Source: Mytilus edulis (taxonomy: Eukaryota). From it: a DNA stretch of 64,000 bases. Below, in pieces: positions 1 through 64,000 of this stretch. The translations under genes were made by a program, and so were the position numbers. Every line of letters begins with the position of its first letter. The first letter of the stretch is position 1. The notes under the pieces were generated by a model. That model was not told the DNA's origin. It ran no database searches and worked only from the letters and a program-made list of their open reading frames with translations. The stretch spans positions 24,552,001 through 24,616,000 of the forward strand of contig NC_092353.1 in the NCBI RefSeq assembly GCF_963676685.1, written 5' to 3'.

Positions 1-361
1 ACGAATGATTTTACATTTTTATGAGCATCGAATTAGTAATCAAAGGATTTACCGTAGTTTCACTTTCATTGTTGACATTCTTTTTCTTTAAGTATCCAGT
101 ACACGTACAATGCATGCGTTGTCAATCTCTAGCTAGGGGTTAAATTGAAGTTCACATGAATACGGATTTAAAAGGTCGACTCATTCACTTGCAAGTGAAT
201 AACTATAACTAATTATCAATGTTTCTTAGCGTAATTTACCAAAATTAAACCTTTTTGGCTACAAAAAGCGAATTGTTATTTCACTATTTCACTTTCATTA
301 TTGATTGAACAGAAAACAATCAAACTTTAGATTTTTTATATATCTCGTAGCTAATGCCCCT
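1..361 (-). mobile_element. Partial TTAA-flanked non-autonomous DNA transposon (Kolobok-like MITE) end, truncated by the window edge
   Basis: Ends ...atctcgtagctaatgcccct followed by TTAA (362-365). Its reverse complement aligns with the left ~120 bp of the copy at 37186-37815. Confidence 0.6.
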
Positions 362-1239
362 TTAAAAGATAGAGGTCATTCTTCATTGTAACCTAGTATG
401 TTTCACACACAGTACACTGTAATCGGTGTACACTGAAATCAGAATAACTTACAAAGGCAAGTAAATTAACAACTTTATATACATCTATAAAACATACATG
501 TACATAAAAACTATAAGTGTGACATGTATCGGTAACTGGCGACCATGTGTATGCATCTTTATAGACCGGTAGGTATACACGTACTAATATGACTTCATTA
601 CCCACGTTCTTCTTGTAACAAATAAAATTATATTTAAAATAATATTTGAACCTTGAAACTAATGAATATTTTTAAAATCGAAAGACATATTTTTCAGTTG
701 TTCATATTTAAAAAAAAAAAAGCAAAACGATAGTATCACTGTTGGTAGAATAAGATTTATGAGACGAATTTCAATGTGTGTTTCGTGACAACCCGAGTGT
801 ACCTTAAAATGCATATGCTGATGCAAAGTCAAAGCCTTTGCAGTTGCTTTCTCTTGTAAAATTTTCAAATAAATATTTATAAATCTAGATATATTTGTCT
901 TTGGTGGCATTTAATGTTGATGATAGTTTCCTAAGAATATCTATCTTCACCCAAAATATTTAGACTGATAGATATTGTTAAGGCCCCTTTTAGTTGTTTT
1001 TACTATACTATCTTGGCCTCCAGAAACTTTTTCTTTTTTTTTTCTGGTTCGTGCTTAATATAAGTGAAATTGAGGTCTGGAACTGGCATATCAGTAATTC
1101 CTTAAAGTCTTTTGTTGAATTATGGTCACCATTGTCATTTTGGTTAGCTTCTTCTGTTACCTTATCTAACATTGGAATCGGACTTCTTTTATTGTGTTTT
1201 ACTGTGCGTATTGCTGTGTATTACATTTCATTCCACATC

Positions 1240-1402
1240 ACAGATATATACATTTTTAGGGGGCCAGCTAAAGCGCGCCTCCGGGTGCAGGATTTTCTCG
1301 CAGTGTTGAAGACCTATTGGTGGCCTTCGGCTGTTTTCTGCTATTTGGTAGGGTTGTTGTCTCTTTGACACACTCACCGTTTTCATTCCATTCTTAATTT
1401 TA
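1240..1402 (+). repeat. Short 3'-end copy of PLE family B
   Basis: Reverse complement of the aaaattgagaatggaaatggggaatgtgtcaaagagacaacaaccc repeat. The long copy at 25878-26911 links this repeat to PLE RT coding sequence. Confidence 0.6.
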
Positions 1403-4400
1403 TACTCAACATCTGCTATATCCTAATGATTTAATCTTAAAATATACAGTCTCAAGGAAGTTAAACATTTTTTGTTTACAATGTATCACAGGAAATTATC
1501 TTTTAACAAATAAATAACACGTTGAACGTTTAAGTAGAGTGTAATATTTGAATTAAATTTTGAAAGAACCGAGAAAAAAACCTCTTTTAAAAATAAATAA
1601 AATCCAGTACTGATTGGCGAAGGACTAGCATCGAGTCTAGATAAGCTGTGAATAAAACTCAGCTGACTTTTTATTATCAGCATTAAAGGGGATAAAAAAA
1701 AGTGTGGTATTCAGCCGAGAACCAGCTTAACGGTGGTCAAGTATTGCAATTGGTTAGTGAAAGCTCTGGTATAGAGTCGTTATACCAGAACGTTCAATAG
1801 ACCACGTGTGTTTTTATTAAACGAATCTAATAGACTTGTCTTGCGCCTTTTGTGATTTCTCATAAAATACTCCATATTTTCTTTATTTCATTACACAGTA
1901 TTATTGAGAAAGTTGAATCACTTTGACAGACATAGTATTTTTCTTCGAATTTGTCCCGCGTTTTGAAAATACAGTTAATGTTTTCACTTAATTACATTTA
2001 CGATCCGATCTCAATGCTTGGCTATACCGTTAGGTATTCTTTCACGATTATTTTTCTCTATATACCGAATAACAGCCGTAAATCTGACAATTAATTTGTG
2101 ATTAAAATGTTTAATTTTTTTTTTTACATTATCGGAAAACATATAATTCATTTGTACCTATTTCAAGCTTGATATATACTTTTGTTGATATTAATTTTTT
2201 TCGTCAATAAAATATGTTACAGCTCGGAAATTGAGCGTAAGTATGTATTGTATATTTAACCACTACATTTTAATAAATATAAATATTGGTCATGTGTTCG
2301 ATAAAACGTGAACTCTACTTGAAAATATATATTCTGTTCTAGAAAAAAATATAATATAAAATCAATTTCTGCTCAAAATTTACTTAGGAATCAAATTCGC
2401 GTATTTTCGTAACTAAAAATTTGTGTCAAACGTTAACAAATATTATGTTCATTTATTTGTGAATCTTAAATTCGTATACACAATGTATTTATCAAAAGGA
2501 TTTTATTCAGGATATTTTAGAATAAAAGCATTTTAAAGGTCTGGTGCATTGTATAACCAAAGATGTAAGAACAGGGTTTAGGGTTTATACATCTATCATG
2601 ATTCAAATTTTGTTACAGAAAATAATATACGCTTGCATATATATATATAAGAATTATAGCTTTCTATTAAAAATACTAATTACAGCACCTTTTGTATGAT
2701 TTTTTCCAACTTCAGTTCCATGATACCTTACTAAAAATGAAGTCTGTAATTTACATTTCACATCAATTATCTCCAACAAAATGCATGTCAGAAGTGTATG
2801 CAGTCACAATAGAAATAAAACCGATATAACAAAATCTTAACCAGGCCCTTATTTTATTCTGAGCCACGGTACTATACTTTATTTTTGAGACCGATAAAAC
2901 CATTTAATGATTCCTCAATTAATACAATTTTTCCCGGTAAGTTTAAAATTCTTTATAGAGTCAATGGTTGAAAGTTGAATATCTTGTCCCATCAAATTAT
3001 CATATATTGTTCAGATCGATCCCGCCTGGTTGACTCACACAGTTTTAATCGCATGATTCGGTTGCCATGTAAATACATTATTAATTAATCTCTCTTCTGC
3101 ACATGCGTTCTATTGTGTAGTACACTAACACTACTGTTTGATCTATTTGCGCTACTTTGTAAGTATTTGTAACATTATAGTATATATATACTTTGTTTTG
3201 CATCTTTTCAAACCATTGAACGCTATTTGAACGGGGAAATCTTACTTCAGTCTGACAGATTTATATTTAGAAAAGCACATGTTCCAGCGTGATAGCATTG
3301 TGTATCGTATCATGATTCATGGTATATGCAATTGCTAATGTTTTCTTTTTATTTGCAAATTCTAATTTCGAAAGTTCAGATCTACCTGACCATGCACATG
3401 ATGCAGTTTACGAGTTTATAAACGGAAGCTTAACTGCATTACTCTAGAGGCATAACCATTCATTTCTGCGTTGGATACAACACGAGATTGTTAAACCTAT
3501 TAGCTGTGTCTCATATTTATACCAATATTAAGTCTTAAATAAGGTTGATGTTATTTTATAAGGATATATATGTCATGTATGTTGATGATTTAGGTTAGAA
3601 CTAGTCTTACAGCAATTTGATTTTATGTTATGTAAAAGCTTGATAAATACAGGATATCCAGACATTGCCAGATACAGTCAATGAAATCTAGGTGTATTTA
3701 AAATACTAAATGTTTCCGGATATGAATGTGAAACCATGTGTATTTCTTCAGCTATCTTTTGATTTATTTATCTATACAAAGTACACACCACTGAGTCTAT
3801 TTTCGTCGTACAGTCACTACAAGTTATAAATGAAATTAGAAATCACATTTATGTTGATGATGCTGAATAATAAAATTGAGAACGGAAATGGGGGGATGTG
3901 TCAAAGAGACACCATCCCTCACAAAAACCCGACAACAAAGTAGAAAGACATTAGTAGCCACTAGATCAGAATATACAAGTCTTATCAATTTCTAAAAGCA
4001 ATCTTCATCCCCGGGTCTTCATCTTACTATGTTAATTAGCGGCCTGCCACTGACTGTACTATCAGTGTAAATCTAGAAAATACTGCGGACGCATATAATA
4101 ACACCTGTGTACAAAATTAATGATATTGTCAATTTTATGGCAAATCTAATTTGTCATTTCTGTATAAATATGTGCATGTATCTCTTTTGTATAATTATGT
4201 TTTTGCTGTTGAAAAATGTAGTTATGTAAAATCCTTAAAAAAAAATAAACACATTTGTCAGGTAGTTAAATACAAAAATAAAATACTAGGGTCATCACAT
4301 AAAATTTAATGCTTTTGAATAACTTTAAGGAAAGAAAACGAGAAAATGAACAATTATGATTCAATATAATTATATGAATTTCTTGAATATTTTTAGAATA

Positions 4401-4733
4401 AATTATTCTTATAGAATAGCGTTTTTGGTATTAATTGTTTTGTTTTATATACATAGTTACATAAACGGTAATTTATGTCGTCTTATTGAGAATAATGATT
4501 TTGAAAACGTCACATTTCAAATCATCGAGAAAAATCAAAATTGGGATACACAAGGAAGACAAAAGAGAGAGAGATTTTGGATGCACCAGTTACGAACTCT
4601 TGGACCTGATGGACTCAATGAGAGAGACGAAAAAAGATTTAAAAGCAAATCAAAACCATAATTATCTTGAAATTATACAAATTAATTTATAGAAATTCAT
4701 ACAATTAATCGAAAATCTATAAATGTGTTTTAA

Positions 4734-5367
4734 AGGTAGCACTCCACAGTTAGAAAATAAAATTAAAAATGAGCCACAAAATGTTTTATCATCTCCTATT
4801 GCTGGATTAACCTAACTGTTTGTGTTGTACATGTGCATATGTATGTAATCAGTATCCTCCATAGATTTGATTTTCAAAAGTTAAAAGGGTGAAAATTAAT
4901 TCCTTTTATGCGTATTTATGGCAACATTCTGCATTTATTTACCATAAAATATTGCAAAAAGGGGGGGTGAACATGTCACATATCCCCCCAAAACTTGGAT
5001 CAAACTAGAATTTCAATGCCTTTGAGTGATACCTTTTTAGAAACTGTTTTCATAAATCTTCATAATGATCAAATAAAAAATGGGTGTCTTTCGCCTCATT
5101 TTTTCGTAAAATCCAATCACAAAGTTCGTGCGATAAGAAGTTGGAAAAAACCGAAAAAAAACCATTACAATAATTGCCGGACCAATGTATGGTAGGGACA
5201 TGCAAATACGGACTGTCATACAGAAAACAGCCTATATTACATACATTAAATAACCTTGATGTTCATATAAACCCAATACAAAGGCTATTTTAATACTCAG
5301 CTATCCAAAAATGAATTTTATTGCACACTAGCTCTCATATTTGAAAAATCCAACTATGGAGTGCTAT
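4734..5367. mobile_element. TTAA-flanked MITE (Kolobok-like) inserted in the PLE remnant
   Basis: Imperfect TIR aggtagcactccacagttag / caactatggagtgctat, with TTAA on both sides (4730-4733, 5368-5371). Confidence 0.55.
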
Positions 5368-5526
5368 TTAAACTTTTATTCCAACATTATGTAGTTGTAG
5401 CTACAAACATATTTTATGCAACATCAATCAATATGTTACTCTTCCACAAATCTTGTATAGATTAAGCTACAAAAATATTTTTTTGTCATGCATCCGATTT
5501 CACCTTGAAAGATGCACACGCCTGAT

Positions 5527-5570
5527 CATGCTGATGAAGCTAATTTGTTTAGCGAAATATTGCGTATTTC
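5527..5570 (+). ncRNA. Minimal PLE-type hammerhead ribozyme motif
   Basis: CTGATGA (5531-5537), A, stem II GCTAA-tttgt-TTAGC, GAAA (5554-5557), short stem III aata-ttgcg-tatt. Stem I is weak. Confidence 0.6.
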
Positions 5571-5742
5571 TATTTAAGATCTAATAGAACTTTTTAATGT
5601 TTTAACTAGTGTGTTTGAGTTATATTCTTAGACATTTATATAATTTTAATTCAGTAACTGTATCAGTTTATTTTCACAAACTGATCCACGCTTAAATAGA
5701 TTGAATGTTGATTGTTGCTATTTTTAGACATTACATAAACGG

Positions 5743-5746
<4 letters not shown>

Positions 5747-5776
<30 letters not shown>
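5747..5776. repeat. (TA)n microsatellite
   Basis: About 14 TA units visible. Confidence 0.9.
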
Positions 5777-5781
<5 letters not shown>

Positions 5782-6110
5782 ATTGGTGTTCAATGTCCAG
5801 TGACAAGTATTACATGCATATCAGGACGGGATATGTCCATGTGATATGACTGGAACCCAGCTTCGTACGGACTATACCTCTGAAAGTGACTTTTATCGAG
5901 CTACATGTAGTTCATAATGTAACAGTCAACAAGAATACATGTCATAATACCAAGAGACACAATGACTTATACGACACGGCGTCATTGCTTTTATTCCAAT
6001 ATGCTGCGTACGCGGAAAAAACAGTAACTACTTATTTAAAAGTGCTTTAAATGGTTTGACTTGGCCATCTGCATTTAAAGTATATACGCTACCTCGAAAC
6101 AACTGGAAGC
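5777..6110 (-). mobile_element. Degenerate SINE with (AATC)n-type tail
   Basis: Reverse-complement tail atgcatgtaatacttgtcactggacattgaacaccaatccatc resembles the tail of the SINE at 57013-57441. Confidence 0.4.
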
Positions 6111-6192
6111 CTTGGTGGTATAAAAAGTCGAACTACTGTATTACTAACTATAAACTGTCAACGCTGATAATATTAGTCAAATCGCACATGTG

Positions 6193-6363
6193 CAGTGGCG
6201 GGTCCGGGGGGGGGGGGGGGGGGTCCTGGGGTTGGAACCCGCATTTTGTTTGGACGATCAATGCATTTGAATGGGGACATGTAGTTGGAACACCCCCTAA
6301 CCCCTTTTGTCCTTGGTTAGGAACACACACACCTTTTTTTGTAAATGGCTGGATCCGCCCCTG
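6193..6363. mobile_element. GC-rich MITE with 6-bp TSD (hAT6-like)
   Basis: Termini cagtggcgggtcc / ggatccgcccctg, with catgtg duplicated at 6187-6192 and 6364-6369. Confidence 0.7.
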
Positions 6364-7092
6364 CATGTGGTAGGTCGTTTATTACAATACATACATCTTT
6401 TATTGAGAAGGATTTTCAGTTTTCCTACCAAAGGTCGGAGGTTTTCTTTTGGGCACTGCCTCCTGGCATCTATCTTATCATCTTCACATGATCAAATCGG
6501 ATAATTCTATTTGAAAAATAAATCTATATCCCTATCGAAATGACAAGGTAAAAGTACTGGAAAAGCAAAATATTAAAATTCAGCCCAAACTAAAATGAAA
6601 AACAATGACAAGATAACAATACACGAAATAACAACACAGAAAATGAAGACTGGGCATGTAGAACACGATGATTTAGCCTTTTTGTAGGGGAGAGTAGGGT
6701 AAGTGGACATGTAGGGTAATAGTCTAAATAATTTGACGTCTCAGAAGGCTATTTTAAATTTTTGCTTTGACCCTTTTCTACGTCGATGTAAGGCATCAAA
6801 GAAAAAAAAAACATAATAGCCTTTCAAGAAGTCATAATTATTTGGACTCGTGGGGTAAGTGGTCACCGCTTTAGTTATTTCCGGCGGCCGTCTTACTGCG
6901 AGTTGTCTCCCGTCGGACACGTAGATGAGAAAAACAACGGGCAAAGACAAAGCAAAGTTAACAGGTAAATTGAAGGTCATATCAATGCATCGTTATAAAA
7001 AAAAATACACAACTAGCTGAATGAAAACATCCTGGAGTGCTTCTGGAATATGGCGGCGTACATGTCGTATACCCGCCAAATATGTACGTTTC

Positions 7093-7241
7093 CATAGGCG
7101 GATGCAGAGAGCCAGGAGGCCCGGGTGCCTCCCCCTTTTGTGGGAAATTGTTTGTTGATTATATCTAGGGAATCACTGAAGCATGACTGAAGCTGGCCCC
7201 TTAGGTCAGTCAACTTATAAAAAGTTCTGGTTCCGCTGCTG
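7093..7241. mobile_element. GC-rich MITE with 5-bp TSD (hAT5-like)
   Basis: Termini cataggcggatgcag / ctggttccgctgctg, with gtttc duplicated at 7088-7092 and 7242-7246. Confidence 0.6.
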
Positions 7242-7696
7242 GTTTCTCAAAAATTAATTTGTAATAATAATATGCCTAGACATTAGGCTATATTACGGTT
7301 AACCCGGAGAAGCTACTCTACCCTTGGGATATGATATTTATGGTTATGTTGAATCTTTCGTGAATACACGTTCGAATATTATAAGTTTTCCTATTTGATT
7401 AAAATATAATATAAAGCTGAAGTAGGTATTATTACAGAAAAGTTTTACTTATTATTACCTTTTAGATTTCATCTATTCATATATATATGCAATGTCACAA
7501 TTGTCAAACTTGTATACGTATACAAGTATAGGATTGATAGTAATACACTTTTAACAGGAAATGGTTTTAAACTTTATCTCATTTCAGATTAATTTCAAAA
7601 GACTTCTGATAAAATTTGATTTATTTGTGTAAATATTGATTTTGATATGATTACAGTAAACGGAACAAATACCCTGGCGAAAGGTCTCAAAGAATC

Positions 7697-10600
7697 ATGC
7701 ATTTTGACGATTTACTTAAAATCCTTGGAGAATTTGGACGATACCAACAGATTCGTCTGTTTTTGATATGTTTGGTAGCTATAGTATGTGCATTCCATGC
7801 TATGAATATGGTATTTGTTGGCGCCAAACCAGACTACAAGTGTCATGTTCCAAGTGTGAACGTTTCCGATCCGATTTTTGGCAATACAACAGAAAAAGAT
7901 TTTCAAGACTTTCTTCAGAGCGCTGGAAAATGTGAGATATATGACGCGAGAGAGGCGTCAAAACTTATATTATCTGGAAATTATACATTAGATGGGATCA
8001 AAGGAAATAATGGCACAGTATCAAAGAGTAAATGTACAGAATGGGATTATTCAAGAGAGGTTTACGGACCAACCATTGTTACACAGGTTTGTTTAAATTA
8101 GGACGTTAGTTTTCTCGTTTGAATTGTTTTACATTTATGATTTCGGGGCCTTTTATGGTTGACTTTGCGGTATGGGTTTTGCTCATTGTTGAAGGCCATA
8201 CGGTAGTTGTTAATTTCTGTGTCATTTGGGATCGTCTTGTGGAGAGTTGTCTCATTGGCAATCATACCGCATCTTCTTTTTTATGTTATGTATATAAATA
8301 TGTGTTATATTGAAGACAACTACATCTATGATCACTTATTTGCATTCATATATCATGTATATGGTTTTTATCGATATATATGATCCATTGCTTGTTCAAA
8401 GATTTTCCAACATCGTGTAAAAATTGTAATTTTTATTTGACAAAATTGTCTTCAACAGCATAGACGATTATAGCTTAATTGGAATAGCATTTTCGTTTAG
8501 TTTAAACATATTTTATTTGTTCAAGTACAAATTGGATAAGACACAAGTCAAACAGACTTATGAAGTCTTGGATCGTTACGAGTAACGATACATGTACACA
8601 ATAAATAAATTATATAAACGCCTAAAAAGTGTACACAGCAACTCCAAATACAAAAAAAGGTAACTATAAATGTAATTATTTATAAATATTTCGGATAACA
8701 GATATCCTTCATCATAGATTAATATATATATATATGGATTTATGTCAAAAGACAGAAAAGTGAAGAGAGATAGAAAACAATGATAAGTGTAATATTATAT
8801 TATTCACTCTTTCTTCTTACTTAAATGCTGCCAATACTCCTAGGATAACATCTCCTATGTTTATTTTCTCTACCCTGTTTTCTTTTTCTTTATACCTTTC
8901 ATTTGATTTAGTATTACAAAAGCCTTGATGATTAAGTTTTTTCACCTGTTTACTTGGATTGTTAAGTAAAAAAAAGACCTGAAATTAAATGATATTGATG
9001 AGACACAAGTAATTCTATATATGTCACTTATCTAATATTTATGTATTGAGTTGACTTATAGAAGATTTTATCTATAGGTAACATATGTTATCAAATAAAA
9101 GACGATATCTTAGTATAGATTTGCGTTCAATACGGTACCCATTTCAATTGTACTATTGATCGTCGTTAACTTTAACAAAAATCTTCTCCTCTGAAACAAC
9201 TGACACACATTTTATTAACTTGGCCACATTCATCATTAGGGTATCTAGTTTAAAAAATGTGTCCGAATCCCGATGACCCTGCTAGCCAACCATTATGGCC
9301 GACATGGCTAAAAATAGAACATAGGGTTAAACCGTAGTTTTTGATCTCTTTTCTCTGAAGCTGGAGCATTTTAGAGCAAATCTGATATCGGTTAAAAATG
9401 TTTATCAGATTTAGATCGATCTGCACTGAAATTTTCATATAAATCAGTCAACCCTTTGTTGGATTGCTGCCTCCGAATTGGTAATTTTAAGAAAATTTTG
9501 AAGTTTTTGTTTTTATCTTTATCTTATTATACATCATTATAGACATATATAAACTGTAAACAGCAATAATGTTCAGCAAAGTAAGACCTACAAAGAATTC
9601 ACATATCTTGGTGTATTATTTTCTAGAACAGGAAGTTTCACAAAAGCAAACAAGGTACAAGCTGATAAAGCAACAAGGGCTATGTACGATATTCTAAAAA
9701 AGGGGAGATTACATAATTTAGATATTAAAAGTCAGCTAGAATTATTTGATAAAGTAGTTAAGGCTATATTATTATACGGGTGGGAACACTGGGGGATGGG
9801 TAACACATCTGTTATAGAACGTGTTCATCTAAAATTTTGTAAATTACTGCTTAGTCTTAAAAAGTCCACGCCTGATTTTATGATATATGGGAAACTTGAC
9901 CGATTCCCACTGGATATTTTTTTTTTATTAAATTACGTACTATTAATTATTGGGAAAAGCTTGTAACTGGAGAAGATAAGAAACTTCCTGTTATATTCTA
10001 TACAATTTTGTTACTGGTGGTTATAATGGAAATTTAGCTTGGTTTAAGAATGTAATATCTGTGCTTGATAATTGTGGACTATCAAATATATGGAACGCTA
10101 AATATTTTATAAGTAAAAACTGGTTGCATGATACTGTTAAATTAAGATTAACTGACCAGTTCAGACAGACATGGTATGCTACTGTATAGAATTCTCCAAA
10201 AGCTCTAAATTATAAATAATTATAATTCTAAAGTAGTATAAATTTCGAAACTTACTTTCATATTTTAGATGACAAAAACATTGCTTCTTTTTGTAGATTT
10301 AGAACTTTGAACACAAAAATTCCTATCGAAATTGGTAGATGGCAAAACATTCAGAGAGAAAATCGTATTTGTACTTTGTGCTATAACGATGATATTGGCG
10401 ACGAGTTCCATAACATTTTAGAATGCTCGGCAATGGACGATAGTAGACCATTGCTACTTAAGAAACATTTTATAAACAGACCAAATATTTTAAAATTTCA
10501 AGGTCTCATGAATAGAAGCAACCCGTCTGAACTAAACAATCTGAGCAAGTTTATAAAAATTATTATTAAATGCCTAGAATCTCCTGGTTAATTACTTTAT

Positions 10601-13600
10601 GTCTCTATTTTACATTTGTATTTAAAATTTATACTGTGTTAATTTATTTGTATATATATGTCTCTGTACCATTGTACTTTGGTTTAAGAGAATAAAGATA
10701 TATATATACAAATAAGTCAACATGACCAAAATCGTTAATTGATCCCTTAAGGAGTTATTGCCCTTTGAAGTAAATTTTTAACAATTTTACGTAAATTTTT
10801 GTAATCTTACAAAGATCTTCTCCTCTGAAACTATTCAAATTTTACCATACTTGGCCACAATCATCATCATGATCATAGGGTATCTAGTTTAAAAAATGTG
10901 TCCGATGACTACCGCCTTCTAACCAACATGGCCGCCATGAATACAAATATAACATAGGGATAAAATACTGTAACAGTTTTGGGCTTATATCTCTGAAAAT
11001 AAAGCGCTAAGTGCAAATGTGACTTTGGGTAAAATGTTAATTAGGCTTAGATCTATCTGTCCATTAAATATTTAGACAAAATACAACCCCTTGTTGGGTT
11101 GTTGCCCTGAATTGGTAGTTTTAAGGAGTAACTGCCCTATATATTCATTTTCTGCAATTTTTTGGTAATCTTTGTTATCTTTTTTCAAAAATATTCCGCT
11201 TTAAATTAAACAATTGGACCAAATTAAACCAAACATGATTTCGAAAACTACAGTAGATACAGGCGAGAACCTCCAGTTTTAATTTTCAAGCAATTAACAA
11301 TACGTAACTTTACTTGACATTCAAACACAGATGCATTGCAGAACCGATGATTCTTTTCTATTCTTTTTTGATTAATTACTATTGCTCATGGTTTTTAAAC
11401 TGAACTATAATGTTCTCAAGTCTTTAGGTATATATTCGAATTCCGTATGGTAAACAGTTATTATCCGGACATGCTCGACCTTGAGTCAGTTGCACCTGAC
11501 AGATACTTGGTACAAAACATTTGAATATGCTCTATATTTTCAGTTTGACTTGGTGTGTGACAAAGACTGGTTGCGTAGTACATCTAAGACGCTGTATTTC
11601 TTTGGTCGCTTAGTTGGGGCTGTAGTTTTTGGGCAGTTGTCAGACATGTAAGAATACATTTTAATCGCTTAAACGTCTGCTCTGTGCTTTAATTATTAAG
11701 CTTTAATATTATACAGAGCCACAAACACACACACATGCAAAAAAAGAGGGAATAGTTTTATATCTGATGATTTTGCACTACACAAATTGTCTACATGTAT
11801 GCACAAATAGAGGTGTAATGTTAAAGTGAATGAGGCAACAATCCAACGACAAAATTAACAAAAAGACATATAGCGATGACTATTTATATAAAAGCGTTAA
11901 ATAAAGCTCATTTTTATTTTTTGTATGTGTATGTTTTATATACTAATTCAACCTTTTTAATATAAAAATGTGTACACGTTTTGACGAAATCTTTTTAAAA
12001 CCTATGTTGACAAAAAACTGGAAAGTTTGTTTATAACACCAAACATATAAATCATTGTTAAACAAAATAAATGTGCGTAAACATCTTGTCTTTTCTTGAA
12101 ATATTATTTCAGATTGGGTAGGAAACCAACATTATTTACATGCCTTTTGATGCTATTGATAGTTGGAAGTGTAGCCGCAGCAGCACCGAATTTCTATGTA
12201 TTCATTCCGTTTTACATTTTACAAGGTGCAGCACAGACAGGATTGTTTCTGGTGACGTTCACACTAGGTAATTGTGTATAAGCAATAGCAAATATATATA
12301 GTTTTGTTTAATTTCTAATTATTCACGAGAAAGTTGTGTTCATTAATCCTCATTGCAAATTCGCATTAAATTTATCTATTATACATCTACCATGAGTTCA
12401 TACAGCTTCAATAATGAGTTGAGAATTTGAAGGCATCTATGCAAAAGATATGACAGATAAAATAAATGCATCCAAGTTATAAAGCAAACTGAGTGGTTAA
12501 ATTTATATTGCTATTGGTTTGTGCAATTTGCATAAGACATCTTGTTTTCAGAAACTGGGATTTGTAAAAGGGTTATGAAAAAATTATGTATATTCCAAGG
12601 TAATGAATAAAATAGCCGAGTTTTAAAATGTATATTCCAAGAGTAGCTGTATTATACACTTTTATAATCACAACTATCCAGCATTGCTTTCAACTGACTT
12701 GTGCAAGAATGTACATCCAATCACATAGTTTTAATAAAGGTGATTTAACATCATCATTATCTTCTTATATTCACAGTCAATTATTTCAGTTCAAAAGCAA
12801 ACACCAATTCAGCAACTCTCTTTCGGTGACCAGCGATCTTAGGTTCACGTATTTCTTTTCTTTTATTTTTAAAAAGAAAGCTACTTGTTTTGTATAATGA
12901 TTAGTAAGGGAACATGCAATTTGTGCATTACCAGTAATGATATCGGTGTTCATCCCCCCAATGAATAATAAAATAAAATAAATGGGTCATAGGACATTAT
13001 GGGTTTTCTTTCATGCTTTTCTTTTTTTTTTTAAATCGGTTGCAGTAATTGATTCATGACTTGAATGGAAGCTACGGTATTTTTGTGTAAACTTTTTATT
13101 ATCGAATATGTTTTTACAGGTACTGAGCTAGTTGGTCCATCCTACCGTCTAGTAGCTGGATTCCTGGTCCAGTCTTTTTACAGTATTGGTTATATGACCT
13201 TGTCTGTCCTTGCATATGGAATCAGAGACTGGAGATATATTGAATTGGCCATTACACTTCCGGTTGTGTTATTTGTCCCTTATATTTGGTAAATACTTGT
13301 ATGAAGCAGATTAAGTGTATTTTGCTTTAAGTTTGTTATCTCTTTGGACAAATTGTCTATATTTAGAGATATCAGGTAGCGTTTTGATAACAGTTGTGTG
13401 TTTGATTGTTCGCTTTGTCTTTCTGTTGGCCATTGTGTTGTTTGTCTTTCTACCATTTGTGGTTTTTAATTCCCCCTTTGGTATTTCCTAAAGATTTATA
13501 TTCCACTGTCATACAATATTTCCAATAAGAATATTACAAGTATTTCGAGTTAACTCATCATTCGCGGTTTTCTTTATCTTTTCCTAAATGTAATCTGAAT

Positions 13601-16600
13601 ATAAACATGAAAACATGTGGTATGATTGCTAATGAGACAACTATCCACCAGAAACAAACGACGAAGATGTAAGCAACGAGAGACCATATGCACTTTACTT
13701 TAGTTGTCTTATGGTTATTCTTGTCGTTTTATTGATGTCTCGTTGACGTTTACCTACAATTCTATGTATACATAAATGCTTACTTGTTTGTTTCATATAT
13801 TAGTGTTTATACATTCATATAACGTTATATGGTCAGATTTGCGAGTTATGTAATAACATTAACGGTACCAATTTTAATTGATGTACCAGCAACGAGTAGC
13901 AGTGAATTGAGAGAATTCAGACAAATTTATTTTATAATGACCGACTAGTTGAGGCTCGAAAGCACACGTCTTCGTATGCAACACCAAGTAAAACACAAAT
14001 CAAGAGAGGATCATATCCCGATAAAATTTTAATTCGTGTATATTCACACATATTATGATTTTTGTTTTTTTAATGCACAACAAACAGTTGTTAGCTGTAA
14101 ATAACCAACTGAAAATGAGTAAAATTCCATGTTATATAATTATATTTATTTTAGGTTGTTACCAGAGTCGGTTAGGTGGTTGTTATCCAAACACAAAGAA
14201 GAGGAAGTTAAAAATATAGTCAGAAAAGTAGCCGACACTAACAAGGTTGATATCAATGAGGAAATGCTTGAAGACCTAACAAAGTCAGACGACAAATCTG
14301 AAACAGAAACTACAGGACGAAGATATACACTTATTGACTTGTGTCGACCTGGGATGATATTTTTATCTCTAAATGTTTGGTTTAATTGGTGAGTAGCTAT
14401 ATTGTAGTATTCGTAGCATAATTGCACCATACATCAGAAAATATATTACATCAGGACAATTAGAAAAATAAAAAAAAAAATATCCAATAAGCAGGTTCTA
14501 CAAAGTGTGTATACCTGGAAGACATATTAGACATTTAGACTGAAACTAGAAAGAAGGGGCACAGCTAGTTAGAACAGGTCACACATGAACAGTTCATAGA
14601 GAAGCTGCTTGCGTTTTTCATTGTGTAAAAGTCATTGCGCTCTCAACATCTTACGGTGTGTTCTAGGAATTATTGTTGCCATTGTAAACTGGTGTATCTG
14701 TGTATTATACATCCTGCAAATCTGATATGAAGCATTTGTTTTGCAGAACTAGCGTAGGTGACTATAATATTATACAACAGTCAATTATGTGTGTTTGTTA
14801 TATTCCTCCAATCAGGCAATACTATTTAGTAGCATACATAACATATCTATAATACTAAAATTACGAGGTCCAATTTGTCAGCCGTCATCACGTAAAAACG
14901 ATGAATCAAAGAATTCAACTTTGTATACAACTAAAATAGTGCAAAGGTGTAGATTAAAAATTACACCACTCCAGGCCCTTTTGTTTTCCACGTAATTAAT
15001 ATTGCCAATAATTAGGAAGTTCCGGGTCGAGTCCGATACCGATACCAATAGTATTATCACCTGTTACCTATTACCCTATCTGTACGTTCCGCATCTGACA
15101 GGCGCACCACCAAACGGTGTATTCGGGATTAATATGCTATATACACGGGTCATAATCACAGGGTTGAAACTACTTAATTGTCAAATTGTTAGTATTTTAA
15201 TCCGTAAGACTTTCTAAGATAACAATACGAATACTAAAAATCTGGACTAAAAATAAGTTTCAATTTGTAAGCGGGCATGACGTAAAATAGCGAATCAAAG
15301 AATTCAAATCTATTTATAACTAATATAGGACAATGCTGTTGATTAAAAAAAACTCCATTCCAGGACCTTTTGTTTTCCAAATAATTATTATTACCAATAA
15401 TTGATAAGTTCCAGTTCGACGGGTTCTAACAGAAAGATTTGAAAGCAGAGAACATTGTGTATCTTATAATCGGCATGACTTTATCAGATGACAGAACTAA
15501 TACTAAAATAAGGCTTGCGCATAGTTATATACTTTAATTCAGTCACGGACCCGCGATATCACGGGTGTGTTCTAGTTTTAATCAAATAACGAACGGTTAA
15601 GACAGGTTTTGTATGAAATAAACTCATCATAGATACCAGGGTAAAAATTGTGACGCCATGAAGTAAAAAATAGGATGTACAGGTTCACATCCCGAAAGAT
15701 TTGAACTTTTAGCGTTACTTTATAGAAGCGACATCCATTTTTCTATTTTGTGTCCAAATTTAATGAGGATATGTTGTTAGGTGATTGGAACAGATACCAA
15801 AAGGTAAAATCAAAAAGATACTGAACTCCAAGGAAAATTCGAAACGGAAAGTCCCTAATCAAAATGGCAAAATCAAAAGCTCACACACATCAAACGAATG
15901 GATAACAACTTTCAGATTTCTTACTTGGTACAGGCATTTTGTTATGTTGAAAATGGTGGATAAAACATGGTTTAATAGCTAGCTAAACCTCTCATTTATA
16001 GCTAGCTAAACCTCTCACTTATATGACAAATTCTATTACATTGATAATAGGTAAAGTTGTCAAAAAAGGGGGACAGCAGTCAGCATTGTGTTACAATATT
16101 AATCACTATAAAAACAAACAAAAGTAACATATGGATTATAAAGAGAGTCTTGCATTTGATTTCAGGCTAGTAAATGCCATGTTGTATTATGGATTGTCAC
16201 TAGGAACAGATAACTTAGGAGGTGATCCATACATTAACTTTTGTATTGCTGGTGCTGTAGAGATACCTGCCTATATTATGTGTATATTAATGTTAAATCC
16301 TTTAGGAAGGAGGAGACCATTATTTGCCACCATGGTCGTAGGAGGTGGTGCATGTATAGCATCGGGGTTCATAGGTTAGTTAATAAAACGTTATAAAATG
16401 AAATGTAGTTTGAAATTTGCGCCAAACTGGAAGAAGTTCATCAGATCGTTTTTAGTCCAACAGCATGAATTTAAGGTCCAAAATCAGATATGTGCACTGC
16501 ATGATAAGTTTGATGAACACCATTTGCATTTGTAGTCTTTATTGCTGCAATTTTACCTGGGATTGTGAATACATGCAGAGGTCTTTCTGCAAGTTTTCTT

Positions 16601-19600
16601 TTCGTTCGTTTGATCATTATCATTCGGCAATATACACACTAGATAATATAAATGGCAAAATTTAGAAAGAGTGAGACTCACAATGGATAACCAATTATAA
16701 TTTATAAGAAAAGTAAATGAAGAGGGGCTATTATATGGTATGGACTCAGGGGCGGATCCAGGATTTCAGATTAGGGGGGGGCGCAATGTTAAAAAAAATT
16801 TTGAGGTATAATTATCGAAATTATTGTAATATTCTTCTAAAGAGGGTGCAATGTAGATATCTTGCATGGCAAGCAAAACGTGGCGAATATTTTGTGTTAA
16901 AATAAGCGAGAAATTAAAGTTTCAAGCTAAACCCGCATAAATACACCCCTGTCAATCTACAATCACCATAATTAACAAGAAATGTGCGAGTTTCAATTCA
17001 TTGACTCAACAATAGCTCAACTGACCAATATTAGATTTAAAAAAAAAAACGGTCTACTTTTGCCAGCGATTTTTCATTGTCTTTTCACAATTTTTTATTA
17101 TTATTATTTTTTGTTGTTTTCGGAGGTCGTGCCAAACTTTTTATGTACATTTTTTTTACAGCAAACCACTAAATTCAAAATGAGATCTTTATTTTCATGG
17201 GATCCTATATGTAATACGGAAATACGAGTTGGAGCCTTGATTGTTTATGCATGCTTCGGCAAACTTTACAGGTTGCAATTAAGTGAGAAACATATATTGA
17301 TACATATACATTAAATATTGATACAAATTAATGAAAACTAGCCTTTCGCTTGAACCAGTATTTTATCTTTCATTAAGAAAGAATTTAACCAGTTACCTTG
17401 ACTGTTTTCTTCGCTGTGCAATGATGAAATATCCAACCAACCGCGGGTAGGGCACTTTCACCTACTTCGTTGGAAATTGAGTTAGTGATGTTTTGGAGTT
17501 TCGATTATCAAAGAAATTGTTTATAATTTATAAATTGTTTTACTTTAACTGCCAATTAAAGCCTATGATATGTGTCATCAAACGCAGTACCGCGTTTGAC
17601 ACCTTTCTTTGAAGTATACCATATTTATGATAGAACTTATAGATAAACCATAGGTCAGTATATTAGTAATCACATTGGTTCTGTTAAACGCACGCCCGCC
17701 ACGCCCCCGCCTAAATCCGCCCCTGGGACTTCACATTCAACCGTTAGCCATCCAATGCCATATGATCAACACAACATGTGAAGACAAAATTCGTGCAAAA
17801 AAATCCGAATCAAATATAACTCGAGAAAAAAAAAACTGCAGTCAAATATATTCACATAACATAACTGAATAAAGACATAAGATAACTAATAGAATTACTA
17901 GTATTACAGAAAGCTTGGTACATATAAGGAACAATCAAAACTTTTAAGTATTTCGATGTGATTGGACTATCATAGAGTTGTCTTGCTTTATTAAAATACC
18001 TACTCAATATGATATAGATTGCATTGCTTACCGAAATTAGATCCCCAAATAATATCAATTACCTGACTTACTTTTATTTTTTGACATTTTACTGTTTATG
18101 TTCGTTGTAATACGATCTATGTGTTTGTGCATGTCTGTTAGCTTGTTAGATATAAGATCAGTATTACTAGTAAATCATTTGATGTGTATAATGTTTTGTG
18201 TAACTGGACACCGTATCAGAGACACTGCAGACCGACCGTGCGAGAGCTATATAGTTAAAAACACAAATAAGTAATGTAAACCAATCAATTGGATAAACAT
18301 ATGTCAAGTATATAACCAAATAAATCGCCAAATGAATGGATCGATTTATAAACCATCATTAAAGTATTGATAGGCTTGTAAACATAATCTACATATGATT
18401 GATTGACGGATCAGGTATCATGTATCGGAAGAATATATTACTGAATGAAAACCTAGACAATCTAATTTTGTTTTTGTATTGAATAAATCTCTTATAACCA
18501 TCTCACACATATCTTGATTCATCATACACAAATCATTAGATGATTTTATCCGTGTACATATCGTATAAACAATGAATTTAATAGTGGTTGCTTCTCTTTG
18601 ATCAAATTGTCAATAATCGCACATAGGCGACTGTTTGCAAATGCTTGAACAACTGTCAATGCTTTTTATCTTCAGAAATGATTCCACTGAAAATAACCCT
18701 AGCAATGATAGGAAAGTTTTGTATAACAGCATCATATGCCATAATATATCTGATGGCAGCTGAAGTATTCCCTACAGTTGTCAGGTAAATAATCATGCAT
18801 GTATAAATATGATTGCTCATCTGTTTGTTAATACTGAAAACATATTTCTACACTATATTGTGACTTTAAACGAAAATGGCATAACTCGGTTGAACTGGGA
18901 GATTCTCTTTTTTGTATTAGCTGGTAAATGTGAATACCACACGACTTAGCTATACAGGCAAGTAATTAGATTGCTACAGGCATGCTATATGTTCTCAAAC
19001 ATACATATTTTATCAGTATGTGTGAAAATTTCCCGACCATATTTTTAAAGATAAACCTACGTAATATATTTAATCTAATCTATATGAGTCGATTGCAAAT
19101 CTTTGTCGGAAGCATTGATTTCATGACGCAGGCGAATTCACGCCCATCGATTTCACTATATTTTGTTGTTGCTGAAAGGCTGTCACTGGGCATGTATATG
19201 ATGTTAATTACAACCTGTATATTCAAAATTATACTGCTATTAAGTTTTTAAAAAGTTCACCAAACCCTATTCTGGTGATAAAACATAATACTCTATCACA
19301 CAATAAACTCAACACTTGAATTTGCAAATGATTAACTTCTAACTGTTGTACATGTTAACAATCCGCAATTTTATTTAACTGTTGTACATGTCAACAATCC
19401 GCAATTTTATTTACAGATATTGACATGATTTATAACATAAAGTAAAATAACAAAAATACCAAACTTCGAAGAAAAGTTAAAACGGAAAGTCCATAATCAA
19501 ATGACAAAATCAAAAGCTATTTTTTTTTATAAATTCTTTAGAAAATAAGGTTCAACTCCATCATACGAAATTGACTTTAGTTGGAGTTAGCTATCATTTT

Positions 19601-21467
19601 CAGGTTAATTTTGAACGTGAAGCTCTTCAACTGTCTATGTTCTTATACATTCATGGCCTCTCTTCAACTGTCTAGGTTCTTATACATTCATGGCCTCGAA
19701 TGCATTCAATATATAAAGTGTTGTTTTCATTTTTAATACACAATTTGAATTTGAAATTCATATGGGTTGACGAAAGGTTGAGTAAAATATGAAATCATTT
19801 GTTCAATTTGATACACACTTTGAATAAAGCATAGAGGAAATTCATATTGTATGACGAAAGGTTGGGTAAAATATGAAATCATTTGTTTCAATTTAACCTT
19901 GATCACGGTCAGAGCAATATTCTGTTTATCAAGTAGTTAAGAGATTGTTTTCTGTAGAGAAATAAAACTGTTTATGATATAAATACACATAGGCCATTCT
20001 TATGTTTATCTTAATACCAACTTTAGTCATACGTTTTTTTTGTTTTGTAAAATAAGCCATATGCATACAATATGTGTCATTAAATGTTTCACAAATAATC
20101 TATAATTTTAACAACACTGAAAGGGCTATTGGAGATATAGATACAAATTTAAATACATCAAATACACAAATATCAAATGTGAGAAATCTTATTATAATAT
20201 ATATACTTTACTCACATTGAAATATTATAATTTATTATTACAAATTTAGAAATATTGGCATGGGAGTGTCTTCAATGTGTGCCAGGATAGGTGGAATGTT
20301 AGCTCCACAAATACTAGAACTTAACAGATTTTGGGGACCACTACCTTTAATTCTATTTGGTGGATTAGCTATATTCTCTGGTGCTTTAGCCTTGTTGCTG
20401 CCAGAAACTTCAGGGAAGCCTCTACCTCAGACAATGGAAGATGTAACAGATCCTGAAAAGAGGTAATATATATCATTAATATAATATTGGTGCAGCAAAT
20501 TAGTGAAAATGTATGACGAATCAATTTAAAAATTATTCTCACATTATAACTCTTAAATATTGCAACTGTGCAAAATTACATGTAGTTAATGTAGAATTTA
20601 AATTTATAATGATGAATCATTCAAATGTCTATGATTTTCACCTGTTTTAAAACATTGTGAGTGTATTGTGTTATTGGGATCAGTGTTATGAAATGATTAT
20701 TATGGGAAAGGTGAAGCTGATGTTTTTAATGCCCGTTTCAAAATCATAGGGTCATCCATATTATGCACAAATATTTACTTTTAAGATGAAATAGCAAATA
20801 TTTGTTTTTAACAAGTTTATAATGTAGAATTCAGTTTAACATATTTTTCAATGTTTATACAAAATAATTTTAAAATAAATAATAAATGGAATACTAAATA
20901 TATATTAGTAAATGAGTTTTAGTATTAGTTTTAAAATAAGCAGCATTTTACTGTCCTGGGGACCAAATGAGTTGAAAATAGTTAATGGTTTAAAAAGCAA
21001 TTTGGGTGAGCACTATCCAGGTTTTGTATGTAATAAAATATGAATCAAACTGTAGAACAACACCTATTAAATGTCTTGTGTCCATAGCGTTTTTCATAAT
21101 TTACTTTCGTCAGATATGCTCAATGTGTTAACTCACTATTGCAATGAACACAAAGTTTTTACCATGTAGCTATAATACGCGGTTTTGACTTGCCATACCT
21201 TAACGCAACCTTGATCTTGGAAATATATACACAAAAAATGTCTTTACTTGCGATCAGACTGGGCACTAATTGTATTCAGATTATTTTCAAAGTTTTCATG
21301 TTACATCGATTAAAAGGTTATTCTAATGAATTATCATACATGACTATGTCTTAATCTTGATATATGTTTTGATTTATTTTTGTAGAAAAGTTGCTGAGAA
21401 AGGAATAGACATGACAGTTTGTTCTCCGGGTACAGATAAGGATGAGGATATTTTGAATGGGAAGTAA
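7697..21467 (+). CDS. SLC22-family (Orct/OCTN-like) MFS transporter, paralogue 1, 554 aa; join(7697..8086,11544..11647,12113..12267,13120..13288,14155..14388,16166..16374,18676..18784,20250..20462,21386..21467)
   Basis: All introns are GT-AG with matching phases, giving a 1665-nt open frame. Motifs: MHFDDLLKILGEFGRYQ, TIVTQFDLVCD, GQLSD-LGRKP, TELVGP, WLLPESVRWL, GAVEIP, GRRRP, AEVFPTVVRN, LLLPETSGKPLP. The 104/155/169-nt exons are typical of SLC22 genes. Confidence 0.93.
8100..8285 (+). repeat. Dispersed SINE-like repeat (family C)
   Basis: gttagttttctcgtttgaattgttttaca...ttgtctcattggcaatcatacc. Related copies at ~25455-25870, 46395-46584 + 59692-59770, 48740-48965 (-) and 49340-49600. Confidence 0.65.
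9170..11230. repeat. Internally repeated interspersed element (Helentron/DINE-like), split by a LINE
   Basis: The module atcttctcctctgaaac...cttggccaca...gggtatctagtttaaaaaatgtgtccga...aaatagaacataggg occurs at ~9181 and again at ~10815. Family assignment is from recall. Confidence 0.5.
9595..10706 (+). pseudogene. 5'-truncated non-LTR retrotransposon (RTEX-like) RT C-terminus and zinc finger, degenerate
   Basis: FTYLGVLFSRTGSF...LELFDKVVKAILLYG..WG...IERVHLKFCK...KKSTPDFMIYGKLDRFPL and IEIGRW...RICTLC...IGDEFH. Ends AATAAA plus (TA)n. tacaaa is duplicated at 9589-9594 and 10707-10712. Confidence 0.8.
14846..15575 (+). mobile_element. Non-autonomous Helitron in intron 5 of paralogue 1
   Basis: 5' TC (tctataatactaaaa), 3' CTAG preceded by hairpin acccgcgatatcacgggt (15549-15566), inserted between A and T with no TSD. 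Contains an internal ~150-bp duplication (~14880-15030 vs ~15270-15425). Confidence 0.85.
15805..16125. repeat. Dispersed repeat family D (aaaatacc...aactcc.aggaaaattc.aaacggaaagtccctaatcaaatggcaaaatcaaaagc)
   Basis: Related copies at ~19440-19520 and ~44497-44830. Confidence 0.65.
16747..17725. mobile_element. hAT5-like MITE (5-bp TSD), probably with internal insertions
   Basis: Termini caggggcggatcca / taaatccgcccctg, with ggact duplicated at 16742-16746 and 17726-17730. Confidence 0.6.
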
Positions 21468-21519
21468 CTATGTGAACAGGTAAAATCAATTAAAAAGATT
21501 TTCTTATGAATTTGTCAGT

Positions 21520-21665
21520 TAAAGAGGGACGAAAGATACTAGAGGGACGGTCAAACTCATAGATCCAAAATAAATTGACAACGCCATGGCTAAAAATAAA
21601 AAGACAAATTGACAAATAATAGTACAGAAGACACAACATAGAAAACTAAAGACTAAGCAATTCGA
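21520..21665 (-). repeat. Short 3'-end copy of PLE family A
   Basis: Reverse complement of 61390-61531 (aagagggacgaaagatac..gagggac.gtcaaactcata...). Another copy at ~35115-35200. Confidence 0.7.
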
Positions 21666-23226
21666 ACCTTAGTAAAGTTGGACCTAAGATATATTTTTGT
21701 TATCAAGAATATCAATTTTATGTTGTTTAGAAAGCTGTGTTTTATATTTTTTCATACAAACACAACAACAAAATACCAGAGGTTAAATACTGTTTAGAAT
21801 TTTTTCATGAAAAGTTATGAATAAGTATAAAAACCACTGTTTACGCTGAATTCCTAAATGAAAAATAAAATGTGTCCCCTGTTTTGTACTGTTTCATGTT
21901 TTGAAAGAAACATACATTTGTTATTCTAACTTCAGGATACATTTGGAACTGGAATCATCCGTCTTATGGAATATTAAGCGTCTTTGTCAACGTTAAGATT
22001 TGTCGCCCAAAACGTACAATAAAAAAAGTCATTGACAAGCTTTATAAAATTAGAAGAAACATTGATGAATTACATGAAATACCCTTTTCTATTGTTTACC
22101 TAATAAATATAAAGTTTTGTACCCGAAATATTTTAATGGCGTTCTCAGTGAATTTAAAATCAATAGTTTGACAAATACTGAACGCAAGACATCAAGTTGC
22201 TTTGAAACACAACTCATTTAATATACCAGTCTTACTGTTGTTTTTTGTATGGCATCAGATGCGCTTTTCGACTACACAAGGCATATCGGTGGTGCTCGAA
22301 TTATAACAAAGAAATCACTTTTGTTTAATTTTTCTGTTTTGGATGAGCGTTTTTCTATACGAAGATTGACCCCTGACATGCAGACTTGTCTGTTATTTTT
22401 ATTTCTATCTCATTGAAGGTGTTCTAACTAAGTTGATGTGATAAAAAACAATAAATTGTGTTATACAAGTATACGTCTTGTATTCATAGTGGTAAAATTT
22501 ACCCCAATTGCCATGAACTCCTTGTAGCAATCAAATGTTTTCAAATTTTTACAATATCTAGGATTCAATTCATATTGATTTCAACTTTCTATTAAATATT
22601 ATTAACTCATGCAGAATTAATTTATTGCTGTATTCCATTTTTTTATAATCGACACGGCGCTCTTATGTTAAAGCTACTAGTTTGTCATCTTCTTCCTTTC
22701 GTTTTTTTTCTTTTGTCCATAGGTAACGTTTTTTTTTATTTTACTTACTATTTCATATTGTTATCCACATAATATAGCTCATGCATTTTAATTTTACAGG
22801 AAAACTGTAAAGGTGCATAAATGAACTACAGAGCGGAAAATGAAAGAACTGAATGTTTTTACTTGGCAGCAATATTTTCATTCTAAAGCGGATCGTAGAG
22901 AAAGTACCCAACACAACAAAAAGATCTATAGTGCATCATTAGTAAAACCACCAAAAATGTATTTCAGAAAGAATTATTGAAATATTGCTATGCATTTCCA
23001 ATAATGAAAGATAAAATAAATAAGACTTAAAAAAAAATTATTTGAAGAATAAACTGTCATTTTATAAATGACATTTAAAATATGATTATAAAGTACTTAG
23101 ACCATTAATTATCAGTATTACACTTTTAAACTTGTATATGAACGTGTGACTATAAAGAATGAATTTGTATTATAGAAATATAATTATATTTGAATAAAAA
23201 ATGATATATATTATAAAATGTAGCAG

Positions 23227-23821
23227 GTTTTGGTTTATTTTAAACTCCTGACTTATCTGTGACATTTAGTTTTGGTTTATTTTAAACTCCTGACTTATCT
23301 CTGACATTTAGTTTTGGTTTATTTTAAACTCCTGACTTATCTGTGACATTTAGTTTGGTTTATTTTAAACTCCTGACTTATCTCTGACATTTAGTTTTGG
23401 TTTATTTTAAACTCCTGACTTATCTCTGACATTTAGTTTTGGTTTATTTTAAACTCCTGACTTATCTGTGACATTTAGTTTTGGTTTATTTTAAACTCCT
23501 GACTTATCTGTGACATTTAGTTTTGGTTTATTTTAAACTCCTGACTTATCTCTGACATTTAGTTTTGGTTTATTTTAAACTCCTGACTTATCTCTGACAT
23601 TTAGTTTTGGTTTATTTTAAACTCCTGACTTATCTCTGACATTTAGTTTTGGTTTATTTTAAACTCCTGACTTATCTGTGACATTTAGTTTTGGTTTATT
23701 TTAAACTCCTGACTTATCTCTGACATTTAGTTTTGGTTTATTTTAAACTCCTGACTTATCTCTGACATTTAGTTTTGGTTTATTTTAAACTCCTGACTTA
23801 TCTCTGACATTTAGTTTTGGT
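23227..23821. repeat. Minisatellite, 14 x 42 bp
   Basis: Unit ggtttattttaaactcctgacttatct(g/c)tgacatttagtttt, with one 1-nt deletion in unit 3. Confidence 0.95.
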
Positions 23822-24527
23822 AAACTTGAATGTTGATTGGTTATTTATGCCATATTATAAAGAAAATTGCACTTTACGTCGTTTCTGTGCTGTAACGTAT
23901 AATTTGTTCAACCGATGCTTTTCAAATTTCAATATGTATTTATTAAATACGTAATGGCGTCGAAGATCATTATAAACATTTTTTACTATTGTCGTTCAGG
24001 AGTTATGGTCCTTGATGTAGTCTAAAATTGCACTTTCAGTCGATTCAAGAAATAATTTATGAAAGGTCAAACCAATTTTAAAAACTGATTAGTATGATGT
24101 TACTGATGAGAACATAGAGATCAATTTCAATGTGACGATCATCAGGTTTGTCGTTCAGTTGTTATGGTCTTTGACAGTTTAGAGAATAGGCACACAATTT
24201 GGCAGGTAGGTCAAACAATCTTGAACGTGCCTTCAAAAACAGAAGAAAACGAGTTTTTTTTCTATTTAACTGCTCATTTCTTGCTGTTTTAACTTGATTT
24301 TTATCACCTTTGAGCATTTCTGACATTTGATAATCAGTAAACTACTGATGCCTTTTATTTATATACTGATAATGAAATTTAAGGGTGAAATTGTCACTGC
24401 AACGTAATCAGAGAAATCATTAAAAGTTAAGTTTATTAAAAAATTTCAAATCTTCTAACTGTCAAATGTCTTCACAATTGGATCCGTGGTCTAAATGAAA
24501 CAACCTTTAATAATAAAAAAAAAAACC

Positions 24528-25110
24528 CTCATCATAGATACCAGAATTAAAATGTGTATATGCTCTAGACGCTCGTTTCTCCTACAAAAGACTCATCAGT
24601 GACGCCAAATAAAGTACGAAGTTGAAAAGCATTGAGGACTTCCTCAAAATGTTTCCAAATTCTGCTACGGTAATCTATTCTTGAGGTAGAAAAGCCTAAG
24701 TATTTAAAAAAAATTCAACGTTTTGTAAACAGTTAGTTTATAACTATGACCATTTCATGTCAACACGGGTGCCACTTGTGGAGCGGGGTCTGCTTACCCT
24801 TCTGGAGCACCTGAGATCACCCCTAGTTTTTGGTTATTCTTTAGTTTCCCATGTTGTGTCATGTGTTCTATTGTTTGTCTGTTTGTCTTCTTTCATTTTT
24901 AGCCAGACGTTGTCAGTTTGTTTTCGATTTATAAGTTTGACTGTCCCTCTGGTATCTTTCGTCCCTCTTTTCTATCAACACTGAAGTGCTGACTACTGTC
25001 CTGGTGAAACACTCGGGGAATAATAACTCCACCAGCAGTGGCATCGACCCAGTGTTTGTAAATAAACTCATCAAAGATACCAGGATTGAAATTTTGTATG
25101 TGCGCCGGAC
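24528..25110 (-). mobile_element. Retrozyme-like hammerhead repeat monomer (degenerate hammerhead 24562-24605) interrupted by a PLE family A 3' end (24767-24970)
   Basis: ctcatca.agatacca occurs at ~24528 and ~25068. The minus strand reads gcgtcaCTGATGAgtcttttgtaggaGAAAcgagcGTC. The insert is flanked by tcaacac at 24760-24766 and 24975-24981. Confidence 0.7.
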
Positions 25111-25877
25111 CGCTTTCCCTGAGTTTACTCCTTGGTTTTGATTATTATTGTCTTTAAGAATGCAATAAACTTTTATAGAGTATTCTGTTCTGACTGTTCA
25201 GACAGATATATTGATAATTACAATTACAAAAAAAAAACACTTCATCATTGCTATCAGAGTCATACTTTAGCACGCCTAACGCTCTTTCCGTCTAAACCTG
25301 TCATTATTTTCAATAAGGATTTTGTTTATTATAACTAATGTTTGAATTATGAATCTATTCGATGTAAGATATAAGATGTTTGTATTGGGGTAGGTGTGTA
25401 TTTGCCCTTTGACGTTTTTAACTAAACGTAACTAAACGTTAGCATAGTTTGCACCTGCCTTATCCAGGAACCTGATGTTCAGTGATTGTCGTTTGTTGAT
25501 GTGGGTCATACATGTTTCTCGTTATTCGTTTTTGATATAGATACGACCGTTGGCTTTCCCTTTTGAATGGTTTTACACTAGCCATTTGAAAGGACCCTTT
25601 ATAGCTTGTTGTTTGGTGTGAATGTAGGCTCCGTGTTGAAGACCGTATTTTGATCTGTAATGCTTTACTGTTGGTTCATTCGTTTTGCTAAAGTCTTATA
25701 TATGATTAATAGTTGGTTGTACATTAGAAGTAGTGGTTTCCGCGGTTCCGTGATTATGAAATCGAAACACATTGGTATCCAATGAATATTGATGATTCCA
25801 TAGTACTTTTACATATATTGGCTTTGATTGAGAGTTGTTTCATTGGCACTCATACCACATCATCTTAAATCTATATA

Positions 25878-26911
25878 AAATTGAGAATGGAAATGGGGAA
25901 TGTGTCAAAGAGACAACAACCCGACCATAGAGCTGACAATAGCCGACGGTCTTCAATGCAGCGAGAAACTCCCGCACCCGGAGCAGTCCTTCAGCTGACC
26001 CCTAGACAAATATGTTACTAATTCAGTTATAATGGACGTCATACTAAACTCCGAATTATACACAAGAAACTAAAATCAAAAATCACACAAGACTAACAAA
26101 GGCCAGAGGCTCCTGACTTGGGTAAGGCGCAAAAATGCGGCCGGGGGTTAAATATGCTTTTGAGATCTCAAACCCTCCTCCTATACCCCTAGCCAATGTA
26201 GAAAAAAAACAAACGCACAACTATACGCATAGTAAAACTCATTTCAAGAGAAGCCCGAGAAGTCCGATGTCAGAATAGGTAACAAAAGAAACTACACAAA
26301 ATGACAATAATACATATTAACAAAGAACTACTAGCAGTTACTGACATGCCAGCTCCGGACCTCAATTGAACTGATTAAAGATTATGTCTTCATCATATGA
26401 ATATCAAGCACAATCCCTCTCGTTAGGGGTTTAGTATTATACCATCATAAAATATATGAGAAGAACATAATCCGTGTCATGCCAACAACTGCTTTTAGAA
26501 TAAATATGTTTAATTCAGATGCAAAGACCCTATAAGTGAATCAATATTAAAGCCAAAATAATCAATCTTTAAGACCTGACAACAGTATCGTAACTATATC
26601 CCCTCTTAATAAGTCTGGTCAAAGGTTTTGTTAGTTTATGAGGTGGATACTGACATTTTTGTGCTTTGTAAAGAATATCACCATAAAAGATTGGATGTGA
26701 AATACCTGAACGTATAAGGTGCCTACATATTGAGTTATATTTACAAATAATGTCCTTGTTACCGATTATAAAATTTAGTAAATGTTTTGACTAGTTTGTG
26801 ATAACGAAAAACCTGGTGTAATCATTTTTCAGTTATTCATAAATTTCTTTTGCTAAAATCTAAAACGGTGTTACAAGCACGAGCGAATCGTACAAGTTGA
26901 GATATATAAAC
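25878..26911 (-). pseudogene. 5'-truncated PLE (Naiad-like, family B): RT C-terminus plus 3' non-coding end
   Basis: Minus strand translates (with stops and frameshifts) VYISQLVRFARACNTVLDFSKRNL*ITEK*LHQ..RYHKLVKTFTKFY...IRSGISHPIFYGDILYKAQKC. This is homologous to YGVYISQLIRYSRTC...KLKSSLRKFY of the element at 44978-61531. Confidence 0.75.
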
Positions 26912-28782
26912 TCATATAGTTTTTTCACTGTTTTTTTTTTAAACAAAACTTGCAGGAATGTTGACCCCCCCCCCCTTTCCAACCTCACCCAAAACTATTT
27001 GAATTAAGTTTTTTTTTATCCTTCATTGAATTTTTTATGTCATCCCTAATGATATAGGTATTAAAATCCAGGAAAGGGCAGGAAAGGAATGTGCTTGTGC
27101 CAAATCATGAACTGTATATTCGCTATTGTCAGTCATAGTTGTCTCTCATGATCATTTACTGATATTGTGAACAGGATTATTTCTTTTTAATTCATGTAAT
27201 AAACACTCTTTAAATAATTGTTGCTTGTATGCAAAACTTCTACTTTAAAGAAACGATATATTAAAAGCTGGTAAATATTATCCTAAATTTCTTCGGGCTG
27301 AAATGAAGTTGTACTTTTTATTTTACTTATGAAGATGACAAGTAAGGGTTAACTAAACGGTCTTTTGATTTTATAAAAAAAGTTCAAAAAATACAAGGTA
27401 CGCTAGACGGGTTTTTTGTCTACAGAAGAACTAAATAGCACTCAAATCAATTACAACACTGCAAAACAAGGAAGATAGAGATATATTGCAAATGCAGTCG
27501 CATAAACATTAAAAAAAACATTCAAATAAAACAACGAAAGCAGCCGTGTGCATTTAATTTCGTCACGCTCCATACATGCCTTTAAATGTTTATGCGACTG
27601 CATTTGCAACAAGTAGTTGCTTACATGCCTGACATGTATGGAAATTATGATGTATGTATACTATGTCTGTCCATGGAATGAAATTTTAATCTTCATGATT
27701 AAGTATACAGGAAAAATGACAACTTTATTAAATTACAAAGATAACATAAATGGTGACTATGGAGAATTGCTGCTAAAGGTGGTCATACTATAGATAAAGC
27801 TGTTCGGATATCACATTCCATTGTTACATTGTAAATTGATACTGGAATCAAAACATTTGAAACGCAAAATGAGATAAATAGTTCAAGAAAATTATAAATC
27901 TTAATACGTCTAATGCTACCTATGTTTTGAAAAAAAAACCTTTATAAATCATAACATTAAAGTTTTTTTTTTTTAAGAAAGCAATTTGTATATTTTTTAT
28001 GTTTTAGTTAAAATATTGAAAAATAGTTAATAGCTTATGTCCTTACACATTTACAAATTGAAAGTAGACAAACGTAAAAGGAAATTCAGAACCCAAAAGA
28101 TTAATGCTTCTGTGAAGTTGGTCTACATATTCAGATAGGATGTTAGTAAGAACAACCTTCAGAAAAATGACACATATAAATGTACCTTGATTAGTGAAAT
28201 AATTTGTACTGCCACGTCTCTGTTCTGAATAAATAAAAAAAACTTACAACTCAGACCATGGTACATCATAACTTACAAATCTTTTTTATAAGTATGATAT
28301 TTAGTCTTTTCATTCACGGGTGGAAGTGGATTGTATGTGAATGTACACGATGGAAAGTTACCACAAATGACTTTCAATATTAGTTTACCGGATTAATTCT
28401 TAGGTAAATTTGACTGGAAGAGAAGTAAGTATTCTGATCAACAATTTTACAAATGTTACCATATCGACTTCTGCCAAAAAAATACAAAATTACATGATTC
28501 CAAATTATATTTTATCGATCATATGCATATTTCGAAAATTTATGTCTCGTCAGTAGTGCTTGAAACATGATAAGGAAATCCTAGACTTTCTACAGTTTAA
28601 ACCGACAAAAGACACAAGATAGCAGGAGGACAAATTGTTGTCCATTTTTTAAAGTCAACTTAAATGTTGTAAATATGAAATAAAACATATTATAATACAA
28701 TATCAAATATCTATTGTAGATGTAGATTTCAAAAAACCCGCAATAAGTCATATGGCGTTTGTTTTGCTGGTCATGCTTTATT

Positions 28783-29090
28783 TAAGGAATGACTGTAATA
28801 TTTTTTCTGTCTATGAAGAAATAACATAAAATATTTGGTGCACACTGAATAACGCGCGTAGCGGGTTATTTAACAGTGTGCACCACATTTTTTTTATGTT
28901 ATTTCGAATAGACAGCAAAAATATTACAGTCATTTCTTATAATTTAATTCTAAATTCCATTTTAAACCGTAGAAAACCATGAAAAAACGTTGATGACGTC
29001 ACGGTCACATGACTAAATTATGTCTATCGGCTCATAACAAAATAACGTCAGCCAATCAGAAGACGCGTTACATCCAAAATTAAATTATAT
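28783..29090. mobile_element. Foldback non-autonomous element with ~70-bp hairpin arms (Crypton-like)
   Basis: taaggaatgactgtaatattttttctgtcta...tggtgcacactg pairs with cagtgtgcacca...tagacagcaaaaatattacagtcatttctta (28783-28939). Confidence 0.55.
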
Positions 29091-29802
29091 ATATTTAACA
29101 TTAAAAATTGCATCTTGGCCGATATAACATTTAATACTGTCTCCTCAAAATTTGGTTCGAACTAAATTATTTCCGACTAAAATTTATACCAATACAAAAC
29201 TTATTTTTAAAGATTTTAGATAAACATTCAATTTTAATGAATCACTTGAAATATTATGAATTTACTGTTTTTATTGTGAGATAGGCTTGTATAAAGCATT
29301 TAAAAAAAAGTCTGGGTTGCAGGGATGGGTGTTCTCATCCTGTTGATGCACTAGATCACAATCAAGTTAATGTAATTACGATTGACCATAGTGTGTGTAC
29401 ATGTAAGTTGAATGTGGATTTGACATAACTCTACTTTAAAGGCTATTTCCCCACGTTATTTTCGAATGATCTATATACCAAAAAGAAATGCACTAATAAC
29501 ACTCTGTCTGTCTTGTCATTCAGGAATTTCCGTTATGTGAAACTCTTTATTTCATATTTGGTCAACCAACTGTATCGATTTGAGTGCCACTGATGACACT
29601 AATGTAGATGAAACCCACGTCTTGCGAACAAGACTATTATATTTTAAAACGAAGAATAACGACATTGAATTTCGTCGTATCAAAATTAATATGTTCGTTG
29701 TAACCAACTGTTAGTATTTATATAGCTCTGAAATATGCAACTAACATTGTGTTTCATTTTCATTATTTCATTTGCTTTGCATGAGCATGTGTGGTATGAA
29801 AT

Positions 29803-30075
29803 TAGTTATCAAAGGTATCAGGATTATAATTTAGCACGCCAGACGCGCGTTTCGTCTACATAAGACTCATCAGTGACGCTCATATCAAAATATTTATAAA
29901 GCCAAACAAGTACAAAGTTGAAGAACATTGAGAATCCAAAATTCCAAAAAGTGGTGCCAAATACGGCTAAGGTAATCAATCTATGCCTGGGATAAGAAAA
30001 TCCTTTCGAAAAATTCAAAGTTTTGTAAACAGGAAATTTAATAAAATGACCACATTATGAATATTCATGTCAACA
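29803..30075 (-). mobile_element. Retrozyme-like repeat carrying an intact type I hammerhead
   Basis: Same family as 24528-25110 and 33385-33560. Ends ~180 bp upstream of the paralogue 2 ATG. Confidence 0.75.
29836..29879 (-). ncRNA. Type I hammerhead ribozyme
   Basis: Minus strand: gcgtca CTGATGA gtct-tatgt-agac GAAA cgcgc GTC tggcgt. Stem I gcgtca/tggcgt, stem II, palindromic stem III and the GUC cleavage triplet are all intact. Confidence 0.88.
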
Positions 30076-30253
30076 TGAAAAAGTTGAATGCAAAGAAAAT
30101 AGTTTTATGGTTTTACCAATAGCCAGTAAATGTTTTATTTATTTTGCCGTATTATGATTAGAAATTTGGCAAAGAACTCGAAATATATTTTTTAATCTTG
30201 GCCAAGTTTTAGCTTGTGTGTAACAGATTGGACTACTGTGTATAATCTCCGTC

Positions 30254-33200
30254 ATGCATTTTGATGATTTGTTAAAAGTCCTTGGAGAACTTGGACGATA
30301 CCAACAGATTCGTTTGTTTTATATATATTTGGTAGCTATAGTATGTGCCTTCCATGCCATGAATATGGTATTTGTCAGCGCCAAACCAGACTATAAATGC
30401 CACGTTTCAAAAGCGAACGTTTCTCATCGGATTTTCGGTAATACAACAGAGAAAGACTTTCAAGACTTTCTACAGAGCGCTGGAAAATGTGAAATCTATG
30501 ATGAAAAAATGGTATCAAAACTTATTTCATCTGGAAAGTATACGTTAAATGATATCATAACGAAGAATGTCACTGTACCAAAGAATAAATGTACAGAGTG
30601 GGATTATTCAAGAGAAGTGTATGGACCAACTATTGTTACACAGGTATGTACAGGATAATAAATGATTTTTTTTGTGTTGACCATATCGGCAACCAAGAGT
30701 CAGTAGGATGACGTATGTATTTTGAGAAACATACCAATTTGGAAGTGAATCATCTACTTAAGTTAAAATTTTAATAGTATATCTTATTCGATTACCATCA
30801 TACTGAACAAAATATATATATACTACTAGTATATATAGTTATTACAATATCTGTTAACTCTTGTGTTTCTTTTGTCTTTTTTACCATACGTGAAAACATA
30901 TTTTCCTCGGACTTTCATCATGTATTGCAAAAAATAAAACAAAACAGTTGAATAGCGCTGAATGTTTTCACGATGCTATTCTTTGAAATCAAAACAGAAT
31001 TTTACGTTCTCACCAAAAACCAGTGTTCCCTTTAGTTGTACGCATGCCTTTATTATGAACTCTATAGGCTTCTTTCAATATTAAGCAGTGATATTTTCCA
31101 TATAAGAATATTGTGTCTGTGCGTATATAATGACATAAAGATAAATCCGTTTTGTGCCAAAATAAATTACGATAATAATATTAACTTTACTATTTTCGGT
31201 TAAAAGATAACGCTATAATTAGTTGGGATCGCCTAAATTTCCATTGATATATTTACGGTCATCTCGATTTATACGGGTAAAATTTAGTGGTTTTGCGACA
31301 ATGGAACTGCAACAAAACGATACAAAAAGCCAAAAGACATCTCAAGTTATCAGTAAAAGATTTTTGATTTGTTTTATTGTCTATATAGTAGGTCCAGATC
31401 CGAATCATTCTGAATGTATAAAAGTATCAACCAAATTTAACATAATTCAATAAAACATCAACCAAAAAGCAGGATCAAACATCATCCAGAGGTTAACTAG
31501 CTAAAATAAGTACTAAAATTTCCGATGAATGATACAACAGCACTATTCTGGCTGCAAGCTTAAAAAAAATTCTCATTAAGAAATATTTAAATAATTATCT
31601 GAAAGACACTCTATGTCTTTAATTTGTGCTCATACGCTCGTTCAAATAGAACATTTTAATCTACCATATACATATATGATATATATGGGTATATGCTTTG
31701 ATTTAATTTACAGTTTGACTTGGTATGTGACAAAGACTGGTTGCGTAGTACATCTAAGACTTTGTATTTCTTCGGCCGATTGGTTGGAGCTGTATGTTTT
31801 GGTCAGTTGTCAGACATGTAAGAACTCACATTTAATTTTTTGCAAGATTATTGTTCGTTATTCTGTTTTGAAGGTACATAAAACATGTATGAAAAGAAAG
31901 AACAATAGGAACATATGGGCACCTTTGTTTTCTCTCTGATCATGCAGATGTATGTTGTAAAAATCATACTTTTGTATTTACGTAAAACAATTAATATATA
32001 TGGCACTTTTTATGCATTCGTGATTGTAACATTTTCCAGAAAAATACAAAGATAAAAAAAATTAAAACATCGAGAAGTTTTTAAGAAATTATGGGAAACC
32101 TCTGTTCTTTCATTTGCCTCTTTGTTCATATATATTTGTGCAGTAACAGATGGTAAAACTAAGTGTGGTCTTACTAATTTCTAACAATTAATAAATATAT
32201 TTGCTTGAATATTATTTCAGAGTTGGAAGAAAACCAACCTTTTTTGCCTGCCTTCTGATGTTATTAATTGTTGGTTGTGTCGCCTCAGCAGCACCGAATT
32301 TCTACGTCTTTATCCCGTTCTATATTTTACAAGGTGCAGCACAAACCGGATTGTTTCTTGTGATATTCATAATGGGTAAGAAAATTGTTGAAGAGAAATC
32401 AAAGTATACCAAGAGCAATATAATTTATTAGATTGGCTTTAATAATTTGAATTAGCTATGCCGACACTGTTTGATTTATTGATGTTCGTTTAATGCACAT
32501 TTCATGATCATGATCGTAATAACACTATCACGTATTTCTGGATAGACTTGGAACTAGAGGTTTATATAAATGTTAAGTAATACAGTATATATATTTTAAT
32601 TGTACCAAAACAATATCGATGTTAGTATCAACAATATGTCTGTGCGAATCTGAAATACCAATCTAGAAAAAGGCAACGTTTGGTTTTAATATTCACTTTC
32701 TTCAAGGTAAATTCAATCCTTTCGAATTCTTGCTTATTTATAGTACCAATGTCGTTAAGACTGTGATATTCTTTATTAAAGTGATCAATCAAATGGAACC
32801 TAGATGGCTATTTACTTACTTTGTATTCTTGTTGGTGGTATGTCAGTTCTATGATGACGAATCTCATTTCCGAGCTGACTTTTATCATTCTGAAATACTC
32901 ATTGATATTTAGCATATAACATTAAATTATTCCTATTCATTTACAGGTACTGAGTTGGTTGGTCCATCTTATCGTATGTTTGCAGGGTTTGTGATCCACG
33001 CTTTTTACGCTATTGGTTATATGACATTAGCAGGTCTATCATATGGCATCGGCAATTGGAGATATATTGAATTGGTTATAACAATTCCGGTGGTGTTATT
33101 TGTGCCTTATATTTGGTAAAATATTATCGGAAACGAAAACAAATTTGATTGAGTGAAATTTCATTTCATTCGAAATGTTTAAAATGTATTCTGTGTGATA

Positions 33201-36200
33201 GTATAACAAAATGTAAAAGTCCTTTTCTAGTATTTACATGTTTACAATTACTATTGGTAAACTTAGTTGATCGAGTTATAAAATTACCACGTAATCTTCT
33301 GCAAGTAACTGATATATTTTATCACACTTAATACGTGTGCTCTGTGATTTCATATTGACCAGAAAAAGAAACCTATACAATTGTAGTAAATAAACTTATC
33401 ATAGATATCAGGATAAAATTTGTGTTTACACCAGACGCGTGTTTCGTCTACAAAAGACTCATCAGTGACGCTCGAATCCAAAAAAGTTAAAAAGGCAAAA
33501 TAAAGTACGAATTTGAAGAGCATTGAGGATCAAAATATTTTAAAGGCTTTGCCAAAATTATTAGTAGCGAGCTGTAGATTTCAGCTATCCATGCTTATTG
33601 GGAGGGAAAACAAGTGTTGATTACAATATATTTAAAAGTATATTAATAGAATAATAGAATAACAGTATTCTTATAAACTAAACAAGTGATAAACTGTTTA
33701 CATTATTGGTGTTCGGTTATGCTGTATACATTATTGGTGTTCGGTTATGCTGTAAACATTATTGGTGTTCGGTTATGCTGTATACATTATTGGTGTTCTG
33801 TTATGCTGTATACAGTTTTGATGATTAGGAACTGCTGTGGACATTAATGATGATCAGGAACTGATGTATACAATATTGAGGATCGAGAACTGTTGTTTAC
33901 AGTATGGATAATCGGGAACTGACCACCAAATGTTAAAGTATATTTACAGCAAATTATGATACTTTTTTAAAGGCTGTTACCTGAGTCAATTAGATGGTTG
34001 TTATCAAACCACAAAGAGGAAGAGGCAAAACGTATAATTCGAAAAGTAGCTGCGGCAAATCACGTAGAGATAAGCGAGGAGTTACTAGAAGACTTAACAA
34101 AGCTAGATGAAAAGTCAGAAACAGAAACGAAAGGTCGTCAATATACTATTATCGACTTATGTCGACCTGGGATTATATGTTTATCTCTAAATGTATGGTT
34201 TAATTGGTAAGTTGCTATTTGCAGCATGCATATAATCATTTTGTAAAGACACATGTATTTTGGGAAAGATATTTTCTATCGACTAAAATTGCAATCAGCA
34301 TAGATTGGTGTTTATGCCTTTCTAATTTTTGGTCTAAAGTGTACCAACAGATCTGTTTGTTATTTCTAAAGGTCAAGGTGACAGACAAGTGTATCCAACG
34401 TCTTAAATTAATAACTACTACCACTGAATCAACACTGCTGTTGGTGGATATTTAGTACATGAGAGTAAATTGTGTGATTAAGATTATAAAAAAGAGAAAT
34501 TTTCTTTGATTTCAGGCTTGTAAATGCCATGCTGTACTATGGACTGTCTCTAGGTACAGGTAATCTAGGAGGTGATCCCTACATTAACTTTTGTATAGCT
34601 GGTGCAGTAGAGATACCTGCCTGCATTATGTGTATCTTAATATTAAATCCATTAGGGAGAAGGAGACCATTATGTGTCATCATGGTCATAGGAGGGGCTG
34701 CGTGTATAGCGACCGGTTTCATTGGTAAGTCATTTTGTCATAACTAAGTGTAGTTTAAAATTCCATAATAAGTCTATATCAGATCTTAAATTAAGTGTGC
34801 GTTAGATAATATTCAATCAGAAAGGCAAAGAAATACAGTGAATGGACGTAGATGAAACAACAAATGCATGAATTCGTAATAACTAATTTTCAACAAAAAC
34901 CAGACAAAAACAACCATTTTTTAAGTACACACTGTTTAATCAATATTGTTGTATCGTCATATTCAAAATATCGCGTCAATAACGTTGACATTGTATGAAC
35001 TCTTATTTATTGTTTACAACGTTGAGATCGTTAACATAAAAAATTCAACCAATACTACTTTAGGAATTTTAAATGTAGATAAAAAATTAAAAATAACGTC
35101 ATAAAGATAGTTACAAAAGAGGGACGAAAGATACCAAAGGGACAGTCAAACTCATAAATCTAAAACAAACTGACAACGCCATTGCTAAAAATGAAAAAGA
35201 CTTACAAACAATTTATACATGCTACAAAAGAAGAAAAGATGAAGATTTGTGAACTATGTATTGATAACGTTCTGTCACTCAATAGCTGACATATCTAAGA
35301 GTGAGGACATATGAATAATCCCGGTGATTTTGACATTAACATATACTACCGAACCTAAATAGGGTCTGTTTTAATCTGGTAATTATACTGATGGGATACT
35401 TCAAATTTAAGTTTTTGACACAAATTGGGAAGTTAGTGGTTTTTATTGTCGTTTTGTCATTTCTCAATACACTCTTCCAAATCGTATCTCAAAGTTGTCT
35501 GACTTGCGTGCATGTTCCCTTTATACGAACTAAATTAACATTGATGATCTCATCACTTAAAAAAACTCCTTCAAAAGGCTATTGAGGAAAAATCGCTTTT
35601 ATTGATGCAACACAAGTTAAACAGCCAAAACAAGACTTGGTTTAACAACACGATCTTTCTGTCTGTGTCCTGAATCCCAAGAATCATGTTCTCACGGTTT
35701 GAAAAATGAGTTAGTCACTTCCTTAGTCTGATCGGTACATTTACAATTTTTGTAAAATTTACAATGCAAAAATGTTTACCGAGTTGTGACATGGGCGACA
35801 CCACGGGTGCCAGTATTCGTTCAGGATCTACTAACTCTTGTTGGGCATCTGATATTCTCAGGTTCGGGTTGCATAGTCTTTAGTTTTCTTTGCAGCGTTT
35901 TGTTATCTTGTTTGTCTTTTCTACGTCTATCGTCTTTCGTAATGGCGTTGTCAGTTTCTTTTTGATTTATGAGTTATGAATATTCATTGAGAATATTACA
36001 CTTCTCTGATTGTTGTTATATAAACTTTTATGTTTGATAAATATAAACTTGCACATCCAACTCTCAAAAAGAACAAAAGTTACATTTTTGGCATAGCAGA
36101 TATTTTTGTCATACAAACGTCAGATATACATATATGTCCCTGTATTGGAAACACAATGAATTCAAAAGAAGTCATTCACTTAAACGAGTGCAGCAATCAT

Positions 36201-38838
36201 AGTAAACTCGCATTAAAAAAAAGTTTGAACAATTGGAAATAATTATACTTCAGAATTGATTCCACTGAAAATAACCTTAGCGATGATAGGAAAGTTTTGT
36301 ATAACATCATCATACACTATCATATATTTGATGGCAGCAGAAGTGTTTCCCACAGTTGTCAGGTAAATAATTTTCCAAATTTCTTACACAATGTTTATGC
36401 TACATCAATTTAATAAAATTGAGAATGGAAATGGGGAATGTGCCAAAGAGACAACAACCCGACCATAGAAAAAAAACAACAACAGAAGGTCACCAACAGG
36501 TCTTCAATGTAGCGAGAAATTCCCGAACCCGGAGGCGTCCTTCAGCTGGACCCTAAACAAATATATACTAGTTCAGTGATAATGAACGCCATACTAATTT
36601 CCAAATTGTACACAAGAAACTAAAATTAAAATAATACAAGACTAACAAAGGCCAGAGGCTCCTGACTTGGGACAGGTGCAAAAATGCGGCGGGGTTAAAC
36701 ATGTTTGAGATCTCAACCCTCCCCCTATACCCCTAGCCAATGTAGAAAAGTTAACGCATAACAATACGCACATTAAAATTCAGTTCAAGAGAAGTCCGAG
36801 TCTGATGTCAGAAGATGTAACCAAAGAAAACTTGATAATTAAGTAATCTTTGAAATATACTGGTTATCAATTAAAAAAAACTATTCATACAAAAGACGTG
36901 AATATACATGAAAGTCGCTTAATTGTATTAAAGCAGAGAGCCTGGTCAATAACTTCGTTACTTCTAGGTGGCTCATCATAGTTCAGGTATGAGGTTTTAA
37001 AAAGGAGTGACCCTACAATTGCAGGACATTTTGTCATGCGAAAGTGGTTTGGCTAAACATTACGGAGCATGATCGAAAAAAAGAAGAATACTTAATTGCT
37101 CATTCCCTCATATTGTCCTTGCATGAGATTTAATGTTTTAGGCCAATGTCCTCTTATTGGCTTTGACTTAAGTATATGTACTTAAAGGGGCACCAGCGAC
37201 GAGATATGAAAAAAATAGAACGTGATTTTGTTTGGTTCAATCATTTATAAAAGTGAAATAATGCAACAATAATTGTCTTTTAGCAGCAAATTTGGTTCAA
37301 TTTTGTCTAAATACATACCTGGTGAATTATTCGACCTCATTGAATTCGAATTCATATGACATGCAATTCGATTGTATAGATTGGTTATGCATGAATTAGT
37401 CGTGTTCAGTTATTAAAAATAAAATAATGTCAACATTGAAAGTGAAACAAAAAAAAGTTGAATCATTTCATTGACCGACTCGATTCACCAAAAACAGTTC
37501 GATAGAGGTCAAAACAATAATTATTTTTTGTTTTTAGACTATAACATGAAATCAAACAGACCAAGAAAATCTAATTGCACGAGGTCGCCGATCTATCTAT
37601 ATGTATGATTATGTTTATGTCAGGTAACATCGGCAGATTAGATGGTGTCTACACTGATATACGCATGAAATTATGACATATATTATCGAGCACATTCATT
37701 GTTAACTGTTAATTTCGGGCTGAATGTTATTTGGATATACGTTTTAGTATGTTATTAATCAAATATGAGAATTTGAGTCACATCGGTGAACATGAATTTG
37801 ATAGCAAGTGCCCCTTTTTAAGATTGACATACAAGTTTTAAATATATTGCATGTATTGCATTAATCGAATTATATCATTTATTATTAAATCATTTTGAAT
37901 GTAGAAACATTGGTATTGGAGTGTCTTCAATGTGTGCCAGGATAGGTGGAATGTTAGCTCCACAAATTCTAGAACTCAACAGAATTTGGGGACCGCTACC
38001 TTTAATAGTTTTTGGGGGCTTGGCTATTTTCTCTGGTGCTTTAGCCTTGTTACTGCCTGAAACATCAGGAAAGCCTTTACCTCAGACTTTAGAAGATGTT
38101 ATTGGTACTGAAAAGAGGTAATTCATTATACTAGGTTTTAGTTTTGTTACTTAATTAATAACTCTTCGACTAGTTATCCTCGTCGGATACCCTGGCGTTT
38201 AACATAATTAAGGACAGTCATATACCCTGTCATATATACACAGCAATGCTATATCTTTAAATGTGTGTTAGTGTTTTCGGCATTATATGCCAAGTTGACC
38301 AACTCAAATGTATATTGTAATACAACTTTGGCCAGCACTCTCTAAGGAAATAAATAAAACATTTGTTCCATGTGGCTTTGGTGTTTCTAGTGCAAATATT
38401 TGGTAAACAACGACATTGGATACATATTAGTTCCAGATGTCGGATTGATCAAATTTCCGTATCCTAAACATAAATTTCGGGGCCATTTATAGATTGCTAC
38501 GTGGTATGAGTTTTGCTCATTATAGAAGACTGGATGAATATCTCTTTGCTAACCATCTACGTTATTTGATTTTTTGAAGGAGAATTCTCTCACTGCCGCT
38601 TATACTACATTTTCATATTTTTATAAAACTTGACTTAAAAAATCGGCGTATCAAACTATTTTCCAAAAACATATATCTGTTTCATCCAATACAATTTTGT
38701 ACAATATTGACTATTGAATGTACATGTCACATTGTTTTAATGTTGGTTAATAATGAATAATGTTGATACAATATATACTATATATGTTTTTACAGAAATG
38801 CTAAGTATAGAGGAATAAAAATGAAAGATTGTTCTTAG
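30254..38838 (+). CDS. SLC22-family (Orct/OCTN-like) MFS transporter, paralogue 2, 541 aa; join(30254..30643,31714..31817,32221..32375,32947..33115,33973..34206,34516..34724,36254..36362,37905..38117,38796..38838)
   Basis: Exon 1-8 lengths match paralogue 1 (390/104/155/169/234/209/109/213), with GT-AG introns and an open frame. The last exon RNAKYRGIKMKDCS* aligns with RKVAEKGIDMTVCSP of paralogue 1; this exon is less certain. Confidence 0.9.
33428..33471 (-). ncRNA. Type I hammerhead ribozyme in a retrozyme-like repeat (~33385-33560), antisense in intron 4 of paralogue 2
   Basis: Minus strand: gcgtca CTGATGA gtct-tttgt-agac GAAA cacgc GTC tggtgt. Confidence 0.82.
33700..33920. repeat. Two adjacent minisatellites (4 x 28 bp homogeneous; ~4 x 28-29 bp diverged)
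   Basis: acattattggtgttcggttatgctgtat x4, followed by diverged gatgatcaggaactg...tac units. Confidence 0.8.
35790..35975 (+). repeat. Diverged 3'-end copy of PLE family A
   Basis: acaccacgggtgcc...caggatct...atggcgttgtcagttt...gatttatgagtt matches 61310-61505. Confidence 0.6.
36414..36830 (-). repeat. 3'-end copy of PLE family B
   Basis: High similarity to 25878-26290. Confidence 0.75.
37186..37815 (+). mobile_element. TTAA-type (Kolobok-like) MITE
   Basis: ttaa|aggggcaccagc ... gcaagtgcccct|tttt. Same family as 1-361. Confidence 0.6.
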
Positions 38839-39879
38839 AAGACTGAAATGATTGAAGAAAATACAGCGGAAAAATGTCTGCAAACTGTTAAAACAGACAA
38901 TAGTTTTAAAATGTTTCACCTTTTATCATAAATATGTGATCTTATTATATATGTAATGAAAATTACTACTTTGGTTACATTTTTGAACCGAGTAAACGGA
39001 TTAAAACAGTTGTCTATTTGGATTTAATTACGAGAAAGATGTTACGCTATCCATTATACTGGCATCAAAGAGTCATCAATTACAGGAAGTGGGTAGCAGG
39101 CCTTTGCTCACTACCACTGATTTTTTAATGAGGTTTCATTTGTGCTAGTATTTAGCTGTTTCAGATGTCAGAACAGGAATCATTACATACCATTCCTAGT
39201 TATGAAATATAACTTAACACAGGCAATCGATTGTATTGTTTGTAATAGCTATATATAATTATTGAGTCCATTATAACAGTGGAAAAATTATAAACTGGTC
39301 TTTTATCTGTTTATATAACACAGGTAATTATATATGCCATCATTGTAATTGTACTAGATTATAATGAAATATATAATGTCTCAAAATTTGGATAAAAAGT
39401 CTTCTTGATCATCTTTTTCGTCATCATTGCTCTGAGGCAATAAAAGTTATATACATGTATGTTTGACAAGTTATGTAATTATACCTCAGTATGTTTTTTC
39501 TACACAAAAAGTAACGGAATAGTTGTGCTATTTCATTCCACAGACTATATGCCAGTCAATAGTTTCGAAGACTATTACCCCGGTTAATAGTTCCATCAAC
39601 ATATTTCCCGTACTTTTTCATACTTATTTTTTATTGGACAATAATGACGTCATAAACTTTTCTAAAATATTTGCGCTCGGCAACGTCTTTATTGTTAATA
39701 TAAGTGATGAAATTTTCATACGCAATCATTAATTATTATTCGATTTGTAGGGTTAAAACAACGAGTTGGCAGCTGGTAACTATTTCCTTCATACATTTTG
39801 TATATTAAAGTTATAGTAAATGAAAAGGAATTTTCATGAGTTATGTCATATACCCTGAATTTGACTCTTAGGATATAAA

Positions 39880-42445
39880 TGTTCAGTGTTGTTAATCTTC
39901 TCAAATGGTAGCACTGTTTCGCTGCATCCAAATATAGATATACATGATTTTATAAGTATTCCTAGATGTGTATTCGAGGTAGACCATTATATTATAGGTG
40001 ATGCACAGAAAGGTGCAGAATTAATGAAACCTAGATTACTCTTAATAATAAAATTAGCTGTGACAGGCTGTGTATATATAGTTCAAACTCCACAACTGAG
40101 ATAATTGTCCTTTTTCGTGCAATCTTGACTCACAGTTTGCTAATACATTAAATTTTCCAGGAAGAAATATTGCTTGAACGGTGAAATTAAAAGTCGCTTG
40201 TAACCAAAAAAGTTGTCGCAATAAATTCATAACATATGATGATTTGCATGTGGCTTTGTTTATTACAGAACGTGCTGTCATATTATCGGTGAATACCATG
40301 ATAAGTTGTCTCGTAGCTGTTCGTGCCAATGAAAAAAGGCCAAAATAAGCGTAATTGTCACTTTGATGTAGATATGAAAATCTGCAACTGTTAACATGTC
40401 AATTTTCCAATTACTATAAATGTAATCACTGTTAAAGAAAGCAGCTCCATCACAATTGCACGCATCTGTTTGAATGTTGGTTATTGGTTTGTTGTTTATA
40501 AAATTCACGTATAAATCAAATCCACCAATTTAAGTATTTTTGAAAATCATCTGACAAGATAACTTTATGTTGGCTTCCTTTCAAAAAATGCTTGAGGTCT
40601 AGTAGACGCCTAAGACAAGTGCGACCCCCTTTATAACCTGTTTTTTGCTAGCCCTATGTTTATATTTAGAATCACATAACAAATTAAAAAATTCTGTAAA
40701 TATATCACCAGGTAAACTCAGTGTTAGCTTACATTTACATGTATCTATCAAAATACCTAAATATATTAAACGCTGTGAAGGTCCTTCAACTTTATTCCAA
40801 TTAATGTAAAAACCTAATTTACGCAATAGCTTAATCGAACAAGTTAGAGCAGCAGAGCATCTATCATAAGTAGACTCTATAATCAAAAAATCATCTAAAT
40901 ATGTTATCACACAAAAAAATATAGTTAGATTTCATAATTCTACACATAGCACTACTAAGTCTCTGAAAAATACCTGGGCTTTGGTCTGCTCTTAAAGGTA
41001 ACTAAGTGTCATAGAAAATTGTATCCTGATTATCACCTTGAAATCTCCAGTGTAACCCAGAATAAGGGTAATTAGAAGAATGCACTTTCACACTTCTACA
41101 TGTATATATGCATTTGACAAATCTACTTTTGCAAGGAAATCACCTTGATAAATAATTTTACATGCATCTTTGAAGTCCATATATTTACATGATGTATCAC
41201 TTGCATAATAGTGTATATCGCCAACCTCTGGTAAACTTGCATCATGAATCAATCTTACTGAACCGTTAGATTTTTGTATTGCACCAACAGCACAAGTTTC
41301 GGAGTTTTATCTCATTGCACAAAATATGATATGGCAGTAATTCGGTCCATGTGTGTGGGTCTAATAACCCATAGTTCCTTCCTTTTTTTGAACCATGCAT
41401 ATTGAACTCTGGTTGAGATGACGGTTGTTTGGAAACACTGTTGGCTTGACGATATTGAAATGCAGTTGAGTGCTGAGAAGCATTGTGATTTTTAGCATAA
41501 CATATTGCATAGTGATGTGCCAATTTACAGTCCTTTCGATAACAATCACGTGTGCTAAATCTCCTGCAAATAGTGCGACCATCAGGAAGAAAGGGTCCTT
41601 TCCACTTTTTGTTGTAACTATTAAAGCCTGGATTTTGATCCTTATGATTAGCATTGTTTGCACTACGTGGCACATTTTGGATATTTGAATAGCCTTTGCT
41701 GAAGCACTATCTGGTTTCTGAACAAGGTTAAACTCCCTTAGATTAGATATATAAGTACCCCATTTGAATACTTCAAGTGCCAGGCGGTCCCTGTACTCCA
41801 TATCATAAAATAAAACACTAGCACAAACATTGTTAGCTGGTAACCGAAAAAAAAGATTGTATGTAACAGATAGTCTGGCAGTTCCCCATGTAATAAATCC
41901 CCACTACGAAGCATGTCATTCGTGATCTCAATACTAGCATAACCATATTGTTCAATGGAGACCTGACCAAGTCTCAAATTCTTTGTTAACCATTGTTAAC
42001 CAATCCGTACGAATTTGGTTACCATTGCCAATGTCAATTACGTGCCTGCTGTCTAAGAAGTCTAGGGGATTTGGCCTAACAAAGTCTGTTATCTTATGGG
42101 CTTTCTTAACTCTTACACCCGATTTGGCAGTTGTGAGTGATTTATATGTTCTTGGACTTGATCTACCACATCAGAAGATGGCGAGGTAACTGTACGTTTC
42201 CAGTCGAAGACGTTCAATTTCTTATTCAAGTGAATCATATTTTGACTGTAAATCTTTTAACATTTTGGCAATAGCCTTTTCTGGACCATGCTCTTTTACA
42301 GTTGGCGATCCCTGCCGTTGGTGACTGAACCTGCCTCTGGCAATGGGCTAGAAATTACCCTTTCTGCAACAGAGGGGGCCTTCAATGATGCTATGACAGT
42401 ATCTAGAAGATCGCCTGCTATTGCCTTACTGCTTTTTCTTAACAT
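39880..42445 (-). pseudogene. Decayed DIRS/Ngaro-type retrotransposon (gag-like, RT, RNase H); tyrosine recombinase not recognisable
   Basis: Gag-like fragments EYRDRLALEVFKWG and ICRRF..RDC..KDCKLAH. RT motifs GSVRLIHDAS, FLAKVDLSNAY and ITYLDDFLII...LRKLGFYINWNKVEGPSQRLIYLGILID. DIRS-type RNase H IQTDAC...FTDN...QAIFLPGKFNVLAN..SR. Many stops and frameshifts. Confidence 0.85.
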
Positions 42446-44085
42446 TTTTTATTTTAAATTGTCAGAATGCAAAAATTGCGCTATGCGACTGTTTTATATC
42501 ATTTATTTTTAACTGCATATGCCGCTTACATCATTAATCTAATGGTTTAACTAAATACCAGCTTATAAAAGTTGCAAACAAGAATGGAGTGAGAAGTACC
42601 ATTTTACATCAAAGTCGGTATTCATTGAATCCCTTATATCATCAATAATGACAAACAAAAATGTAATTTTAACAAGTTAGCATCTAGTGTGACCAGTTTT
42701 GAATTCTGCCATTAAATATAGTCGACACATAGTTGTATAAGTAGCAATCAATTCGCGCAGTTTTCAGCAATCACAGTTGCTACACTAAATACGCACGTAC
42801 ACATTAACCTTATGATTGCGACAAAAATGTTTAAAAAATGTTATAGCACATAAAACAATTCGATATTCTACTTACAATACTTTCTAAAGGATTGATTTCA
42901 AATAACAGTAAACATAGAGATGTCGCCATTTAATACTATAATTGAAACTAATCTTTAAATGAACATAGCAAATAGTTAACGCATATTTATATAGTGAAGA
43001 GATATGTTTTCTCCTTATGTTTTTTAAATCAACATTTACACCTTTAATCTTAGAGACGAAGTGTTATACAACCAATGGTTCTGTCTCTTATAATGTATGC
43101 TAAGTTTTAAGACAGGAACTATCCAATCTTAATAGATCAGTCAAAGTTTGAGTTTGGTTTGAGATTATAATCTGAGAGAATAATATACTCAAATGACGCA
43201 ACAACCGAACGATATCAATTAACAAAAGACATGTATGTTCATACTTTTACTTTGACGGGGGAAGTTGGTGTGGGAACAATAAATGTAAGATTGTGATCTC
43301 CCAAAATTGGTGTTATGGATATGTTCAATGCGTTCCTAAAAATAAAATAAGAATTAGGTCTTTCCTGAAACTTGTCTTTGTAGATTCTGTTTATTTGAAG
43401 AGTATGTACATCTGTGAAACTATTACTATTTGACTGATTGAGATGTACATGGAGAAGGGTTTTGTATTCTACCATAACTTTAAGTGTCTGTTTCAAGTCA
43501 GAAAACTTAACGATGGTTGTCTAATTCACCGTTTTGAAATTTGAGGTTGATGGAAGATTTTGATATATATAGTCATAATATTTCAAGACTTTAGACTCGT
43601 GGATAGTTATAGCGGGACAGGAAATGTTTGCCCTTTTGAAGCACTTTTGATTGCATCCAATTTTGTTCGATTTTTGGCTCCATTTTTTTCTGTTAAGCGA
43701 CCTTGAGACTGTACTCACTAGTTTCTCTTTACAACTTTTTCTTTTATATAAGACATTGTCTCTTTTTTCGATAAGTGTTGTTTATTTGAAATCTTCTTAC
43801 TCTTCCTGTTATTATTTTATAATCGCCGTCATTGATGTACACGCATCTCTTCTTTTCCTCAATGGAGATACGTAAGTTCACTATATACTAGGTTCTAGTC
43901 ATCACATTTGCAACTTTCTAAGTACGTTTCCAGACAAAATTGTGTTTATAGAACATGCGGGTTTTTTGCAGGATAAATTGGATGTGCACAATTTAACAGA
44001 GAAATGATTTAAAGAAGTTGCTTACTTTTCACTATATTCACAATTCCAGAGGACTGAAAAAGAAAAAAGACCATTAAACTGTTAA

Positions 44086-44470
44086 GGATGTTCGCTACTC
44101 TGTTTAAAAATAACAAGCTTTTTAAAAGACTGTTATGGATTGATAGTATTAAAGACAGAAACTAAAAAAGAAGAAAAAATGGAGGGTCCGTGTGCTTGTT
44201 TTCGAGATATAAGCCATTGAAAGTTTGGCAGGAAATAATTCTCTCTAGATTTTTCTTACATTTATCATTAGCACTTTTTTGTTTAAAAAACTATGAAAAA
44301 ATAACAAGGATTTTTAAAGATTTTGAAATATGGCTTTTTAAACTTTATGTAATAAAATTATGAAAAGAAAAATAGGGGTTAGTGGGCATTTTTTTAAAGG
44401 CAATACATGGATAAAACCAGAGGATTCCGAAAATCTGACAAAAATTCATGAAATAGAGAAGCAAACATCC
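44086..44470. mobile_element. TTAA-flanked MITE (Kolobok-like)
   Basis: TIR ggatgttcgctactc / gagaagcaaacatcc, with TTAA at 44082-44085 and 44471-44474. Confidence 0.75.
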
Positions 44471-44977
44471 TTAACAGCTGTAAATAGTGATAAAAGGTAA
44501 AATAACAATAATACCGAACTCCGAGAAAAATTCAAAACGGAAAGTTCGTAATCAAATGGCAAAATCATAAGCACAAACACACCAAAACAAATGGATAACA
44601 ACTGTCCTATTTCTGACTTAGTACAGACATTTTCCTATGAAGAAAATTGTGAATAAATCCTGGTTTTATAGCTAGCTAAATCTGTCACTTGTATGACAGT
44701 CGCATCAAATTCTTTTGTATTGACGACGATGTGTGAATAACACATATAGACACAATAGATAAAAATGTCAAAAATAGGGCACAGCAGTCAACATTGTGCT
44801 TTAATAGTTAATCACAATTAAGAACACAAAAGGCATATACTTTCTATGTTGTGATGTTACACTATTGTTCCAGGTAAGGGTGAAGGTTGGAACATATTAA
44901 AACGCTCCTAAGTCGGGAACCTGATGTTCAGTGGTTGATGTGGTCCATAAATGTTTCTCGTTTTTGTATAGATTAGA

Positions 44978-45519
44978 CTGACATAAACAAGATGCTTGAT
45001 TTCTTGATTGACAACATATTTGTTACGTTCGGAGAACGTGTTTTTCAAACAGACTATCGGCATTCCAATGGGAACGAATTGTGCCCCTCTTCTTGTCGAC
45101 TTGTTTCTTTATTTTTATGAGACTGACTTCATACAGGAAATTCTTAGGAAGAAAGATAAGAAGTTAGCAATATCCTTTAACTCTACGTTCCGCTATATAG
45201 ATGATGTTCTTTCACTAAATAATTCAAAAATTTGGTGACTTTGTCGAACGCATCTATCCCAAATCAACTAGAGATAAAGGATACAACAGTTACAGTTAAG
45301 TCGGCCTCATATCTTGACGTACATCTAGAAATTGACAATGAGGGTCGATTGAAAACAAAACTTTACGACAAAAGAGATGATTTGAGCTTTCCAATTGTGA
45401 ACTTTCCATTTCTAAGTAGCAACATTCCAGCAGCACCTGCATACGGTGTATATATCTCCCAATTGATACGATATTCCCGTACTTGCATTTCATATCATGA
45501 TTTTCTTGATAGAGGGTTG
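44978..45519 (+). pseudogene. PLE (Naiad-like, family A) reverse transcriptase, 5' half of a split, 5'-truncated copy
   Basis: MLDFLIDNIFV...QTIGIPMGTNCAPLLVDLFL...FRYIDDVL...SYLDV...KLYDKRDD..FPIVNFPFLSSNIP..PAYGVYISQLIRYSR...FLDRGL, frameshifted. Confidence 0.85.
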
Positions 45520-48500
45520 CAGGGGTCGAATCTAAGTGTTTTGTGTACTGGCCAGTTGGACCAGTGGTCTGAAAATCTACTGATCCGGCTCCAAATTTAC
45601 TAGTCCAGCAATAATGACATTCATTTGTCAAACATTAATATAAATGATAGATGTTTACTTTTATTTCCATGCATTCTTTTTCATATGTTAAAAAAGAGAG
45701 TCTTGATCCTGATTTTAATCTTTATCAAAATAAGTATCAAGGACAGACAAAATGTCAACATTGCCTTCCACTTCATCACAATCTTCACGACGATCATAGG
45801 ATGCCTAACTGGGTCGTGTAAAGCGCTGTCCAGAAATGTTTCTCATTGCAATAGCCGGGATCGGATCAAAAGATGCTATATCTTGTTCCCAAAATTTTGA
45901 AAGTAACGTTTCCTTTATTCAATTCATCAACTTTTTTCCGATCTTCCTATTGAATGTCACTTATATTTTTTCAAGAACTCCTTCTAAAAGTTTACACATT
46001 TTGTGTTGTTGTGAAGGACGCTCACCCTGAGATATTTTAATAAACTTGATTAATTGGAATATTTAGTACCCACTAGTACCGGGTAATTGATTTCGCAGGT
46101 AAAGGAGTAGGTCCGGTAAGGGTCGATTTTCGCCTCAAGTTTCAGGTTCATCTGACGAAAGATTTTGGACACTTTATAAACACTTATGCGTCTATTTTAG
46201 TGGATTCAATAAGTTACTGTGAAAGAGTTTAACTGATTTAGTCATTAAAAACGCTCCGATTCAAGCTAAAATATGAAAAATCTATTAAATATGCCCCAAA
46301 ATGTCACTTTTTAGATGTTTTTTTTGTCAAAAATGAAAGTGGCCGCATCCGTGTTCATCCTCAACCTTTATATATGTTATGTATTATCATCAAATTTAGT
46401 GGTTGTCATTTGTTTATGTGTTACATATTTGTTTTTCGTTCACTTTTTTATACAAATAAGGCCGTTAGTTTTCTTGTTTGAATTGTTTTACATTGTCATA
46501 TTGGGGCCCTTTATGGCTGACTATGTGTTATGGGCTTTGCTCATTGTTGAAGTTCGTACTGTGACCTATAGCTGTTAATGTCTGCATACCTGTCAACCTG
46601 TGACAATGAAAAGGGAAACATGTCCACATGGTTAAGTAATTTAAAACTGTTTTAGTTATTATTGCATTACACTTAAAGCTTTTGATAAATTGTGAAACAC
46701 TGCCTTAATTCCATTTCTTATTGATACATTTCATACAACGTACTACAATTGGTTTTCTAATTTATAGGCAGGGTAACATCTTTACCATCTAATATCTCTC
46801 CTCAGGTTATATTCTACAATTCACGCCTGGTAAACCATCTAATCTCAACCAAATGGTTGAGACGGAAAAAAGTATTCTGGCACTTCCTGTTGAGCTTGTC
46901 TGGTTCAAAATATTCAAAATAAACACAGGGTAGGTAGAATTTTCGTCGATTATTGAAAATCAATGACTTTTTTGTAAAATCGGAGAATGTCAGGCCATAG
47001 ATAAATAATAATTGTAACTAATATGTCTCTTCTTGGTTTAAAATATTTTAAATTGAAGTCACAATCACTTTTCTCCTACGGATTATAATGTTTACATTCT
47101 TTAAATCCGATAGAACGGCTATGATATTAATGACTTAGCAAGAAAATATGTCAATTATTTGTGTTTTTTTAAGGCTTTACGATAACCACGTCTGTAAATT
47201 GCACAAATATTTCTTTGTCAAGCCTACTCTGAGCAGAAAAATAAAAAAATATAAATGGTTGAGATATAAAGGTATTGGTTGAGTCTTTCTGTCACAATGT
47301 TGAGACTTTCTGGTTGCGCTGTACTATTCGAGTTTACCTTTTTTTACGGTTAACCTGATTCATGTTTTTTGTCAGTGGTAACATAAAAATCTAAATACAG
47401 ATACAATTTTAAGCATTGCCGATAGAAACATGCATGCCTTACAAATATAAATAAGATTATTTTACAATGGTTATTTATTAATATGATTTGGATGAATTCG
47501 ATTCCTAACAGACATTATTTAATGCCGAAAATGCATACATTTATAAAGAAATAAAATAGTTAAAAACTAAACAATCGAACAGGACCCCTTGTCTAGGTTT
47601 ATTTTTTCGTACACATTATTTCAGGTGGTGATAATTTAAATGTGAGTAAAAGATGTCATTTTTGTCATTACAATAGTTATCACAAAAAAAATATGATTCG
47701 ATTTTAAAATTGCTTTGTAAGTATTATAAGTGACGTCCAACTTAGTGTAATCACAGATGTTGTATTGAAATAATTAAAACTTAGATGTTTGTTCACAATT
47801 GCATTCAGGGCACATCCTTAATATTTGGTAGTATTCAGCAACATTTATATTATAACCCGGGCCCCGTCACACTAGGCCGTGATCGCACTACGATGGGCTT
47901 ACGATCTCTAAAATAATGCCGTATTGACGATCGTAGTCCAGTATGGTCGTGTTACGGTCTTGATGAGGTCTTGGTGATCGTGTTGAGAGTAGCAAACTTT
48001 AAAAATGTTCAAAACAATCGTGATGCGTTCGTGGCGAAATCAGGTCGCAGTTCTGTTCTAGTCGTAGATTTTTTTAGCCGTGGAACTGTCAGGATCAGTT
48101 CCAGGTTGAAGTGTGTAAATCAGTTCTAGGGAGAACTTACCAATGACCAAATCAGTTCTTGGTTAGAACTGTTCTAGCTAGAACTGTCTTAAAAGTGTCA
48201 GGAGATAGTTCCACATAACTTATGATGAAATGAATGAATTTAATGATTATCCATTTCTGAATATTAATTCAGTTTTCGTTTTAAATATTTTAAAACTGGA
48301 TTCGACGTAGCTAAATTGTGGGAGATAGTTAGTTTGAACTCTGGCCTGGTCAACTTAAATTCTAAAAAACAAAATTGTGTGTGTCTATGCTAAGCATGCG
48401 ATATCTGCTAAAAACTGTGATCACACCTTACCAGATAGCTCGAACGAACGCCGAAAGAATAAACAAAAGTTTTTCATTTACAAAATTTGCATCCGTTAGG

Positions 48501-50869
48501 AGTCCGCGATGTAATGACCAAATAAAACGGACGTGTAATATGCCGAAAAATGGGGTGGAAGAGGAATAAGAAAAACAAATGTCAGATTAAAAAGCCAATA
48601 ATTTTGCCTGATCATGATTAAGAAGTTGAGCCAAAAATATTCATGATACTAAAGAAAACTAACATACCAATAATTGCTTTTTCTTACGCGTTTTGTTTTC
48701 AATTTTTATGTATCCGTTTTATTATCAATGTTCTTTCTGTGGTACGATTGCCAATGATACAACTCTCCACAAGAGACCAAAATGACACATAAAGTAACAA
48801 CTCAGTAGAGGTCGCCGTACGGCCTTCAAATATAAGCAAAGCCCATACTGCATAGACAGCTATAAAAGACCCCGAAATGACAATGTAAAACAATTGTAAC
48901 GAGAAAACTAACGGCCTTATTAATATAAAATAAAATGAACGAAAAACAAATATGTTACACATAAATAAATAAATAAATTCTAGCCATGGAGATGTCAATT
49001 ACAACATTATTGACGTTAAAGCTTCTGTGCAAAACTGCATCTCAATCGCTAGACTTAAAATCTCCAGCGTTAGAACTTTAATACTAGTACTTAAAAAAAC
49101 ACAGCTATTTACTATTTAGACTCTATTACAACCAAAGTCCTCTTTAGAAGCTGCTGTGATAACTACAAACAAGATTAAAATGACTGTTGAAATGTCAAAC
49201 AATATACGGCAAGTTTATGAAATTTGACAGTTGTATATGTAATTGATACTAAGCTACACAAGGTCATGTTTTTCTCTTACTGTTTATGACGTCTTTACAC
49301 TAAATTCATTGGATGTTTGTCATGATGTTCAAGAACCCGGTTTATGTGTTACATATTGAATCATATTTGTTTTTCGTTAATTTGTTGTTTTTTTTTATAT
49401 ATATATAAATAAGGCCTTTAGTTTTCTCGTTTAAATTGTTTTACATTGTCATATCGGGGCCTTTTGTAGCTGACTATGCGGTATGGGCTTTGTTCATTGT
49501 TGAAGACCGTACGGTGACCTATAGTTGTTAATGTCTGTGTCATGTTGGTCTCTTGTGGACAGTTGTCCCATTGGCAGTCATACCACATCTTCTTTTTTAT
49601 AGTTGAAAATTTCATTCACCAGAATATCTCAACATTGTTCCAGAATATCTCAACCGATACCAGAAAATCTCAACATGACATACTTTATAACATATGTGAT
49701 GATTTTGTATCTGTGGTTAAATTGTTTACATTGATTACAGTTCGGCAGAAGCCATATTTTATGCATTGTGTATATACTTTAATAAAACATAGAAAAGAGT
49801 AAGATGTTTCGCGGGTAAACTTTGGGTCAGGTCAAATGTGAAGGGGTGTTCCAAAGGAAACTCAGATACGAGTAACGAGACACTTTGGTAGAACACCCCT
49901 CCTTCAAGAATGGTACAGCTCCCATCGGGGTATATAAGCAGGAGAGAATCCTAGCTCAGGGTCGATTGTCATAAGTCTTCGGAGACATAAGACCAAGCTA
50001 CGGTACGTCGATATTCGAGATCGCTGTCTCGTATATATAAGATATTATAGATAATATTACTAAGTGTAATAAAGAACAGGTCGGTGCCTGTTATAAATAC
50101 GGACTTGTGCATTTACAAGCTGAACCGTATTGTACCGTATAGGACAAGTGTGAGTCTGTGTGACCACCTTGTAAAGTACATAATTGTACCAACGGAACAA
50201 AGACAAGTGTGTAAACTTGTAGGGTACATTATTGTACCAGGAGGACAAGTTTGTTCCTGACCCAGGACAAAATTGTAAGAGAGTACAAATTTGTACCAGT
50301 GTATATATTTTGAGTAGAGTATTAATAGATAGTTTATTAAATATTGCAAAGAGCAGTTGTACATATTTTGGTTCATTGACGTTAATATTTGAATAAAGAT
50401 TATTTGTTATATGTTTTGTAAAAAGAGCAATTTTGGATCCAGTATCAAACTGGTAACGGACACATTCTAAAATAGAAACAGACACGCTTACCCTGTGTAC
50501 ACGTTACATAATTTGGTGGTTAGCGCTGGGATCCAAATAGTTCATTTTTAAATCCATAGTGAAAGATTATATATCCAAATTTGATCATCTTATAAACTTA
50601 TACCCAAACTGTCTTGTGAGAATTTACTGTTCACTTTTGCACAGATCGTTTTTGTCCAAACTGTTCACTTTTGCACAGATCAAAATTGTCCTGTTAACGT
50701 TTTAAATTTCCCACGGTTAAGTTACGATTATTATTTACATTAGGGATTAACAAGCGATAGTGGTGCAGGCAATTTTTTGATTGACATTTATTACGTTGTA
50801 CATTTATGACATTGTGTTGATATTATTATATTGTGAATGCATAGTTATATCGCAAATTAAAGTACAAAA

Positions 50870-51874
50870 ATGTCTTTTGATGACGAATTGACAAAACAAA
50901 TTGAAGGTATGGAAGAGACAAGGTATAGACACAGTTTTGTTTCGTCTACACCTAAAGATCAGGGTGTTCGTCCAAAAGATACTTTTATAAAAAGAAATGA
51001 TTCGGGTCTGGAATCAAGAGGGTCCTTATTGTCAAGAAAGGGAGATAATGTGAAAGTTGATTTACCAACATTCAACAACCCGAATACGCACAAAACTGTA
51101 AAATTTTCCCAAATTGATTTAAAGGAAGGGGATACTTTGCCTTTACCCATAGATAATAGTTACATTAGGGAAATAGACAAAACTGACAAATCAAAGTACC
51201 GACATACTGGTAACACAGATAATTCTGGTGTAAAAATTAAACCATGTCACTATAACGGTAGCACATCATGGATGGACTATTTGTCCCATTTTGAAATGTG
51301 TGCACTTGTAAATAATTGGTCGGAAAACCAAAAAGGATTATATTTGGCGGTATCGTTAATGGGACAAGCACAAGCTGTACTTGGAGATTTACCAAGTGAG
51401 AAAAGACAAAACTTTTCCGATTTAGTCAGCGCACTTGAAGAGCGATTCGCACCTTCTAGTCAAACTGAGTTATATAGAGTTCAATTTAAAGAGAGACGTC
51501 AGAGAGCCAGCGAATCACTTCCCGAATTGGGTCAGTCAATTCGAAGATTGTCCAACTTAGCATATCCTACTGCCCCATTGGACGTACGTGAAACTCTCGG
51601 AAAAGAGCAGTTTATTGACGCGCTCGTTGATTCGGAAATGCGACTCAGCATAAAACAATCGCGACCGAAAGGTTTAAATGATGCCGTAAGACTTGCTGTT
51701 GAATTAGAGGCGTACAATAAAGCCGAAAATAAAGTAAGAGAGGGACGAGGTTATTTACGGCAGACTATGAATGATGACGAGTTCGATAGGGAAGAAAAGA
51801 TTACAAAAAGTGACTCACCTACATTTGTACGAACGACATTGCATCATGGATGCAAACAATGGAGAAAAGTCTAA
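50870..51874 (+). CDS. Gypsy Gag (capsid-like part)
   Basis: YNGSTSWMDYLSHFEMCALVNNW...LAVSLMGQA...RRQRASESL.ELGQSIRRL..LAYP...EQFIDAL. Confidence 0.85.
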   Translation: MSFDDELTKQIEGMEETRYRHSFVSSTPKDQGVRPKDTFIKRNDSGLESRGSLLSRKGDNVKVDLPTFNNPNTHKTVKFSQIDLKEGDTLPLPIDNSYIREIDKTDKSKYRHTGNTDNSGVKIKPCHYNGSTSWMDYLSHFEMCALVNNWSENQKGLYLAVSLMGQAQAVLGDLPSEKRQNFSDLVSALEERFAPSSQTELYRVQFKERRQRASESLPELGQSIRRLSNLAYPTAPLDVRETLGKEQFIDALVDSEMRLSIKQSRPKGLNDAVRLAVELEAYNKAENKVREGRGYLRQTMNDDEFDREEKITKSDSPTFVRTTLHHGCKQWRKV

Positions 51875-53625
51875 GTACTCTTACGACTGAAATGGCAAAA
51901 TTAAAACTTAGTGGTACAAATAATAAAAAGAGATATACCCAAAGTAAGAGGACAAATAAGGGCTGTTACAATTGTGGCAAGTTTGGTCATTTAGCAAGGG
52001 ACTGTCGCCTACCCCGAAGAAATAAGAACAATTATAATGAAAATAAGGGGGATGGGACTGTCAAAACATTAATGAAAACTAGGAAACAAAATAACCGTAA
52101 GACAAAGGAAGGTGCGGTTACAACAGCATCTGAAGATGCTGGTATGTATGTCAAACTAAATTTAGGAGACATTGAAGCCAAGTTTGTGGTTGATACAGGA
52201 GCAACTTTGACATTGGTATCTTCCAAGTTATACGATATGTTGACTCCATTAGATAAATCATATCTAAGCGAAGTTAAGACAACTGTTAGGTCAGTGTGTG
52301 GCAATAAGCTAGAGCTTCGTGGAAAAGGCAGGTTCAATCTGCATTTCGGTCCAAATATGTTGCAATCTGAAGCTGTTGTGACTGATCTACAAGTTGACGG
52401 TATACTTGGTTTAGACTTCATGAAACGACATAATTGTTTAATTGATGTTAAGAATGGACACTTTTGTATTGGGGATTTTAAGGTAGATTTGTGTTTTCAG
52501 GGATCAATAGGCTGTTACCGAGTGGTTGCTTCAGAAGCGGTTGTCATACCGCCAAGGTCAGAAATTGTCATTAATGGCACGGTTTGCTTAGCAGAAGGTC
52601 AGAAATTACCTGCTGACAATGCTTTGTTAGAAGCAAATGAGCATGCAGGGAAAGACTACATTTTAACTGCTAGAACGTTGGTAAGGTCAGGCGAAAAAGT
52701 CCCTGTTAGATTAATGAACACAGAACTAGATACTAAGACAATTTATCCTGGTACAACTATAGCCCAAATGTCTGGTGTTGAACAAGTACTAGATGGTAAT
52801 ATTAGTTCAAATGAACAGAAACATGACGGACTTAGACCAGATTTACGAGATCTGTTAGACAGGACATCAGATGAATTGACTTTGAAAGATAAACAAAAAG
52901 TAAAATCTTTGTTGATAGAAAATCAGAACTTGTTTGCTTCTTCTGATGTTGACTTGGGAAGGACCAATCTTGTAAAACACGAAATCAATACGGGAAACGC
53001 AAGGCCATTTAAAGAACCGCCTCGTCGTACACCATATCATTTGAACAAGGTAGTAAATGACAACCTTGACAAAATGTTACAAAAAGAGATTATTAAAGAT
53101 ATACCTGCACACAAGTTGGCTTGGGAGCTTAAAGAGAAGTTAGAACACTCCCACAGTTTTGTCAGAGGTAAAATAAAAGGGCAATTGCGAAGACAGAAAC
53201 ACTATCACGACCTCAAATTGTCATATCAAAATTTCAGAAAAGATGATGAGGTATACGTCTATTTCCCAGTAAAGAAACCTGGGATGTCTTCAAAATTGAC
53301 TAGTTTCTGGAAAGGTCCTTTCAAAATTCTCGACAAATATGGTGACCTTACATATAAAGTTGACTGTGGATACAGAGGGAAACCACAAGTCATACATGTC
53401 GATAGACTTAAGAAAAAGAACAAACAGACATTAAGGACAGAATCAGATAATAACACTTTTGTTCCATTAGACACTGAAAATGATACAGCTGAAAACGACT
53501 CTTATTCACAAGACATTGCTGTTCATGAGTCAACGTTGCCTGAGGAAGAAACGCAAGAAATTAGTGATGAAGGGCGCCGTCCAAGGCGAAAACCAGCTTG
53601 GATGGCAGATTACATTGTTAAATAG
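51850..53625 (+). CDS. Gypsy Gag CCHC zinc knuckle + aspartic protease, fused in frame to the integrase C-terminal (GPY/F) module
   Basis: CYNCGKFGHLARDC; VVDTGA...ILGLDF; pre-RT linker HEINTGNARPFKEPPRR...DKMLQKEII joined directly to ...RRQKHYHD...KLTSFWKGPFKIL...VIHVDRLK. No YxDD, RNase H or DDE core. Confidence 0.88.
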   Translation: MQTMEKSLSTLTTEMAKLKLSGTNNKKRYTQSKRTNKGCYNCGKFGHLARDCRLPRRNKNNYNENKGDGTVKTLMKTRKQNNRKTKEGAVTTASEDAGMYVKLNLGDIEAKFVVDTGATLTLVSSKLYDMLTPLDKSYLSEVKTTVRSVCGNKLELRGKGRFNLHFGPNMLQSEAVVTDLQVDGILGLDFMKRHNCLIDVKNGHFCIGDFKVDLCFQGSIGCYRVVASEAVVIPPRSEIVINGTVCLAEGQKLPADNALLEANEHAGKDYILTARTLVRSGEKVPVRLMNTELDTKTIYPGTTIAQMSGVEQVLDGNISSNEQKHDGLRPDLRDLLDRTSDELTLKDKQKVKSLLIENQNLFASSDVDLGRTNLVKHEINTGNARPFKEPPRRTPYHLNKVVNDNLDKMLQKEIIKDIPAHKLAWELKEKLEHSHSFVRGKIKGQLRRQKHYHDLKLSYQNFRKDDEVYVYFPVKKPGMSSKLTSFWKGPFKILDKYGDLTYKVDCGYRGKPQVIHVDRLKKKNKQTLRTESDNNTFVPLDTENDTAENDSYSQDIAVHESTLPEEETQEISDEGRRPRRKPAWMADYIVK

Positions 53626-56554
53626 ATTTTATACATTTAACTGAATTAAAATGTGTATATAGTATTTCTATGTTGTAAAGTTAGTTTTAGACATGCGGGA
53701 CGCATGTGTTTTTGAGGCGTGGGTTATGTGATGATTTTGTATCTGTGGTTAAATTGTTTACATTGATTACAGTTCGGCAGAAGCCATATTTTATGCATTG
53801 TGTATATACTTTAATAAAACATAGAAAAGAGTAAGATGTTTCGCGGGTAAACTTTGGGTCAGGTCAAATGTGAAGGGGTGTTCCAAAGGAAACTCAGATA
53901 CGAGTAACGAGACACTTTGGTAGAACACCCCTCCTTCAAGAATGGTACAGCTCCCATCGGGGTATATAAGCAGGAGAGAATCCTAGCTCAGGGTCGATTG
54001 TCATAAGTCTTCGGAGACATAAGACCAAGCTACGGTACGTCGATATTCGAGATCGCTGTCTCGTATATATAAGATATTATAGATAATATTACTAAGTGTA
54101 ATAAAGAACAGGTCGGTGCCTGTTATAAATACGGACTTGTGCATTTACAAGCTGAACCGTATTGTACCGTATAGGACAAGTGTGAGTCTGTGTGACCACC
54201 TTGTAAAGTACATAATTGTACCAACGGAACAAAGACAAGTGTGTAAACTTGTAGGGTACATTATTGTACCAGGAGGACAAGTTTGTTCCTGACCCAGGAC
54301 AAAATTGTAAGAGAGTACAAATTTGTACCAGTGTATATATTTTGAGTAGAGTATTAATAGATAGTTTATTAAATATTGCAAAGAGCAGTTGTACATATTT
54401 TGGTTCATTGACGTTAATATTTGAATAAAGATTATTTGTTATATGTTTTGTAAAAAGAGCAATTTTGGATCCAGTATCAAACTGGTAACGGACACATTCT
54501 AAAATAGAAACAGACACGCTTACCCTGTGTACACGTTACACATATTTAGCTTAATGAAATTATATTAGTAAAGAAAAAGAACAAACAGTAATTTTATGTT
54601 TATAATGTTTTAGAAAAATACTAATTTACTGATATATATGCTAGTTTATCAATGATATCACTGTCATTTTGTCAATAGCTGACTGTGCTTGCCACATTTA
54701 ACTGCTGTAGAAAAGTCATTACGATGTCATTTTAAATCATATTCATTTGTGTTATACACGAGATAAACCGTAATTCCAATATCTATGGCATGACATTCTC
54801 CGATTTTACAAAAAAACGCATTGATTTTCAGTAAATTGACGAAAAGTCTACCCACCCTGTGTTTGTTTTGAATATTTTGAACCAGAAAATCTCAACTGGA
54901 AGTGCCAGAATACTTTTTTCCGTCTCAACATTTGGTTGAGATTAGATGGTTTATCTGGCGTGCAATTGGAGGTATTTCATATACTATACAGCCTTATGAT
55001 TTTTGACAGTGTTGTCCATTGAAATTAGAGAATAATAAAATAAAGTTAAACAGGTAAAGGAAGTATAGATGAAAAAAATAGTTTTCAACTATTTATTTTG
55101 TAATTGTTTAAAGGGAAAAGATAATGAAAAGTAATATTCCAATATGTATTTGCATTAAATTTGTTTAAGATTTAATCTTTTTTACCCGAAAAACTGTAAA
55201 TATAAGAAACAATTTTGATTGGTGACAAATAAGGGGAAGTAGCTCCAGTAAAATTGTAAAAACAACAGTGAGATGCACAAAATATTTACGACCCAAATAG
55301 GCGAGTGATATGAGAGCCAAATTTACATTTTTAATGCACCTACCTAACACACGGCTAAATTATATATCACTGGAAAGCTAAGAATGTGTACTTTCTAAAT
55401 ATCCCGGTCGTCAAAAGAAATTATGGTGCACTTTTTTTTAAATCGAGGTCAAAGGTCATGGGTGCAATTTCAATTCACAGATTCTTCCAGTAGAAAAATC
55501 AAGTTAAAACAAATGCAAAAACGAAACAATTTTACAGGAATGCTGTATTACTGTTGGGAAAATATATTTCTATCATATTATTAATTAATTTTGGTTGATG
55601 TTAACGATAACGCATGTTACGTAACGTTTTCTCTCGGAGTCTTTGAAAATCAACCATTAAGTCACACAAATGTATCTGTAGTCGCCCTTGCATTATCTAA
55701 ATATTATAATACCTCCATATCATTTGATTGCACGTATTTACAAACATATATCTGCAAATTTGATATAAATAATCCGAAACAATATATTTGAAGCAAGGGG
55801 GAAATATAACATATGACGTGTTTTTAATTGATAAGAAAAGTCCCTTGATGAGCTGAACAATAAAATTGAGGAAGCCTATGGTCTCCTGTTAGTTTGAAAG
55901 CCTGCCAACCGCTTCAAGATCAGACAACAATAGGGCAGCTTTTTTTATATTATTGTAGTGCAATATGTTGAGTCTGGATCATACCGCAATTTCATTTACA
56001 TCACTAAATCAGATATGATAAGAGTACTAACTAACATTACTGAAATGAGTAAAGTGCTACTAGTATATTTATATCAACAAAATTGTGACAATTTTAATAT
56101 AAAACATCACAAGGAAAAAATGATCACTCATTGTACGTCAAACTGTGTTTGATTTTACTTTAGTCGGCCGCCGTGTATCTTGAGATATCTAATTAATTAA
56201 ACAACACTTGACAAAGTAGTTTGTACTTTTTCAAATTACGCTAGTGATGACGTTCGGCTACTTTGGCACCGCTTCAAACGGAGGACAAGGTTATCCCAAT
56301 ATTTATTTGGCTTTCTTATGTTAAAATCCCGTTAGCTTATAACCTAAATGATCGAAACGTCGGACCAATGGGATGTTGGACCATTTAGGTGTCGGAATAT
56401 TGCGATATCGGAATATTTTAGCTTCATTTTAACTTGTAATCTCATCATTCTTATCGGTCAATATATCCATACAAAGACAACTTCCTTGGGCATATAACAG
56501 TACAGCAGAGGTTTTGCTCAAAGCGGACACAAGATCTACTATATACGATTGAAT

Positions 56555-56880
56555 TAAAAATTGGGAATGGACATGAGGGATTTGTCAAAGAGACACCAAC
56601 CCGTTCAAAAAGCAGACAACGGCCGAAGACCACCAATGGGTCATCAATGCAGCAAGAAACTCCCAAACCCGGAGGCGTTCTTCAGCTGGCCCCAAAAATG
56701 TACTAGTTTGAAATGATAATGGACGTCATGCTACGCTTCGAAATATACTCAAAAAATTTCAATAAAAAATCATACAAAACAAAGAAAGGCCAGAGGCTCC
56801 TGATTTGGGACAGGCTCAAAATTGCGGCGGGGTTAACATGTTTTTTGGAAATCTCAACCCTCCCCCTATACCTATACCAA
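56555..56880 (-). repeat. 3'-end copy of PLE family B nested in the Academ remnant
   Basis: Matches 36414-36745. Confidence 0.7.
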
Positions 56881-57012
56881 TGCGTGAACAGCTCAAATCT
56901 TGTGGAAAGTTGGATGACATCATACCGGACCGATGTTGCCTTTTAGCCAACCAAAGTCATACGGAGAACTTTTATTGTTTCTGTAGTTAGGTCGACATTG
57001 TCTTGGATAAAA

Positions 57013-57441
57013 CCCCCAAGGGTGACTGGGGAATAGAAATATGGTCACTTGGTCTTCTCCCGACCGGCAGTAAAACGCTTGCCGAAGTGGGGTGTCCGTT
57101 AAGCTGTGCGTGATGTATTAAGTTCGCAGTCACGTCCGGTCAGAATGGGGACGTTAAATCCGATGTCTCGTGTAAAGAAAGTGCCACACTCTTTGCACGT
57201 TAAGAACCCTTACAACAACTCTTTGAGGGCTGGTAGGTGTCCTGTTGTAAAACAAAATTTCTGTCCCTATCCAATGTGCCCTCATTTTCCGGTGGCAGTC
57301 GAAATTGCTCCGGCTATCGTCCCTTTTGGCCTCTGTTGTGAAAAGACCTGCCTATTGTATTTGTTGTGAACTTGTTCTCGTCCTGAATATGCATGAAATA
57401 TTTGCCACTGGACGTTAAGCAACTAACAATCAATCAATCAA
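57013..57441 (+). mobile_element. SINE with Meta/Deu-like central domain and (AATC)n tail
   Basis: 12-bp TSD tcttggataaaa (57001-57012, 57442-57453). Central ggacgttaaatccgatgtctcgtgt...gcacgttaagaaccc. Tail ccactggacgttaagcaactaacaatcaatcaatc. Confidence 0.8.
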
Positions 57442-60400
57442 TCTTGGATAAAATGTTGACCCCCAGAAGAAAAATACTGCCATGTAGAATGTATGCCCCA
57501 TTTTAAATTTTCTAATCTCCTGAGCAGTCAAACTTGTTAATAGTATCTCAAAGGTGTGTACATAAATACGGTGCATTTGTAATAATAAACCTAAATGAAA
57601 AAGAGTAAAAAAAGATATTTATAGATAATATACATTCTACTAAAGCCATACATCTAAGAACTTTGTCAATAGGAATATCGTACGCTTTATTAACTGCCGC
57701 AGATGCGCCTTCATCCAAAAGGCAATACAGAAATGTTTTTAAAGCAGGTGGCATAATTTCAATTGAATAATCCAGTGAAATGTTTTTAGATAATGGATAT
57801 TCATCTTTGGATTACAACTTTACCCTATATCTGCTTCCGTAAAATACTAGTAGCTGTATAAAGTGCTTGTAACCAGTTTCGCAGTCACTGCTCAGATCTT
57901 TAAATTTGGCAGACTGTATATCACAGTCATTTTAAACGAGTTATTTTCTGTCATTACGGCATAAGACAAAATTATAGAGCTACTGTATACAATATTGGAT
58001 GTGCCTTGGCCTTGTTGATGCTGTATACATGCAACTATAAATTGACCATATATTTTTAGTTTTTGTTGAAGCCGATAATATGTTGTGTAGTTTTCTTGGC
58101 GGCGATACTCGGGCAGAAATTGCGCCCTGTTAACTGATCAAGTAATTAAAGTTGTTAACCAGAATACTTTCTTGTGTACAGGCACGTCATCTTTAATCGT
58201 CGAAATGTTAGTAAAAGCTGTTTTATGTTCAGAATTGAATAGCACTTTACTTTCAAATTTTGTATCAAATATTTAGCGATGCAAGCTCGATGGTATAAAG
58301 ATTTAATAGTAAAATTGTTATGAGTTATTTTGTAAATCAGATCATGGTAGGAGATATATATGTTGTAACACTCAATACAGCTTGAGTTTGCTCCTCAGGG
58401 AATATCTTATGAAGTTGTGTAACTTGCTTATAGGCTTTATACATTTGCAAAATATACAAACAGACAAATCAGAATGAGTTGTAGATCTACTGCCCTCGTT
58501 GATATATAAGAAGAGACTGGTCGGTAGAATTGGTACATGTAGTACAAAATCTTTGTACAGACAAAAAATATTTATAACAACTCTTATGATATTTTGTATT
58601 TTCAAATGGGATGTTTTCCTTTTTTTCATATTCATCGACCAGTCTTCTGTAAACTTCATCTTTTCGTTTTTTCCACTGCGGCAATACAACTGTATCTTCA
58701 CTTTAGTGTTTAACTACATAGTTTCTATGTAGTAAATGCATGACAGACTATGAATATCTTTGTCAATCAATGGATAGTTTTTGATTTTTAGCATAGGAAT
58801 GGTTTCCTTGTGAACTGGACTGTGAAAATTTGACACGACTCGGAAGATTTTCTACAATTTTCCGATACGATTCCTTATTTAGAAAGGGGTGAATTCTACA
58901 GACCTCAAAAACTATGTTTTACTTTGATTTGATCTTAATTTCGGACGATTTTATATATATTTAAGCTACACTGAAGTTAAAGATAGAAATAGAACCGTTT
59001 AAATATGATTTATCGTACTCTAATAGCACTATTAAGTACACGGAAATCGACTAATATATTCAGTAAAAAAACGATAACGAAATAGATAAGGGATTCCGGA
59101 AACTATAGTGATTTTACCCAACATCATAAAATTACAGAAATTCGTGATTTTAAAGAAATGTTGAGATAAAGTCTTGATCTTGAATGAAAAAACGATAACT
59201 GATGAGTAATTTGGTGTGTTCTAAAACGGATAGAATGCAAAAGCATTTGATAAAAATTTAATTGTAGATCCGAAAAGGTCAGGATTATGAAAATTTTCGT
59301 ACAAAATGTCAAATATTTAGAAGGAATGCAAAAGCATGCGGACTTACAGTTGTATATATTGTTTTTCATTATTTTAAGAATCTAATTCACTTAATTATTC
59401 TGTCTAAAAGAAAACTTACAACTAATTTCCTTTGCTTGAAAAACATGTCGTAATTTTATAATTTTCAACTAATTTCTGAAATAAACGTCAATTTTACAAA
59501 AACTGCACCGTACGATTTTGTGACGACCGGGCAAAAATCAAAGTTAAATCATTATTCTTTCATTTAAAAAAGAAATTAGCCGTGTGTTAGGTGGGTGCAT
59601 TAAAGTCCTTAACTAGACGTCTTTTTCAAATATTACACTCGCCTAAAAGCAAACGCGATTGGTGTTAATTACGGGTCAGTTGACAGGTATGATGTCTGTG
59701 TCATTTTTGGTCTCTGGTAGATACATTGAGGTTGTCTCATTGGCAATCATACCACACATTCTTTTTTATATAGATGGGATATGGTGTGCATGCTTAACCA
59801 AAAATGTTACAACTTGAATCCGAGCAAAATCAACTGCATTCGCATTCGAATATTCCAGGTTTACAACAAGAAAATTCTGTTTGCATGTACATGTAATTAT
59901 ATAAACCGCCTACTTTCATGAATCATGATCGACCTTTTCTCCAAGAAACCCAAATGGTCTAAACCCTATGCAGATGACATACTTATCAGGTCCACAAATT
60001 TTCAAATTAATTACATGATAGAAATACCATTAGCTATGCCTATGGTTACATGTATAATTAATTTTCAGCCTGAAAAAGGGGGGGGGGTCATTGTTTTGTT
60101 GTTCGACACGGATCTTGTTTTGAAATTATTTCCGCTAATTTGACGCTTACATATTATTTTTTTCGGTGGTCGTGAATCGCTCTTTGAGCATGTATATTCA
60201 ATTAATTAGTACTAACTTTTCAGTTTAAATTTCCCCCTTTTCATCCATCTCATGTTTTTCGGACCTTTTCTAGTGTAAGACAAGGGTGAAACTGCTTCAT
60301 AAGCTACCAAAATGAAGATCGTTATCTATAAATTAATATCGATCTGCATAACAGTATTCATGAAAAGCAGTTCACGTGTCCGATTAATATGAATTATTCT

Positions 60401-61077
60401 CTCTTCATTCTTCTCCTACGTCAAAAACATGCTCCATATTTATTTTTAGAACGGAAGTACTATTTCGACAATGACAATTGTAACAATAAACTTTATTAAG
60501 TTTTAAAATTGCATTTAAAAGTTATTCAACTCTTTCTCAATGTATTTGAATAAAAAAGACTATTTAAATGATCATATTTTATTGTTATGGAAAATTACGA
60601 CAATGTACATGACTTACGATATCAATGCGCAACTTTATGCGCAGACGGCGCGAAAATTTAAACCCCCGAACTACCTTAAGAAGGAAACCGTCTAAAATTT
60701 AACTAAAATGCTAAAATTGTGAAGATTTCAGTAATACAGCATGACTTAATGATACTAATTAATACCCGATATATGTGCATTGTATTGCCAAAAACAGCCC
60801 ATATTTATGTAGCAGAAGCATTCTACTTTCCAATAAATAACTGAAAGCTTACATTTTAACAATTTTGTAAAACTGCTATATGTTGGGGCCAAAAAGGGGT
60901 CTTACTGGACCTACTCCTTTGTTTGTAACCATAAGCACGATGCAATTAGTGATTTTTATCGACAAATTTCTACTGGTTAGCCGGACTACCTGCTGACAAA
61001 ATCGACTGGTCTCGGACTGGTCCGGCGCAATTTCTACTGGTCTCGGACCACCGGACCAGCGCTAATTTCGACCCCTG

Positions 61078-61531
61078 GAGGGTTATTGCTCACAAGGAAG
61101 CTATTAAATCAAGAATTCCACATGGTGAAGTTGAAATCATCTCTTCGTAAATTTTACGGACGCCATCACGAGTTGGTTGACCGTTATGGAACAACCGTTT
61201 CACAAATGATATCGGATATGTTCCTTACGTCGTAACTAAAATCCCCTTCCCTTTCATAAATGTGACCTACAGAATTAGACTATTTACCGGATTTGTTATC
61301 TCATAAGCAACACGACGGGTGCCACATGTGGAGCAGGATCTGCTTACCCTTTCGGAGCACCTGAGATCACCCCTAGTTTTTGGTGGGGTTCGTGTTGTTT
61401 ATTCTTTAGTTTTCTATGTTGTGTCATTTGTACTATCGTTTGTCTGTTTGTCCTTTTCGTTTTTGGCCATGGTGTTGTCAGGTTGTTTTCGATTTATGAG
61501 TTTGACTGTCCCTCTGGTATCTTTCGTCCCC
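61078..61531 (+). pseudogene. PLE family A: RT C-terminus and 3' non-coding end (second half of the split copy)
   Basis: Continues the interrupted frame: LLTRKLLNQEFHMVKLKSSLRKFYGRHHELVDRYGTTVSQMISDMFLTS* (61086-61235). No C-terminal GIY-YIG follows. Confidence 0.85.
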
Positions 61532-62508
61532 AAGTACATGTACACGCATATAGACAATATAAAATAAACGATACCGTTTGCATAATACAACGAATAGACC
61601 TTGTGAAAAACACTAACATGTGCTGACTTCAATATTTGCTTAAGTCAACCGTGTGTGTCACAGAAACCTCTAAACATTAAATGAACAGAGCAATTATAGG
61701 AATATTTGTTTTCACTACAGTTTGTATACCAATGACATTCAATTTTATATTAAAAGGCCGGGTCAATGTCACCTTTGTCAAATGTATAAGTTGTTAACAT
61801 AGATTTTTTTTTTATTTTAGTCGGGTGTTCTGAGAGATTTTCCTATAAGATATATACAAATCTTATCCTGAGGTTAAAGCAAACCGAGAATTTGTATCCA
61901 TAGGACACCATGCACTGCTAGCATTATCACAGCTTCATGTTGAAATAAGAGAAGTTTTAGTAAAAACACCTTATTTGGACTTATTACTCAAAATATCTGA
62001 AAGCTTTACATATAGATTATGCAGGTGGAAATTTGAAGCAGTCGCTGAACAATCAAATGAAAATAAAGGACAACGAACATGTGACATACTCAGACGGAAA
62101 CTGCAGAAGATAATCCTAGAAATGAGGTTTCTAGGTCCTCAACTTTGATAAATATAAACCATTATCCTGCAATCGGCTAACCATTGTACAGATAACAGGA
62201 ACACAAATAAATTTTGGTTTTATTTGTAAATGTACATAAAAAAAAGTATCCTGTTACCCGGTTCCACATTGGGCAAGCGTAATATGGATTTTTCTTTCTA
62301 TGTAACAGTTCATATTATGGTCCTCTTCGCGTTCCGCGTTTCAACTATGCTGAATTCTTTGAAAATCATAGGCGATTATTCGGATTATATCAACTACATG
62401 TAACGCTCATGTACCGGGTGTAAATTGCAGGGTAAAAGAGATAAAAGCAATATATGTACATTGTAGGAAACATAAATAAATAGGAGAAAAGCTTGGCACA
62501 GAAGGAGC

Positions 62509-62586
62509 AGATTGTTTACCCTCGAAAAGACATTGTCAAACTCGGCTTAGCTTCAGTTGACAATGTTTTCTCGGGGTAACAATCTG
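62509..62586. repeat. Imperfect hairpin, probable Crypton-like non-autonomous remnant
   Basis: agattgtttaccctcgaaaagacattgtcaa pairs with ttgacaatgttttctcggggtaacaatct. Confidence 0.45.
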
Positions 62587-63239
62587 ATCTATCACCATCT
62601 CAGTTATGTGTTATTTATAAACTACAACTAAGTGCATATGGAAATCCTGATCTTAATAGCACCTTATCCAGACCATAAAACCAAATTAACAGTGACTACT
62701 AAGCATGTGTAATTTAGATATTATTCCTAAAAGGACATAAAAAGAACAGATATAAATATTTTTTAACACAAGACGTCTTTGCTTTAGAAGGTAAAAGGTC
62801 ACATGTTTATAACAATCGGGTAAATTAATCGTATCACCTCATTTTTATATAAAGTTACAAGGAGAAAGTACGATCAAAATACTTTAAAACTCTACACAAT
62901 AGTCCTCCAGACGACTACAATCTTGATATAAGTAATTAAACCCTAGAGTAATAACGTATACAAAAATATATATATTAATCTGTTCATTTATATAAATCAT
63001 ATTTTCCGACTTATATCTGTCGGGAACCATTGGTACGAAATAAGATTTTAAATTATTATATTACATTCTAATGGTCTCATCCGAATATGACCTCATTATG
63101 TTCTCATTCTGAATATTAATTTTGAATTATATTACTTTAACTATTCCTATCCTGAATGTTGGGGAAAATATCAAAAGAGAAATAGAAAGAGTCAAAATAA
63201 AACACCTAGTTCTGGAAATAAAAGTAGAAATAATGAAGC

Positions 63240-63875
63240 AAGTTGCTTATTTAAAAAGGGTTTAAACTAGGTTGTTTAAATATCAAAATAAAATTCCAAT
63301 TAAAATATGAACAATTTTTGATATATTTGGTATGGTAGAAACATTTTTAAATAATGAAATTGGTACCGAAACATTACAAATTGAAGGTTTCAAAATTGAA
63401 AGAAAAGATAGAAACGCTATTAATGATCGCGGAGGTGTGATTGAGTACATACGAAATAGTGTTTGTCACCAAAGAAAAATCGATTTAGAAATAGGTAGTA
63501 TTGAATCTTAATGGATTGAAATTAAATTTCCAAACACAAACTCTATTTTAATAGGCATTTTTTTTTTATCGTCCACCGAGTTCATTGCAATCTTGGATTT
63601 ATTCAGTAGAAAAACAAATAGAAAAAGCGACAGCAGAAAATATTGAAATTATACTTTTAGGAGATTTCAGTAGTATCTATTCACATATAGAGCATACAGT
63701 TGTCGGAAATCAAAAATGTAAGGACTGTATTAATTTGTATGCTTTACAACAGATTGTGCACAAACCAACAAGAGTAACAGATAAATGTGCAACTACCATA
63801 GACCGTATGTATACTACCGATGTAGACCATATTATATAGAAGTAAGTGTTATGCTGTCAGTGATCACTATTCCGT
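63240..63875 (+). pseudogene. APE endonuclease domain of a non-LTR retrotransposon (CR1/L2 group), degenerate
   Basis: DIFGMVETFL...RKDR...RGGV..YIR...WIEI...YRPP...IILLGDF...LQQIVHKPTRVT...TTID, with stop and frameshifts. Confidence 0.8.
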
Positions 63876-64000
63876 TTGTTATGTTTTAATATTGCTTAAG
63901 AGTTGTATATTAATATTTTAGTAAAATTTATAATTTTCCAAGGACTTCATATCCATGTCATTAACATGCCTAGGTTATAACATTCATATCCTTTATTTTA

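Follow-up and report, generated by a model that had tools for sequence, protein, structure and literature searches.

The mobile elements found between positions 44978 and 61531 of a 64,000-nucleotide stretch of Mytilus edulis DNA (the window) raise the question of whether they form a true nest, and whether the order of their enclosure can be read as the order of their arrival. The nest is genuine and unusually legible, but of an already known kind. Insertion of about a dozen further mobile elements, one within another, has expanded a PLE fragment of about 1 kb to 16.5 kb (Table 1), the outer PLE contributing 988 bp of the 16,554 bp and being split by an insert of 15.6 kb. Both this growth from ~1 to ~16.5 kb and the nested topology had been proposed in an initial annotation, and both are borne out, the boundaries that were checked agreeing to within one base; the layers listed there were also recovered, and three or four further pieces that had been overlooked were added. 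The cluster occupies intergenic DNA, ~6.9 kb downstream of a tandem pair of MFS/SLC22-like transporter genes.

Table 1. Components of the nest, from the outermost level inwards (window coordinates)
Feature	Position	Strand	Basis or remark
Level 1 left, 5'-truncated Naiad-type PLE, RT C-terminal half	44977..45519	+	tblastn of homologues
Level 1 right, RT end and 3' UTR	61086..61530	+	homologue alignment
8-bp TSD, left copy	45512..45519		partner 61078-61085, 7/8 identical
Level 2 left, hAT-like non-autonomous element	45520..46100		11-bp TIR; TIR/TSD
Level 2 right, hAT-like element	60921..61077		TIR/TSD
Level 3 left arm, TIR MITE	46101..46397		14-bp TIR; inner boundary approximate
Level 3 right arm, TIR MITE	60681..60920		inner boundary approximate
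910-bp segment between level-4 3' part and MITE right arm	59771..60680		terminal CC+TTAA
Level 4, 5' part, short dispersed repeat	46398..46584	+	rejoined-copy alignment
Level 4, 3' part	59699..59770	+	rejoined-copy alignment
Level 5 left, P-like non-autonomous element	46585..46813		13-bp TIR, 7-bp TSD
P-like element, middle part	54972..55297		enclosure only
P-like element, right end	59646..59691		TIR
Level 6a, long-TIR (foldback-like) element	46814..49694		left arm 46814-47314, body, right-arm start 49618-49694
Long-TIR element, remainder of right arm	54545..54971		arm alignment
Extra level-4 repeat copy inside long-TIR element	48738..48975	-	overlooked in the initial annotation
Second extra level-4 repeat copy	49354..49601	+	head-to-head with 48738..48975, 378 nt between
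Level 7, Gypsy-like LTR element	49695..54540	+	LTRs 49695-50508 and 53727-54540
Level 6b, internally deleted Academ-type remnant	55298..59645	-	transposase pieces
Academ transposase N-terminal piece	58870-57562	-	~440 aa, 7 stops, frame changes
Academ transposase C-terminal tail pieces	56967-56885 and 56540-56487	-
Level 7, PLE 3' end within Academ transposase tail	56541..56884 (start ~56541)	-	few codons lost, no TSD
Level 7, SINE-type insert with CAAT-repeat tail	57013..57441	+	exact 12-bp TSD 57001-57012 / 57442-57453

The frame of the outermost RT ends with FLDRGL at 45519 and restarts with LLTRKLL at 61086, as first noticed from the letters. Among the matches listed, 104 of 120 homologues fit a junction pattern across this break, the commonest uninterrupted forms being DRG-LLL-TRKLL (20 and 11 sequences), and homologue P0002 matches 45259-45519 (93%) and 61080-61232 (96%) as adjoining residues. 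The RT half contains three frame changes and gives a weak RVT_1 match, and its frame stops at 61233-61235, the stop position of the homologues. A C-terminal RT with no endonuclease behind it and a strong 5' truncation are shared with the Naiad PLEs described in PMC8557442, as are a GIY-YIG at the N-terminus and the motifs CxC and DKA, present in the full-length homologues P0025 and P0031; in contrast, the window copy is truncated before that region and lacks the endonuclease half. Motifs from the PLE 3' UTR and RT end were not found in the partial supplement text of that source. No canonical hammerhead was detected at the PLE, Rfam being blank over the whole window, and a hammerhead core pattern matched only at 29.9 and 33.5 kb in the window.

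The element splitting the PLE has a perfect 11-bp TIR at the two ends of 45520-61077 and a TSD with 7 of 8 positions identical. An 8-bp TSD and a short TIR are characteristic of hAT elements, and the ends proposed for a hAT insertion are retained, with one mismatch in the 8-bp TSD. A hAT transposase was not recognized in level 2 by Pfam, nor did the candidate remnant there have a homologue. The link between the PLE and the hAT-like element is one of four with independent empty-site controls, the others being short repeat to P-like element, long-TIR element to LTR element, and Academ remnant to PLE 3' end. In all four the rejoined flanks restore an independent reference; the links at the MITE level are not among them and are weak.

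At that level, the 14-bp TIR at the ends of 46101-60920 is perfect (79% over 38 bp, E~1e-3); the flanking duplication is only 2 bp long, the level-4 repeat inside has no TSD, and 910 bp between that repeat and the right arm are without a match. Taken from enclosure alone, the order would be hAT, then MITE, then short repeat. The MITE ends are Kolobok-like by the weak criterion of the form 5'-RR...YY-3', and purine-purine/pyrimidine-pyrimidine ends with short TIRs are shared with Kolobok/KolobokP (PMC9587614); however, the TTAA duplication of Kolobok is absent here. Identity of the MITE with a KolobokP solo LTDR was considered and rejected, the terminal motifs being absent from four KolobokP supplement files (where line breaks might mask a match). 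A TTAA-flanked TIR element does exist in the window, at 44086-44470. The segment 59771-60680 gave neither a coding match (three ORFs checked) nor a repeat match; its terminus appears to resemble a Kolobok-type right end, and a left partner for its CC+TTAA end was not found within the window.

The level-5 element, described at first simply as a CAT..ATG element with a 7-bp TSD, keeps its boundaries and is now assigned to the P superfamily as P-like. It has a perfect 13-bp TIR, of P type, and an exact 7-bp TSD (46578-46584 / 59692-59698), within the 7-8 bp range of P elements, and comprises ~600 bp of its own non-coding sequence with no transposase. The 13-bp TIR is the same, letter for letter, as that of zebrafish Pdre2 (bioRxiv 10.1101/2024.03.22.586318), whereas Pdre2 has an 8-bp TSD and 12-bp subterminal repeats; a subterminal pair of at least 10 bp was not found in the mussel element. 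A 7-bp TSD is found, as here, in Galileo of the P superfamily (PMC4168063). The P-like element would precede both the long-TIR element and the Academ remnant, as read from enclosure alone.

When the short repeat was rejoined across the P-like element, it aligned at 78-82% with three copies in the window that carry no interruption, in alignments of 204-249 columns, scoring 235 bits with one TSD copy retained and 218 bits with two. Its former designation as SINE-like is doubtful. No TSD was seen around it when the flanks were inspected by eye, and a Pol III head was returned by none of ARAGORN, Rfam and box patterns (0 each), a weak test since the patterns also missed the level-7 SINE. Furthermore, its 3' terminus is homologous to a Naiad 3' UTR family: all eight comparisons with the PLE copies at 25.9 kb and 36.4 kb were equalled in at most 5 of 2000 shuffles, as were two of four with the 56.5-kb copy in at most 10 of 2000, against none of eight with the outer-PLE family. 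For an upstream motif that PLE 3' UTRs have in common with the level-4 relatives, significance was not reached (48-187 of 2000 shuffles), and within the window no copy of the repeat has an attached RT. On this sequence resemblance, a PLE 3' end, and not a SINE, is the probable identity of the repeat. Most of the other element types first assigned were supported.

The long-TIR element 46814-54971 shows a TIR of 91% over 193 bp, and with the LTR element excised its arms align over ~500 bp at 71%, continuously through the LTR site; its A/T-rich TSD of 3-4 bp is ambiguous. Inside it, 47861..48060, which was not among the pieces first noted, may be an unpaired element end of uncertain extent and type, for which no partner was found. 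The LTR element within has LTRs identical at 814 of 814 positions, bounded by TG..CA and flanked by a 4-bp TSD (CATA), and carries gag, a zinc knuckle, a protease and an integrase C-terminal piece; RT, RNase H and the integrase core were not matched. The position of the integrase C-terminal domain, closing pol, agrees with Gypsy and not with Copia, and the Gypsy insertion originally proposed is accepted here as Gypsy-like.

The neighbouring remnant, 55298-59645, carries transposase motifs that we take to be of Academ type, and its ends pair through a 10-bp TIR and, subterminally, an inverted match of 120 bp at 72%, next to a 3-bp duplication (AAA/AAA) that by itself would arise by chance in 4% of cases. 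The transposase pieces match proteins of 1100-1650 aa, and the Academ-like label is retained. Pfam and PDB sequence searches with the homologues were blank; for a structure model of one homologue (pLDDT 61), XRN/FEN1/Exo1/Rad2 nucleases ranked highest, none reaching E<=0.001 (best E 3.4e-3). For AcademX, TSDs of 3-4 bp are given (PMC10045372), with which the duplication agrees, and a large transposase with a C-terminal nuclease is characteristic. The last domain of the homologue family may resemble FEN1/XPG/XRN nucleases, as judged from its model; the difference is that most of the ORF is deleted here and that the weak structural match concerns the homologue, not the remnant. AcademX is expanded in bivalves (PMC10294476). 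Excision of the PLE 3' end turned the Academ tail into one contiguous match (E 1e-13 as opposed to 3e-8), confirming that passenger. The SINE is supported by its exact TSD and simple-repeat tail, although ARAGORN, Rfam and box patterns were blank for a tRNA head or conserved central domain, and three of its motifs were absent from eight text supplement files of PMC11481361, among which the sequence library may not be included. Its placement inside the Academ remnant rests on the 12-bp TSD, because its excision did not lengthen the Academ protein match.

An unanchored scan for a TIR of at least 10 bp with a TSD of at least 7 bp gave 7 pairs in the window and a mean of 5.25 in 20 Markov simulations, and since such pairs are as common in simulation as in the window, TIR plus TSD alone is not evidence of an element. 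This result, the 2-bp duplication of the MITE and the fact that assembler collapse can yield identical LTRs are what would be expected if the nest were partly artefactual, through misassembly or the chance pairing of abundant repeat ends, especially at the MITE level. Such an origin is nevertheless highly improbable, as four junction pairs match independent references with single-base or single-codon precision and the window sequence contains no N. Where the breakpoints had been fixed by other evidence (+-10 bp), the joint chance probability of TIR and TSD is 4e-9 for the hAT-like ends and 2e-10 for the P-like ends.

Whether the topology is also a chronology was judged from the decay of the layers. 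Against the majority residue among 21 close homologues, the outer PLE is changed at 11 of 185 residues and carries no stop, corresponding to ~2.7% nucleotide divergence (CI 1.3-4.7%). Were every insertion made in place after the outer PLE, at a hotspot recording true chronology, the concentric arrangement of every layer, the 0/814 differences of the innermost LTR element, which is probably the latest event, and the long-TIR arms, differing at 14 of 189 positions (~3.7% per arm) and thus compatible with the age of the outer PLE, would all follow. Nor is level 4 significantly older in a like-for-like test: private differences, counted from 3-4 copies of each family in the window and inflated by subfamily differences, amount to 10/137 against 6/116 in the outer 3' UTR (Fisher p=0.33), and to 6/133 and 13/140 in the extra short-repeat copies (p=0.71 and 0.16). 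This strictly successive history is rather unlikely, however. Seven stops interrupt ~430 codons of the Academ frame, a number reached by 2% of simulations at 4.5% divergence, although some stops may fall in out-of-frame stretches and the outer PLE itself has frame changes, and the PLE passenger of the remnant shows 49/276 private differences (18%; p=0.0004 against the outer 3' UTR), both beyond what the outer PLE permits. About a dozen insertions would also have to fit within at most 5% divergence, while private differences of 6-11% were measured for repeat copies elsewhere in the window.

Some inner layers appear further decayed than the outer PLE. What a cut-and-paste element carries does not have to be younger than the layers around it, and the decay hints that some passengers are older. 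At the extreme, a composite of 13-15.6 kb bounded by the hAT-like element, the MITE or the P-like element would have been built elsewhere and moved as one unit, in keeping with the perfect TIRs and clean TSDs of the hAT-like and P-like elements and with an apparent age equal to or above that of the outer PLE in three of four short-repeat or PLE passengers. We regard this as improbable: a significantly greater age was obtained solely for passengers within the Academ remnant, the hAT TSD already has a mismatch, and the load would be ~20-fold larger than the 0.6-0.7 kb that the hAT-, MITE- and P-bounded elements own. An ordinary deep nest of dead elements, whose topology is only partly chronology and in which one or more of the TIR-bounded layers probably came with passengers or decay already in place, is the reading we favour with some confidence. 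Normal retrotransposition and cut-and-paste insertion would have built it in the intergenic DNA of a repeat-rich genome, each insertion presumably enlarging a target that was cheap to disrupt, and the layer that came already decayed or carrying passengers would most likely be the Academ remnant.

With inner pieces that in part appear to predate the outermost one, the nest is not a reliable clock, and the suggestion that it records the activity order of at least six superfamilies fails: PLEs occur at levels 1 and 7 and probably 4, siblings are unordered (long-TIR element and Academ remnant; LTR element, SINE and PLE end), and only single copies are involved. The locus may plausibly be an insertion sink or a presence/absence block. 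The growth from 1 to 16.5 kb is comparable in scale to mussel hemizygous blocks, which reach 30 kb and for which the role of TEs was left open (PMC7653742). If the whole block had moved as one unit, small TIR elements would be vehicles for multi-family TE blocks in bivalve genomes, kilobase-scale hemizygous blocks would arise in one step, and nesting-based chronologies would mislead. As it is, the nest reveals no new mechanism or gene function and has a modest value as a clean case on which to try repeat-annotation tools, in a group with many unclassified repeats (20% 'unknown' in M. coruscus; PMC10294476); it also defines precisely the ends of several families that are probably uncurated, among them the P-like element with a 13-bp TIR identical to that of a fish.

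An incomplete literature search returned no account of this locus or of a comparably deep bivalve nest. Nesting, and a preference for insertion into older TEs, are documented in PMC2836564, PMC7755421 and PMC2672092, and nested clusters are the object of TEnest, REANNOTATE and TE-greedy-nester (the latter two sources). With clusters of the maize adh1 type, as covered in those same two, the present nest of seven or more levels in 16.5 kb shares an order read from TSDs and rejoined flanks, but PLE ends and short DNA transposons of the non-autonomous kind, instead of LTR elements, make up most of it.

The nested cluster (about 44978–61531) proposed in the initial annotation was confirmed at its outermost level by the reverse transcriptase (RT) of a Penelope-like element (PLE), the halves of which adjoin in homologues. 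Residues 64–150 of the protein homologue P0002 correspond to positions 45259–45519 and residues 149–199 to 61080–61232; the two pieces are thus neighbouring parts of one RT. The frame 45223–45519, used as query, gave 1331 relatives, and the junction pattern was matched in 104 of 120 of these, among the matches listed, with DRG-LLL-TRKLL as the commonest forms. Since the full-length relatives P0025 and P0031 carry an N-terminal GIY-YIG domain together with CxC and DKA motifs, described as diagnostic for Naiads in PMC8557442, the outer element is a Naiad truncated at its 5' end, which itself contributes 988 bp to a 16,554-bp span. Inward from this level 1 follow a hAT-like insert (2), a MITE (3), a short repeat (4), a P-like element (5), a long-TIR element and an Academ-type remnant (6), and, at level 7, a Gypsy-like LTR element in the former and a SINE-type insert and a PLE 3' end in the latter.

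A TIR plus a TSD is by itself not evidence of insertion, since an unanchored scan of the whole window for any TIR of at least 10 bp with a flanking repeat of at least 7 bp found 7 pairs, and order-3 Markov simulations (20 runs) produced 5.25 on average. Where the breakpoint is set by an independent reference, the junctions carry conviction, and at such anchored breakpoints the joint chance was 4e-9 for the hAT-like insert and 2e-10 for the P-like element. Level 4 with the P-like element inside it is the best-supported inner link: the rejoined host aligns to three intact copies in the window, and one TSD copy scores above two. The P-like element shares its entire 13-bp TIR with Pdre2, a zebrafish element of the P superfamily (bioRxiv 10.1101/2024.03.22.586318); the TSD is 8 bp in Pdre2 and 7 bp here, the latter being the length given for Galileo in PMC4168063.

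The weak part of the chain is the two links from the hAT-like insert to the MITE and from the MITE to level 4. The level-2 insert, which we take to be hAT-like, is bounded by a TIR of 11 bp and flanked by an 8-bp duplication mismatched at one base, and a search for a hAT transposase gave no support. The MITE has a perfect 14-bp TIR, with 79% identity when the comparison is carried to 38 bp, and a duplication of only 2 bp, the chance of which is by itself 6%; no second copy of its host was found for an empty-site test. The TTAA duplication typical of Kolobok is missing from the MITE, which also had no match in the KolobokP supplement. Furthermore, the 910 bp between level 4 and the right arm of the MITE (59771–60680) gave no match within the window and end in CC+TTAA, as does the TTAA-flanked element at 44086–44470, with the left partner absent; an additional, partly deleted layer may exist.

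Level 4 had been called SINE-like, of which the repeat itself stands and the SINE type is doubtful. It has no TSD, and no Pol III box pattern, tRNA or Rfam match was found in it, although these box patterns failed on the level-7 SINE as well. The final 35–45 bases of level 4 can be aligned with the 3' end of a family of repeats that has copies at 25.9 and 36.4 kb, with at most 5 of 2000 shuffles reaching the score in all eight comparisons; two of four comparisons with a copy at 56.5 kb were significant, and none of eight with the family of the outer PLE. The 25.9-kb copy is located at the end of a stretch starting with a PLE RT remnant (26962–26762). We infer that level 4, rather than being a SINE, is a truncated member of a different PLE family or else a PLE-type dependent.

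The arms of the long-TIR element measure about 500 bp, and its own TSD is ambiguous. Because the alignment of its arms continues past the site of the LTR element, with identity in 371 of 522 columns, insertion of the LTR element within the right arm is confirmed. The two LTRs are identical at 814 of 814 bases (95% upper bound 0.4%) and flanked by a 4-bp TSD, and this insertion is probably the youngest event. Gag, zinc knuckle, protease and the integrase C-terminal domain are present, while RT, RNase H and the integrase core were sought without a match, so the element is non-autonomous. Within the long-TIR body there are, in addition, two copies of the level-4 repeat arranged head to head and what may be an unpaired element end, all absent from the initial annotation. 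Proteins of 1100–1650 aa are matched by the Academ-type remnant over their first ~440 and last ~60 residues. A model of the C-terminal half of one such homologue (mean pLDDT 61) ranked XRN, FEN1 and Exo1 nucleases on top, none at E<=0.001, a ranking that weakly fits AcademX (PMC10045372). The transposase tail is interrupted by the PLE 3' end, and leaving the latter out restored a single match minus a few codons (best of five trial boundaries). An exact TSD of 12 bp surrounds the level-7 SINE, the removal of which did not lengthen the Academ protein match.

The nesting was confirmed and its interpretation partly supported; the proposed activity order of superfamilies was not upheld: the nest orders single copies, elements sharing a level and host are unordered, and PLE-type sequence is found in both the outermost and the innermost position and probably also at level 4. 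As a clock for single copies, too, the nest is doubtful. Compared with the majority sequence of 21 close homologues, the outer RT is changed at 11 of 185 residues, implying a nucleotide change of ~2.7% (CI 1.3–4.7%); it contains three frame changes and no stop. Private differences, open like the other decay figures to inflation from subfamily structure and out-of-frame stretches, number 6/116 or 2/66 in the outer PLE 3' UTR and, inside this PLE, 10/137 in level 4, 6/133 and 13/140 in its two extra copies (Fisher p = 0.33, 0.71 and 0.16) and 49/276 in the PLE in the Academ remnant, the only one significantly older in like-for-like Fisher tests (p = 0.0004). The Academ frame holds 7 stops in ~430 codons; with divergence set to 2.7%, 0% of 300 simulations reached this number, and 2% did so at 4.5%. 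Most simply read, the figures mean that the Academ remnant, and possibly also an outer TIR layer, moved once already decayed or loaded; a cut-and-paste element needs only its own ends to move.

The nest starts ~6.9 kb past the stop of the second of two tandem transporter genes and is therefore intergenic, as far as mapped; given the repeat ends at 44490–44976, the cluster may reach further 5'. One exon of these genes gave a weak MFS_1 match, and the SLC22-like label is a tentative one based on motifs. The window has a G+C content of 32.7% and no N; that of M. galloprovincialis is 32% (PMC7653742). The one homologue match carrying an organism name was to M. coruscus (53%). Taken with these two points, the combination of elements of Naiad, Academ and Kolobok type, which is typical of bivalves, suggests that the sequence probably comes from a mytilid bivalve.

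Features of the nest and of the surrounding window
Feature	Position	Strand	Remarks
Frame	4350-4661	+	End motif presumably like C-terminus of canonical-PLE GIY-YIG endonuclease; Pfam search without match
Tandem multi-exon paralogues, MFS/SLC22-like transporters	7695-20467 and 30252-38122	+	Eight exon pairs, 76-90% DNA identity
Frames	9553-10591, 63311-63839	+	Presumed LINE RT C-terminal and endonuclease remnants; Pfam search without match
TIR element	16747-17725		G+C-rich 11-bp TIR, imperfect flanking repeat
Tandem array	23103-23914		Period 42 bp; young core copies 97-100% identical
Level-4 relative (+) tail-to-tail with PLE 3' UTR and RT remnant (-)	25458-26962	+/-	Apparent interruption of ~150 bp in the level-4 relative
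Two small inverted-repeat elements	27490-27605, 28791-28931		Hairpin-like or MITE-like
Two hammerhead-ribozyme-like cores	29873, 33465	-	In dispersed repeat family; identified by a core pattern; below Rfam gathering scores
Decayed retroelement	40054-41903	-	RVT_1 match at 40602-40931; presumably DIRS-type (gag-like and RNase H-like neighbours)
Kolobok-like TIR element	44086-44470		385 bp, TTAA both sides
Two more repeat 3'-end fragments	44490-44976		Immediately 5' of outer Naiad
hAT-like insert	45520-61077		Level 2
MITE	46101-60920		Level 3
Antisense frame within each LTR	50060-50503, 54092-54535	-	147 codons, stop-free
Open frame just past nest	61849-62148	+	99 codons; pyrimidine-rich AG before it, possible splice acceptor; Pfam search without match

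Nested clusters and the insertion order read from them are long established (PMC7755421, PMC2672092), as is the bias of transposable elements towards insertion into one another (PMC2836564). Among the papers listed in literature searches there was no account of a comparable bivalve nest. Each component of the nest falls within a known group or is similar to one, and the locus is a good specimen and no new kind of system.
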